DNA of 45,567 nucleotides from a virus. Its lineage: Duplodnaviria > Caudoviricetes. Below the pieces are notes generated by a model. That model made no database searches, was not told the origin of the DNA, and saw only the letters and a list, made by a program, of their open reading frames with translations. How positions within the stretch are numbered: position 1 is the stretch's first letter; each line of letters begins with the position of its first letter. Where the stretch lies: positions 1 to 45,567 of the IMG/VR virus record IMGVR_UViG_3300032318_001350, one strand, 5' to 3'. Position numbers and translations under genes: made by a program. Shown piece by piece: positions 1 to 45,567 of the stretch.

Positions 1-336
1 AACGCTAGAATTAAACACAAAGAAGTTTGTGAACTAAAGCGGGAGCGAAACAGGCTTATCGACGAACTCGGCGAACTCCGCACGATGCGAGAGCACGATC
101 TGATTCGCCTCGTAGAGACAGAATCCAAGCTCGACGACCTCCAAGCCTCCACGATCCACAGTTGCGGAGACTCTTGCAGTCGCCCCATGTGCGTGTTGCG
201 GAGGGAAAGGGATGCCTACAAGGAGGCGTTGGAAATGATCGCCTACGATGGGAGTTTTCCAAAATTGGACTGCCAAAAACTGGCTGACGCAACCTTAACT
301 GAAATTGAACTTTCCAAAGAAGGAGAAGCGAAATGA
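1..336 (+). CDS. 3' part of wrap-around hypothetical protein (coiled coil, HSCxxxCxRPxC motif)
   Basis: Frame 1 is open from base 1 (NARIKHKEVCELKRER...) into track ORF 85..336. Joined product is about 217 aa. Confidence 0.8.
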   Translation, partial: NARIKHKEVCELKRERNRLIDELGELRTMREHDLIRLVETESKLDDLQASTIHSCGDSCSRPMCVLRRERDAYKEALEMIAYDGSFPKLDCQKLADATLTEIELSKEGEAK

Positions 337-428
337 GCGCATCCGACTCCGCTTTTGCGATTGCGATGCTCTGCTTTATCGCAGCCTACCTTGTTGGCGA
401 TTCGCACATGAACCGCCGTTTTACATGA
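333..428 (+). CDS. 31-aa hydrophobic peptide (not in ORF track)
   Basis: MSASDSAFAIAMLCFIAAYLVGDSHMNRRFT; ATGA overlaps at both ends; AGGAG upstream. Confidence 0.5.
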   Translation: MSASDSAFAIAMLCFIAAYLVGDSHMNRRFT

Positions 429-505
429 GAGACGAAAACAAAACCCTGTTCCAAAACGCATTAGCCGCAGCCAGAGAGTTGTTGAGCAAATACAAGGTGA
501 AATAA
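425..505 (+). CDS. 26-aa hypothetical peptide
   Basis: MRDENKTLFQNALAAARELLSKYKVK; ATGA-coupled to the previous ORF. Confidence 0.4.
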   Translation: MRDENKTLFQNALAAARELLSKYKVK

Positions 506-509
506 TCTT

Positions 510-1235
510 ATGAAACTAAACACAACAGATAAACCCAAAGCAAGCTTCGGCTTGCTCCTCGTCGGCGCTCCTAAGAGCGGTAAAACCTCATTCGCGTTGC
601 AGTTCCCGAAACCTTACATCGCGGACTGCGACAACAACATCTCTGGCCCGCAAAGGTTTCTTGAGGAAAAGAACCTCAAGCCACAGTTCTTCTATGACGT
701 TATAGATATAGACGAACAGGGCAAGGAAGTCCAGCCTGCTCAGCGTTGGACGAGGCTTACGAATGGCCTCAAAGTAGCCGTGGCTTCCTCCGATGTCGAG
801 ACTATCATTGTCGATTCTTTATCGAAGCTTAGCGACAACCTCGTAGAGCATATTATGGGCTTTGAAAAAATTCAGCAGATGCGTATTCAAGACTGGATGT
901 CGTATCAGAACCTTATGAAAAAGCTCATCACATACCTACGCTCGTCGGGTAAGTATGTAGTTTTCATAGCCCACGAAGGCGTCGAAAAAGACGAACTCGA
1001 TGGGGTATTGAAATACTTCGTATCTTTACCCAGCAAGCTTCGAGACACCATCGGAGGTATGTTTACAGATGTCTGGCGCGCAGAGTATCAACCTGGCGCT
1101 GGTGGTAAGGAAGGTCAATACACAGTTCGTGCATTGTCCAGTGCTCGTATGTCTCTCGGTAACAGCCTCGGGCTTCCGCCCAGCTTCCCGATGGACTACG
1201 AAAAAGAAATCAAACCAAGGTTAGAAAAACTATGA
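510..1235 (+). CDS. AAA_24/Sak4-like P-loop ATPase (phage recombination/annealing)
   Basis: Walker A GAPKSGKT, Walker B IIVDS, FIAHE motif; near SSB and PD-(D/E)XK nuclease genes. Confidence 0.8.
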   Translation: MKLNTTDKPKASFGLLLVGAPKSGKTSFALQFPKPYIADCDNNISGPQRFLEEKNLKPQFFYDVIDIDEQGKEVQPAQRWTRLTNGLKVAVASSDVETIIVDSLSKLSDNLVEHIMGFEKIQQMRIQDWMSYQNLMKKLITYLRSSGKYVVFIAHEGVEKDELDGVLKYFVSLPSKLRDTIGGMFTDVWRAEYQPGAGGKEGQYTVRALSSARMSLGNSLGLPPSFPMDYEKEIKPRLEKL

Positions 1236-1753
1236 AAACAGAACAACAAATGGTCGCCGCCTTTATGCGTAACGCGGGCCAAGCAGTAGGAGAAACACCG
1301 CACCTTCCCAAAGATGTGCAGACCTACCTTGGCATCCAACTTATTGCAGAGGAAGTTGAAGAACTACGCCAAGCTGCTTACGTGCAGAAAGATCTTACTA
1401 AAGTCTATGACGGACTGTGTGATCTTATCTACGTTGCGCTCTGGCTTGCCAACGCCGCAGGACTCGACATTGAGCAGGGCTTTTCTGAAGTGCATCGCTC
1501 CAATATGTCTAAGTTCATCGACGGACATCGTAATGAGGAAACAGGTAAGTGGATGAAAGGCCCGTCCTATACTCCGCCAAATCTTGCGTTCCTCATCGCC
1601 CAGCAAATCGCCAAGAACGCGCAGCAGCCTGACGCACAACAGCTCGAGCTGCCTTTTATGCCAGGTCAGGTTGGATGGCCAGGAGATGGCTCCGGCATGG
1701 ATGACCTTGCTGATCACAACGCAAACGAGGCAGACGACTATCGAAACGAGTAA
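1232..1753 (+). CDS. MazG-like / PRA-PH-family all-alpha NTP pyrophosphohydrolase
   Basis: LIAEEVEEL...DGLCDLIYV...EVHRSNMSK...KGPSY.PP signature. Confidence 0.85.
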   Translation: MKTEQQMVAAFMRNAGQAVGETPHLPKDVQTYLGIQLIAEEVEELRQAAYVQKDLTKVYDGLCDLIYVALWLANAAGLDIEQGFSEVHRSNMSKFIDGHRNEETGKWMKGPSYTPPNLAFLIAQQIAKNAQQPDAQQLELPFMPGQVGWPGDGSGMDDLADHNANEADDYRNE

Positions 1754-1956
1754 TGAAAGCTACGTTTCTCGTAACAGTAGAGCTCGGAGAGGGTGACACA
1801 CTCCTCGACAGCGCTCGTGAGATCTTCGACATCGTGGAGGGCAATTATGTCGTCCACGAAGTCAAGCCGTGGAAACGGAAATCCGTTCCTGCGGAAGCCC
1901 AACAAGGGCCGGCCAGCGGAGTAATGCCGATAAACTTGACTCCTCAACAAACATAA
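1753..1956 (+). CDS. hypothetical protein
   Basis: TAATG-coupled 67-aa ORF in the operon. Confidence 0.65.
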   Translation: MKATFLVTVELGEGDTLLDSAREIFDIVEGNYVVHEVKPWKRKSVPAEAQQGPASGVMPINLTPQQT

Positions 1957-1969
1957 AACACATAACAGT

Positions 1970-2383
1970 ATGGAAATCGAAATCCCAAACATAGACCTGA
2001 CGACAGTTGAAACCGGCATCCCGCTTTTGCAGGATGGCCTCTACGATGTCAGAGTCGAAACAGCCTCCGTGGAACCCTCCAAGGATGGCTCGTCCCAGAT
2101 CCTCAAGCTGAAATACTCGCTTGAGCAAAACGCCACCTCCATCGGTGGAAACGAAGTGAACCCTGGCTTCCCGATCTTTGATCGCGTTAGCCTCAAGGTT
2201 ACCGAGAAGTATAATCCTGCTCGCCGCTTGGCCGGCATCATGGATTGCTTCATCGGACAGCGCACTCCAAAGCTGAATCCCGAAGAGCTGATCGGTAAGA
2301 GCGGAAGCATCCGCCTCCGTGTCCGCCGCGATGAGCAATACGGCGACAGCAACGAAGTGAAGGCTTACGAGCCCAAGAAGTAA
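1970..2383 (+). CDS. DUF669-like single-stranded DNA-binding protein
   Basis: P...DGLYDVRV...ELIGK...YGDSNEVKAY pattern; followed by a terminator; downstream of the Sak4-like ATPase. Confidence 0.7.
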   Translation: MEIEIPNIDLTTVETGIPLLQDGLYDVRVETASVEPSKDGSSQILKLKYSLEQNATSIGGNEVNPGFPIFDRVSLKVTEKYNPARRLAGIMDCFIGQRTPKLNPEELIGKSGSIRLRVRRDEQYGDSNEVKAYEPKK

Positions 2384-2390
2384 CGCAACT

Positions 2391-2425
2391 GGGGTGGGGG
2401 AGTCAAATCCCCCGCCCCTCTTTTT
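2391..2425 (+). terminator. Rho-independent terminator
   Basis: GGGGTGGGGGA-gtcaaa-TCCCCCGCCCC stem followed by TCTTTTT. Confidence 0.85.
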
Positions 2426-2436
2426 GTCTTAAAAAT

Positions 2437-2745
2437 ATGCGAGTCGCAACAGTTCAGCAATTATCCCAAGACTCTGTAATCAGAGCTATCATGGGACTAC
2501 AAGATACAGTCCGTAAGTGGTTGCCAAAGCGCAACGACAAGGCTGTGATCTCTATCGAATACCCTGGAGAAACTTACGGAGACTTCGCCAAGGTTCAAAT
2601 CCGCGCAGCCATTAAGGCCAGGCGGGAACTCATGAAAAACTACATACTTGTTTATGATGAAAAATATACTTACCACGATCTTCCTGATAGCAGGCCTATC
2701 TACGACCTACTCTCAAGCCCCAACAGCACAACAGCTGCGGCTTGA
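2437..2745 (+). CDS. hypothetical protein
   Basis: 102-aa ORF after the terminator. Confidence 0.6.
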   Translation: MRVATVQQLSQDSVIRAIMGLQDTVRKWLPKRNDKAVISIEYPGETYGDFAKVQIRAAIKARRELMKNYILVYDEKYTYHDLPDSRPIYDLLSSPNSTTAAA

Positions 2746-2860
2746 CATCTACACTTGGAACTTGCTCGTAAGACCAGGCATCACCTACGTTCCTCCAACC
2801 AAGTATCCAAGACCGCTTATCGAGTTTTACTACTATAACCAACTAAATCCACAACCATGA
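2654..2860 (+). CDS. small protein with signal-peptide-like N-terminus
   Basis: MMKNILTTIFLIAGLSTTYSQA...; stop is ATGA-coupled to the ParB-like gene; overlaps the previous ORF. Confidence 0.45.
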   Translation: MMKNILTTIFLIAGLSTTYSQAPTAQQLRLDIYTWNLLVRPGITYVPPTKYPRPLIEFYYYNQLNPQP

Positions 2861-4092
2861 CTGAAAAAATACTGATAGCTCAAATCGTGTCCTCTGAGCG
2901 TATGCGTAAAGACCTTGGGGATATTGACTCACTAAAACAAAGCTTGGCCGAGCACGGCTTGCTTCAACCCATCGGCGTCCGTCCTTCGCCTACGACCCAA
3001 GGCTTCTTCCAGGTTATCTGGGGAGGTCGCCGGTTCGAGGCGGCGACACAACTCGGATGGGAGGACATCGAGTGCAAGATTCTGACTTGCGAAGAAGACT
3101 ATGAGCTTCGCGAGAAGGAACTCGAGGAGAACATCCGCCGCAAAGATATGACTTGGCAGGAACAGTCCATGTCTATGTATGAGATTCACGATCTCAAAGT
3201 TCGGCGTAACGCTATCATAGGCGAACGCTGGGGTTATCGCGAGACTGGACAACTCCTTGGCATATCACTTGGTAACGTCAGCTATACGCTCGAAGTAGCC
3301 AAGCGGCTTCGCACTGGCGACGAAGAGATCACGGAGGCTCCTAATCTTACGGAAGCCCTTCGCATCCTCGTTCGGCGCAAGGAAGCTGATCTACAAGAGC
3401 GGCGTATGTCTATAACTCCAGGCGCCAAGGAAGTTTCGACCGAAGACATTGGATTCTCACAAGAGGATCTCGACGTAATGACGACAAGCCAAGCTGTGGA
3501 AAAACAGAAAGAGTCAGCTATTCCTAGGTCGATTACTATCCATGTTGCTTCAGAGCAGCCCAAAGATATGAAGCTGTTGCTATCCGACAGCACAATCTCG
3601 CACACAGACATCATGGTTACAGGATCATGCCATTATCTGCTTCGCGTTGTGCCACGCTCGACCGCACCAGTCTATGTTGGTAACGTGAGTTCCTTCTTTG
3701 TTGTAAAGAGTGAGCAAGCTAAACCAGACCACGGAGCGTTCGTGCCGTCACTCAAAGTGTTTGGCTACAATCCTCCCGATGAGATTAACAAGGGTGTCCA
3801 AGCCGTGAAGGCTGGTATGCAGCCTTTTTACTCTTGCAACTGCGGTATGGAAGAGATGCTGTATGGCAAGCACGCTGTTTCCAACATGGTATGGCGCACT
3901 GTGCTACCTAACATCGTAAAGTCCGGTGACAAAGTTTATATCCATAGCGATCTGTATCAAGACGCCATGTTCGTCTTACTTCTCCTTGGTTGCGAAGTAT
4001 GGGTGGCGGACTTTGTAGATTTAACAGTCGTTTCAACACAGATAAGTCTTTATGGAATCGAGTTACGCAAAGAAGATCATCGTGCAGGGTGA
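2857..4092 (+). CDS. ParB/Srx-family (CTPase-fold) protein with HTH and divergent C-terminal domain
   Basis: GLLQPIGV, IWGGRR (GxRR), ELEENIRRKDM, HTH-like WGYRETGQLLGISLGNVS. Confidence 0.85.
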   Translation: MTEKILIAQIVSSERMRKDLGDIDSLKQSLAEHGLLQPIGVRPSPTTQGFFQVIWGGRRFEAATQLGWEDIECKILTCEEDYELREKELEENIRRKDMTWQEQSMSMYEIHDLKVRRNAIIGERWGYRETGQLLGISLGNVSYTLEVAKRLRTGDEEITEAPNLTEALRILVRRKEADLQERRMSITPGAKEVSTEDIGFSQEDLDVMTTSQAVEKQKESAIPRSITIHVASEQPKDMKLLLSDSTISHTDIMVTGSCHYLLRVVPRSTAPVYVGNVSSFFVVKSEQAKPDHGAFVPSLKVFGYNPPDEINKGVQAVKAGMQPFYSCNCGMEEMLYGKHAVSNMVWRTVLPNIVKSGDKVYIHSDLYQDAMFVLLLLGCEVWVADFVDLTVVSTQISLYGIELRKEDHRAG

Positions 4093-4258
4093 TCTCTTCG
4101 TGATAACGAAGAAAGGGGTGGGGGTGCAGGTGTATCGTTATCCTGCGTCCCCACTCCAATCTCCCTCAATCGTCTCCTTTGGAGAATGTCCAGCAAAAGT
4201 TCAACAAGCCTTAATTGATTATGACCACAGTTCCAAACCTATTCCCGACAACAAATAA
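4052..4258 (+). CDS. hypothetical protein
   Basis: 68-aa ORF filling the gap between the ParB-like gene and the polymerase. Confidence 0.5.
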   Translation: MESSYAKKIIVQGDLFVITKKGVGVQVYRYPASPLQSPSIVSFGECPAKVQQALIDYDHSSKPIPDNK

Positions 4259-6602
4259 TCCAACGAGACTCGCTATCATCGGTGAGGCTCCAGGTGAGCT
4301 TGAAGAAGCCTACGGCAAGCCCTTTGTAGGGCCGAGCGGAAAGCTGATCACCTCGCTGTTAATCCAAGCAGGCCTTCGCCGCGAAGATGTATTCTTCGGC
4401 AATGTCTGCCAAGTGCGCCCCCCAGGTAATGACATATCTAAAGTTGATAGAGATATGTTTGAGATGGGCAAGCAACAACTCGCTGCAGACCTTAATGAGT
4501 TTGCCCCGCGAGTTTGCTTGCTTCTTGGCGGCACGGCGCTGCAATCAGCAGGCGTCACGCATAGCGTGTCTGCTTATCGCGGAACTGTCTTCGTTTGTCA
4601 AGATGTAAACTCACCCTTCTTCCAGCGAAAGTGCATTGCATCCTACCATCCGTCTTACGTCCTTCGTGGCAATAGCCGCGACTCAGTTGTGCTGTTCGCC
4701 GATTTGAAAAAAGCCGTGCAAGAGATGGCGTTCGAGTCTGTGGCTATTCCGCAGCGTAATTACGAATTGAATCTTACCCCTATGCAGATCATCGAGCGGC
4801 TTGAGGATATCGAGCGCAACAAGTTGATGGTCTCATTTGACATTGAAGGTGGTGTTAACGGAGTATCGTGCTGTGGTATTGCTACTGAAGCTCGCGGTGC
4901 TTTCATTGTGCCATTTTTCTATGGACAACAAAACTACTTCACTGAGCGTGAGTCTGCAATGGTAATGCAGGCGCTTTCGCGTATGCTCGAAAATCCAAAC
5001 GTTCCCAAAATCCTCCAAAACAGTCTCTACGATTGCTTTGTTATGGCTTGGGTTCACAAGATAGTTATCCGCAACGTCAAGGAAGACACTATGCTCAAGC
5101 ATTGGGAGCTGTATCCCGAGATGGAAAAAGGCCTTGGATTCCAAACTTCTTATTATACTAATGAACCCTACTACAAAGCAGAACGCGGCTCAATTACCGC
5201 AGATGGATTCTTCACTTACTGCTGCAAAGATGCAGCTATCACATACGAGATCTGTCACAAGCAAGCCGCTTTGCTACAAGCGCGACCTGAAAGTGCAAGT
5301 GACCACTATCGTTTCAACATGGCTATGCTTCGACCGCTGTTATACATGGAGCTTCGCGGTATACGCTACGATAGTAACAAAGCGCGTTCCAAAGTCCAAG
5401 CTCTGGAAGCCGAAATGTCGATACTCCAATCCGAAATAAATACCTTCAACAAAGGCAAGCACCTCAACGTCAAGTCACCAAAGCAGATGGTTGAGTTTTT
5501 GCGGTCTCATAATTTACCTGTTCCGCTGAATCGCAAGACCGGACGGCCCACAGCAAACTATGAGGCGATTCTCAATCTTGCTAAGAAGACCGGTTTGCCT
5601 GTATTGACCAAGCTAATTGGGCTGAAAGAAAAAGGCACCCGTGTTCAGATGTTGAACATTAGATCCGATGACGATGGGCGCATCCGCTGTGGCTATAATG
5701 TAGTCGGGACTGAGACTGGCCGGCTTACCTGTTACACGTCTCCGACTGGTTCTGGTTACAATCTCCAAACCATCACCGAGGCTGACCGCGACAACTTCCT
5801 TGCTGACGAAGGTCACTACTTCTTTCAGTGTGACTTGTCCGGCGCAGACGCATGGACAGTTGCTGCTTGGGCTAAGAACATGGGTGATTCTACTATGCTT
5901 GACGATCTTCTCGGTAACATCAAAGTTGCCAAGGTCATCGCAGCAATGTTTAAGTTTGGCCCCGAGGTTGCCAAGCTTGACCGAGATACTCTGCGCGGCT
6001 ACACAGACCAGATACCCAAGAGCGATCCGATCTACTTCGCTTCTAAGTGTGTGCAGCACGGATCTAACTACGGCATGGGCAAGGTGTTGATGTCAGCGGT
6101 GATCTTTACCCAGTCGTCTGGTGATGTCAATATGAAAGCAGGGGATTGCCAGCGTCTACAAGACCTGTATTTCCAGCGGTATCCAGGCATCAAGCGCTGG
6201 CACGCTTTCGTTCGCGCACGGATCTCGACTAGCGCTAAGTTTATTTCAGCCTCGGGTCACACGAGGCAATTTACAGGTGATCCTAACGATCACAATACAT
6301 TCAAGCAGGGACTTGCTAACGAGCCGCAAGAGAATACAACCTACGCCACAAACAAAGCGGCGTTGCGCTTGTGGCAAGACCCTGAGAACCGGCGTGAAGA
6401 TGGCTCACTTATCATCGAGCCGCTGCACCAGGTTCACGATGCACTTTGCGGACAGTTCCCTCAAGATAAAACCGAGTGGGCTGTTCGTAAGATCCGTGAG
6501 TATTTCTCCAACGAAATTGAAGTCGCTGGGGAGAAAATCACAATTCCCTTTGAGGGCGCCTACGGCCCTTCCTGGGGAGAACTAAACGTAGGGAACATAT
6601 AA
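4215..6602 (+). CDS. polA: Family A DNA polymerase with N-terminal uracil-DNA-glycosylase-like domain and 3'-5' exonuclease (start may be the second Met, 4221)
   Basis: UDG motifs GEAPG, PFVGPSG, YHPSY; exo motifs FDIE, QNSLYD, YCCKD; pol motifs TGRL, NLQ, DLSGAD (A), KCVQHGSNYG (B), QVHD (C). Confidence 0.95.
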   Translation: MIMTTVPNLFPTTNNPTRLAIIGEAPGELEEAYGKPFVGPSGKLITSLLIQAGLRREDVFFGNVCQVRPPGNDISKVDRDMFEMGKQQLAADLNEFAPRVCLLLGGTALQSAGVTHSVSAYRGTVFVCQDVNSPFFQRKCIASYHPSYVLRGNSRDSVVLFADLKKAVQEMAFESVAIPQRNYELNLTPMQIIERLEDIERNKLMVSFDIEGGVNGVSCCGIATEARGAFIVPFFYGQQNYFTERESAMVMQALSRMLENPNVPKILQNSLYDCFVMAWVHKIVIRNVKEDTMLKHWELYPEMEKGLGFQTSYYTNEPYYKAERGSITADGFFTYCCKDAAITYEICHKQAALLQARPESASDHYRFNMAMLRPLLYMELRGIRYDSNKARSKVQALEAEMSILQSEINTFNKGKHLNVKSPKQMVEFLRSHNLPVPLNRKTGRPTANYEAILNLAKKTGLPVLTKLIGLKEKGTRVQMLNIRSDDDGRIRCGYNVVGTETGRLTCYTSPTGSGYNLQTITEADRDNFLADEGHYFFQCDLSGADAWTVAAWAKNMGDSTMLDDLLGNIKVAKVIAAMFKFGPEVAKLDRDTLRGYTDQIPKSDPIYFASKCVQHGSNYGMGKVLMSAVIFTQSSGDVNMKAGDCQRLQDLYFQRYPGIKRWHAFVRARISTSAKFISASGHTRQFTGDPNDHNTFKQGLANEPQENTTYATNKAALRLWQDPENRREDGSLIIEPLHQVHDALCGQFPQDKTEWAVRKIREYFSNEIEVAGEKITIPFEGAYGPSWGELNVGNI

Positions 6603-6607
6603 CAAAA

Positions 6608-6787
6608 ATGACTAGAATCCAAATCGCTACAAGTCTTGCAGGAGGTCTTTTGGCCTCGCAAGATCCAGACAAAGGTTGGAACATCGGACGCGTCTGCGAA
6701 GTCGCGTATCGCACGGCGGACAAACTAATTGAGATGGAAGATCAACCTCTACCGGAGCCCGAAGATGTCACCGGAACAGATCGTTGA
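6608..6787 (+). CDS. 59-aa hypothetical phage protein (not in ORF track)
   Basis: MTRIQIATSLAGGLLASQ...VAYRTADKLIEME...; fills the gap after polA. Confidence 0.65.
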   Translation: MTRIQIATSLAGGLLASQDPDKGWNIGRVCEVAYRTADKLIEMEDQPLPEPEDVTGTDR

Positions 6788-6935
6788 AGCTACCCTCTAC
6801 ACCATTAAGCACGCTATCAACAGCCCCGAGGTGTCTACAGCCGATTGGAAAAATCGGTTTATGGCAGAACTCGTGGAAGAGATGCGAGCACTAAAAGCAA
6901 ATGGTCTACCAAGGATCGAAAGAGAAGATAGCTGA
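6765..6935 (+). CDS. hypothetical protein
   Basis: MSPEQIVEATLYTIKH...; fits operon packing. Confidence 0.5.
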   Translation: MSPEQIVEATLYTIKHAINSPEVSTADWKNRFMAELVEEMRALKANGLPRIEREDS

Positions 6936-7587
6936 CAAGATCGTTTCGATTCTGAATACGATGCGGAGTCCAGGACAGCTCTATTGGGAGCCGTTCCTAG
7001 GCTCCGCATCTACTTTCAGTCGCATGGCTACACCGCGCTTAGGCACGGACGCCATGACCGATCTTATCATGCTGTGGAATGAAGTAATCGTAGATCGCTT
7101 TATCGAACCTTCTTACATTGTGAAGTCTCAATATGACGACTACATGAAGTCAGATGTTCCGTCAGCAATTCGCGCTTACATTGGTTTCTTCTGGTCGTTT
7201 TCAGGGATGTTCAACAAAGGATATTCCCCAGACTTCTTCCAGGGCAGCCGGTCATTTCACTCAATGCAAGAGCGAGCTAAATCTTTGCGGGCTCAGCCTA
7301 CCAAAATTGCGGCTTGTGACTACACTGTGCCAAAGGTAAAAGGCGCTTTGATCTACGCTGATCCTCCATACCGAGGAACAACTGGATACAAAGGTGCTAA
7401 GCCCTTTGACCACGATAAGTTCTATATATGGTGCCTCGAGCAAAAAGAAGCAGGTAATACTGTGGTAGTATCTGAATACTTTATGCCAGAGCCCTTCCAA
7501 CAAATCCACGAGTTTCCTTTCCGCACTAGCCTAGCAACTGTGCATAGGGACTCCGACAAACCCGAACGTCTTTACACGCTGTTATGA
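6901..7587 (+). CDS. DNA adenine methyltransferase (D12/Dam-like)
   Basis: YQGSK, EPFLGS (motif I), YADPPY (motif IV), VVVSEY. Confidence 0.88.
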   Translation: MVYQGSKEKIADKIVSILNTMRSPGQLYWEPFLGSASTFSRMATPRLGTDAMTDLIMLWNEVIVDRFIEPSYIVKSQYDDYMKSDVPSAIRAYIGFFWSFSGMFNKGYSPDFFQGSRSFHSMQERAKSLRAQPTKIAACDYTVPKVKGALIYADPPYRGTTGYKGAKPFDHDKFYIWCLEQKEAGNTVVVSEYFMPEPFQQIHEFPFRTSLATVHRDSDKPERLYTLL

Positions 7588-8846
7588 GTTTCTTAAAAGA
7601 CTACGCAATATATACCTCCGGCAACGAGGCACCAAAGGTGTTTCACTTTTGGGCGGGGATGATGGCACTTAGTTCTATCATATCCCGCCGAGTCTGTTTC
7701 CGGCTTGGTTACTTCGACATACATCCAAATCTCTACATAGTGCTTGTCGGCACTCCAGGGACTAAGAAAACTACCGCCATGTCAATCTCGAAAGAGATCA
7801 TCCGAGACATTGGCGATATTCCTTATTCCGCGGAGTGCATTACAAAGCAAGCGCTGTGTAAAGAAATGGCTGAGCAATGTGTAAAAACATTCTCTGACAA
7901 GACTGGGGAAATCGTGACATACACTCCTTATTCAATCTTCGCTACTGAGTTATCACACTTTCTCGGTATGGGAACGGCAAAGGAAATGATCGACTTTCTG
8001 ACCACGATCTACGACGAGCGGTTCTACACTACGAAGACTAAAAACAAGGGCAACGATATTATCGTAGGCCCATACATCACCATGCTGGCTTGCACTACGC
8101 CAGACTGGATTCGGGGCTGGATGCGGGAAGACGTCATCACTGGCGGCTTCTCTCGTCGAGCTCTATTCGTCTATTACAACGGATCTCGGGAGCGTATCCC
8201 GATCCCAGAAGTTACCCAGGAAATGCTAGATGCCAGAACCCGCTGTATTAAGTGGGGTAAGTCGTTAGTTAATCTACAGGGTTACTTCGACATCACACCA
8301 GATGCCCTAGAGTTCTACAAAGATTGGTATAAAAAACTAGAAATCCCACAAGATTTTACAGGAGGATATTATGAAAGCAAACACGTTCAAATGCTCAAGT
8401 CAGCAATGCTCATTGCGTTGTCAGAGTCTCACGACCTTGTATTACGAATTGAGCACATCCAACTTGCCTTGGCCCAACTGGAAGTCGTCGAAGCTAATAT
8501 GCGAAAGGTGTTTGAAGGCGTGGGTAGAAATGAGCTCAACGCTATCGCGTCCAAAATTCTTGAAATTGTTGAGGCTTCAGGTGGACATTTGCCAGAGAAG
8601 CAACTCAATCTCATGATGTATCGAGAAGCCAATGCAGAAGAACTATCCAAGGTGATGATACACTTACGCACCACCGAAAGAATAGTCCTTCTGCAGGAGA
8701 CTGTTAAAACAACAGGGAAGATCCGTCAAATTGTTGCGCTGCCTCACGTTGCCTCAAAACTAGCTTCGCCTGGTCAACAGTCAGCGTCGGGTTCTGCTCC
8801 AACAGGAAGTCAAGTTCCATCGCCTTCTGAATCCGGTTCGAAGTAG
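7584..8846 (+). CDS. DUF3987/YfjI-like P-loop NTPase, probable replicative helicase
   Basis: EAP..FH.W, NLYIVLVGTPGTKKT Walker A, TMLACTTP, GGFSRR; position after polA. Confidence 0.75.
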   Translation: MSFLKDYAIYTSGNEAPKVFHFWAGMMALSSIISRRVCFRLGYFDIHPNLYIVLVGTPGTKKTTAMSISKEIIRDIGDIPYSAECITKQALCKEMAEQCVKTFSDKTGEIVTYTPYSIFATELSHFLGMGTAKEMIDFLTTIYDERFYTTKTKNKGNDIIVGPYITMLACTTPDWIRGWMREDVITGGFSRRALFVYYNGSRERIPIPEVTQEMLDARTRCIKWGKSLVNLQGYFDITPDALEFYKDWYKKLEIPQDFTGGYYESKHVQMLKSAMLIALSESHDLVLRIEHIQLALAQLEVVEANMRKVFEGVGRNELNAIASKILEIVEASGGHLPEKQLNLMMYREANAEELSKVMIHLRTTERIVLLQETVKTTGKIRQIVALPHVASKLASPGQQSASGSAPTGSQVPSPSESGSK

Positions 8847-11800
8847 GCGCGCCAGTCCCAGGGATGCCGAGGGCACGTTCGAAGTTTGATCGCGCAAACA
8901 GCCGATCCATCTCCGAACTCCTCGGCCCCTGTCGACCGCCAGTTGTCGCAGCGATTCTATCAGCAGCGCGCACATTCACTCCGCGTCCAATTTCTTTCGG
9001 GAAGCTCATGTCTACTGCTTTAGCAGAAACTTTCCGTGCATTATCTCGAGCGTCAAATGTCGGATCTTCTTGCAGACGCTCCTGCATCATTTGTTTTACA
9101 GTATCTACGTCCCCATTTATCAGCGCTTCAGCTTGGTTTTTAAGGAACTGAGATTGTCTCCGAGTTTCGATGCGGGCAATCCGCTTTTGTGAAGCAGCCG
9201 CCTGCTGTAGATCGGCAATTTCTTTCGGGCGGAATCCAAGGGAAGTCAACACTTGCTGGCTTCCAGTCATCTGCGTGACTAAGTTACCAGAATAATCCCG
9301 AACAGCTCCACCATCCTTCAAGGACTTAATAAGATTCTTCATGAACACAGGCGAAAGTTTTTCACCCGCCGCAGTCAAATCACCTTCTTGAAGTTCTTGT
9401 GAGGCTCCCGCGACATTGCTTACAATGCTGCCAAACGGCCCGAACAGTGCAGTCGTGTCAAATCCGGTTAAAGAGCTAACACCCAACACTTGTCCTAATC
9501 CCATACGAGCGGATACGTCAATAGGGGAACTAGAGGTAGGCACTCCATACAGCATAGAGTCTATCATCCATCCACCAAACTGCGTATCACCAAGAACCTG
9601 CTTAGGAATCTCTTCGATGTTTTTCTTCAGTTCCAGCTCGGGGAACATTTGCTCCATGAGGGCAACGGCAGCAGCCGCTCCCGGCAGTCCCATTGCGCCG
9701 GCATAAAACAACTGCGTTCCCATGATTTGCAGGAAGGCTTTACGTGCTTTAGCGCGCTCAGCTGGAGGTAAATCTTTAGCAACCGATTCGCGAGCATATC
9801 GAGCCATAGTTCCTACCATGCCTTGAAAGTAGCTTTGCAATGAGCCAATCATCGCACGAATAGGCTGACTACTCGCATCACCAGCATATAAGCCAATAGC
9901 GCGATTGCCCTTCCCGCCAGTAAACATGGTAGCTTGTGTAGTCCGGCGAGCGAACTCATAAAGATCTTCGCCTCTAAGCCCAAGCTTTTTACCTCGGTTA
10001 TAGCCGGCAACGAAGGCCACGCGAGAATTGTAGTGCGCCGTCATTCCATATAGGTTACGAGTCGCGTTAATGTAGGCTTTGCCAAAACGGCGTCCAGCGT
10101 TTTCTACTCCAAGCACGGCATCTTGCACTTCGGTGACTCCACCAGAAGGATCGTCAAGCTCTTGATAAAGACCCCGACTAATGATGGCCTCGTCAGCAGC
10201 TCTATCAACCATTGCTTCAAGTTCCAAATCAGCAAACTTACCATTCCTTCCAGCTTGCAAAACTTGTCCCATTGACTTCTTTAGTTCACCATATGAACCA
10301 AAGAATCCGGCGCCATGTCGCGTAAGAAACGGAGCCAACGATGAGGTTGATTGAAATAACTCAAGTGCCATTGTCGAAGGATTGAGCGCCATGAAGTATT
10401 GAAATGCCGCCTCACGGATAACTTTCTCGCTGCCCGTGGAAGCACGCAGCGCATTGTTAATGTGGGTAGTAGCAAGCTCCCGCAACACTTCGTTATCTGC
10501 AATGCGCGCATCTTTCAAATAAAACGCTGAAGTTTGACGAACGTTTGAGCGGGCTGTGCCGTAGGCTACTGCGGGGATATAAGACATCAATACGTCGATT
10601 GCATCAAGATCTTCACGACCACCGGCCAGTGTTCTGCGCCGGAGATAATCTTGCATAGTCTTTTGAGTCTCGGCATGAATTGAGGCAGTCACAGGTTCGT
10701 AGTTAGGTCGAATTTGTGCTTCAAAAACATCGTCTCCGACCACGCCACGTAGCTGTTCAAACGCCAATTTTTCGATCTCTTTTGCACGTTCCAAGGCACC
10801 CTTTGAGAGCAACGAGTTTTCAAGTCGAGACACCTTCTTGCTAAGATATTCTACTGAGCCAGCTGCAGCCGCACCACTTTCGTAAAGATCCTTACGCTTC
10901 GCGTAGACTTCTTTAAGGTCCATGGCTCCGATTGTTTTGCGCTCACCGGTTGTCGCATCTTTATAAGCTATCGTGTATTGGCCGAGACGAAACTCAGGCA
11001 GGTAGCCATCACGCTTACGAATGTATCCAGCAAACGACTCAAACGGCACGCGATAGATGCCATCGACTTTAGCAAGCATTTCAGAGAAGTCACTCGACGA
11101 GAGTGTTTTCCAAGCATTTTGCTGCCACTCGTTTGCGGTCGTAGGATCAAGCAAGTATTTAACTGCAAGGTTAGATGCCCGCTCAATTTCTTCTAAGCCG
11201 GCCCAACCTTTTTGCGTGGCTAGTTCACTACGCAAAGTATTTGCAATGTTAGATGCTTGACTGCGAATGATAACTTCGGACATCTTCGCTGCTGAATCGG
11301 TCATTTTCTCGAACACAGCAACAACAGACTGAAAGTCGGTATCGGAAAGGGTGCGCAGGGAAGTGTTCTCTTGTCGAAGATTACGAATCTCAACCGCGGT
11401 CAGTCGCCCATCACCAGGTTTCATGCTGGGGGGTTGTCCGGCAGCTTCAGCTTCGATATCCTCTTGTGTGAGTTTTTCAAGCTTCTCGTTTTGCCTCAGC
11501 ATCAGGTCAGATATGGCCTTACGCATATGAGGCGAGCGCACAGTTTTTTTGAAGCGTTCGTAGTTCTCAGTCTTAACCAACTTACCAGCTTGGATTTCTA
11601 ATCCAAACGGCTGGAACGCATCTGCAACAGCTTGCTGCGACAAAGCAGTGTAAGCTGTGGCCGTCCGAAGAAACGGAAGAAACTCAGGGTAGTCTTCCGC
11701 AATATTCGACGGCAGGTTAAACATACGGGAAATCCAACCAGGAGCTGTCGGAGCTTTATCTGGAACTGGGCGGTAAGCATTAGTTGGGATTGAAAATTTA

Positions 11801-14800
11801 GCTTGATCAGCTATTGTCTTCAAAGGCCCAGCCATGTCATTTCCGCCAGCCAGCGCTTCGATAATCCGCTCTGGTTGGAAGTTTTCCATCTTCAAAAATT
11901 GTTGCTCGGCTTTGAGCATGGAAGCGTCATCTTTTCGCAGCTCGATAAAGCTGTCGTAAATACGTTCCAAGGCTTTACGCTGCACCATGCCAATACCGCG
12001 CTTTTCAGTTACGCCAAGTGCTTCTGCTTGAGCGAGCGACAAGCTGCTTTCCGCCATCGCAGTTGCATCCTTAAACAAAGCTTTAGTTAAGTTGCCAACA
12101 GGAGTCGGAGCCGCTTGCAGCAACTCGCGGAGTGCGTAAACGTCTTTAGCGACATACGCATCTGCAACAAAGCCCGCTAAGGCGCGTGAGTTGATTCCGC
12201 CATCGGGCAAAAGCAAATCTGGGTCGATAGCCGATAGCCCAGCGCGAAGCGTTTCGACATCCTCGATCTTCAAAGAAGCGAACCAAGCATCGTAGTCGTT
12301 AGCCGCCTTGCGAACAGGCGATGTTTCTGGTGCCGAGTCAATGGCTCGAGCAAACGAGCTGTGCAAGAACGAAGTTTCTTGTGCTCGAATCACGCTGTCT
12401 TGGAATTGCTTCGACCGCTTGAAAAATGCGCGACCACCCAGCGGGCTTGCCATCGTAAGTCCGTTGCCTTGCGCAACCATAGTTGTAGGATCTGGTCTTT
12501 GCGTAAGCATACGAACAACATTTTCTGCGTGACGATTGCTTTCTTCTGGGCTGAGCCCACGCTCAAGTCCGCGACCAGTCACAAAGTTATAAGCATCGGG
12601 CAGCTTTGTTGTAGTGATCTTTTGCGCCGGCAAGCTGAAGTAATCAGATTTACCAAGAACGCCAAGACCAGATGGCTCATCACCCATTGTGTTAGTTTGT
12701 GTATCAGGAACTGTGCCACCTGGGATAAATCCACGCTTGCCGAGAGTATAGTCACGACTCTTCTTTACAGTATAAAGAATGTCATTATCAGTTAGTTTGT
12801 AACCAGTCTCGCCGAGTTTTTGTGGGTCACGACCAAATGGAAACTTACCAAATGCCCGAGCATATGAGCGCAAAGCACCAACCGTTTCTCCCAGCAAAGA
12901 AAGTCCTGGATCTGTTTCAGCTTTACTAGCGAGGTATTCCTCGGCAATAAGAAGATCATTCGGATCTTTCAAGCGGTAAGCATCCATAATTGACTTACGA
13001 GCCCCATCATCAACCTTACGCAAGACACCACGCATGATAGCATTATACTCATTACCCAACATTTTCTCCCTGCCAAAGTGACCAGCTCCTTCATGCCACA
13101 ACACTCGAGCCATTGAATCAGCAAGGGTAATCTCCCCATTTTTCTGAATCACGTTGTTGGCAATGATTACAATTTCTTGTCGTTTTCTATCGAAGTAGGC
13201 TTCCGCAGTGCCACCTCGTTTCATAACGGCATCATACATTGCTTTATTGTATCCGCGCAAATCACCAACGCCTGGCAAAACAACCATACCAACAGTCTTG
13301 TTCAGTTCTTTAAGCTTACCGACTGCTTCATCAATAACCCGACGAGCCGCGAAGAATTCTGGGCTTTCCCCAGGGCCAGCTTCCCGAGCCCATTGAGCGA
13401 ACTCACCAAGATTCCTATTAAGCCTTTGCATGATGGGATCTTGTCCAGCTGCTTGGCTGAACGTTTTCATAAGGCTTTCAACTTTACGCCTCACCATGAG
13501 CGGAATATCTCCTTCCCGTCCAGTTATTTCTAAACCACCTGCTTGGCTCCAAGCTTCTTGGATGGTCTTATAATCAATATCTTTCAACTTGCCATTTTTA
13601 TCCACGCGGAAGACCTCGCGATTCCGCTCCAACTCGAGTATAACCTTAAGGCGATCCTTCGCCATTTCACGATGTGGAGCAGCATACGCACTATCCGGCA
13701 GCATATCTGCAATCGCCATTCCTCGAGCATGAAGTGTATCCGCGAGGAATTGCTGGCCTCCACGAATACCTTTATTAGCCATTGGCGCATCGCCACGAGC
13801 GCCGTAGTTATCATAGAACTCCATGAGATCCATGTCGCCAAGATCCGCAGGAGAGCCTTCCTTGCCAAGATTTCTAAAGATTGCTGTGTTGTCAGGATTG
13901 TAACCTTCAACAATGCGCTGTAAAAGATTCTCTTTTTTACGCACTTGGAAATACGAGACATCACGCCCATCTTCGGTAGTGCGCTGCTGAATAATTTGAT
14001 AGCGCACAGCAGGATCAGGATTGTCCGTGGCAAGCTTGAGCACGAAGGCTTCAGCTTCTTGCTTATTGTTAAGCCGGGCAGGTTCCCAATCACCAGTAAC
14101 TTCACTATACTTCATCGAAGGCACGAAATCAGTTGCAACACCTTGGGTCTTGATGCGTGAGATAATCAATCCAGGGCTGAGCTTGATGTCTTGCGGAGCT
14201 ACGCCTTTTTGAAACTGACTAAACACTTCAGCATAAACAAGATTCGTAGCATCCGAAATATCCCGATCTTTCTTTGCTGTGCCTTGAGCCGATCCACCAC
14301 CAAGCTCAAGATATGGTTGATAGTCTTCCAAAAGCGTTGCCAAGTCAGGATCGTAGTTTTCATCCCGTGGCTGTTGAAAATACTCAATTTCTTGGTCGAT
14401 CGCAGACTTGACATCTGCATCCGTTGTTTTTTCCGAAAGCGTCCGCATACGATTAAGCAATCCTTCACGCATCTGCGGATCAAGATCAAGACCTTGGCCT
14501 TCGAGTTCACTCAAGCCATACTTACGAATGAAGCTAGCCGCGCGTTCTTGGTAAGGCAAGGGAAGTTGCTCAATCACAGCACGAAGCACTGGGTCAATGT
14601 TATCTTGCCCCGCTGCTTCTGACTTAGCTGTGGCAGCCAGCTTATCAACTTTGCCAGCTAGGACGTTGATCGCTCGAGTAACAGCTTCTTGCGGCGTTAC
14701 GTTGTTAAGTCCAATCTGTCGTTGATCCCAATCGTTGAGGAATGGAGTCACAGTTGTTTTAATATCGGCTACTGCAGGCGCAGCGCCAGTCGCACGAGCA

Positions 14801-17787
14801 ACAGTATCCTGATACTGCAGCAAGGCTTCTTGCGCATCACGAGCTTGCCTGATTTTTGCAGCGTCTTCGGGCAAAGAAAAATACACCGAAGGATCTTTAC
14901 GGGTTAGGTCAAATAAGCGACCAGTCACTCGTTGACCGGATACTTTATGGGCACCTAGATCAATAGGAGTTCCTTGTCCACCAAGAAGTTTTGTAGCTGT
15001 ATTAGGTATTGTTGCGTCGTAGTGCAAACGCATACCAGCATCTTGCTTTGGAACAAATCCAGAAATAGGAGCGAGCATTAGCCGGGCGCCTTCAAAATCA
15101 TTCCAGAGGCTTGTCTTACCCAAAGCTCGCATGGTCTCATTATCAGCCTTTCGTTGGCCAGGATTACTTGGATCAATTCCCTCGATTTTATAGAACTGCC
15201 CTGTTTTGGTATCAAGAAGAGATATACCTAAAGGATCTGTCACATCAACGCTGCCAACACTACCTTCTTTCATCCGCATTTTTTGCTGCAAAGAAAGGTT
15301 TGACCATTCAGATCGCTTGGTAAGAATAAAACCTTCCGGTAGTTGTTCTGACCGCAAGGTAGCACTAATTCTTTGGTTAGGTGAAAAAAGTAAGCTATCG
15401 CGGGAAGCGTTTGCGGACTCAAGAGTAACTGTAAACGGAGACGGAGCCGCTGAAGAGGCTAATTTCGGGACAAGATTTGCTTGCGCAAAATGCCCTTCTG
15501 AATACATTGCAGTTTTTGCGTCAGAGATAACAAGCTTCGTAGCTCCAATATCTTTTGCGTGCTTGATAGCTGCTTGTAAAGCCAGCTGCTCGTAACGAGG
15601 GACAAGATTACGATTAGCACTTTCATACATCGAAGCATCTTGTGGATATCTCGAATTGATTCCTAAAGGAGGTTCTGGGGCCATCCCAACACGAGAGATA
15701 TTCCTATTCGCATCATTTGCCCAGTCACTTTGGAGCTCAATAATATGGAAAGCTTTTTCACCGGAAGGCAGAGTTTCCTCGTATCCACGGAAGAAGCTAA
15801 GGACATTTTTATCCCGACTACCGAAGTGTGGCCCACGATAGAGATCACCAAATTGCTGGGGAACTCGAATAAGCCCCTCAACATAACCTGGCATTTCACT
15901 TTCTTTTTTGGGTGCAATAAACTCATACGTGCGACTACCTCCCATATCATCTTCTACTCCAGCACCGATAGTATCCCAGTAAGGAAGTAAATCAGTAGGA
16001 AGCGTTTCAGGATCAATGTAGTTACCTTCGGAATCTCGAATGGTAGCATTTCCATCCATATGATCTCGGTCTAAAAAATAACCACGGGTCTCTAGTTGAT
16101 GCTGGGCTTCATTTATACTTTGATCTGAAGTCGATCCTTCTGGCTTGTTTCCAGTAAGCAACTCAAAAAGTGGCGGGTTGTTTTTCAGATCAGTAACAAG
16201 ACGCCCCACGTTAACAGAGCCATCTTGACCAAAGGCTTCTGGCGCAAGAACTTTATACATTTCAACTTCGTATTTAGGCACTCCGCCAACCTCCATAGCT
16301 TTTTCAAACTGAACACCGCCAATACTCTGATTTTGATCGAGCGTGTAACGATTGCCGAGCATAATTCTGCCATCAGGCTGTGGACGGAAAAGCTCGCCTA
16401 CGCGATATACCAAAGGAACATCTTTTGACGCTGGAATAACTTCTCCTGTAGTTGAACGAGTCGGCAAAGAAAAATTAGCGTTAACATCAGTTGGTGCCTG
16501 CTCAAACACAAGCCTACCATTTTCAGCATCACTATACAACCCAAGACCAACAATAGTCTGACCATTATCTGTAACCATCTGATTGCCACGCAGCCCAGTA
16601 ATATTAAGCGTAGGGCCGTTCTCGATTTGATAAGCGACTTTTCCTCCGCGTGAAAGAACGTCTTGCACCTGCTGGAAAGCAAACGTCCGAGCGCCTTCGC
16701 GGTTCACTCCAGTAGGTTCAGCGTCATCCGCAAAGAACCTTTTCACAAAAGCGCGATCCATGAATCCCTGCTGACGAACAAGGCCGAGCGGTTCCGCAGG
16801 ATTTGCCGCGGGTAGATCATCAGCGAATTGTTGCACTTTCACAGCTTCATCTACATCATCCGTCAAACTGACGATGCGGCCTGCGGGATCTCGAACCACA
16901 AAGCCACCATCCTCCGAAGCGCGAACCGGAGCTTCCAAACCAGATTGCAATCTTGCAGCAACCTCTTTCTGAACGTTCGCAGCCTCACCGCTGGTAGCGA
17001 TCCTGTTCGGACGAGCGAGCGGGCGGAGCAGCTGTTGCGCATCGAGAGCCGCAAACGGAACATTGCCTGCAATCATGAGTGCAAGGTTCTTCGGATCAAG
17101 CGGATTATAAAGTCCTTGACCGGATGCCACAGATTGAGCTTGCCCAGCAACTTCTCCAACTGCGATAGCGCCAAGGTTTTCCGCACCATATTGAGCGAGC
17201 TTTTGCGTAGTCGTAGCTGGAGCAAGAAACGAGCGACCAAAGAGATCGTCGATGAGGGGAGCGCCCATGCGCTTCAACGCTTGCTGACCGGCCACCCGAG
17301 CAACCCCAAGAGTAGCGGGCATTGCAGCAGCACCGATAAGACCAGCTGTAGGACTACCGCCACTTTTTTCGTAAGCGTCTAGTCCTCCAAGAGCTGCCGA
17401 AGCAGCAAGACCTCCTGCCGCCACCGGAACAGAAAGCGGAGCCGTTAAAAGCATAGGAGCTAGCGTGGCTCCCATGCGAGGAAACGAACGAAACAAGTCG
17501 CCCATCTCGCGTTCCATCCCAATCGCTGAACCAACACCCTTACCAACAAACTCAGAAGCTTGTGGTAATCCAGTATATTCAAGAGCCCGATCAATCCCAG
17601 CACTTGCGCGCATAAGGAAGTTATCATTTTTACCCGCCTCGAACATAGGCTGCTGAGTCTGCTGTTCCATGTAGGAAGAGAACTCAGGTAGTGACATCCG
17701 CTCAAACGCAGGATTCACGGACTTAAAACGCTCGTGAATGTCCTGGATTTGACGAAACTGTAGAGGAGTGTTGGTTTCAGCGATCAT
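8704..17787 (-). CDS. 3027-aa polyvalent internal virion/ejection protein (zincin-like HExxxH, ELQSDW module, PLxRFG-like motif)
   Basis: LWHEGAGHFG...AEEYLA; GPHFG...HIIELQSDW; GYLPEFRLGQY; G/A-rich hydrophobic segments near both ends; last gene of the structural block. Confidence 0.75.
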   Translation of the reverse strand: MIAETNTPLQFRQIQDIHERFKSVNPAFERMSLPEFSSYMEQQTQQPMFEAGKNDNFLMRASAGIDRALEYTGLPQASEFVGKGVGSAIGMEREMGDLFRSFPRMGATLAPMLLTAPLSVPVAAGGLAASAALGGLDAYEKSGGSPTAGLIGAAAMPATLGVARVAGQQALKRMGAPLIDDLFGRSFLAPATTTQKLAQYGAENLGAIAVGEVAGQAQSVASGQGLYNPLDPKNLALMIAGNVPFAALDAQQLLRPLARPNRIATSGEAANVQKEVAARLQSGLEAPVRASEDGGFVVRDPAGRIVSLTDDVDEAVKVQQFADDLPAANPAEPLGLVRQQGFMDRAFVKRFFADDAEPTGVNREGARTFAFQQVQDVLSRGGKVAYQIENGPTLNITGLRGNQMVTDNGQTIVGLGLYSDAENGRLVFEQAPTDVNANFSLPTRSTTGEVIPASKDVPLVYRVGELFRPQPDGRIMLGNRYTLDQNQSIGGVQFEKAMEVGGVPKYEVEMYKVLAPEAFGQDGSVNVGRLVTDLKNNPPLFELLTGNKPEGSTSDQSINEAQHQLETRGYFLDRDHMDGNATIRDSEGNYIDPETLPTDLLPYWDTIGAGVEDDMGGSRTYEFIAPKKESEMPGYVEGLIRVPQQFGDLYRGPHFGSRDKNVLSFFRGYEETLPSGEKAFHIIELQSDWANDANRNISRVGMAPEPPLGINSRYPQDASMYESANRNLVPRYEQLALQAAIKHAKDIGATKLVISDAKTAMYSEGHFAQANLVPKLASSAAPSPFTVTLESANASRDSLLFSPNQRISATLRSEQLPEGFILTKRSEWSNLSLQQKMRMKEGSVGSVDVTDPLGISLLDTKTGQFYKIEGIDPSNPGQRKADNETMRALGKTSLWNDFEGARLMLAPISGFVPKQDAGMRLHYDATIPNTATKLLGGQGTPIDLGAHKVSGQRVTGRLFDLTRKDPSVYFSLPEDAAKIRQARDAQEALLQYQDTVARATGAAPAVADIKTTVTPFLNDWDQRQIGLNNVTPQEAVTRAINVLAGKVDKLAATAKSEAAGQDNIDPVLRAVIEQLPLPYQERAASFIRKYGLSELEGQGLDLDPQMREGLLNRMRTLSEKTTDADVKSAIDQEIEYFQQPRDENYDPDLATLLEDYQPYLELGGGSAQGTAKKDRDISDATNLVYAEVFSQFQKGVAPQDIKLSPGLIISRIKTQGVATDFVPSMKYSEVTGDWEPARLNNKQEAEAFVLKLATDNPDPAVRYQIIQQRTTEDGRDVSYFQVRKKENLLQRIVEGYNPDNTAIFRNLGKEGSPADLGDMDLMEFYDNYGARGDAPMANKGIRGGQQFLADTLHARGMAIADMLPDSAYAAPHREMAKDRLKVILELERNREVFRVDKNGKLKDIDYKTIQEAWSQAGGLEITGREGDIPLMVRRKVESLMKTFSQAAGQDPIMQRLNRNLGEFAQWAREAGPGESPEFFAARRVIDEAVGKLKELNKTVGMVVLPGVGDLRGYNKAMYDAVMKRGGTAEAYFDRKRQEIVIIANNVIQKNGEITLADSMARVLWHEGAGHFGREKMLGNEYNAIMRGVLRKVDDGARKSIMDAYRLKDPNDLLIAEEYLASKAETDPGLSLLGETVGALRSYARAFGKFPFGRDPQKLGETGYKLTDNDILYTVKKSRDYTLGKRGFIPGGTVPDTQTNTMGDEPSGLGVLGKSDYFSLPAQKITTTKLPDAYNFVTGRGLERGLSPEESNRHAENVVRMLTQRPDPTTMVAQGNGLTMASPLGGRAFFKRSKQFQDSVIRAQETSFLHSSFARAIDSAPETSPVRKAANDYDAWFASLKIEDVETLRAGLSAIDPDLLLPDGGINSRALAGFVADAYVAKDVYALRELLQAAPTPVGNLTKALFKDATAMAESSLSLAQAEALGVTEKRGIGMVQRKALERIYDSFIELRKDDASMLKAEQQFLKMENFQPERIIEALAGGNDMAGPLKTIADQAKFSIPTNAYRPVPDKAPTAPGWISRMFNLPSNIAEDYPEFLPFLRTATAYTALSQQAVADAFQPFGLEIQAGKLVKTENYERFKKTVRSPHMRKAISDLMLRQNEKLEKLTQEDIEAEAAGQPPSMKPGDGRLTAVEIRNLRQENTSLRTLSDTDFQSVVAVFEKMTDSAAKMSEVIIRSQASNIANTLRSELATQKGWAGLEEIERASNLAVKYLLDPTTANEWQQNAWKTLSSSDFSEMLAKVDGIYRVPFESFAGYIRKRDGYLPEFRLGQYTIAYKDATTGERKTIGAMDLKEVYAKRKDLYESGAAAAGSVEYLSKKVSRLENSLLSKGALERAKEIEKLAFEQLRGVVGDDVFEAQIRPNYEPVTASIHAETQKTMQDYLRRRTLAGGREDLDAIDVLMSYIPAVAYGTARSNVRQTSAFYLKDARIADNEVLRELATTHINNALRASTGSEKVIREAAFQYFMALNPSTMALELFQSTSSLAPFLTRHGAGFFGSYGELKKSMGQVLQAGRNGKFADLELEAMVDRAADEAIISRGLYQELDDPSGGVTEVQDAVLGVENAGRRFGKAYINATRNLYGMTAHYNSRVAFVAGYNRGKKLGLRGEDLYEFARRTTQATMFTGGKGNRAIGLYAGDASSQPIRAMIGSLQSYFQGMVGTMARYARESVAKDLPPAERAKARKAFLQIMGTQLFYAGAMGLPGAAAAVALMEQMFPELELKKNIEEIPKQVLGDTQFGGWMIDSMLYGVPTSSSPIDVSARMGLGQVLGVSSLTGFDTTALFGPFGSIVSNVAGASQELQEGDLTAAGEKLSPVFMKNLIKSLKDGGAVRDYSGNLVTQMTGSQQVLTSLGFRPKEIADLQQAAASQKRIARIETRRQSQFLKNQAEALINGDVDTVKQMMQERLQEDPTFDARDNARKVSAKAVDMSFPKEIGRGVNVRAADRIAATTGGRQGPRSSEMDRLFARSNFERALGIPGTGAPTSNRIQKAMELDFLLEQNPTLTVDQAKLVLRQREAAQQFDGSSLLF

Positions 17788-17791
17788 GGGT

Positions 17792-17806
17792 GTTCAATTA
17801 TTGAAC
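17792..17806. promoter_or_regulatory. palindromic site GTTCAA-tta-TTGAAC
   Basis: Perfect copy in the 25-bp gap just upstream of the giant-protein ATG. Confidence 0.7.
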
Positions 17807-17812
17807 GATAGA

Positions 17813-19087
17813 TTATCGTCCGGCCATCATTGGTTGCTGCTGTGAGCGTTTCTTTTTCTCTTCCTCAGTCATAAACATATTCCGAGTTTGGTCTTGAGTC
17901 AACGGAGTAGTTTGCCCTTGGCTAAAACCAGAGGTTTGGTTGAAGAAGTTTGGCTGGGCCGGAGCTGCCGAACCAAACGGATTCCGCTCGTTAGGGCCAA
18001 CTGTAACCGGCATTTGAGCACGACTTTCTGGGGTCATGCCAGGTGCTGAGTATTGATTAGGAGCCTGCGGATTTGCAGGCGCTGGTTGTCCAGCCGTTTG
18101 CGTCCCTTGTGGCTTAGGTGTTTGATAACTGAGACCAACAGGAGAGTTTGGATCCATGGTTAACTGAGAATCAGGAGAGCCTCCAAAAGTATTCTTCAAA
18201 TTGGAAAAGAAATCTGACTGCATATTAACTGCCGGCAAGTCAAATTGCTTCCCAAAAAGAGAGCCAACTCCTTCTGCGATGGTCGAGCCTGCGCCAAGCA
18301 GCATATTTGGAAGAAAGCTAGCTCCTTGAATAACATCTTGCCTTAAATTGCTTCCTTGTGTTGGAGGAGCAACCGATGTATTTACAGGCGCGTTTGGAAT
18401 GACGTTTTCCCTCCAAGCCTGCGGCGCGTTTTCCATGTAGCTTTGCACACCAGATCTAATCGGATTAGGCCCAAAAAGATCGAACCCACCAATACCTGCA
18501 GTTGTGGGTGCATTTGAAGTTTGCGGTGCAGGTGCTGCGGCCACTTGAGGGTTTTGTGGCCCCATTGAAACTGTGCCATAAGGACTGGTAATCGTGCGAG
18601 TGCCATCGGCCGCAACCGAGCCAGAGCCAGATTGACCAACACGATACTTGGCTCCTTGCTCCCATTCCGAAGCCGGGATTTCAGACGTAACTCCATTAGT
18701 GCCTTCACGCTGAGCTTTAGCAAACGCGGAGTATTGGCTAGCCGCTCGATTCATATCGCGCAGTTTTTGTGGATCAACTCCAGGCACGCCTCCAAGCTGC
18801 GCCCATTGATTAGTGGCATCGTTTCCACGAGAAGCAAGCAGAGCTTCTGGAGTCATGCCAACTCGGGCAGCATTTTCTACCACGTTTGGAAACCGCTCAC
18901 GCCAGGCCTCGTTTGCTTGTTGCACTCGGCGCACCGGATCAGGCGAGAGAATGGTTCCGCCTGATCCTTGCGTAGGAGTCGCTCCTGCCTGCATCGCACG
19001 TTGTGGAAGATCTGCCATGTTGTTTTGGCTATCTTTCATTTGTTGCTGCATAAAGGCAAGCAGCTGTGCCATTTGTTGCTCGTTCAT
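17813..19087 (-). CDS. low-complexity Q/P/G/M-rich putative internal virion (ejection) protein
   Basis: Composition and position just before the giant protein. Confidence 0.65.
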   Translation of the reverse strand: MNEQQMAQLLAFMQQQMKDSQNNMADLPQRAMQAGATPTQGSGGTILSPDPVRRVQQANEAWRERFPNVVENAARVGMTPEALLASRGNDATNQWAQLGGVPGVDPQKLRDMNRAASQYSAFAKAQREGTNGVTSEIPASEWEQGAKYRVGQSGSGSVAADGTRTITSPYGTVSMGPQNPQVAAAPAPQTSNAPTTAGIGGFDLFGPNPIRSGVQSYMENAPQAWRENVIPNAPVNTSVAPPTQGSNLRQDVIQGASFLPNMLLGAGSTIAEGVGSLFGKQFDLPAVNMQSDFFSNLKNTFGGSPDSQLTMDPNSPVGLSYQTPKPQGTQTAGQPAPANPQAPNQYSAPGMTPESRAQMPVTVGPNERNPFGSAAPAQPNFFNQTSGFSQGQTTPLTQDQTRNMFMTEEEKKKRSQQQPMMAGR

Positions 19088-19099
19088 TTTAGTAGTTCC

Positions 19100-19660
19100 T
19101 TACTGTTTAGGTTGAATAGGGGTTGGTTGTGTTTGGAATTTAGGCTTTGTCCAATCAAACAGGCCTTTGAAGAAGTCTGCGACTTGCGCTTTACCGGAAG
19201 TCCAGTTACCGACAGAATCTGCACTTGGGACATAACGATCCATGAGCTGATCAGTGCCAGGAGTCGCGTATCCAAGGATATTTCCTTGTGCATCAAGCAT
19301 CGCATCTGCCGGCCCATATTGGCTACCAGCCGCGGGTTGCACAGGCACACGAGAGACTGGTTGCGCAGCACCCTCCCCAAGCTGCGCCATGATGTCCGCA
19401 AGCTGCGGCGCTCCACCAGCTTGCTGCTGGTTAAGCGGAAGCTGAGGAAACATAGCCTGCATTACCTCAGGCTTGTCTTGATACATCTGCATCAGCATCG
19501 GCATGATGTTTTCCGGTATTTGCTGTTGTGACGCCATCATCAGCATCATCTTGTTAGGATCAAGCGCGGGCGCTTGCGTTGTCCCGACTCCAAGAGCTTG
19601 TCCAGCTGTTGCCAGCTTAGCAAGTCTATCGGTCGCGGTTTCTTCTTTTAGTCTTGGCAT
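19100..19660 (-). CDS. Q/M/P-rich putative internal virion protein
   Basis: Composition and synteny. Confidence 0.65.
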   Translation of the reverse strand: MPRLKEETATDRLAKLATAGQALGVGTTQAPALDPNKMMLMMASQQQIPENIMPMLMQMYQDKPEVMQAMFPQLPLNQQQAGGAPQLADIMAQLGEGAAQPVSRVPVQPAAGSQYGPADAMLDAQGNILGYATPGTDQLMDRYVPSADSVGNWTSGKAQVADFFKGLFDWTKPKFQTQPTPIQPKQ

Positions 19661-19678
19661 AGGTTTTAGTTGGTTGCG

Positions 19679-20500
19679 TCACCATTTTCCAATGGGACAG
19701 TTTTCTGTTGAAAGCTTTGTTTTGAACTTTGTAAAACATCCACACTTGCGGCATCTGCCAATACCAGCTAACGCTTTAGTGTAAAACTCACATCCTTCGC
19801 AAATTTGTAGTCTTTGCTCGAGTTCATCTTGGGAAGCGATTTTAAAGCCTGATTGACTCCAGTTTTTCATGCTTGCAGAAAACGATCTTCCCATTGTTAC
19901 AAGAGAAGGTGGATTTTGATCCTTATTTTCCGCCCGCTTTTGCGCTAACTCGAGCGAATGATTTAAGTGAATTAATTCAGATCTACTCAGCAAATTTGGC
20001 TGATTCCGCAGGTTGTAAAGATCCGAAAAATACAGGGGACACATGGCTATGTCGTATAAACTTTTGTCGGGAAAATGAAGTGTAAAGTCATAGCTGGAAA
20101 GATAACGTCTAATTTTCGCTTCGTTCATATCGACACTCGCCAAAAAATTTTGCGTGATTCCCACGGCCTCGCCAGCTTGGATCTGGGCTAAAATTTCTTC
20201 GTCCGAGTATTCGCTAGCTAAAGCGTCCCCGCGAAAAATTGACTTCCCATCAAAAACAAAATTATTGCAGTAGAGGTTAATCCTGGAGCCGAAGAATGCA
20301 AAGTCTGCTTTTTTATCAGGGACGATTTCTTTTACTTTAGCTGAAAACTCTGGTCTTGTTTCAAGTGGGACGTTGAAAAAGTCTATATCTGCGTAGCCTT
20401 GCTCTGTAGGTTCTCCATATTTTAGCCAAGCGCGAACGTAGCCACCAGCGATGATTGCGCCGTAGTCAAAGACTAATTTGTGAAGTGTTTCGTGGTTCAC
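19679..20500 (-). CDS. nucleotidyltransferase-like (PolyA-pol/CCA head) domain fused to C-terminal Cys-rich Zn-finger (DUF6171-like)
   Basis: IIAGGYVR...ADIDFF; RLQICEGC...RCRKCGCF..K...CPIGKW; GTG start overlapping the upstream TAG. Confidence 0.65.
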   Translation of the reverse strand: MNHETLHKLVFDYGAIIAGGYVRAWLKYGEPTEQGYADIDFFNVPLETRPEFSAKVKEIVPDKKADFAFFGSRINLYCNNFVFDGKSIFRGDALASEYSDEEILAQIQAGEAVGITQNFLASVDMNEAKIRRYLSSYDFTLHFPDKSLYDIAMCPLYFSDLYNLRNQPNLLSRSELIHLNHSLELAQKRAENKDQNPPSLVTMGRSFSASMKNWSQSGFKIASQDELEQRLQICEGCEFYTKALAGIGRCRKCGCFTKFKTKLSTENCPIGKW

Positions 20501-21498
20501 TAGTAAAAGAAAAGACCAAAAGGGTTTATTGTTAAATTGTTTAAAGAGTTGGATTCATAGCTATAATCTTCCGTGCAGGGCGAAGGGCAAGATCTGGCAT
20601 TATGTATATCGTATATTTTAACTGGTTTAGCAACCCCATCACGGACTTCAAAATCCACACTTGTCTCAGAAGCCGAAAAATCCCATGTATCGCAGGTTAC
20701 TGTTTGTGTAGTATTGTCACCAGGGGAATAGCAGCTCGCCTCTTCTGTTCCATTTCTTAGAATATAAAAATTGTGTCCCGCAAAATAGCCGTTACTACCG
20801 CAGTCGCATCCTCCTACAATACTAATATTAGGGTAGTATTTATTTCCGACTTTAACAACTTGGGGATGGTTTTTAAGCAGACTTGCATCGGTTCCATCTC
20901 CGCCGTAATACGGGTAGTTTAAATAAGCAAATGGCTGGTCAAAAGCTCTAAACTGCCAATAGCCCGGATTAGCTCCATTAGGATAACTATAATCTCTAAA
21001 AGCGCAGACTGTAGAATCCCATGTGCCTATTTGGTAGTAACCATGCCCATATTTACCGCAGCCTTTAAAATCCTCGACTGGATTGCCTATCATATTGGCA
21101 TACATAAGATCGCCGTTATTTAAAATGTCTTCGCAACTGTCATCACCAATTCTTACGTATCTTGGTATGCCTCTAGTTAAAGTCTCGCCTGCATTGGAAG
21201 CGGATTCTCCACCATCAGGACACGTTCCAGATGCGCCTCCCCAATAAATTTGACTGCCTTTCCAGTAAAAATTAACGAGTTCTTGAAGGGTAAACTCAAC
21301 GGGCCATAAACTACCAACGTAGTCTCCACTCCAGTTTACATACCAATTCGGTTGGTAATTGTTTGAACCGTTATACCACTCCACATAGCTATTTGCTATG
21401 TAGTAGTTCAGATCGTCCATAGTCCTGCTATCTGGATCGGTGTCTAAATCTAGAACGCAGAACGGCAAGCTGTCAAAATATGAAAAATTTTCGCTCAT
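20500..21498 (-). CDS. Cys/Tyr/Gly/Asn-rich putative tail tip or receptor-binding protein
   Basis: Aromatic- and Cys-rich, AT-rich DNA, inside the tail block. Confidence 0.55.
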   Translation of the reverse strand: MSENFSYFDSLPFCVLDLDTDPDSRTMDDLNYYIANSYVEWYNGSNNYQPNWYVNWSGDYVGSLWPVEFTLQELVNFYWKGSQIYWGGASGTCPDGGESASNAGETLTRGIPRYVRIGDDSCEDILNNGDLMYANMIGNPVEDFKGCGKYGHGYYQIGTWDSTVCAFRDYSYPNGANPGYWQFRAFDQPFAYLNYPYYGGDGTDASLLKNHPQVVKVGNKYYPNISIVGGCDCGSNGYFAGHNFYILRNGTEEASCYSPGDNTTQTVTCDTWDFSASETSVDFEVRDGVAKPVKIYDIHNARSCPSPCTEDYSYESNSLNNLTINPFGLFFY

Positions 21499-23018
21499 GA
21501 CTGGACTAAAAAGATAGTTGCTTTTCCATCAACGCAACCATGCAAGGAAGTAAATGGTGAGTGGGCATCTTGCCTAAGTTTCCAAGCATCCCCATCTTGA
21601 TACACATAAGCTATTATAGCAGAAACAAAGTTTTGTTCGTTTGTGCTACCATCCCAAGAAGCTCTTTCTGGGGCGGAAACACCCCACTCAATTTCAAAAG
21701 TATCATTGTTAATTTCGGCATCCACTACAGTAGCTTTTAAAGTCACAAATCCAGTTTGAAGATTAGTCCAAGTATCAAGTCCGGTAACTGTGTAGCTACT
21801 AAAAGTGCCTACATTTTTATAAACTTTACTTCCAACCTCAATTTTTCCTTGATAAGTGTTTCCTTCTTTTTTGAGCGTAACTTTCCAAGGATGCGGTGGT
21901 GTGTCACCACCAGCAATATAATAACCATCGTCAGGCGGCAAAGTGCCTTGACGCTCATTCCCTACAGCGCCTTCAATTACAGCGGAGTGCGTGTTATCTA
22001 GACGGGCTAGAATCTTGCGTTCTCCATCTTTTCTCGTAAAAAGAATCGGAATAAAGCCTTTGTAAAAATAGGAAGAATCGCCATTTTGAACAGCGGCTGC
22101 CTGCTCTTTATTCATAACTTCTAGCCGTGCATCATTCGTTCTTTCCGTGTATTTCTTATCTCCTTCGCCTGAGCGTTTACCAGGCTGATCTTCTTCAATA
22201 GCTTTAACTTTTTCTTTGAACTCCTTTTTTTGCTGCTGGTATTCCTTTTGCTCCCGATCTTCCTGCTCGGATCTAGACTCGCCTGGAAGTCGATTTTTTT
22301 CTTGTCCAAACTTAGGCTGATTTTTGCTCGAGTCCCAATCGGAAGTCCCCTTAGTTTCAAGCCAATTAACACCCGTGGCTCCTGGTGTTACGGAAGCAAC
22401 CAGTTGCGCTTGTAGCTGAGGCGTTATTGCTGGTGGGGTATATCCAGATGGATTCGCCGAAGTTGCCGCATTAGTAACTCGGTCGTAAGATTCTTTTTCT
22501 TCTTTGCTAGCCAAGGCAGATGGCTTATATTCAGGATCAGCTTGAATACGCCTTGCTGTCCTCGCATCCATTTCTTCCTCGTTGCGAGCAGCTGAGGTCT
22601 TGGGCGCATTACGAGCTGCCGATGCCGCTTCCATTTCCTGTAACGTGGTTACGGAACCAGTTGTAGGCGGCTGCACGATAGGAACTACCGGTGGTTGTGG
22701 AACAGGATTAAGCTGCGCAAACTGAGCAGACGCTGGCGGCTGCGTTGGGATTTCAAACGAGATTTTTGCTCCATTAACTTCTGGGCTTTGTCCGTTAATT
22801 GTGATCGTTTTAGCCTGATCACGAAACGTCGAAAGGGCAATATCTCTAACTGTATCCTCAATGTTAGGTGGAATATAAACAGGAAGCTGAGGCAACCTCG
22901 GCGGAGGTGTTTCCGCAAAGGTTCCTGGATCGGTTGCGGCACGATTGATCTGACGATCCGCGATAATATCGGGAGGCCGCTTATCTTCGTTGTCAGGTAT
23001 TGTGCCTACAGTCGACAT
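21495..23018 (-). CDS. putative tail protein (Pro-rich N-terminus, charged middle, beta-rich C-terminal domain starting PPHPWKV)
   Basis: 507-aa coupled ORF in the structural block. Confidence 0.6.
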   Translation of the reverse strand: MSTVGTIPDNEDKRPPDIIADRQINRAATDPGTFAETPPPRLPQLPVYIPPNIEDTVRDIALSTFRDQAKTITINGQSPEVNGAKISFEIPTQPPASAQFAQLNPVPQPPVVPIVQPPTTGSVTTLQEMEAASAARNAPKTSAARNEEEMDARTARRIQADPEYKPSALASKEEKESYDRVTNAATSANPSGYTPPAITPQLQAQLVASVTPGATGVNWLETKGTSDWDSSKNQPKFGQEKNRLPGESRSEQEDREQKEYQQQKKEFKEKVKAIEEDQPGKRSGEGDKKYTERTNDARLEVMNKEQAAAVQNGDSSYFYKGFIPILFTRKDGERKILARLDNTHSAVIEGAVGNERQGTLPPDDGYYIAGGDTPPHPWKVTLKKEGNTYQGKIEVGSKVYKNVGTFSSYTVTGLDTWTNLQTGFVTLKATVVDAEINNDTFEIEWGVSAPERASWDGSTNEQNFVSAIIAYVYQDGDAWKLRQDAHSPFTSLHGCVDGKATIFLVQS

Positions 23019-23668
23019 TAGAGTATACTATTCCCAGCGTGATCGAAAACCGATCCCCAGCAACCTTCGAGCGTATGCGCGAGCGTGTAGTAAGGATCAG
23101 CATGGTAAAGTTTTTTATCGTGGCCCTTGCTCAAAAGCTTTTCGTAAAGATGCTTTGGTTTAGCCTGGATAATCTCACGGCGAATCCAAAAAGATGCACC
23201 AATACTAAGTGGCACATTAGGCCCAATTTCGCCATCTGGCCACATAATGCTCAAGACTTCAAAATGCTCCATTCGAGCACCTTCACGCTCGGGCTTGTTG
23301 TGCTGATTTGGTGAAGGAGCATATTGCTTGCCAAAGTAGGACATCGGCGCACGAAAAGCAGGCCGACCAAAAAGCAGCTCAAGCAACAAGCGATTGTCGC
23401 CCCACATAGCTGCGTGAGGCCAAGGATCACCTTGCAAAAAGCAAACAACCTCGGGAAGGCTGTCATATTTCTCGATGATGTAATTAAGGTAATGACCAGC
23501 CTCGCGTCCAAAGTTATCACGTAGAATTAGCTCGTCCGCGCCTTGTGGTTTGCCGCAGTTATTACTGTTTGAGACCACGATGCGGTATGGCCGCTCTTTT
23601 GGGAGGTATTTGAGCCAGCCTAAATTTTCTCTGTGCGTGGCTAGTAAGATATCGTAGTAGGTTTCCAT
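23018..23668 (-). CDS. DUF3431-like protein (possible glycosyltransferase)
   Basis: RENLGWL...NFGREAGHYLNYIIEKYDSLPEVVCFLQGDP...F..RRE.I...AHTLE..W..VF matches the DUF3431 pattern as I recall it. Confidence 0.75.
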   Translation of the reverse strand: METYYDILLATHRENLGWLKYLPKERPYRIVVSNSNNCGKPQGADELILRDNFGREAGHYLNYIIEKYDSLPEVVCFLQGDPWPHAAMWGDNRLLLELLFGRPAFRAPMSYFGKQYAPSPNQHNKPEREGARMEHFEVLSIMWPDGEIGPNVPLSIGASFWIRREIIQAKPKHLYEKLLSKGHDKKLYHADPYYTLAHTLEGCWGSVFDHAGNSIL

Positions 23669-23685
23669 TTTATGTATTATATTAG

Positions 23686-26349
23686 TTATGCGTATTCTGG
23701 GAGATACACCTCGACAATCTCGGTGATCCAGATTCCAAGCTTCCAGTGTTCACTTTGACGCGACACTTCAAGCCAATCCCCAAAAGGCAAGCTAACTGGC
23801 GTTGTTGCGGGGATTGTAAAGTTTCCAGCCATAGACGTAATCGCAAGCTGACTACGCAGGCATTTTGGTAGATTAACACTAAAAAACGTCTTTTGTTTTG
23901 TTGTGCTGATTGAGTTCGAATTACCCTGATTTGTTGAGCTATTCGTGCTCGATGTCGTGCTACTTCCCGTGGACGAACTAGTCGTTGAAGTAGTAGACGT
24001 CCCAGTTCCAGAACTCGTGCTTGCAGTAGTCGAGCTATTTGTTCCAGCGGTAGTTGAGCTGTTCGTCGCGGTGCTTGTGTTGCTGCTAGTCGTCGAAGTC
24101 GTGCTGCTGCCGGTGGAACTTCCTGTAGTCGAAGAAGTCGAAGTCGATGTCCCGCTGCCTGTCGTTGAACTTGTGCTCGATGAAGTTGAGGAGCCAGTGG
24201 AGCTCGTCGTCGAGGAACCCGTCGAACTGCTGGTTGAGCTTCCAGTATTGCTGGTCGTGCTCGAACTAGTGTTGGAACCAGTGGAAGACGATGTATTTGA
24301 TCCAGTTGTGCTCGTAGTTGAGCTACCAGTTGTCGACGAAGTATTACTTCCGGTATTCGAGCTAGTTGAACTAGTCGTTGAGCTGGTTGTGGAACTCCCT
24401 GTCGTGGAAGATGTCGTGCTTCCTGTGTTGCTAGAAGTAGAGCTTGAGGTATTTGAAGTCGTCGAAGTAGTGGTTCCAGACCCTGTCGAACTTGTTGTAG
24501 AGCTAGACGTGTTAGAGCCAGTGCTACTTGTTGTCGAAGAAGAAGTATTACTGCCGGTAGAACTTTGCGTAGTCGAACTCGTTGTAGATGACGTATTGCT
24601 ACCCGTGTTACTGCCTGTTGACGATCCAGTGCTTGAAGCCGTAGAAGACGTTGTGCTGTTACCATCACCATCTGAGTAACGCCATGTTTTATCCCCACCG
24701 CCCACAGTTGGCGCTCCCGTATCACTACTGTTAGTATAGTCGTCACTTTCCCAGACGTTGTTGTTCGTGTTACTTGAAGTGCTTGAGGACGTAGAAGTGC
24801 TTGTAGCAGAACCCGTCGAAGACGAAGTGTTAGAGCTGGTCGATGAGCTGGTGTTGCTACCAGTGCTCGAGCTTGTGCTTGATGCTGTCGTGCTTCCAGT
24901 CGTGCTAGAGGTCGAGCTGGAAGTATTTGAGTTAGTAGAACTCGTCGTGCTTGAGCTAGTCGAAGACGTAGTAGTTGAGCCAGTATTGCTGGAAGTATTT
25001 GACGAAGTATTCGACGAAGTGCTTGACGTTGTAGAACTTGATGTCGAACTACCTGTATTGCTACCTGTGCTAGATGTCGTGTTTGAAGAAGTTGAGCTAC
25101 TCGTATTTGATCCTGTGCTGCTACTTGTAGTTGAGCCGGTGGAAGAAGTTGTGCTGCTTCCAGTATTCGATGAAGTGCTGGATGTCGTATTTGAAGACGT
25201 GCTTGATCCAGTCTGACTAGTCGTTGACGACGTTGTGCTACTTCCAGTCGAACTGTTTGTCGAGCTAGTTGTCGTCGAAGATGTGTTACTTCCAGTAGAA
25301 GATTGCGTCGAGCTGTTTGTCGAGCTACCTGTTGAGGAAGTTGTTCCAGCGTTAGTTGACGTAGAAGTTCCCGAGGAAGTAGAACTTGACGTAGAGGTGT
25401 TTGTCGAAGAAGACGTTGAGCTTTGCGTGGAAGATCCTGTTGACGTATTCGTAGAAGAGGAAGTTCCTGCGTTCGTTGACGAGTTGTTTGAAGTAGACTC
25501 GGTATCTGTTTCCGAGACGCTTTCTGACTGATACTCGACTAAAAGATTATATGGCTCAGGCCGAAGAACTGTTGCCGTGTCAGAAGGATCGAAATCAGCT
25601 GGTGGCCCCAAAGAAAACTTACGTGTATACTTCGCCTTCATCGGGCCATCTGGAGCAACACGCCATTGAGGCACAGCTTGATAACGCTCGGTTCCGATGA
25701 TGTCAAGTCCGATTAAAACATCGGGAAGATTTTCACGCTTGCGGCCATACCAAACTTGATCGTTGGGTAATGCGCCTACTGATGTAGTCGTGCGCCAGGA
25801 GTGCCATTGATCTTTTGGCTCAATTTCCGTGGCAGACAAGCCATCTTGTGAATACCCGCCTTGAGTGCCGGCTTCGACAATTTGCTTTTCATAAACGAAA
25901 GGAACGCCATAACGAGAGTCAATTTGGATACCTTCGAGAATAGGAAATTCAGTGACACGAATGGTTTGTGTCTCGACCATGCCGTTACCCAGCGGTTTTG
26001 CCTCGCTGGAAATAACGCCAAACCCACCAGTAACAGTCGCCGGCTCCTGACCAAGTGTAGTCTCAACATCTGCAACAACCCCACCAAAATCTTGAACGAT
26101 TTGCTGCCCTTCGATTGAGATTGGCAGCTGTGTAATGTCAATATAGGCATTGACTTTACGCCGTTCGTCCGTATGCTCTTGCAAAACAGACGAAGAAATT
26201 AAGCCAGAACCAAGCGCGTCTGGCTCGACTTTTTCATCCACGTTTTGCTTTTCAACGCGGATTTGAAGCTTATTCGTAGCCCAGTTAGGAAGATTACGAT
26301 AATCTCCCTTGAGCTTGTCGATTAACTTTGGCCCTGGATTCTTTGCCAT
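23686..26349 (-). CDS. 887-aa tail-module protein with about 510 aa of Ser/Thr tetrapeptide repeat in two symmetric arms
   Basis: Globular aa 1-274, xSxT repeat aa 275-531, tip aa 532-564, xSxT repeat aa 565-817, globular aa 818-887; TAATG-coupled to the adaptor gene. Confidence 0.85.
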   Translation of the reverse strand: MAKNPGPKLIDKLKGDYRNLPNWATNKLQIRVEKQNVDEKVEPDALGSGLISSSVLQEHTDERRKVNAYIDITQLPISIEGQQIVQDFGGVVADVETTLGQEPATVTGGFGVISSEAKPLGNGMVETQTIRVTEFPILEGIQIDSRYGVPFVYEKQIVEAGTQGGYSQDGLSATEIEPKDQWHSWRTTTSVGALPNDQVWYGRKRENLPDVLIGLDIIGTERYQAVPQWRVAPDGPMKAKYTRKFSLGPPADFDPSDTATVLRPEPYNLLVEYQSESVSETDTESTSNNSSTNAGTSSSTNTSTGSSTQSSTSSSTNTSTSSSTSSGTSTSTNAGTTSSTGSSTNSSTQSSTGSNTSSTTTSSTNSSTGSSTTSSTTSQTGSSTSSNTTSSTSSNTGSSTTSSTGSTTSSSTGSNTSSSTSSNTTSSTGSNTGSSTSSSTTSSTSSNTSSNTSSNTGSTTTSSTSSSTTSSTNSNTSSSTSSTTGSTTASSTSSSTGSNTSSSTSSNTSSSTGSATSTSTSSSTSSNTNNNVWESDDYTNSSDTGAPTVGGGDKTWRYSDGDGNSTTSSTASSTGSSTGSNTGSNTSSTTSSTTQSSTGSNTSSSTTSSTGSNTSSSTTSSTGSGTTTSTTSNTSSSTSSNTGSTTSSTTGSSTTSSTTSSTSSNTGSNTSSTTGSSTTSTTGSNTSSSTGSNTSSSTTSNTGSSTSSSTGSSTTSSTGSSTSSSTSSTTGSGTSTSTSSTTGSSTGSSTTSTTSSNTSTATNSSTTAGTNSSTTASTSSGTGTSTTSTTSSSTGSSTTSSTNSSTNQGNSNSISTTKQKTFFSVNLPKCLRSQLAITSMAGNFTIPATTPVSLPFGDWLEVSRQSEHWKLGIWITEIVEVYLPEYA
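23899..25527 (-). repeat. degenerate 12-bp (4-codon) coding repeat encoding xSxT
   Basis: Thr roughly every 4th residue; synonymous codons are mixed, so no long exact DNA repeats were noticed. Confidence 0.9.
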
Positions 26350-27017
26350 TATGGTAAAGCGTTAAAGTGAGCGTTGCGCATTTGACTGTCCCAGCCAATC
26401 AAGCCGGCAAGTTGTTTTTGCACAATTTCCTCTGTGATGGACAAATTACCTTCTTGGCGTGGAACAAATTCTTTTGTTCTATGGTTCAATGTTTGAAGTG
26501 AAGCCCAAAATAAATAATTGGAACCATGAATAGTCATCCAATCAATATCTGTGTAAGAGCCATAAGGCTTCATCCACGCGTAGGCGTCCATGCGTAGAGT
26601 CAGCGGTGTTGAATTAGCGGGAAAAAGATGTAAGCGATTTCCGATGATAGCAGCTTTTTGTTCCACCATTACATCGGAAGCTACTAAGGTTGTTGTTTGC
26701 AGCAGGCTATAATAGTCAATAGGAATCTCACGAATCCCACCGCTATCCGATACTGCATACAGTTTTTTAATGTTCCTAACAAGTGTAGGAACGCTTGTAA
26801 CTAGGTCATCAGCAAGCACCCAGTCACATACACCAGTAACAGCTGGGATGACAAGAATTCTCTTATTCAATTCAAAGGCATAGGCCTGTTCGGCTTTTAG
26901 CCGAGCCTCGTTGAGCGCATCGAGCACCATATCTCTCCCCCCAAAGAGAAAGTCAGGGCTGACGCCCTCTTTATCGAGGTAATAAACAAGCTTGTCTTTG
27001 ATTGGTTCTAAGTTCAT
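26349..27017 (-). CDS. putative head-tail adaptor/connector
   Basis: LDALNEA..., IIGNRLHLFP, DWM...YLFWASL pattern; position after the capsid genes. Confidence 0.6.
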   Translation of the reverse strand: MNLEPIKDKLVYYLDKEGVSPDFLFGGRDMVLDALNEARLKAEQAYAFELNKRILVIPAVTGVCDWVLADDLVTSVPTLVRNIKKLYAVSDSGGIREIPIDYYSLLQTTTLVASDVMVEQKAAIIGNRLHLFPANSTPLTLRMDAYAWMKPYGSYTDIDWMTIHGSNYLFWASLQTLNHRTKEFVPRQEGNLSITEEIVQKQLAGLIGWDSQMRNAHFNALP

Positions 27018-27046
27018 TGTATCCCAGCTGTTAAGGTGTTGCGTGA

Positions 27047-27226
27047 TTACTGGTTAGAAGGCATACCACCCAGTTTACCGGCAGCGTGGCTACCAGTATG
27101 ATACTGTTTGGTTTCGTTCTTGCCAGACAGCGAGTCTTTAGCCTCGCCTTTGAGCTGCGAGGTGTCTTTAACATCCTTGCCGCTATTTGTAGTTACGGAC
27201 ATAGTCCGCAGATTTGGAACGTCCAT
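27047..27226 (-). CDS. 59-aa small hydrophilic protein (not in ORF track)
   Basis: MDVPNLRTMSVTTNSGKDVKD...GGMPSNQ; strong AAGGAGG SD; fills the gap after the 108-aa gene. Confidence 0.75.
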   Translation of the reverse strand: MDVPNLRTMSVTTNSGKDVKDTSQLKGEAKDSLSGKNETKQYHTGSHAAGKLGGMPSNQ

Positions 27227-27235
27227 ATTTCCTCC

Positions 27236-27562
27236 TTAGCTCATGATTCCCTTGACAATACCCCGGAAAGTTCCAGTTACACTTGTAGGCGTAGTGGAGT
27301 TACCGGCGGACAGAAGCAATTCAGTTCCAGCGTAGTTAGGCGCCGAGCTGACAACAGCAGCATCATCACTTTTGATGAGGTCACTGCAGTCAATAATGCT
27401 CGACATCCCAAAAGCAGATGCTGGAATCTTATTGCTTGATGCTCCTGATCCCGCGGATGTTATTTCCGCTTGGACTTGGAGGGCGGTGTGACGCTTACTG
27501 GCCACACCACCCTCAGTCCACGAGTTCAGGATCGTTACGTTTGCTCTAGTTAGATCAGCCAT
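27236..27562 (-). CDS. putative capsid decoration/cement protein
   Basis: 108-aa beta-rich S/T/A/G protein directly after the MCP. Confidence 0.6.
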   Translation of the reverse strand: MADLTRANVTILNSWTEGGVASKRHTALQVQAEITSAGSGASSNKIPASAFGMSSIIDCSDLIKSDDAAVVSSAPNYAGTELLLSAGNSTTPTSVTGTFRGIVKGIMS

Positions 27563-27579
27563 AATGATCCTTTATCAAG

Positions 27580-28911
27580 TTACGGAGCGTAGTCGCGCAC
27601 GTTTTGGAGATACATATGGCTCTCAGGGAACCGCAACTCCAAACCGGCTTCAGTCAACCACTCATCTTTCCGATAGTCCGCGTCATTCGGCTGACGATTC
27701 TTGAGCAGCTCAGTATCACGGCCATCGAGGTAACGATAGACCAGATTCTGGGCGTCAAGAATCAGCGCGTTATAACGCAGAGTCGGGTTTTGAGTGAACA
27801 ACGGATGCGTCTTGTAGTAGATAGTTCCGAACGGAGTCAGATGCTTCACCACATTCATGCCGTAGGTATCAGTCATAGGCAAATCAGTGTTAAGCACTGA
27901 CTTGCTCTTATAGAGCTGATTGATGACGTTGAGGAAGCCAGAACCACAAAGAACGAGCTTCTCATTGACGGTATTATTCGTCACGCGGAAGACGCGCTCA
28001 AGGTAGGTGTCATATTGCTTCTCAGACAAGGTGCCAGCACTATTCGTGATGATACGCTTGTTGTCGTCACTGTCCAGCGTAGCTGCCGTATTCTCATACG
28101 TCGAGCCGGCTTCCCACTGCTGCAAGAACCACAGGATACCTCCCATAGTGCGCTGCGGCGTGTCCCCACCCGTGTAGAGCGACTTGGTTCCGAAGAGCAT
28201 GGCTTTTTCGATTTCGATCATGTTATTGACCGAAGCTTCTTTTGCCATATCCTTGTAGATACCAGTCTCGTCGAAACGAGCCGAGGTCTTAAGGGCCGTG
28301 CCAGTGATAGTGAACGGAGTGCGGAAGATCTGCGTGTAGTTACCAAGCTCCACAGGGAGATTGTAAATACCGCGAGACGTATCCACAACACCTTCTGCAA
28401 ACGACGAACCAACGACAAGGGCTTCCTTGCCATTGTTAGCAGTCGTATTCAGAACTGTGCTGGACGGAACCTCGAGGAACCGTGCTTCGAACTTATTGGA
28501 ATCCACGACCGAGACGACGACGAGTTTCAAATCAGCCGAACCACTGGTAAGACCAGCGTTGGTGATTTGAACGACGTGACCAGGACGCAGTTTTTCCGTG
28601 CCATTGGCAGCCGTTTTGACGCGGATTGCCAAACCTGCGGTAACAGTGATCGGACTGGAAGCGTCCGTGTTACCGCCCGACGTAGTGAACGGCCCCGCGG
28701 AGTTCGCAGCAGCGGTGACAGTGCTTTGGTCTGCCATGCGCTTCTCGAACCACTTGAACTCGGGGTCGTTTGATTTCTCTTCCTTGAGAAGAGACATGAT
28801 ACCGGTAAGCGGAGCTGCGCCGTTCGGGTAGAAGTAGAAAACACTCCTACGCACGTTTTTAAAGCGCTGCGCCGAATACTTTTCGGTATCCATTAGACCT
28901 AGAATAGCCAT
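27580..28911 (-). CDS. major capsid protein (DUF5309/SU10-like HK97 fold)
   Basis: FKWFE, GSSFAEG, NYTQIFRTPFTITGT, EIEKAMLFG, MGGI, TPFG, EAGLE motifs; follows the scaffold gene. Confidence 0.88.
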   Translation of the reverse strand: MAILGLMDTEKYSAQRFKNVRRSVFYFYPNGAAPLTGIMSLLKEEKSNDPEFKWFEKRMADQSTVTAAANSAGPFTTSGGNTDASSPITVTAGLAIRVKTAANGTEKLRPGHVVQITNAGLTSGSADLKLVVVSVVDSNKFEARFLEVPSSTVLNTTANNGKEALVVGSSFAEGVVDTSRGIYNLPVELGNYTQIFRTPFTITGTALKTSARFDETGIYKDMAKEASVNNMIEIEKAMLFGTKSLYTGGDTPQRTMGGILWFLQQWEAGSTYENTAATLDSDDNKRIITNSAGTLSEKQYDTYLERVFRVTNNTVNEKLVLCGSGFLNVINQLYKSKSVLNTDLPMTDTYGMNVVKHLTPFGTIYYKTHPLFTQNPTLRYNALILDAQNLVYRYLDGRDTELLKNRQPNDADYRKDEWLTEAGLELRFPESHMYLQNVRDYAP

Positions 28912-28943
28912 ATTGGTTATTTCTTTCTATCTTTTGGTTTCGA

Positions 28944-29819
28944 TCACCCAAAGATGGTTTCAGCCGTCTTTAGGGAAGCGCCGCCGGCCCCAGCAGAGGC
29001 AGCAGCACCATGTTGACTCCCTCGGCTAAGCGTAGCCATTTTGGGCTGTTGCGCAGCAGGTCTCTGCTGTGCTCCATTCCCATTGGCTCCGTTAGCTCCG
29101 TTTGCCGACAAAACTTCACGCGCACGATCAGCGATGATCTTGAAGGATTCTTCTTTTGACCTGCCAGCCAAAATACCTTCTTGGTCAATGCCAACTTTCA
29201 CTGCGGACAAAAGTTTATCTTGTCCTTTCAGATCAGCGTGCGCTTCAAAAAATTCGTTTCTCAGTTGTTTAACCTGCTCACCGCGATAATACTCCATGAC
29301 AGGATTCATTTCATCATTCATCTGTCGTTGAAGCATTTGCGATTGCAGCCAAGAGATTGTAGTCGCTTGTTTAACTACGCCCTCGATAATTTGGGACATT
29401 GCGCCAAGGCTTTTTTCACCGCCTTCGAGCAGTTCCCCGATGAGTTCCGGAGACGCTTTGAAGGCGTTCGTGAACTTGTCGATATCTTCTTGCGTGTATT
29501 GCTTGGGCGCTTGCGCTTGCTCTTGCGGGCGGGCTTGTTGGGCTCCGGCTGCAGCAGCTTGAGCAATAATTTCCTTAACTTTATCAGGGCTCCAGTCATT
29601 ATTAGCAGCTGGCGCTTGTGGTTCGGGGGCCGACTGAGTTCCCGAGGGTTGCGTTGGTTCGTCGTGAGCGGCGCCATTGTTGATTTCTGAGCTTGGGCCA
29701 GAATCGTCAAAGACGCTTGAGTTAGTTTCGCTTCCACCAGAGGAAGACATATCTCCGCCGCCTCCACCAGCATCATCTGTTGGGGCGTCGAAGAACCTGC
29801 GGATGTATTTATATTTCAT
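28944..29819 (-). CDS. capsid scaffolding protein
   Basis: Acidic disordered N-terminus, helical core, position between portal and MCP. Confidence 0.7.
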   Translation of the reverse strand: MKYKYIRRFFDAPTDDAGGGGGDMSSSGGSETNSSVFDDSGPSSEINNGAAHDEPTQPSGTQSAPEPQAPAANNDWSPDKVKEIIAQAAAAGAQQARPQEQAQAPKQYTQEDIDKFTNAFKASPELIGELLEGGEKSLGAMSQIIEGVVKQATTISWLQSQMLQRQMNDEMNPVMEYYRGEQVKQLRNEFFEAHADLKGQDKLLSAVKVGIDQEGILAGRSKEESFKIIADRAREVLSANGANGANGNGAQQRPAAQQPKMATLSRGSQHGAAASAGAGGASLKTAETIFG

Positions 29820-29829
29820 GTTATGGTTC

Positions 29830-30087
29830 TTACTGTTTTTGTTTTAGAAACTCCTCTACTTCATCCAGAAGCTTTGGAATTCTACGAAGTGCTCGTGCGT
29901 ATCCTTTTTGAAAATTTTCTTCCGTTACGTTATTAGTAGGTTGATTAAGAATTTGCTTTTCTTTCGTTTCAGCTTCCCATTGGAGGGATGAAAGTATTGC
30001 CTTGTGGAGCTGGCTGTTGCGGAGCAGCAGAAGCTCCTGCTGTAGCTGGATCGAGTCCAGCCGCTTGAGGTGTTCCTGGATTTGCAT
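29830..30087 (-). CDS. small helical protein between portal and scaffold
   Basis: 85 aa with ENFQKGYARALRRIP; typical post-portal small gene; overlaps the portal 3' end. Confidence 0.65.
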   Translation of the reverse strand: MQIQEHLKRLDSIQLQQELLLLRNSQLHKAILSSLQWEAETKEKQILNQPTNNVTEENFQKGYARALRRIPKLLDEVEEFLKQKQ

Positions 30088-31867
30088 AAGCTTGTTGAGG
30101 TAGTTTCATTCCTTGAAGGTGCTTAAGTCCACGCAGCTCAAACATACGATCAAGCAATTTACGAGGATCGTAACCAAACATTGGAATCGCTTCAGGCGAA
30201 GACATCATAACTTGTAGCAGCTCGCTAATCTGCTGAGCAATGTAGCCTTTTTCGCTCGGCAAGGTTGCGTCAAAGATCCCGAAGTCGTAGTTACCCACGA
30301 GCATATCGCGGGATACTTTAAAGTAACCATACTCATTTGGATCAGACGCATCGCCCCTCAACCGAACATAAGTTTCCACATCAAGACCATCCCGAAGATT
30401 AGCAATGAGCTTATTAAACATAGGCTCAAGAGCTTGATAATAAATCGTCTGTGCCACAGTCTTAAGCCGGCTAGCCGCATTGAAGTTAACATTTCTTGCC
30501 TCCGTTGCACTTCGGCGTCCCGAAGCATATTGACCAAGTGAGTTTTCTGAGATGCCTGTAACCACCATCATGAGTTCATGCAGGGTTTCAGCGTCTTTCA
30601 CATGGCCTGTTGTTACGTCACTTACTTGCATTTGCTGAACGTAGCGGCGAACGTCTCCACCAGCTGCGCTCATGTTAAGCCTTATGTAGGCACGATCCTG
30701 TTTGAGATCTTCCATCTCAATACCAGTTGGGTCAATAATTACACGATTCTGAATTACGCGACGAACAGAAGTAATATGCGAGTTAATGAACCAAGAAATA
30801 GTCATCTGGAGCATATCCATGAGTTCCGAAAGCGACACGTTAATAAACGTATGCTGATCAGGATTAAACTCGGCAACATCATAAGTAAACTTGTTGTGAA
30901 CGTAGTTCATTGGCTCGACACGAAGAATCGTTTCGTCGTTAGCGTAGGTCACAACGTAAAGAATCGGATAATCTTCTTCGCCCAGCTTTTTGCCGTCCGA
31001 CAGCTCAAAATCAGCGGGGCAAAGCCAAACTTGAGCCTCGGTCACAACGCAAGTTCCTTTCGATTGTCCAACTGGCCCCTTGTCATAAACGTTTTGCGAG
31101 AACAAGCGAGACTTCCTCAACCGGTCGATAAGCACATCTTGGCTCCAACCTTGAATATGTTTTACGCCAGCGATTTTTCCATCGCGTTGCTGCCTTTTAA
31201 GCTCGGTGATCGTATATTCGTCTTCGCTGGCGCAGAACTCGCCCTCTTGAAAACGCGTCAGCGGAACTCGAACGTCAGGGAAGAAGCGATATGGCGAGAC
31301 ATTTTCAATGCGGTTTCCCAAAAAGCGAACCTTTTCCTCATACCCCGCGCCTGGAATCATCGCGCTTCCTTCTACGGGAGTCGATACCCGAACTGTCTCA
31401 ACCTCCCGCGACCAAGTATGTTTGAAGACTCCAAGCGAGAACCGAGCAACATCGGTCAGAAACTGCTTGAGTTTAATCACAAACTGATTCTCATGCAGGT
31501 CGCGAGCAATCAGGGCTTCGGCAAGTTTTGCGGGCAATTCGTCTTCCGGGCCTTTAGGCACAACCTCAACGAGATCTTCCCGCTGGGTGTAAAGCGTAAG
31601 ACAAAACGCCACGAACGTTGAGATTTGGGCGAAGGCAAGCGGAACAACCATTTTCTCGGGTTCCTCTTTCTTACGTGCTTCCAAATCAGCCTTGTCAGGG
31701 TAGCGGTATCCTCTGTAGACATCATCATAGGTGTCCCAGCGAAGGTAATGCTTATTCATCTCGGCGCGGGACAGTTCGACAAGATCCTTGACGTGTTCAA
31801 GAAGAGCTTGGGTAAAGGGACTCGTCTTCCCTTGCTCTAATTCGTTAATAATGCGTTGCTCCATCAT
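29969..31867 (-). CDS. portal protein (start most likely 31867, not 31978)
   Basis: About 630 aa after TerL; VSPYRFFPD, TGISENSLGQ...RRSATEA motifs; ATGA overlap with the TerL stop. Confidence 0.85.
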   Translation of the reverse strand: MMEQRIINELEQGKTSPFTQALLEHVKDLVELSRAEMNKHYLRWDTYDDVYRGYRYPDKADLEARKKEEPEKMVVPLAFAQISTFVAFCLTLYTQREDLVEVVPKGPEDELPAKLAEALIARDLHENQFVIKLKQFLTDVARFSLGVFKHTWSREVETVRVSTPVEGSAMIPGAGYEEKVRFLGNRIENVSPYRFFPDVRVPLTRFQEGEFCASEDEYTITELKRQQRDGKIAGVKHIQGWSQDVLIDRLRKSRLFSQNVYDKGPVGQSKGTCVVTEAQVWLCPADFELSDGKKLGEEDYPILYVVTYANDETILRVEPMNYVHNKFTYDVAEFNPDQHTFINVSLSELMDMLQMTISWFINSHITSVRRVIQNRVIIDPTGIEMEDLKQDRAYIRLNMSAAGGDVRRYVQQMQVSDVTTGHVKDAETLHELMMVVTGISENSLGQYASGRRSATEARNVNFNAASRLKTVAQTIYYQALEPMFNKLIANLRDGLDVETYVRLRGDASDPNEYGYFKVSRDMLVGNYDFGIFDATLPSEKGYIAQQISELLQVMMSSPEAIPMFGYDPRKLLDRMFELRGLKHLQGMKLPQQAYANPGTPQAAGLDPATAGASAAPQQPAPQGNTFIPPMGS

Positions 31868-33375
31868 ATCGAGAAAAGTTCTTTGGTTCCGATTTTTATT
31901 TCCAGTTCGGGTATGGGCGAGCTCGTGCGAGTTGTGTCGAACCAACGCGGCCCTTCTTGAAGGATACGACGAAAGCACTCCATAGCGTGATCGTTTTTAT
32001 CCTTCGGTTTGTTTTCCCGATCTGCCCAAACGTAATGAGCAAATTCAAAAAGTGTGTTGCGCAGCTGACCAGACACATAGATGTGATCTTCTTTACGCAA
32101 CTGTTGGCGAGCCAGCATGATGCCACCAGACAAGTCTTTCGATGCTTTTGTAACGCGAAGACTTTGGCGGGCCATCTCCCGCGCAATGCACTGGCCAGTC
32201 AAGGCGTGCTCAGTAAAGATCCAAGGATCTGCACTAACACGCACACAATTATAGCCAGCAATACGAGTTTTAATGGAATCAACGAGTTCGTCAAGCGGCA
32301 TTGATTTGAAGATTTCATCGTAGAAGAACAGCTGGCCATGTGGGCTAGCTGCACAGAACAAAACCATCGCAGGAGTTTGCGGATGCGGGTCGATGGAAAC
32401 CCAGATAGGCCAATGTTTCGGAGGCAAACTCATGCCTTCCCAACCTTTGGGAGTTTCTTTATACACGTTACGCGAATACGAGAATTCTTTGAAGACCAAT
32501 CCCGACAGCTCGAGGGGAACTCCAAGCAAACGACACTGGCGTTCGTCTTCTGTAAGACTTGCTTCATAATCTTCGATAGCTGCTTTGGAGAGATAGGCAT
32601 TATCATAAGTGGTTCCTCGAATAGCCCAGTGCCGTGGCTTCATGTCCATCTCATCTTCGCCAGGAATACGAGAAAAGAACTTATCATAGATCCAAGGTTC
32701 TTTAAGCGGCGTAAGCGTAAACCAGTCAGAACCACCGCGATCCATCAAGCCACGAGCGGCTGCTTTATACTGATCTTCGCTGCAAGGTTCGTCGATATGA
32801 ATCGCATCCCAGTCAGATGATTCGGAACCTTGCGGGTTCACTTCAAAAGACTTAACTGTATCAAAACGAATAACAGCGCCATTGGTCATTTCCATCATCT
32901 CAATCGCACCAGAATGATTGCGCTTTTTATTCTTAACAAAGCCACGAGGAAGCATACGCCAAAGCTTGCCACGCTCACCACGCTCAGAAGTAAAGATTTC
33001 GTCGACTTTATCCCAGTCAGTTGTGATGATAAGAAGCTTTACAGGTCGTTGAGGTATGCCTGCATAACGAGCAACGTCACCTTCTGGATACCAGCTGCGC
33101 ACACCGCTTACGAAAGCTGCGTCTTCAGCAACACCCATTTGAGACTTGCCAAAGCGGTTACCAGCAAACAAGGCACGATGCTTGTAGTCGCCAGCCCGAT
33201 GGAACTGATCTTGCTTGTCGTGCGGTTTGTAAAAACGCAGCGGATCATCTTGCATAACCTCGAGTTTACCAAGCAAAGCTTTCTTAAGCTGCTGCTTAGC
33301 AGTCACGCGATCTTCGTGTTCAATGTTTGAACCAAAGTCGTCGGTTTCGGTTAGCGTTGAAGACTCTTCAATCAT
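31864..33375 (-). CDS. terL: terminase large subunit
   Basis: YKPHDKQ, AGNRFGKS Walker A, AIHIDE Walker B, TLTP, nuclease SIDPH and DHAMECFR. Confidence 0.92.
   Translation of the reverse strand: MIEESSTLTETDDFGSNIEHEDRVTAKQQLKKALLGKLEVMQDDPLRFYKPHDKQDQFHRAGDYKHRALFAGNRFGKSQMGVAEDAAFVSGVRSWYPEGDVARYAGIPQRPVKLLIITTDWDKVDEIFTSERGERGKLWRMLPRGFVKNKKRNHSGAIEMMEMTNGAVIRFDTVKSFEVNPQGSESSDWDAIHIDEPCSEDQYKAAARGLMDRGGSDWFTLTPLKEPWIYDKFFSRIPGEDEMDMKPRHWAIRGTTYDNAYLSKAAIEDYEASLTEDERQCRLLGVPLELSGLVFKEFSYSRNVYKETPKGWEGMSLPPKHWPIWVSIDPHPQTPAMVLFCAASPHGQLFFYDEIFKSMPLDELVDSIKTRIAGYNCVRVSADPWIFTEHALTGQCIAREMARQSLRVTKASKDLSGGIMLARQQLRKEDHIYVSGQLRNTLFEFAHYVWADRENKPKDKNDHAMECFRRILQEGPRWFDTTRTSSPIPELEIKIGTKELFSI
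33318..33332. promoter_or_regulatory. palindromic site GTTCAA-tgt-TTGAAC
   Basis: Perfect copy in the terL 5' end; 18-bp identity with the 38286-38303 copy. Confidence 0.7.
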
Positions 33376-33980
33376 GGCCAGTAAACGACAGGGATACCAC
33401 GAAATCCGCAGTATTCTCTCATCTCTTTCATTGGAAATGCTGGGCCTGGATCAACCTTGCGCTCGGGCGCAATGCAGTCATGGCCGGTTATATCGTCGAG
33501 TTTGTAATGCTCGGTCAAAGCTTCAAGCAACTTTGCACAAGCGGAAATTTGAGCCGGTGGATAAGTTTCCCATAGCTTAACCACCGACTCGTTTCGGTGC
33601 GTTGCCTTAGTCAGAGGCAAGGCCGACCACCTGCGAGCCAGCTCGGCATCATCGCCTGCATTTGCGAGTTCGATACCGATGCTGCACCGATTTAAGTTTT
33701 TATACATAACCCCTGTTTTCGGATCACGCCAGCGAGAAACTCCTGCATGACCTGCCGTCTTGTTAAAGGGCCGGCATTGAAAAATCTTTCCGTCCCGATC
33801 AATGACAACGTGAGCCGAAGTGCCTTTAGCGGCAGCTTTCTGCCACCAACCAATCGAACTCGAAGCAGTAGCGCCAGCCGTGAAATGCACAACTGCACAG
33901 CGCCGAATCGGCATAGGTGATCCACCAGGGATCACCGCGCTAATTGCGCTGTCTAGCCAATGCTTTGAGTCAATCGTCAT
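33372..33980 (-). CDS. endolysin, N-acetylmuramoyl-L-alanine amidase (Amidase_2)
   Basis: VVHFTAG, SAHVVIDRDG, HAG, SIGIE, GH...RKVDPG. Confidence 0.92.
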   Translation of the reverse strand: MTIDSKHWLDSAISAVIPGGSPMPIRRCAVVHFTAGATASSSIGWWQKAAAKGTSAHVVIDRDGKIFQCRPFNKTAGHAGVSRWRDPKTGVMYKNLNRCSIGIELANAGDDAELARRWSALPLTKATHRNESVVKLWETYPPAQISACAKLLEALTEHYKLDDITGHDCIAPERKVDPGPAFPMKEMREYCGFRGIPVVYWP

Positions 33981-34153
33981 TACTTACCTTTACGAATCAC
34001 GTTGATAAGTCCGACAAGGCTAAGGCCCGCGGTAAGGATTTGCGTCTGCAGTTCGGGCTCAAGCTTCAAGCCGAAAGCGGTCGCCAAAAGGATAAGGCCA
34101 CGCCAGGTTGAGTTTTCGGACAGACGTTCAAGGATAGTTTCGATAATTTTCAT
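33980..34153 (-). CDS. holin-like 57-aa two-TM protein (not in ORF track)
   Basis: MKIIETILERLSENSTWRGLILLATAFG...ILTAGLSLVGLINVIRKGK; coupled to the amidase (TAATG) and the upstream lipoprotein (ATGA). Confidence 0.75.
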   Translation of the reverse strand: MKIIETILERLSENSTWRGLILLATAFGLKLEPELQTQILTAGLSLVGLINVIRKGK

Positions 34154-34341
34154 TTGCTTGATGTGGGTTTAGGTTTTTCCTGCTGCTTGCTCCAGAAGTA
34201 ATCAATAGCTCCAGAGACGTTGGGGGTAAAAACTAGTTTGAGTTCCAGCCGGCCAAGCTTCCCCGAATTTTCTCCACCAGGAGGAATCGGGATGCTTACG
34301 CAACTGCAAAGTAAAAATACAACTGGAAGAAACAATTTCAC
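34150..34341 (-). CDS. small lipoprotein, possible o-spanin
   Basis: MKLFLPVVFLLCSC lipobox-like sequence then Pro-rich; in the lysis cassette. Confidence 0.6.
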   Translation of the reverse strand: MKLFLPVVFLLCSCVSIPIPPGGENSGKLGRLELKLVFTPNVSGAIDYFWSKQQEKPKPTSSK

Positions 34342-34622
34342 GGATTAAGTTTTTTGTCGATGCGCTCAAGCAACATCGTGTTTTTTGCGATAGTTGCGTT
34401 AGCCATAGCGATGACTTCGAGCATTTCTTTGTTGGCCGTCTTAAGGTGGGCTAAAAACTCGTTAGTTTGTATATCCATGCGTCCTTGCAAATGATCAAGT
34501 CGAGACGTGAAATACTTAAACAAAATCCAGATACACAAGATTCCAATGATAAGCAAAGCAACAAACATCCATCGGTCGGATTGCTGCGATACGTAATTTG
34601 CTGTTTCGACTACTTCAGGCAT
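34338..34622 (-). CDS. single-TM coiled-coil lysis-cassette protein (holin or i-spanin-like; start probably 34622)
   Basis: WMFVALLIIGILCIWILF TM followed by a coiled coil ending LLERIDKKL. Confidence 0.6.
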   Translation of the reverse strand: MPEVVETANYVSQQSDRWMFVALLIIGILCIWILFKYFTSRLDHLQGRMDIQTNEFLAHLKTANKEMLEVIAMANATIAKNTMLLERIDKKLNP

Positions 34623-34648
34623 GGTTAGGACTCCGGTAGATATAAAAT

Positions 34649-36820
34649 TTAAGCTGGGTAGCAATACAAATCCAACATAACTCTGATTTGAGTTGGGACA
34701 GTAGTTGGCCAAGTAAGTTGGAATTGGTAGACGTTACCTGCAGTCAAAGGAATATTAAGATTAGAAACATTGTGGTTGCGGAAACTACCTGTATTATCTG
34801 ATGTCAAACTTCCAATGACTGCATAGTTTTGGCCGGTAGTAATATTCTGCAAAACTATAGAGCCATCTGCGGCTGTTGGCTGCCCAAACACATACTGTTG
34901 TTGAACAATAACATTTGCTTTCCGCAAAACGCACGTTTGATGTATTGTCTTATAACGACTGTTACTAGAATCAGAAAAGGCCGTATTTCCTACTCCATTA
35001 ATGTAGCTAACTGCGGCAGGATTTCCTGTAGCCGTTGCAACCTGAAGTATACCGAGGAAAGGAATATCCGAAGTAAGGGCCAGAATTCCGCTATCATCTG
35101 GAAATGAAATGATCCTGTTTTCGGTTGCAGATCCAATAAGTTCCGTGCGCGTTCCGTTAACTCCAAGTCCGATATAGCCAGTGCCACGAGTGTCGATTGC
35201 GCCGCCGCCATTGCTGGTATTAATGCGGCCTCCATCTGCATAAGTAAGCATTTTTTCCCATACGGCCTCTTCTGGAGTAGCCAACTGGCAAGAATAAACT
35301 GTCCCATCGTCTAAGACCCATTGCGACCCAACAACAAAGCCCTTAGTTGCATCCGCAAGATCAGACGGAATGGATACCCCACAATGCTCAACGCGGCGAA
35401 TTGTGAACCCGTTTTGCTCAAGAATGTAGAGCCGGCCAGCCTCCCACTTGAGTTCGTATTGAGCCGAGCATTCAAGCGCGATACCTCGGTAGCCGCCACT
35501 CTGCGCGTCTCTTGTTCCTTTGCGAAGTTTTGCTCCGTTGTCAAGCGTCAGCGCTGTGCTAGACAGATGCGTTGAATATACGCCACTATTATTAGAAAAG
35601 AAAACATCAAAGCCCCCTCCGTAATTGGGGAGATAGTTTGCGCCGTTATACCCCGCACCTTCGTTGGGGTTTGGGGCTGATTCACTTACAGGAACCCAGC
35701 CAATTATTGGAAAAGTATACGGGTCGCTGCTCGGATTTGTGAAGTAAGTGTAAGGATAATCAGATAAAACACACAATCTCCAGTAGTTGACCGGAGGATC
35801 TGTCTGCGCGTCGTTGTTTGGATCACCCCATCCGCTGCGATTGCCTGGTGCGAGAAAGTAGGCAATGCCGTTAAGCCCCGCAGTTGGGATGCCGCTTCCA
35901 TTAAGCGGAGTGGACAAGTAATAGTTGAACGTGCCAGCGACTGGAGTGTGCATTCCAATACTGCCATTGCCAACTGAGGAGGGAGTAACGGCAACCGCTG
36001 TTTTAACGTAAGTTCCGTTTAAGTCAGACCACTTTGTTCCTTCAAATGCGCCCCAAGCCACTCCTGTCCCCGCGATATATCCTTCGGACGAACCCGCACT
36101 AAAAATAAGGGTTTCGCCATTCGGGAGAATATCCGCGATAGCCTCGTAAGTAGCTGGAAGCCCGTCGTAACTGATCGCAGTAGAAATATCAAATCCGGGA
36201 GAATGTGTAGCGTTCCATGCATCAATAAGATCGCTGACTGTTGAAGTCCCATCTCCGGTAAGCACGATTTCGTTGCCTAACAGTCCAACCTCTGCAGCGG
36301 AGAGAACTACATCAACGCCATCCAAAGTTCCTGCCCAACTAGCAAATGTCGGCTCTGTGTTATTAAGTATCCCGCTTACGATTACTGCCGTTACTGGTAT
36401 CGTGGAACCCGCACGAAACCCGTCTGGTTCCATCGTTGCCTGAGTTCCGGTGTTTGTGCCGTCAATTTTTTCTTGGACGCCAAATCCCCAGCCGCCGAAC
36501 TCGGTATCCACGCTGCGGTCATTGCCGTCAGGCGATATTGACGCTGTTACTTCAGCGTCAACGTCAAGCGCTCCTCCAGCGAGCGGGAGGGCATCCGGCG
36601 AGCCAAGCGCGTTGAGCGCCTGCGCCGTGCGAAGCGGAGACATCCACTTATTATTAACGACACCTGCCTCGGCTTCTGCTTGCGTAGCAAGTCCAGTTAT
36701 TGGCGGAGGAGGAGATCCAGGAATCGACGTTTCTGCTATGGCTTGCCAAACAGTTTCGGTCGGATTCGCTTCCCGATAAGTTTTTAATTCATCGGGCTCA
36801 GGATATTCGTAGGTCGGCAT
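34649..36820 (-). CDS. tail fibre / fibre-like mosaic protein
   Basis: GLATQAEAEAGVVNNKWMSPLRT fibre repeat; G/T/S-rich; FPDDSGILALTSDIP module. Confidence 0.7.
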   Translation of the reverse strand: MPTYEYPEPDELKTYREANPTETVWQAIAETSIPGSPPPPITGLATQAEAEAGVVNNKWMSPLRTAQALNALGSPDALPLAGGALDVDAEVTASISPDGNDRSVDTEFGGWGFGVQEKIDGTNTGTQATMEPDGFRAGSTIPVTAVIVSGILNNTEPTFASWAGTLDGVDVVLSAAEVGLLGNEIVLTGDGTSTVSDLIDAWNATHSPGFDISTAISYDGLPATYEAIADILPNGETLIFSAGSSEGYIAGTGVAWGAFEGTKWSDLNGTYVKTAVAVTPSSVGNGSIGMHTPVAGTFNYYLSTPLNGSGIPTAGLNGIAYFLAPGNRSGWGDPNNDAQTDPPVNYWRLCVLSDYPYTYFTNPSSDPYTFPIIGWVPVSESAPNPNEGAGYNGANYLPNYGGGFDVFFSNNSGVYSTHLSSTALTLDNGAKLRKGTRDAQSGGYRGIALECSAQYELKWEAGRLYILEQNGFTIRRVEHCGVSIPSDLADATKGFVVGSQWVLDDGTVYSCQLATPEEAVWEKMLTYADGGRINTSNGGGAIDTRGTGYIGLGVNGTRTELIGSATENRIISFPDDSGILALTSDIPFLGILQVATATGNPAAVSYINGVGNTAFSDSSNSRYKTIHQTCVLRKANVIVQQQYVFGQPTAADGSIVLQNITTGQNYAVIGSLTSDNTGSFRNHNVSNLNIPLTAGNVYQFQLTWPTTVPTQIRVMLDLYCYPA

Positions 36821-37158
36821 TAGCTTTCAAAAACAATAAGCTCTGTGTTGCCGGTGTTCATTTTTGCATATACAGCATTTGTTGGAACAAACGTTGCAAA
36901 TATCAGTGGTTGGTCGCTGTTATTAGAATTTATCGTAAAAGAATTAGCGTCTGTAATCGTAGCGGCCAGCGCTCCAGGAGTTAGAAAGTGGATATGAACG
37001 TGATTACTTCTTGGTTTGATAAGTAAAAACTTACGTGCTGGATTAACTGGTAAAACAAGTGTATAAGTTCCAGCTGTTAGGGAAATGGTTTTATTATACA
37101 GCGGCCCACGGGCTGCGTTATCTCCAAATGTAATTGCATCTACAAGGGTGGCACTCAT
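36820..37158 (-). CDS. putative small structural protein
   Basis: 112 aa beta-rich, NPARKFLLI motif; coupled to the fibre gene. Confidence 0.6.
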   Translation of the reverse strand: MSATLVDAITFGDNAARGPLYNKTISLTAGTYTLVLPVNPARKFLLIKPRSNHVHIHFLTPGALAATITDANSFTINSNNSDQPLIFATFVPTNAVYAKMNTGNTELIVFES

Positions 37159-37160
37159 AA

Positions 37161-37706
37161 TTAGTTATTGTTTTTTGCAAGGATGTTGGACATCCCTAGT
37201 TTCTTTTGAAGCTCAGCGATCTCAGCGTCAAGCCGAGTTTCGTCTGAAATTGTTTTCTTGCCTGCCTCGCCAATGGGCTGAACAGCTTTACCAAGGTAAC
37301 GATCAATGATGTCAAAAGCGCAATCACGCTGGACAGCTTCGGAAGTTGCTTCGTCGCGGAGTTCAATAATCTTAAACACCGAATCCAACGCCGCTCCCTC
37401 AATAGCTTTCTTCACGCCGTCGATACCGCAGCTGTTCATGAGTTGAACAAGAGACTCGCGGAACCAGTCCTGGCGCGTGACGAGGCCAACACCCGCAGGA
37501 GTCATGCCCAGCGCTTCGGCAATGTCTTTATTCGACATCCCATGCGCCTTCATAAAAAGAATACGGCGGTGACGCGCGTTTTCTTTCTGAATCGTTACAG
37601 GTGGTTTATTTCCCTCCTGGCCATGAAACGACTCAAGCCGAGAAGGAACCTGCTCGTAAACAGGCTCCGACTCAGCTACTCCCGTAGGATAGAAGTCGTC
37701 GTTCAT
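37161..37706 (-). CDS. probable terminase small subunit (HTH)
   Basis: HTH GMSNKDIAEALGMTPAGV; SEAVQRDCAFDIIDRYLGK TerS-like motif; near the start of the late block. Confidence 0.65.
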   Translation of the reverse strand: MNDDFYPTGVAESEPVYEQVPSRLESFHGQEGNKPPVTIQKENARHRRILFMKAHGMSNKDIAEALGMTPAGVGLVTRQDWFRESLVQLMNSCGIDGVKKAIEGAALDSVFKIIELRDEATSEAVQRDCAFDIIDRYLGKAVQPIGEAGKKTISDETRLDAEIAELQKKLGMSNILAKNNN

Positions 37707-37713
37707 CAAGAAC

Positions 37714-38055
37714 TTAGGCGGGCTCAGTCGCTACATTAACGGCTGTAGGCGAAACTTCAACTTGCACGTTATAAGTGTAGTTGATATTTCCTGTAGAAGT
37801 AGTCGTGCCGTTGCGCGAGATGCTAAGTTTGCTTGGGCGATCAGCGTTGTCTTTGCCATTATACGCCTGGTAGAAAGCCTCGAGCATGGCAAACATAATC
37901 TCACGAATGTCGCCAGTAGTAGCGTTAGCTTCTGTGTTGCTTAGCTGCGTGAGCGTCTTATTCGTCGCCGCGTCGTTAGTGTTAAAGCCGACTACGTTAG
38001 TGGCCAGTGTATAACCGGCGCCGAGCCAGTTAGAAGGAGCTTTGTTAAATGCCAT
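37714..38055 (-). CDS. hypothetical, probably virion-associated protein
   Basis: 113-aa T/N/A-rich ORF, first sizeable gene of the late block. Confidence 0.7.
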   Translation of the reverse strand: MAFNKAPSNWLGAGYTLATNVVGFNTNDAATNKTLTQLSNTEANATTGDIREIMFAMLEAFYQAYNGKDNADRPSKLSISRNGTTTSTGNINYTYNVQVEVSPTAVNVATEPA

Positions 38056-38088
38056 AGGTTTGAGTTGAGTTGGTTGTTGGGTTTGAAA

Positions 38089-38172
38089 TTAGCGACCCTG
38101 CCCAGATATCACGGTGATACGCAAGGTTCGGCGCCGGGGGACAGGTTGGTTTGGGGTCGGGATGGTATTCAT
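38089..38172 (-). CDS. possible 27-aa leader ORF
   Basis: MNTIPTPNQPVPRRRTLRITVISGQGR upstream of the late block. Confidence 0.3.
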   Translation of the reverse strand: MNTIPTPNQPVPRRRTLRITVISGQGR

Positions 38173-38288
38173 GGCTGCACGAGTTATGGACTGCCGGTGC
38201 GGCCAATGCAAGTCGAATCATGATGATATTTCCGATGGTTGTTAGTGTTAACCTTGCAGGCGAAAACCGCTACCTCGTTTAATCCCGT

Positions 38289-38303
38289 GTTCAATGTTTG
38301 AAC
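38289..38303. promoter_or_regulatory. palindromic site GTTCAA-tgt-TTGAAC
   Basis: Perfect copy upstream of the late block. Confidence 0.7.
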
Positions 38304-38510
38304 AACAGTGCCCGTGCAAATTTACGTGGTTAAGGAACTGATGGTATTTTCGTTCCGCATCTAAAGGGGATATAATAATAATAGACTCTGGGTCAGGGGC
38401 AGGGGCCCCCTGCTACATATAGCCGCTTGCGGCCCTCGTGCTGATCAGACTGCCTTGAGCCGCGCCAGTTTGACAGGCCTGCCCAGTGTGCCAGCGCGCA
38501 GGTTGGCAGC

Positions 38511-38550
38511 AAATAGGGGCGAGCCCGGTGTTACCCAGGCCCGCCCCCTA
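38511..38550 (-). terminator. GC-rich hairpin, probable terminator of the 92-aa gene
   Basis: Minus strand TAGGGGGCGGGCCTGG-gtaaca-CCGGGCTCGCCCCTA then TTT (short U tail). Confidence 0.6.
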
Positions 38551-38564
38551 CCGCCCCGCCCCGC

Positions 38565-38843
38565 CTACAGGAGGCCGGACAGCTTGCCCGCCCCGCGCTC
38601 CGATTGCTCGGTGACGAGGCCCGCCTTTTTCAAGCGGTTGTAGGTGTTGTTCAGGTTCGCGTCGAACCGGAAGACGCCGCGCAGGTCAGCTGCGTCGAAC
38701 GCATCACCGCTGCGCTTGTGGTATTCCTCGACAACCAGCACGAAGTAATCCGCTGCGGTGTCTGTGTTCCATCGTCCGCCGGATTCGGCAACGAGGTTCT
38801 TCTTGTGTTCGTTCAGTGCGTTTTGGAACTCGATTTGATCCAT
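38565..38843 (-). CDS. 92-aa divergently transcribed early protein
   Basis: AGGAG SD, own promoter-motif copy upstream, hairpin downstream. Confidence 0.8.
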   Translation of the reverse strand: MDQIEFQNALNEHKKNLVAESGGRWNTDTAADYFVLVVEEYHKRSGDAFDAADLRGVFRFDANLNNTYNRLKKAGLVTEQSERGAGKLSGLL

Positions 38844-38900
38844 ATATATCTCCTATTATTTGTTTCGTTGTGATCGGCGGCGCCTTTGGCGTGCCGTTCA

Positions 38901-38923
38901 TATACTATCGTGCTTGATCCGAC
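38901..38923 (-). promoter_or_regulatory. promoter-like motif copy 1
   Basis: Minus strand GTCGGATCAAGC-AC-GATAGTATA. Confidence 0.7.
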
Positions 38924-39170
38924 GAAAACGCCACTTTGGGTAGCTCGGTATCAAATCGGACGATTCCGCAGGTGATAATCCACTCCCCCGTTGTCTGTGT
39001 GGCAGCTGTCGGGCGCGGGGACTTATGATTGCCCCAGATTGCCTGTCAGCGTTTATAAGCCCATAGAAGACCATGCCGTGCGCGCACGAGGTTGCCCGTA
39101 GCGGCGTTTTTATTACCCCGCTGCGGTGTCCATACCCCTGCCAGACCCGGCGCCGTGGCGGGCGGATAAA

Positions 39171-39395
39171 CGTCAGTCTGTCTGTCTGTGCGTCTGTCTA
39201 GTCCATCATGCGGTATGGTCAATGGTATTTCACTGTGACAGGGTGCAGTGAGGTAGCTTTCGGGGGTGTCGTGGGTGTTAGTAGTAAAAAAAAAAAAAAA
39301 AAAAAAATACAGATATATACCCTACCGCTCTGTCGTCCTTTAGAATGTCCCTCACCCCACAATGGCACGAACAGACGGACGGACGGACGGACGAC
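39171..39395. other. candidate replication origin: A22 tract flanked by (GTCT)n / (GACG)n imperfect inverted repeats
   Basis: A22 at 39286-39307; non-coding, between divergent promoter motifs. Confidence 0.45.
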
Positions 39396-39429
39396 CCTTG
39401 CCCCAGACTGTCGAACCTGCCTTGTGACT

Positions 39430-39452
39430 GTCGGATCAAGCGAGATGATATG
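39430..39452 (+). promoter_or_regulatory. promoter-like motif copy 2
   Basis: GTCGGATCAAGC-GA-GATGATATG. Confidence 0.7.
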
Positions 39453-39480
39453 TGACGGCGGTTTGCCGTTACCTAACAAT

Positions 39481-39762
39481 ATGATACAAACTAACGACAA
39501 AGGTCAAATCATCACTGACTGCCTTACGCTCATCCCAGCGTATGGTCGTCAGCCTCAAACAATGAAGGAAGCCAAAACGAGCTTCCTCAACGGCCAGGAT
39601 TGGGAACTTGTCCACCTGGGTTCATCCACGTATTGCAGCATCCGTGACTTCGCCCCAGGCACCTGGGTCACGTTGCGGTTCCGTCACCTTCGCAGTCTCA
39701 CGCATTGCAAAGTGCCGGCTGAGTTGCAAAAACCAACGCTCGAAGAGAAAGGAGGTGAATAA
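39481..39762 (+). CDS. hypothetical early protein (LTLIPAYGR motif); start 39481
   Basis: ATG just after the promoter-leader hairpin; the track's upstream extension runs through the A22 tract. Confidence 0.7.
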   Translation: MIQTNDKGQIITDCLTLIPAYGRQPQTMKEAKTSFLNGQDWELVHLGSSTYCSIRDFAPGTWVTLRFRHLRSLTHCKVPAELQKPTLEEKGGE

Positions 39763-39763
39763 C

Positions 39764-40156
39764 ATGAAAAAGCTCAAAGCAATCTTCATCGACGCGAACA
39801 GGAATTTGATCTCCGACATCGAGATTGATGACCACTTCGAAGAGATCAACAAGGCTATCGGCTGCGATATCTTTACACAGGGCATGCGCCTTGAAACTGG
39901 AGATATTATGTATGTAGACGATATGGGCTGGCTGGATCAGCGCGTTACTCGCGCCTTTGGATTCGGAGAAAACGTCTTTGCTGGCAACGCAGTGATACTT
40001 GGTATCAATCGTTCCAGCGGCGAGAGCCGCGACGTTAAGGCTAAGTCACTCGACGTTGCCGCGGATGTCCAGTTCGCACCAGTTGGCTGGACAATTAGTA
40101 AAGAAATGCGCGCGCAAATCCTTGCAGGAACGCACGTCATTCCCCTGGTTAGCTGA
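39764..40156 (+). CDS. DUF3846-like early protein
   Basis: GGAGGTG SD; AIFIDA...IGC...MYVDDMG...FAGNAVILG pattern. Confidence 0.7.
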   Translation: MKKLKAIFIDANRNLISDIEIDDHFEEINKAIGCDIFTQGMRLETGDIMYVDDMGWLDQRVTRAFGFGENVFAGNAVILGINRSSGESRDVKAKSLDVAADVQFAPVGWTISKEMRAQILAGTHVIPLVS

Positions 40157-40166
40157 CCTACACGCT

Positions 40167-40189
40167 GTCGGGTCAAGCATGATATATAG
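40167..40189 (+). promoter_or_regulatory. promoter-like motif copy 3
   Basis: GTCGGGTCAAGC-AT-GATATATAG. Confidence 0.7.
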
Positions 40190-40239
40190 CGTAGGGTAAT
40201 ACGCTGCCGCTCGGATAGCTGGGCGGCAGCAATTTCCTT

Positions 40240-40479
40240 ATGACAAAACGATACTACAATCAACTCGCCGCGCTTATCGCTCGGGAAGCCGACGAGTTCC
40301 CATACGACCCGAGTAACATACTCAGATTGCTCATGCTTGCTCGCAAGCTTTGCACGCTGTTTGCCAAACAAAACCTACAGTTTGATCGTGCGCGCTTTTT
40401 GCAGGCCTGTGGCTTGCATCACCACAAGATCTCACTACTCAAACTAGAAATAAAAGAATACAATGAGTCCACACATTAA
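40240..40479 (+). CDS. hypothetical early protein
   Basis: MTKRYY..LA..I...F...N..FDRARFLQACG, a pattern I recognise from small phage early proteins. Confidence 0.7.
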   Translation: MTKRYYNQLAALIAREADEFPYDPSNILRLLMLARKLCTLFAKQNLQFDRARFLQACGLHHHKISLLKLEIKEYNESTH

Positions 40480-40726
40480 CCCCGAAGATAAACTCACTCC
40501 AGCCAACACTGAGTCTATGGAGCGTTCAATTCGTGCTCTTGAAGATCACGGCTTTACGTTCGATTCCTGGCTCGAGGATGACCAAGGCCGCTGTGCGGTT
40601 TACACGTTCAAGCCTCAACCCTGGATCACAATGTTTGCCGAGATCGACCCGACTGGCTGCGTAAACACACAGCCGCTCAACGAGTATCTTCTCCGCAATC
40701 AAATCTTCCTTTTAATGCAATCATGA
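40463..40726 (+). CDS. hypothetical protein
   Basis: 87-aa ORF in the early operon. Confidence 0.65.
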   Translation: MSPHINPEDKLTPANTESMERSIRALEDHGFTFDSWLEDDQGRCAVYTFKPQPWITMFAEIDPTGCVNTQPLNEYLLRNQIFLLMQS

Positions 40727-40809
40727 GATACCCAGATATCTTCGATGTTGTAGTCGCCTTCGCAGCGTTCGTTATGTTCGGCTGGTTAGTCGACGCGTTT
40801 TACAAATAA
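40723..40809 (+). CDS. 28-aa single-TM peptide (not in ORF track)
   Basis: MRYPDIFDVVVAFAAFVMFGWLVDAFYK; ATGA-coupled. Confidence 0.55.
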   Translation: MRYPDIFDVVVAFAAFVMFGWLVDAFYK

Positions 40810-40814
40810 CTATG

Positions 40815-40829
40815 GTTCAATCTTTGAAC
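40815..40829. promoter_or_regulatory. palindromic site GTTCAA-tct-TTGAAC
   Basis: Perfect copy in the intergenic gap 4 nt before ATG 40834. Confidence 0.7.
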
Positions 40830-40833
40830 TACT

Positions 40834-41061
40834 ATGCAAAATAAAACACTCAATCTTCAACTAGACACCCGACACTTCGGCGGGCCTCGGCGCAGCCGTA
40901 AATCCGCCGTAGCTGGTGTCTGTGAAACACTTGCAATCGGGCTCAAGCACGAGCGCAAAGACTGGTCTTGGGACAAAGGTGTCCGCCCCAAGCGCCTTAT
41001 GTTACTGGACACAACTAAACCTGAACGTGCCGTAGACCCGTTAATCTACGATCTCATATAA
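40834..41061 (+). CDS. hypothetical protein
   Basis: 75-aa ORF directly preceded by a GTTCAA-N3-TTGAAC site. Confidence 0.6.
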   Translation: MQNKTLNLQLDTRHFGGPRRSRKSAVAGVCETLAIGLKHERKDWSWDKGVRPKRLMLLDTTKPERAVDPLIYDLI

Positions 41062-41291
41062 TGGATCCCTACAAGACGAACGAAGAACGAGTAGTCGAGT
41101 TTATGAACTACTCACGTAATGGTGGCCTGTCTCAGGCTTTTGTCATTCACGCAATCAGCGCTTATGCTCAAAACATAACGCGTTTTGGCCTCCCGGCTTT
41201 GCGTGCTAAGTTACCATCCATGATGTCAGCAGAGTCTTGGTATGACTGTGCTGTTGAGTGGATTGATTCTAACAATCCGAAAGCGAAATAA
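41061..41291 (+). CDS. hypothetical protein
   Basis: TAATG-coupled; TNEERV..FM.YS..G.LSQAFV..AI pattern. Confidence 0.7.
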   Translation: MDPYKTNEERVVEFMNYSRNGGLSQAFVIHAISAYAQNITRFGLPALRAKLPSMMSAESWYDCAVEWIDSNNPKAK

Positions 41292-41710
41292 TGCAAACGT
41301 TCCTTCCATATTCCAACTATGGCCGCTGTGCCGAGGTGCTTGACAATAAGCGCCTCGGCAAGCAGCGTGTCGAGTGCTTGCAGATACTCAAAGCCCTCCT
41401 CGACCCATACGCTAAAGGCTGGACTAATCATCCAGCTGTGCGTATGTGGAGAGGTCACGAGCGTGAGCTTATCGACTACGGAGTTGTCATGTGTCAAGCC
41501 TGGCTTGGTCGTGGCTTCGACGACACTTGCCAAGGCAAGATTATGTCGTTCCTTCCAGAAACCACCGAAGACAGTCATCGTTTTCCCTCGTGGCTCGATG
41601 ACAGTCTTTGTCTCACTCATCAATCAAACCTCATCAGAAAAGATCCGGCTTTTTACGGCCCGCTTTTTCCTGGCGTCCCAAATAACCTTCCTTACGTTTG
41701 GCCAGTATGA
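41291..41710 (+). CDS. pyrimidine-dimer DNA glycosylase / endonuclease V-like (MSMEG_6728-type)
   Basis: MQTFLPY...LDNKRLGKQRVE..QIL...GW.NHPAVRMWRG...HQSNLIRKDP..Y...LPYVWP. Confidence 0.85.
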   Translation: MQTFLPYSNYGRCAEVLDNKRLGKQRVECLQILKALLDPYAKGWTNHPAVRMWRGHERELIDYGVVMCQAWLGRGFDDTCQGKIMSFLPETTEDSHRFPSWLDDSLCLTHQSNLIRKDPAFYGPLFPGVPNNLPYVWPV

Positions 41711-42072
41711 TAGACTTAACTAAATTCAATCCAGACAACGAGCATATCTTCTACATCGACGGAACCGCAGTGTTCTTTCGAGTCGAAGAAGATCGTGAAG
41801 AAGACTGTATCAAGCTCGACCACTTCTTTGTGGACGCGCATACAGGCGAGTATCACTCTAGCATGAACTGGACTCCATACGGCGTCCCTTCGTCGCTCGA
41901 GATTGAACAGTATATTAAGCTGGGCCGGCCTCGTGGTGTGATTGGTATCTCACACAAGTCGCCATATCCAACTCACTTCAATCTTGACCACGACTCGCTT
42001 GAGGCTGTTTGGTCGGGGCAAACCAAAGGTTGGAAAGGCTGGGACGCAATCATGCCAGTTAACCGCATATGA
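41707..42072 (+). CDS. hypothetical protein
   Basis: ATGA-coupled ORF. Confidence 0.65.
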   Translation: MIDLTKFNPDNEHIFYIDGTAVFFRVEEDREEDCIKLDHFFVDAHTGEYHSSMNWTPYGVPSSLEIEQYIKLGRPRGVIGISHKSPYPTHFNLDHDSLEAVWSGQTKGWKGWDAIMPVNRI

Positions 42073-42287
42073 AAACTAAATATATCATAACCGCGGAACC
42101 TGCGCAAGGGCAACCCAGATACTTCGGCTTTGTCAAGGGCAGTCCTTCGTGGACAATCGACCCCAAGCAAGCCTTCGTATTCCCTTCGTTATACTCAGTT
42201 AAGAGTATGCGTAAGGGGCTTTATCAAAAGGGTCTTGTTATAAGGGTAGTGGAACTACCAAGCAAGACACTGTCGGGTCAAGCGTGA
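42069..42287 (+). CDS. hypothetical protein
   Basis: ATGA-coupled 72-aa ORF. Confidence 0.6.
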   Translation: MKTKYIITAEPAQGQPRYFGFVKGSPSWTIDPKQAFVFPSLYSVKSMRKGLYQKGLVIRVVELPSKTLSGQA

Positions 42288-42294
42288 TAATGTA
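42272..42294 (+). promoter_or_regulatory. promoter-like motif copy 4
   Basis: GTCGGGTCAAGC-GT-GATAATGTA. Confidence 0.7.
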
Positions 42295-42340
42295 TGGAAC
42301 GCATAGCGTTACCTAAACTTTTGGAACGCGTGTTCCATTA

Positions 42341-42377
42341 CTCAGTTCGCTTCTGGTCTGAGAACTAAAACAGAAGC
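42341..42377 (+). promoter_or_regulatory. predicted H-type RNA pseudoknot in the 5' leader
   Basis: S1 CTCAG(42341-45)/CTGAG(42358-62); S2 GCTTCTG(42349-55)/CAGAAGC(42371-77); L3 AACTAAAA. Confidence 0.55.
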
Positions 42378-42399
42378 ACCTTAGAAGAAACCAAATAAT

Positions 42400-42990
42400 A
42401 TGGCTAATCGTAAGAACACAGTCCTCGGACTGGAATACACACTCGACGCTCCCACGACTATCGTGGAGGCTGTTGACATCTGCGGCGGTGACGAAGGTTT
42501 GCTCGTTGAGCATTTCGTCCAGAAACTCATCTACAACCATCACAACGCTGACGTTCGCGCCACGTTCTGTGAGAAGGTTGAAGAGCAGACGGGCATCGCT
42601 CGCAAGACCGATAAGAAGACCACGGCTGCCGGCAAGGAAGTCGAAGTCTACGCTGAGACCGAAACCGAATACTTCCAGCGCGTGCTGGCAGAGACGGGTT
42701 CGGAAGCTGACGAGTTCAGCAGCCTCATCCAAGAGGTTGCCGATGCTTGCCCGCTCGACGGCAAGAAGAAGGTTCGCGCCTCCGGTGCTGGCCCTCGTGT
42801 CGGCAAGACATTCCTCAAGCTCGCAGAGCAGATCATCGAGAAGGGCTCGCAAGAGAAAGCCGCCTCGGTGCTCAGCGCGGAGCTGGGACATTCGGTTGGA
42901 ACAGACGCGACCAGCCTCGCGATTGCGCTCAAGGAGCGCGACGACCGCAAGCGCCGCGAGTTCGCCGAGCAAGTCGGTGCGTTGCTGTAA
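42400..42990 (+). CDS. 196-aa helical hypothetical protein, apparently monocistronic and probably abundant
   Basis: Own promoter motif, structured leader, C/G-ending codon bias, terminator downstream. Confidence 0.85.
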   Translation: MANRKNTVLGLEYTLDAPTTIVEAVDICGGDEGLLVEHFVQKLIYNHHNADVRATFCEKVEEQTGIARKTDKKTTAAGKEVEVYAETETEYFQRVLAETGSEADEFSSLIQEVADACPLDGKKKVRASGAGPRVGKTFLKLAEQIIEKGSQEKAASVLSAELGHSVGTDATSLAIALKERDDRKRREFAEQVGALL

Positions 42991-43009
42991 TCGTTCAGCC
43001 GCCGCAAAC

Positions 43010-43049
43010 AGCCGGCAGGGGGAGCAATCCCCCTGTCGGTTATTTTTTT
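43010..43049 (+). terminator. Rho-independent terminator with GCAA tetraloop
   Basis: AGCCGGCAGGGGGA-GCAA-TCCCCCTGTCGGTT then ATTTTTTT. Confidence 0.9.
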
Positions 43050-43079
43050 CTCACGTTCAAACCATGAACACCAGTAACC

Positions 43080-43631
43080 ATGAGTAATCTACCATCCCAA
43101 CCTGCCGATTTCATTCGTTCTGAAGAAAGCGAGAAAGCTTTTCGTCGCTTCGAGCCCATCATACAAAACTTTGTCCGTTCATTTTCCCAGCGTGGCAGCG
43201 GTATCGTCGCTGACACTTTGCCTCTTTTATCTTCCACTTACTGCGTCCGCTTTCGTGACGCTGTTCGTGGTGCTTTGCGAGCCCAGTATTCTTCCGATAA
43301 GTTCAGCCTTGAAGAGTTGAAAGAAGCATGGGATAGCTGCGTTGTTAGGCAGATCTCCAAATATAAGGTTTATATCGGGCCTCCCGAGCAACGTGCCGGT
43401 CATGTCTTCATGGCTCAAGAGCTTGGCCAGCGTGACATCAATACTTTCAACGTTCACAACGTTGAGCAAGTTAAGGTTATCGTTGAGCTTTGTCGGCTTA
43501 ACTGTTCGACACCACTCAATAAACTTTCGGTCTTTGAAAACCACGAGGTCATCAAAGACTATCTTGAAACTAACCTCGACGAAGACAACTTCGCTCGTTG
43601 GGAAGACGCAAACACTGTAGTCATCGTATGA
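43080..43631 (+). CDS. hypothetical protein
   Basis: 183-aa ORF after the terminator. Confidence 0.75.
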   Translation: MSNLPSQPADFIRSEESEKAFRRFEPIIQNFVRSFSQRGSGIVADTLPLLSSTYCVRFRDAVRGALRAQYSSDKFSLEELKEAWDSCVVRQISKYKVYIGPPEQRAGHVFMAQELGQRDINTFNVHNVEQVKVIVELCRLNCSTPLNKLSVFENHEVIKDYLETNLDEDNFARWEDANTVVIV

Positions 43632-44050
43632 TTTTACCTAACCCATACCCCGACAAAGAATCTTGCCACAGAATCCAAGCGGATATTCCTGAGGCTGTAT
43701 TCCAACAACTGCTTAGGACATATCCAGGTCATGGTAATGTCCAAGCTATCATCAACACCCTGATCTTCGATCTTATCGAGGATCTCAATCAAGCAAACAT
43801 CAAGTATTATGAACTCGAACGAGAATCCGACATCCTCTGCCTGCTTATCAGACGAAGCACCTCTGCTAGCCCTACTCAAAGGGGCGCCGCACGAGCTGAC
43901 GCTGGAGGAAGTGGAAATGCAGATAGCAACGCTCCGAAGCGTAAAAGTCAACGGACACATTCTAACACAAGCAATCGAAAGGGAGGGAAAGAAAAAGGCA
44001 CCCCGCGGCAAAAAGGAAAAGCCGCAGGAACCTCTCTCAAATCTTCTTGA
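43628..44050 (+). CDS. hypothetical protein, N-terminus possibly ribbon-helix-helix-like
   Basis: ATGA-coupled start 43628; HRIQADIPEAVFQQLL...NVQAIINTLIFDLIE; low-complexity tail overlaps the next ORF. Confidence 0.55.
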   Translation: MILPNPYPDKESCHRIQADIPEAVFQQLLRTYPGHGNVQAIINTLIFDLIEDLNQANIKYYELERESDILCLLIRRSTSASPTQRGAARADAGGSGNADSNAPKRKSQRTHSNTSNRKGGKEKGTPRQKGKAAGTSLKSS

Positions 44051-44063
44051 TGGTCTTCTTTAG
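43809..44063 (+). CDS. hypothetical protein
   Basis: 84 aa, ELTLEEVEMQIATLRS helix, Lys-rich tail ending LLDGLL. Confidence 0.6.
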   Translation: MNSNENPTSSACLSDEAPLLALLKGAPHELTLEEVEMQIATLRSVKVNGHILTQAIEREGKKKAPRGKKEKPQEPLSNLLDGLL

Positions 44064-44093
44064 TCAACAACCAACCAACCACACCTGCACAAC

Positions 44094-45089
44094 ATGAGTA
44101 ACCTCATCGACATCAACATCCCAGTAGCCTCCGCTCCCGAGGAGCCTAAAGCACCGCGTCCTCCGCTCATCAACGAGCATGGAGTCATGCGTATCGACAA
44201 CTCATCACTCGAGCACTTCACAACCTGTGCCCGCAGCGCTGAATACTATCTCATTAACAACCGGCAACTCAATCGCTCTAAGTCTGCGCTCAACTTCGGT
44301 AGCGCGATTCACGAGTGTCTCGAGCTGCTCTATAGCTCACCCGAGGGCACTCCTCACTCTGAGCTTATCAATCAAGCCAAGCAAGTGATTGACCAGACTC
44401 CTGCGCCAGACGATGCAGACGACTTCCGCACTCCTCAGCGCGCGCTCGATACGTTCATCTCGTATCTCGCCGTTAACGAGTTTGAGCCGTTTACTATCGC
44501 CAAGTCACCAGAAGGCAAGCCGCTCATCGAGCTGTATTTCGAGATCCCTCTCGGCTCCGTTGAGTTCCTCTCTGAGTTCAACGGCAAGCAGCATACTCAC
44601 GTAGACGTTGTATGGTCAGGCCGGATAGATGCAATCATCGAGATGGACAATAAGCTGTGGATTATGGATCATAAGACCACCACAATCCTCGGTGAAAACT
44701 TCTTTGCTGACTTCCTCAACTCCCAGCAGACCATCGGTTATACTTGGGCCGCGCAGCAGCTCATCGGCAAGCCTATCGAGGGCTTGTATCTCAATGCTAT
44801 CGCTATCCGCAAGCAGACCAAGACTGGCACGCCGTTTGAAGTCCATCGCAAGCGTTTCCCTTACGAGCAAGAGCGTATCGCAGAGTGGACTCACAACACG
44901 CTTACGCTCGTGTCAGACTTTCTGTCGCACTACGACCGGAATTTCTTCCCGATGGAGACTAAGTGGTGCGTGGGGAAATATGGCAAGTGTCCTTACTTCG
45001 ATGTTTGCACATTGCCTAAGCCGCAGCGCGCTGCCATGCTCGCCTCCAACTTCTATCGTGACGTAACTTGGACTCCCAAGAATCGCTAA
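44094..45089 (+). CDS. PD-(D/E)XK (Cas4/RecB-like) exonuclease
   Basis: IDNSSL..F..C.R, FGSAIH, GRID...IMDHKTT, C-terminal C....GKCPYFDVC. Confidence 0.88.
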   Translation: MSNLIDINIPVASAPEEPKAPRPPLINEHGVMRIDNSSLEHFTTCARSAEYYLINNRQLNRSKSALNFGSAIHECLELLYSSPEGTPHSELINQAKQVIDQTPAPDDADDFRTPQRALDTFISYLAVNEFEPFTIAKSPEGKPLIELYFEIPLGSVEFLSEFNGKQHTHVDVVWSGRIDAIIEMDNKLWIMDHKTTTILGENFFADFLNSQQTIGYTWAAQQLIGKPIEGLYLNAIAIRKQTKTGTPFEVHRKRFPYEQERIAEWTHNTLTLVSDFLSHYDRNFFPMETKWCVGKYGKCPYFDVCTLPKPQRAAMLASNFYRDVTWTPKNR

Positions 45090-45091
45090 TT

Positions 45092-45253
45092 ATGAAAGAT
45101 ACAATACATGATGAGTGGACTTTTAAGTCTACTCCTGAGTATGTCCCGAAACAACAACTGCTAGAAGCACAAAAAGTTATTGAGATACTTCTAAAATGTT
45201 TGCACGAAACGACCACTCCCGCGCTAACACCTATCATCAGGAGATCAAAATGA
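45092..45253 (+). CDS. hypothetical protein
   Basis: 53-aa ORF, ATGA-coupled to the 45250 ORF. Confidence 0.5.
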   Translation: MKDTIHDEWTFKSTPEYVPKQQLLEAQKVIEILLKCLHETTTPALTPIIRRSK

Positions 45254-45567
45254 ACACCTGCCCAAAATGCGGTTCGCCGCAAGCCTCAGAATTAACCCTA
45301 TCAGGTTTTGCGCTCAGAAAAGCAATGTGGTTCGGCTGCGGAAGTCACGTTTTAATAGACGAACCAGAAAAACTCCTCAGCAGAACGAACCAGTGTTGTG
45401 ACCAAGAGGAGATCAATGACCTTCGGCGCAAGGTTGCGGAACTTCAGGTCGCGTTAGACTTCGCCGACGAAGCCATCGATCAGCGGGAGCGTTCTCGTAA
45501 AGATACGGAAACAGAACTCCGCAATGTCAAAGCTGCAAGGGATTATTGGAATAGCAAATGGAAAGAG
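45250..45567 (+). CDS. 5' part of wrap-around hypothetical protein (N-terminal CPKC Zn-ribbon-like motif plus coiled coil); continues at 1..336
   Basis: ATG 45250 overlaps the upstream TGA. 106 open codons to the end (MNTCPKCGS...YWNSKWKE), in frame with position 1. Confidence 0.8.
   Translation, partial: MNTCPKCGSPQASELTLSGFALRKAMWFGCGSHVLIDEPEKLLSRTNQCCDQEEINDLRRKVAELQVALDFADEAIDQRERSRKDTETELRNVKAARDYWNSKWKE

What the first reader, a model, noticed from the sequence alone, without database searches (positions are those of the whole stretch)
23686..26349. Symmetric giant Ser/Thr insertion: candidate long beta-hairpin tail tube
Seen: the repeat is organised, not random. Two arms of near-equal length (aa 275-531, 257 aa; aa 565-817, 253 aa) carry a strict xSxT 4-residue period with almost no Pro, charged or bulky residues. 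They flank a 33-aa tip (VWESDDYTNSSDTGAPTVGGGDKTWRYSDGDGN). The geometry is symmetric about aa ~547 (531+564 = 273+822 = 1095, pairing the flanks NLLVEY and TFFSVN), and rare AGT units occur only toward the outer ends of both arms. The gene follows the head-tail adaptor, and I found no T7 gp12/P22 gp10-type nozzle or siphoviral tube/tape-measure gene. Known: the phi29-type lower collar builds its tail tube as a beta-barrel of long, small-polar-rich hairpins. Inference: each subunit donates one ~255-residue antiparallel hairpin to an oligomeric barrel up to ~85 nm long (0.33 nm/residue, shorter if tilted), so repeat number would set tail length without a tape measure.
Basis: partly seen in the sequence, partly recalled or inferred. 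Interest (0 to 1): 0.9.

Follow-up and report, generated by a model that had tools for sequence, protein, structure and literature searches.

The report
Giant beta-hairpin phage tail barrel
A gene of an uncultured short-tailed phage carries two ~260-residue Ser/Thr arms whose lengths and residue pairing are locked together across dozens of relatives, so they likely zip into one very long hairpin, and a ring of these hairpins would form a 50-75 nm tail tube whose length is set by the hairpin itself.

Summary
Observation confirmed; interpretation largely supported, with corrections. The 887-aa gene follows an SU10-type adaptor, in the slot where relatives carry a VP1/SU10-type nozzle; the two genes were never found together. 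Its 257- and 253-aa arms pair in one antiparallel register (i+j=1098, not 1095): 28 Gly:Asn/Gln cross pairs against 8.4 expected. Homologs carry the insertion at the same site, from 13 to about 1,160 aa. Arm2 minus arm1 is 6-14 aa in 25 of 31 non-redundant genes (exactly 10 in 18) while arm1 spans 50-576 aa, and indels are mirrored between arms. A second, one-sided coupling 4-6 residues off, seen in five groups of homologs, points to hairpins packing side by side in a barrel. That the barrel is the DNA-conducting tail tube is inferred from gene context (0.6); a solid needle is the main rival (0.25). It would work like the phi29/P68/Andhra lower collar but shows no detectable homology: predicted beta head domain, uncharged arms, 3.5-7 times longer hairpin. 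Predicted length 47-73 nm here. No structure, cultured phage or host was found.

The parts
23686..26349 (-). 887-aa gene carrying the hairpin insertion; candidate tail tube in the nozzle slot
   Evidence: no hit in PHROGs, Pfam, NCBIfam
25528..26349 (-). N-terminal region aa 1-274: short modules that vary in copy number among homologs, then the N-half of the head domain
   Evidence: 204 homologs at E<=0.001; module copies 1-22 in homologs; beta strands in the model of homolog P0020
24757..25527 (-). arm 1, aa 275-531, period-4 Ser/Thr; predicted outgoing strand
24658..24756 (-). tip, aa 532-564, with a Gly-Ala-Pro-like motif shared by most long homologs; predicted distal loop
   Evidence: most complex window at 0.45-0.55 of the insertion in 31 of 35 homologs
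23899..24657 (-). arm 2, aa 565-817; predicted returning strand, register i+j=1098
23689..23898 (-). C-terminal 70 aa, conserved C-half of the head domain
   Evidence: pLDDT 86-97 for the matching part of P0020
26349..27017 (-). head-tail adaptor, SU10 type
   Evidence: profile of its family matches SU10 adaptor 7z47_A, E 7.6e-6
23018..23668 (-). DUF3431 protein; variable neighbour
   Evidence: PF11913 E 1.8e-12; present in 10 of 22 long-arm loci
21495..23018 (-). 507-aa protein, constant downstream partner of long-arm genes; candidate tip cap or knob (inferred)
   Evidence: found in every long-arm locus with downstream DNA held, absent from short-hairpin loci L031 and L033; the profile was built from many of these same genes
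27580..28911 (-). major capsid protein, SU10 type
   Evidence: PF17236 E 3.9e-36
29969..31978 (-). portal, SU10/P22 type
   Evidence: PF23899 E 1.3e-24, PF16510 E 7.7e-8
8704..17787 (-). 3027-aa protein, likely an ejection protein (inferred from size and place)
   Evidence: NF032893 E 8.4e-37; phrog_11358

Best explanation
The two Ser/Thr arms are length- and register-locked and likely fold as one ~260-residue antiparallel beta-hairpin; copies of the protein likely ring up under the adaptor so that their hairpins would close into a long beta-barrel serving as the DNA-conducting tail tube, with tube length predicted to follow arm length. Shown: the locked lengths, mirrored indels, the pairing register, a second coupling 4-6 residues off, and the swap with the nozzle gene. 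Inferred: hairpin fold (about 0.95), oligomeric barrel (about 0.85), open lumen and tail-tube role (about 0.6 overall), Gly/Ser/Asn face inside and Thr/Ser face outside, capping of the tip by the 507-aa protein. If the 4-residue offset is the stagger between subunits, strands tilt about 55 degrees, the tube is 47-50 nm long, and six subunits give a C-alpha diameter of 30-31 A; with P68-like geometry it is 73 nm.
For: Register: 28 Gly:Asn/Gln pairs at i+j=1098 against 8.4 +/- 2.3 (max 16 of 3,000 unit shuffles; max over registers 17 in 600), Thr:Thr 60 of 61, best or tied in 6 of 6 windows along the arm. Family: arm2-arm1 exactly 10 in 19 and 6-14 in 26 of 35 tip-anchored genes, r 0.95; 18 and 25 of 31 non-redundant; contrasts r 0.99, 29 of 29 same sign after dropping three assembly variants. 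L035 versus L037: extra blocks of 4, 56 and 96 aa at matching distances from the base in both arms. In 27 proteins Gly is 20% of one face and 1% of the other; Gly:Asn 409 against 213 expected. Second coupling: Gly:Gly 11 against 56 at offset -4, 260 against 150 at -6, 57 against 59 at +4; removing -4 or -6 worsens held-out fit in 5 of 5 groups. AlphaFold2 of P0020 puts strands 501-513 and 588-600 at the base of the insertion. Context: of 30 capsid-anchored loci with the adaptor, 21 have a nozzle matching VP1 and SU10 nozzles, 3 have this family, none has both; whole-record searches agree. Precedent.
Against: No structure: the full-length single-sequence model failed (pLDDT 29) and most of the P0020 arms are under pLDDT 50. 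Six of 31 non-redundant genes fall outside 6-14 (differences 49, -2, 82, -7, 19, -20), and contrasts give r 0.80 with all rows. The Gly:Asn/Gln register ranks first in only 9 of 26 homologs and reaches p<0.025 in 14 of 26; removing it improves held-out fit in 2 of 5 groups. The second coupling cannot be seen in the window's gene alone. Six of the 30 adaptor loci have neither gene, and complete genome G012 has neither by profile search. In most long-arm homologs the gene follows fibre-like or endolysin genes, not a detected adaptor. Known tube linings are charged; these arms are not.
Confidence: 0.6

Rival explanations
1. Same in-register hairpins, but few copies (for example three) wind into a narrow, filled beta-barrel that acts as a needle, spike or fibre shaft, not as a DNA channel.
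For: Gly opposite Asn and avoidance of Asn:Asn (8 against 22) could reflect tight packing. A 4-residue stagger with three subunits gives a 15-16 A barrel. Many homologs sit among fibre-like genes. Weak fold scores (Z 5.2-5.3, rmsd 3.1-3.8, 68-71 residues) link the head domain to baseplate chains of Pa193, Milano and Pam3, below the tool's trust level.
Against: The gene replaces the nozzle and no other tube or nozzle candidate was detected. In G006 a short-hairpin homolog is the only gene between the adaptor and three genes ending in a 2515-aa protein.
Confidence: 0.25
2. The hairpin barrel is real but forms only on infection, or sits elsewhere on the virion, for example as an extensible conduit through the capsule or envelope.
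For: The arms are soluble-type small polar residues and largely unfolded in the monomer model; gene position varies among homologs.
Against: No hydrophobic belt in the arms; fixed place behind the adaptor in the window, L003, L031 and L033.
Confidence: 0.1
3. A disordered, mucin-like Ser/Thr stalk, O-glycosylated by the neighbouring DUF3431 protein.
For: About 80% Ser/Thr; DUF3431 is adjacent. Its likeness to glycosyltransferases is recalled, not shown by any search.
Against: No Pro; strict phase; lengths and register locked; DUF3431 missing from 12 of 22 long-arm loci. Glycosylation of the Thr/Ser face remains possible as an add-on.
Confidence: 0.03
4. A parallel beta-solenoid of the antifreeze or ice-nucleation kind.
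For: Regular Thr spacing; lags 8, 16 and 24 slightly above lags 4, 12 and 20.
Against: Best parallel offset between arms gives 14 Gly:Asn/Gln pairs against 28 antiparallel; a solenoid does not need equal arms or mirrored indels.
Confidence: 0.02

Closest known systems
Lower collar / tail stem of phi29 (gp11), P68 (gp18) and Andhra (gp16)
   Same: A central insertion of two antiparallel strands joined by a distal loop, closing into a barrel tube: 156 residues and 180 A in phi29 (PMC6542822), 108 A with a 30-residue knob-connector loop in P68 (PMC6795507), 128 residues and 150 A in Andhra, where 28 extra residues add about 40 A (10.1101/2022.07.21.500982).
   Different: No detectable sequence match. 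Their head domain is alpha-helical and binds the portal; here it is predicted beta and an SU10-type adaptor intervenes. Their lumen is charged; these arms are not. Insertion about 550 aa here and about 1,160 aa in L037, against 128-156. The coupling suggests a stagger of 4, where their 2.84 A per residue fits a stagger of 2.
Nozzles of SU10 (7z47_G) and VP1 (8zkk_O, gp16)
   Same: Same gene slot behind the same kind of adaptor in related phages.
   Different: No profile similarity (hhalign probability 0.13%); never found in the same locus or record.
Tail tubes of N4 (gp54), DEV (gp75) and A1002 (gp37)
   Same: One protein spanning the whole tube, without stacked rings; DEV 330 A (PMC11445570), A1002 about 240 A (PMC13730344).
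   Different: These tubes are alpha-helical; the tube predicted here is beta and longer.
Tape-measure-based long tails (lambda type)
   Same: Tail length encoded by protein length (PMC9022992).
   Different: There a separate ruler templates stacked rings; here the wall itself would be the ruler, and two distant gene segments must change together.

Membership tests
phi29/P68/Andhra lower collar | Central insertion forming two long antiparallel strands with a distal loop | tested here: met
   Register and length locking; base strands in the P0020 model. Sequence-based, not a structure.
phi29/P68/Andhra lower collar | Alpha-helical head domain made of the N- and C-terminal parts | tested here: not met
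   Confident parts of the P0020 model (about 370-480 and 600-661) are strands; predicted model of a homolog.
phi29/P68/Andhra lower collar | Detectable sequence similarity to solved members | tested here: not met
   Profile A2 against PDB sequences: only trypsin-inhibitor noise at E up to 1.
phi29/P68/Andhra lower collar | Shared fold by structure search | tested here: inconclusive
   No Z of 8 or more; the lists were filled by another domain of the 661-aa model.
phi29/P68/Andhra lower collar | Binds the portal directly, no separate adaptor | tested here: not met
   An SU10-type adaptor gene precedes it; binding itself untested.
phi29/P68/Andhra lower collar | Dodecamer, 24 strands, lumen about 32 A | not testable with these tools
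   Geometry allows 3, 6 or 12 subunits.
phi29/P68/Andhra lower collar | Charged tube lining | tested here: not met
   Four acidic residues, all at the base of arm 1, and no basic residue in 510 arm positions.
SU10/VP1-type nozzle | Encoded right behind the adaptor | tested here: met
   Window, L003, L031, L033; not so in most long-arm homologs.
SU10/VP1-type nozzle | Homology to the nozzle family | tested here: not met
   hhalign probability 0.13%; nozzle profile finds nothing in G000 while ringing in G009.
N4/DEV/A1002 tail tube | Alpha-helical tube wall | tested here: not met
   Period 2 and 4 with two faces and antiparallel pairing.
Mucin-like glycosylated stalk | Pro-rich, unphased, free length variation | tested here: not met
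Mucin-like glycosylated stalk | O-glycosylation by a linked enzyme | tested here: inconclusive
   DUF3431 in 10 of 22 loci; no solved relative; three listed papers, all fungal.
Parallel beta-solenoid | Parallel in-register coil repeat | tested here: not met
   Parallel offsets between arms peak at 14 pairs against 28 antiparallel.

The most novel reading that the evidence does not exclude
An undescribed family of phage tails in which the whole tube, up to 100-160 nm in L037, is a single seamless beta-barrel of hairpins with up to about 580 residues per strand, lined only by Gly, Ser and Asn. A Gly:Asn pairing code keeps the strands in register, and tail length evolves by mirrored insertions in two distant parts of one gene, giving siphophage-length tails with no tape measure and no stacked rings.
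Probability: 0.55. Interest if true: 0.9.

Novelty: new variant of a known kind. Interest (0 to 1): 0.8.

Why it matters
Podophage tubes in the papers read reach 11-33 nm. A 50-75 nm tube here, and over 100 nm in relatives, built from one hairpin per subunit would blur the podophage/siphophage divide and give a second way to encode tail length. The family is a natural series from a 13-residue turn to a 1,160-residue hairpin at one site, so the length rule can be tested directly with recombinant protein. It also offers natural sequence rules for very long, uncharged beta-barrels, useful for designing protein nanotubes, and a clear case of paired indel evolution.

Tried and rejected
Single-sequence AlphaFold2 of the full protein: pLDDT 29, unused. 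Four copies of P0020 residues 421-661 in the complex predictor: no verdict, score 0.28 against a mark of 0.42; not used either way. Fold searches of the P0020 model: nothing at E<=0.001 in PDB, one uncharacterised phage protein at E 4.6e-6 with rmsd 40 in the viral library, no Z of 8 or more. Protein atlas blank for the N-terminal region and for the 507-aa protein. No match among 50,697 GenBank phage records and no confirmed locus in genome contigs, so no host. Direct search of viral contigs with the N-terminal region found nothing. No RNA holder listed. The conserved ~320-aa gene near many homologs did not match the adaptor (probability 0.24%; no PDB match). DNA tandem duplication and inverted repeat as causes of the symmetry were rejected. 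Gly:Gln, first pooled with Gly:Asn, is depleted (28 against 61): the signal is Gly:Asn. My recollection that N4-like tubes are beta-barrels was wrong. rang nowhere, controls included, and is not used. Earlier findings of this scan: none.

Full report
Setting. The window is a 45.6-kb virus record, estimated 97% complete. The minus strand carries terminase, an SU10/P22-type portal, an SU10-type capsid protein, a 108-aa gene, a 222-aa gene, the 887-aa gene in question, a DUF3431 gene, ORFs of 507, 332, 273, 186 and 424 aa, and a 3027-aa protein. None of the 30 ORFs scanned hit a sheath, siphoviral tube or tape-measure family. A profile of the 222-aa family matches the SU10 adaptor (7z47_A, E 7.6e-6). 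This is a podophage-type head and neck.

Observation. The repeat is kept at the protein level: no 18-mer recurs in the DNA of the insertion, codons are mixed, and there is no inverted repeat. The run that may be the source holds the stretch in one identical contig, and contigs 90-99% alike from two freshwater studies cover parts of both arms with no listed indels.

A pairing register inside the protein. Laying arm 2 antiparallel on arm 1 gives one outstanding register, i+j=1098: 28 Gly:Asn/Gln pairs against at most 14 at any other even sum scanned, and 8.4 +/- 2.3 in 3,000 shuffles of four-residue units (max 16; best register in 600 shuffles, max 17). Thr faces Thr at 60 of 61 positions, and the register is best or tied in all six windows along the arm. 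The best parallel offset gives 14.

The family. The N-terminal 273 aa found 204 proteins at E<=0.001, of which 150 were listed. Both flanks were located in 97 of 155 sequences; between them lies an insertion of 13 to 557 aa, and the shortest read like plain hairpins. Locus searches added complete long-armed genes. I placed the tip anchor by eye from a Gly-Ala-Pro-like motif in 35 of 37 long genes; P0009 and P0117 had none. Arm 1 spans 50-576 aa; arm 2 minus arm 1 is exactly 10 in 19 of 35 and 6-14 in 26 of 35, r 0.95. In the earlier set of 27, 20 fell in that range against at most 9 in 20,000 permutations. A motif-free check puts the most complex window at 0.45-0.55 of the insertion in 31 of 35.

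Exceptions. P0004 is identical over 789 of 789 residues to the L076 gene but lacks 48 aa of arm 1; L076 has the +10 difference. L042, L043 and L044 are identical except for copy number in a near-perfect DNA repeat in arm 2, which suggests assembly collapse but was not checked with reads. After dropping L042, L044, P0004 and L078, 18 of 31 are exact and 25 of 31 within 6-14; P0008, P0020, P0053, L043, L073 and L083 remain outside. Independent contrasts on a tree of the flanks give r 0.80 with all rows and 0.99 (29 of 29 same sign) without L042, L044 and P0004. Aligning each arm of L035 and L037 separately puts extra blocks of 4, 56 and 96 aa at matching distances from the base in both arms; gap placement in such sequence is soft.

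Two faces and a second neighbour. In 27 proteins (L042-44, L078, P0004, P0008, P0053 and P0020 left out), alternate positions form a Thr/Ser face with 1% Gly and a Ser/Gly/Asn face with 20% Gly. On the latter Gly:Asn is 409 against 213 expected, Asn:Ser 221 against 365, Asn:Asn 8 against 22; without the window's gene the register still leads (0.090 against 0.051-0.068 at 20 other registers). Per protein the signal is uneven: first rank in 9 of 26, p<0.025 in 14 of 26. Beyond this, a one-sided coupling appears: Gly:Gly 11 against 56 and Gly:Thr 150 against 78 at offset -4, Gly:Gly 260 against 150 at -6, nothing comparable at +4. It holds in all five hand-drawn groups, and removing -4 or -6 from a joint model costs 94 and 97 log units, positive in 5 of 5 held-out groups; the main register costs 227 but is negative in 2 of 5. 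A lone hairpin has only direct and +/-2 diagonal neighbours (general beta-sheet geometry, recalled), so I read this as contact with the neighbouring subunit's strand, staggered by about four residues. That is inference; contacts across a narrow barrel could give a similar trace.

Structure prediction. AlphaFold2 on P0020 with 107 sequences gives a confident beta core and strands 501-513 and 588-600 at the base of the insertion; the rest of the arms is under pLDDT 50. Fold searches were inconclusive.

Where it sits. Of 30 capsid-anchored loci with the adaptor, 21 carry behind it a protein family matching the VP1 nozzle (E 3e-17) and SU10 nozzle (E 6e-7), 3 carry this family, 6 neither, none both (12 of the 21 built the nozzle profile). 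Whole-record searches found this family in 0 of 5 nozzle-bearing records and the nozzle in 0 of 7 family-bearing records, with controls ringing. Against an airtight slot argument: complete genome G012 has neither, and in G001, G004 and several other loci the gene follows endolysin or fibre-like genes. G001 and G005 encode proteins of about 3,000 aa or more; none of the 58 ORFs chosen from these and other loci hit a sheath or tube family, and one 464-aa ORF of G004 weakly hit lysin and tape-measure families. The 507-aa family follows long-armed genes and is absent at the short-hairpin loci L031 and L033.

Mechanism. Head domains likely ring up under the adaptor; each subunit sends out one hairpin; the hairpins close into a barrel with the small-residue face likely inside; the conserved tip would dock a cap, by analogy with the 30-residue knob-connector loop of P68. 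With a stagger of 4, tilt is 54-56 degrees, rise 1.8-1.9 A per residue, length 47-50 nm here and 103-109 nm for L037; C-alpha diameters are about 15, 31 and 61 A for 3, 6 and 12 subunits. With the P68 rise of 2.84 A the lengths are 73 and 159 nm. A six-subunit barrel would pass dsDNA only with very small side chains inside, which would explain the composition and fit replacement of a hexameric nozzle; this is a hypothesis. I put the tube at 0.6, a filled needle or fibre at 0.25, a conduit formed later or elsewhere at 0.1.

Comparison with what is known. It works like the lower collars of phi29 (PMC6542822; abstract and passages seen), P68 (PMC6795507; passages) and Andhra (10.1101/2022.07.21.500982; passages), but fails membership on head fold, sequence, adaptor and charge. 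N4, DEV and A1002 tubes are helical (PMC13730344, passages and section 10; PMC11445570, passages; PMC13434306, passages). That A1002 paper lists three kinds of long podophage tail plus its own. Two reviews were seen as passages (PMC9022992; PMC8718954). No supplements were read. Nine full-text searches, judged from listings, showed no description of this family; the library lacks most subscription journals.

Verdict. A real and strongly constrained feature. The giant in-register hairpin is close to certain from sequence, the barrel is likely, and the tail-tube role is the best reading but unproven. New variant of a known kind, reached by an apparently unrelated protein at several times the known length. 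Interest 0.8.

Noticed in passing
L003:12564-14780: Closest syntenic orthologue uses another alphabet: the distal half of arm 1 alternates Gln with Ser/Thr and the start of arm 2 alternates Asn with Ser/Thr; the contig ends inside arm 2.
   Followed up: partly
L042, L043, L044: Arm 1 is nearly all Asn-containing four-residue units and arm 2 nearly all Gly-containing ones, an extreme form of the Gly:Asn pairing; the three assemblies differ only in arm 2 copy number.
   Followed up: partly
P0079, P0007, P0014: A ~45-60-aa module upstream of the head domain is repeated 22, 8 and 6 times; it may form a flexible rope or fibre dock.
   Followed up: no
L026 (G012), L027-L030: Relatives with the same adaptor but neither nozzle nor this family detected; their tail solution is unknown.
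   Followed up: partly
L050:7820-15398 (G001): The module of hairpin gene, two DUF3431 genes, 507-aa homolog and next gene is inverted relative to the rest of the structural genes.
   Followed up: no
window 21495-23018 and homologs: The 507-aa family has conserved short blocks around a highly variable charged, low-complexity middle, 226-754 aa in all.
   Followed up: partly
window 4215-6602: Family A DNA polymerase with an N-terminal uracil-DNA glycosylase-like domain.
   Followed up: no
window 39286-39393: A run of 22 A and a five-copy 4-nt repeat near the point where gene orientation switches.
   Followed up: no
window 23945-25531 (+): Val/Glu/Leu-rich open frames on the plus strand are antisense shadows of the arms.
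   Followed up: no
L014:7476-8136: Two tandem copies of the ~108-aa gene behind the capsid gene.
   Followed up: no
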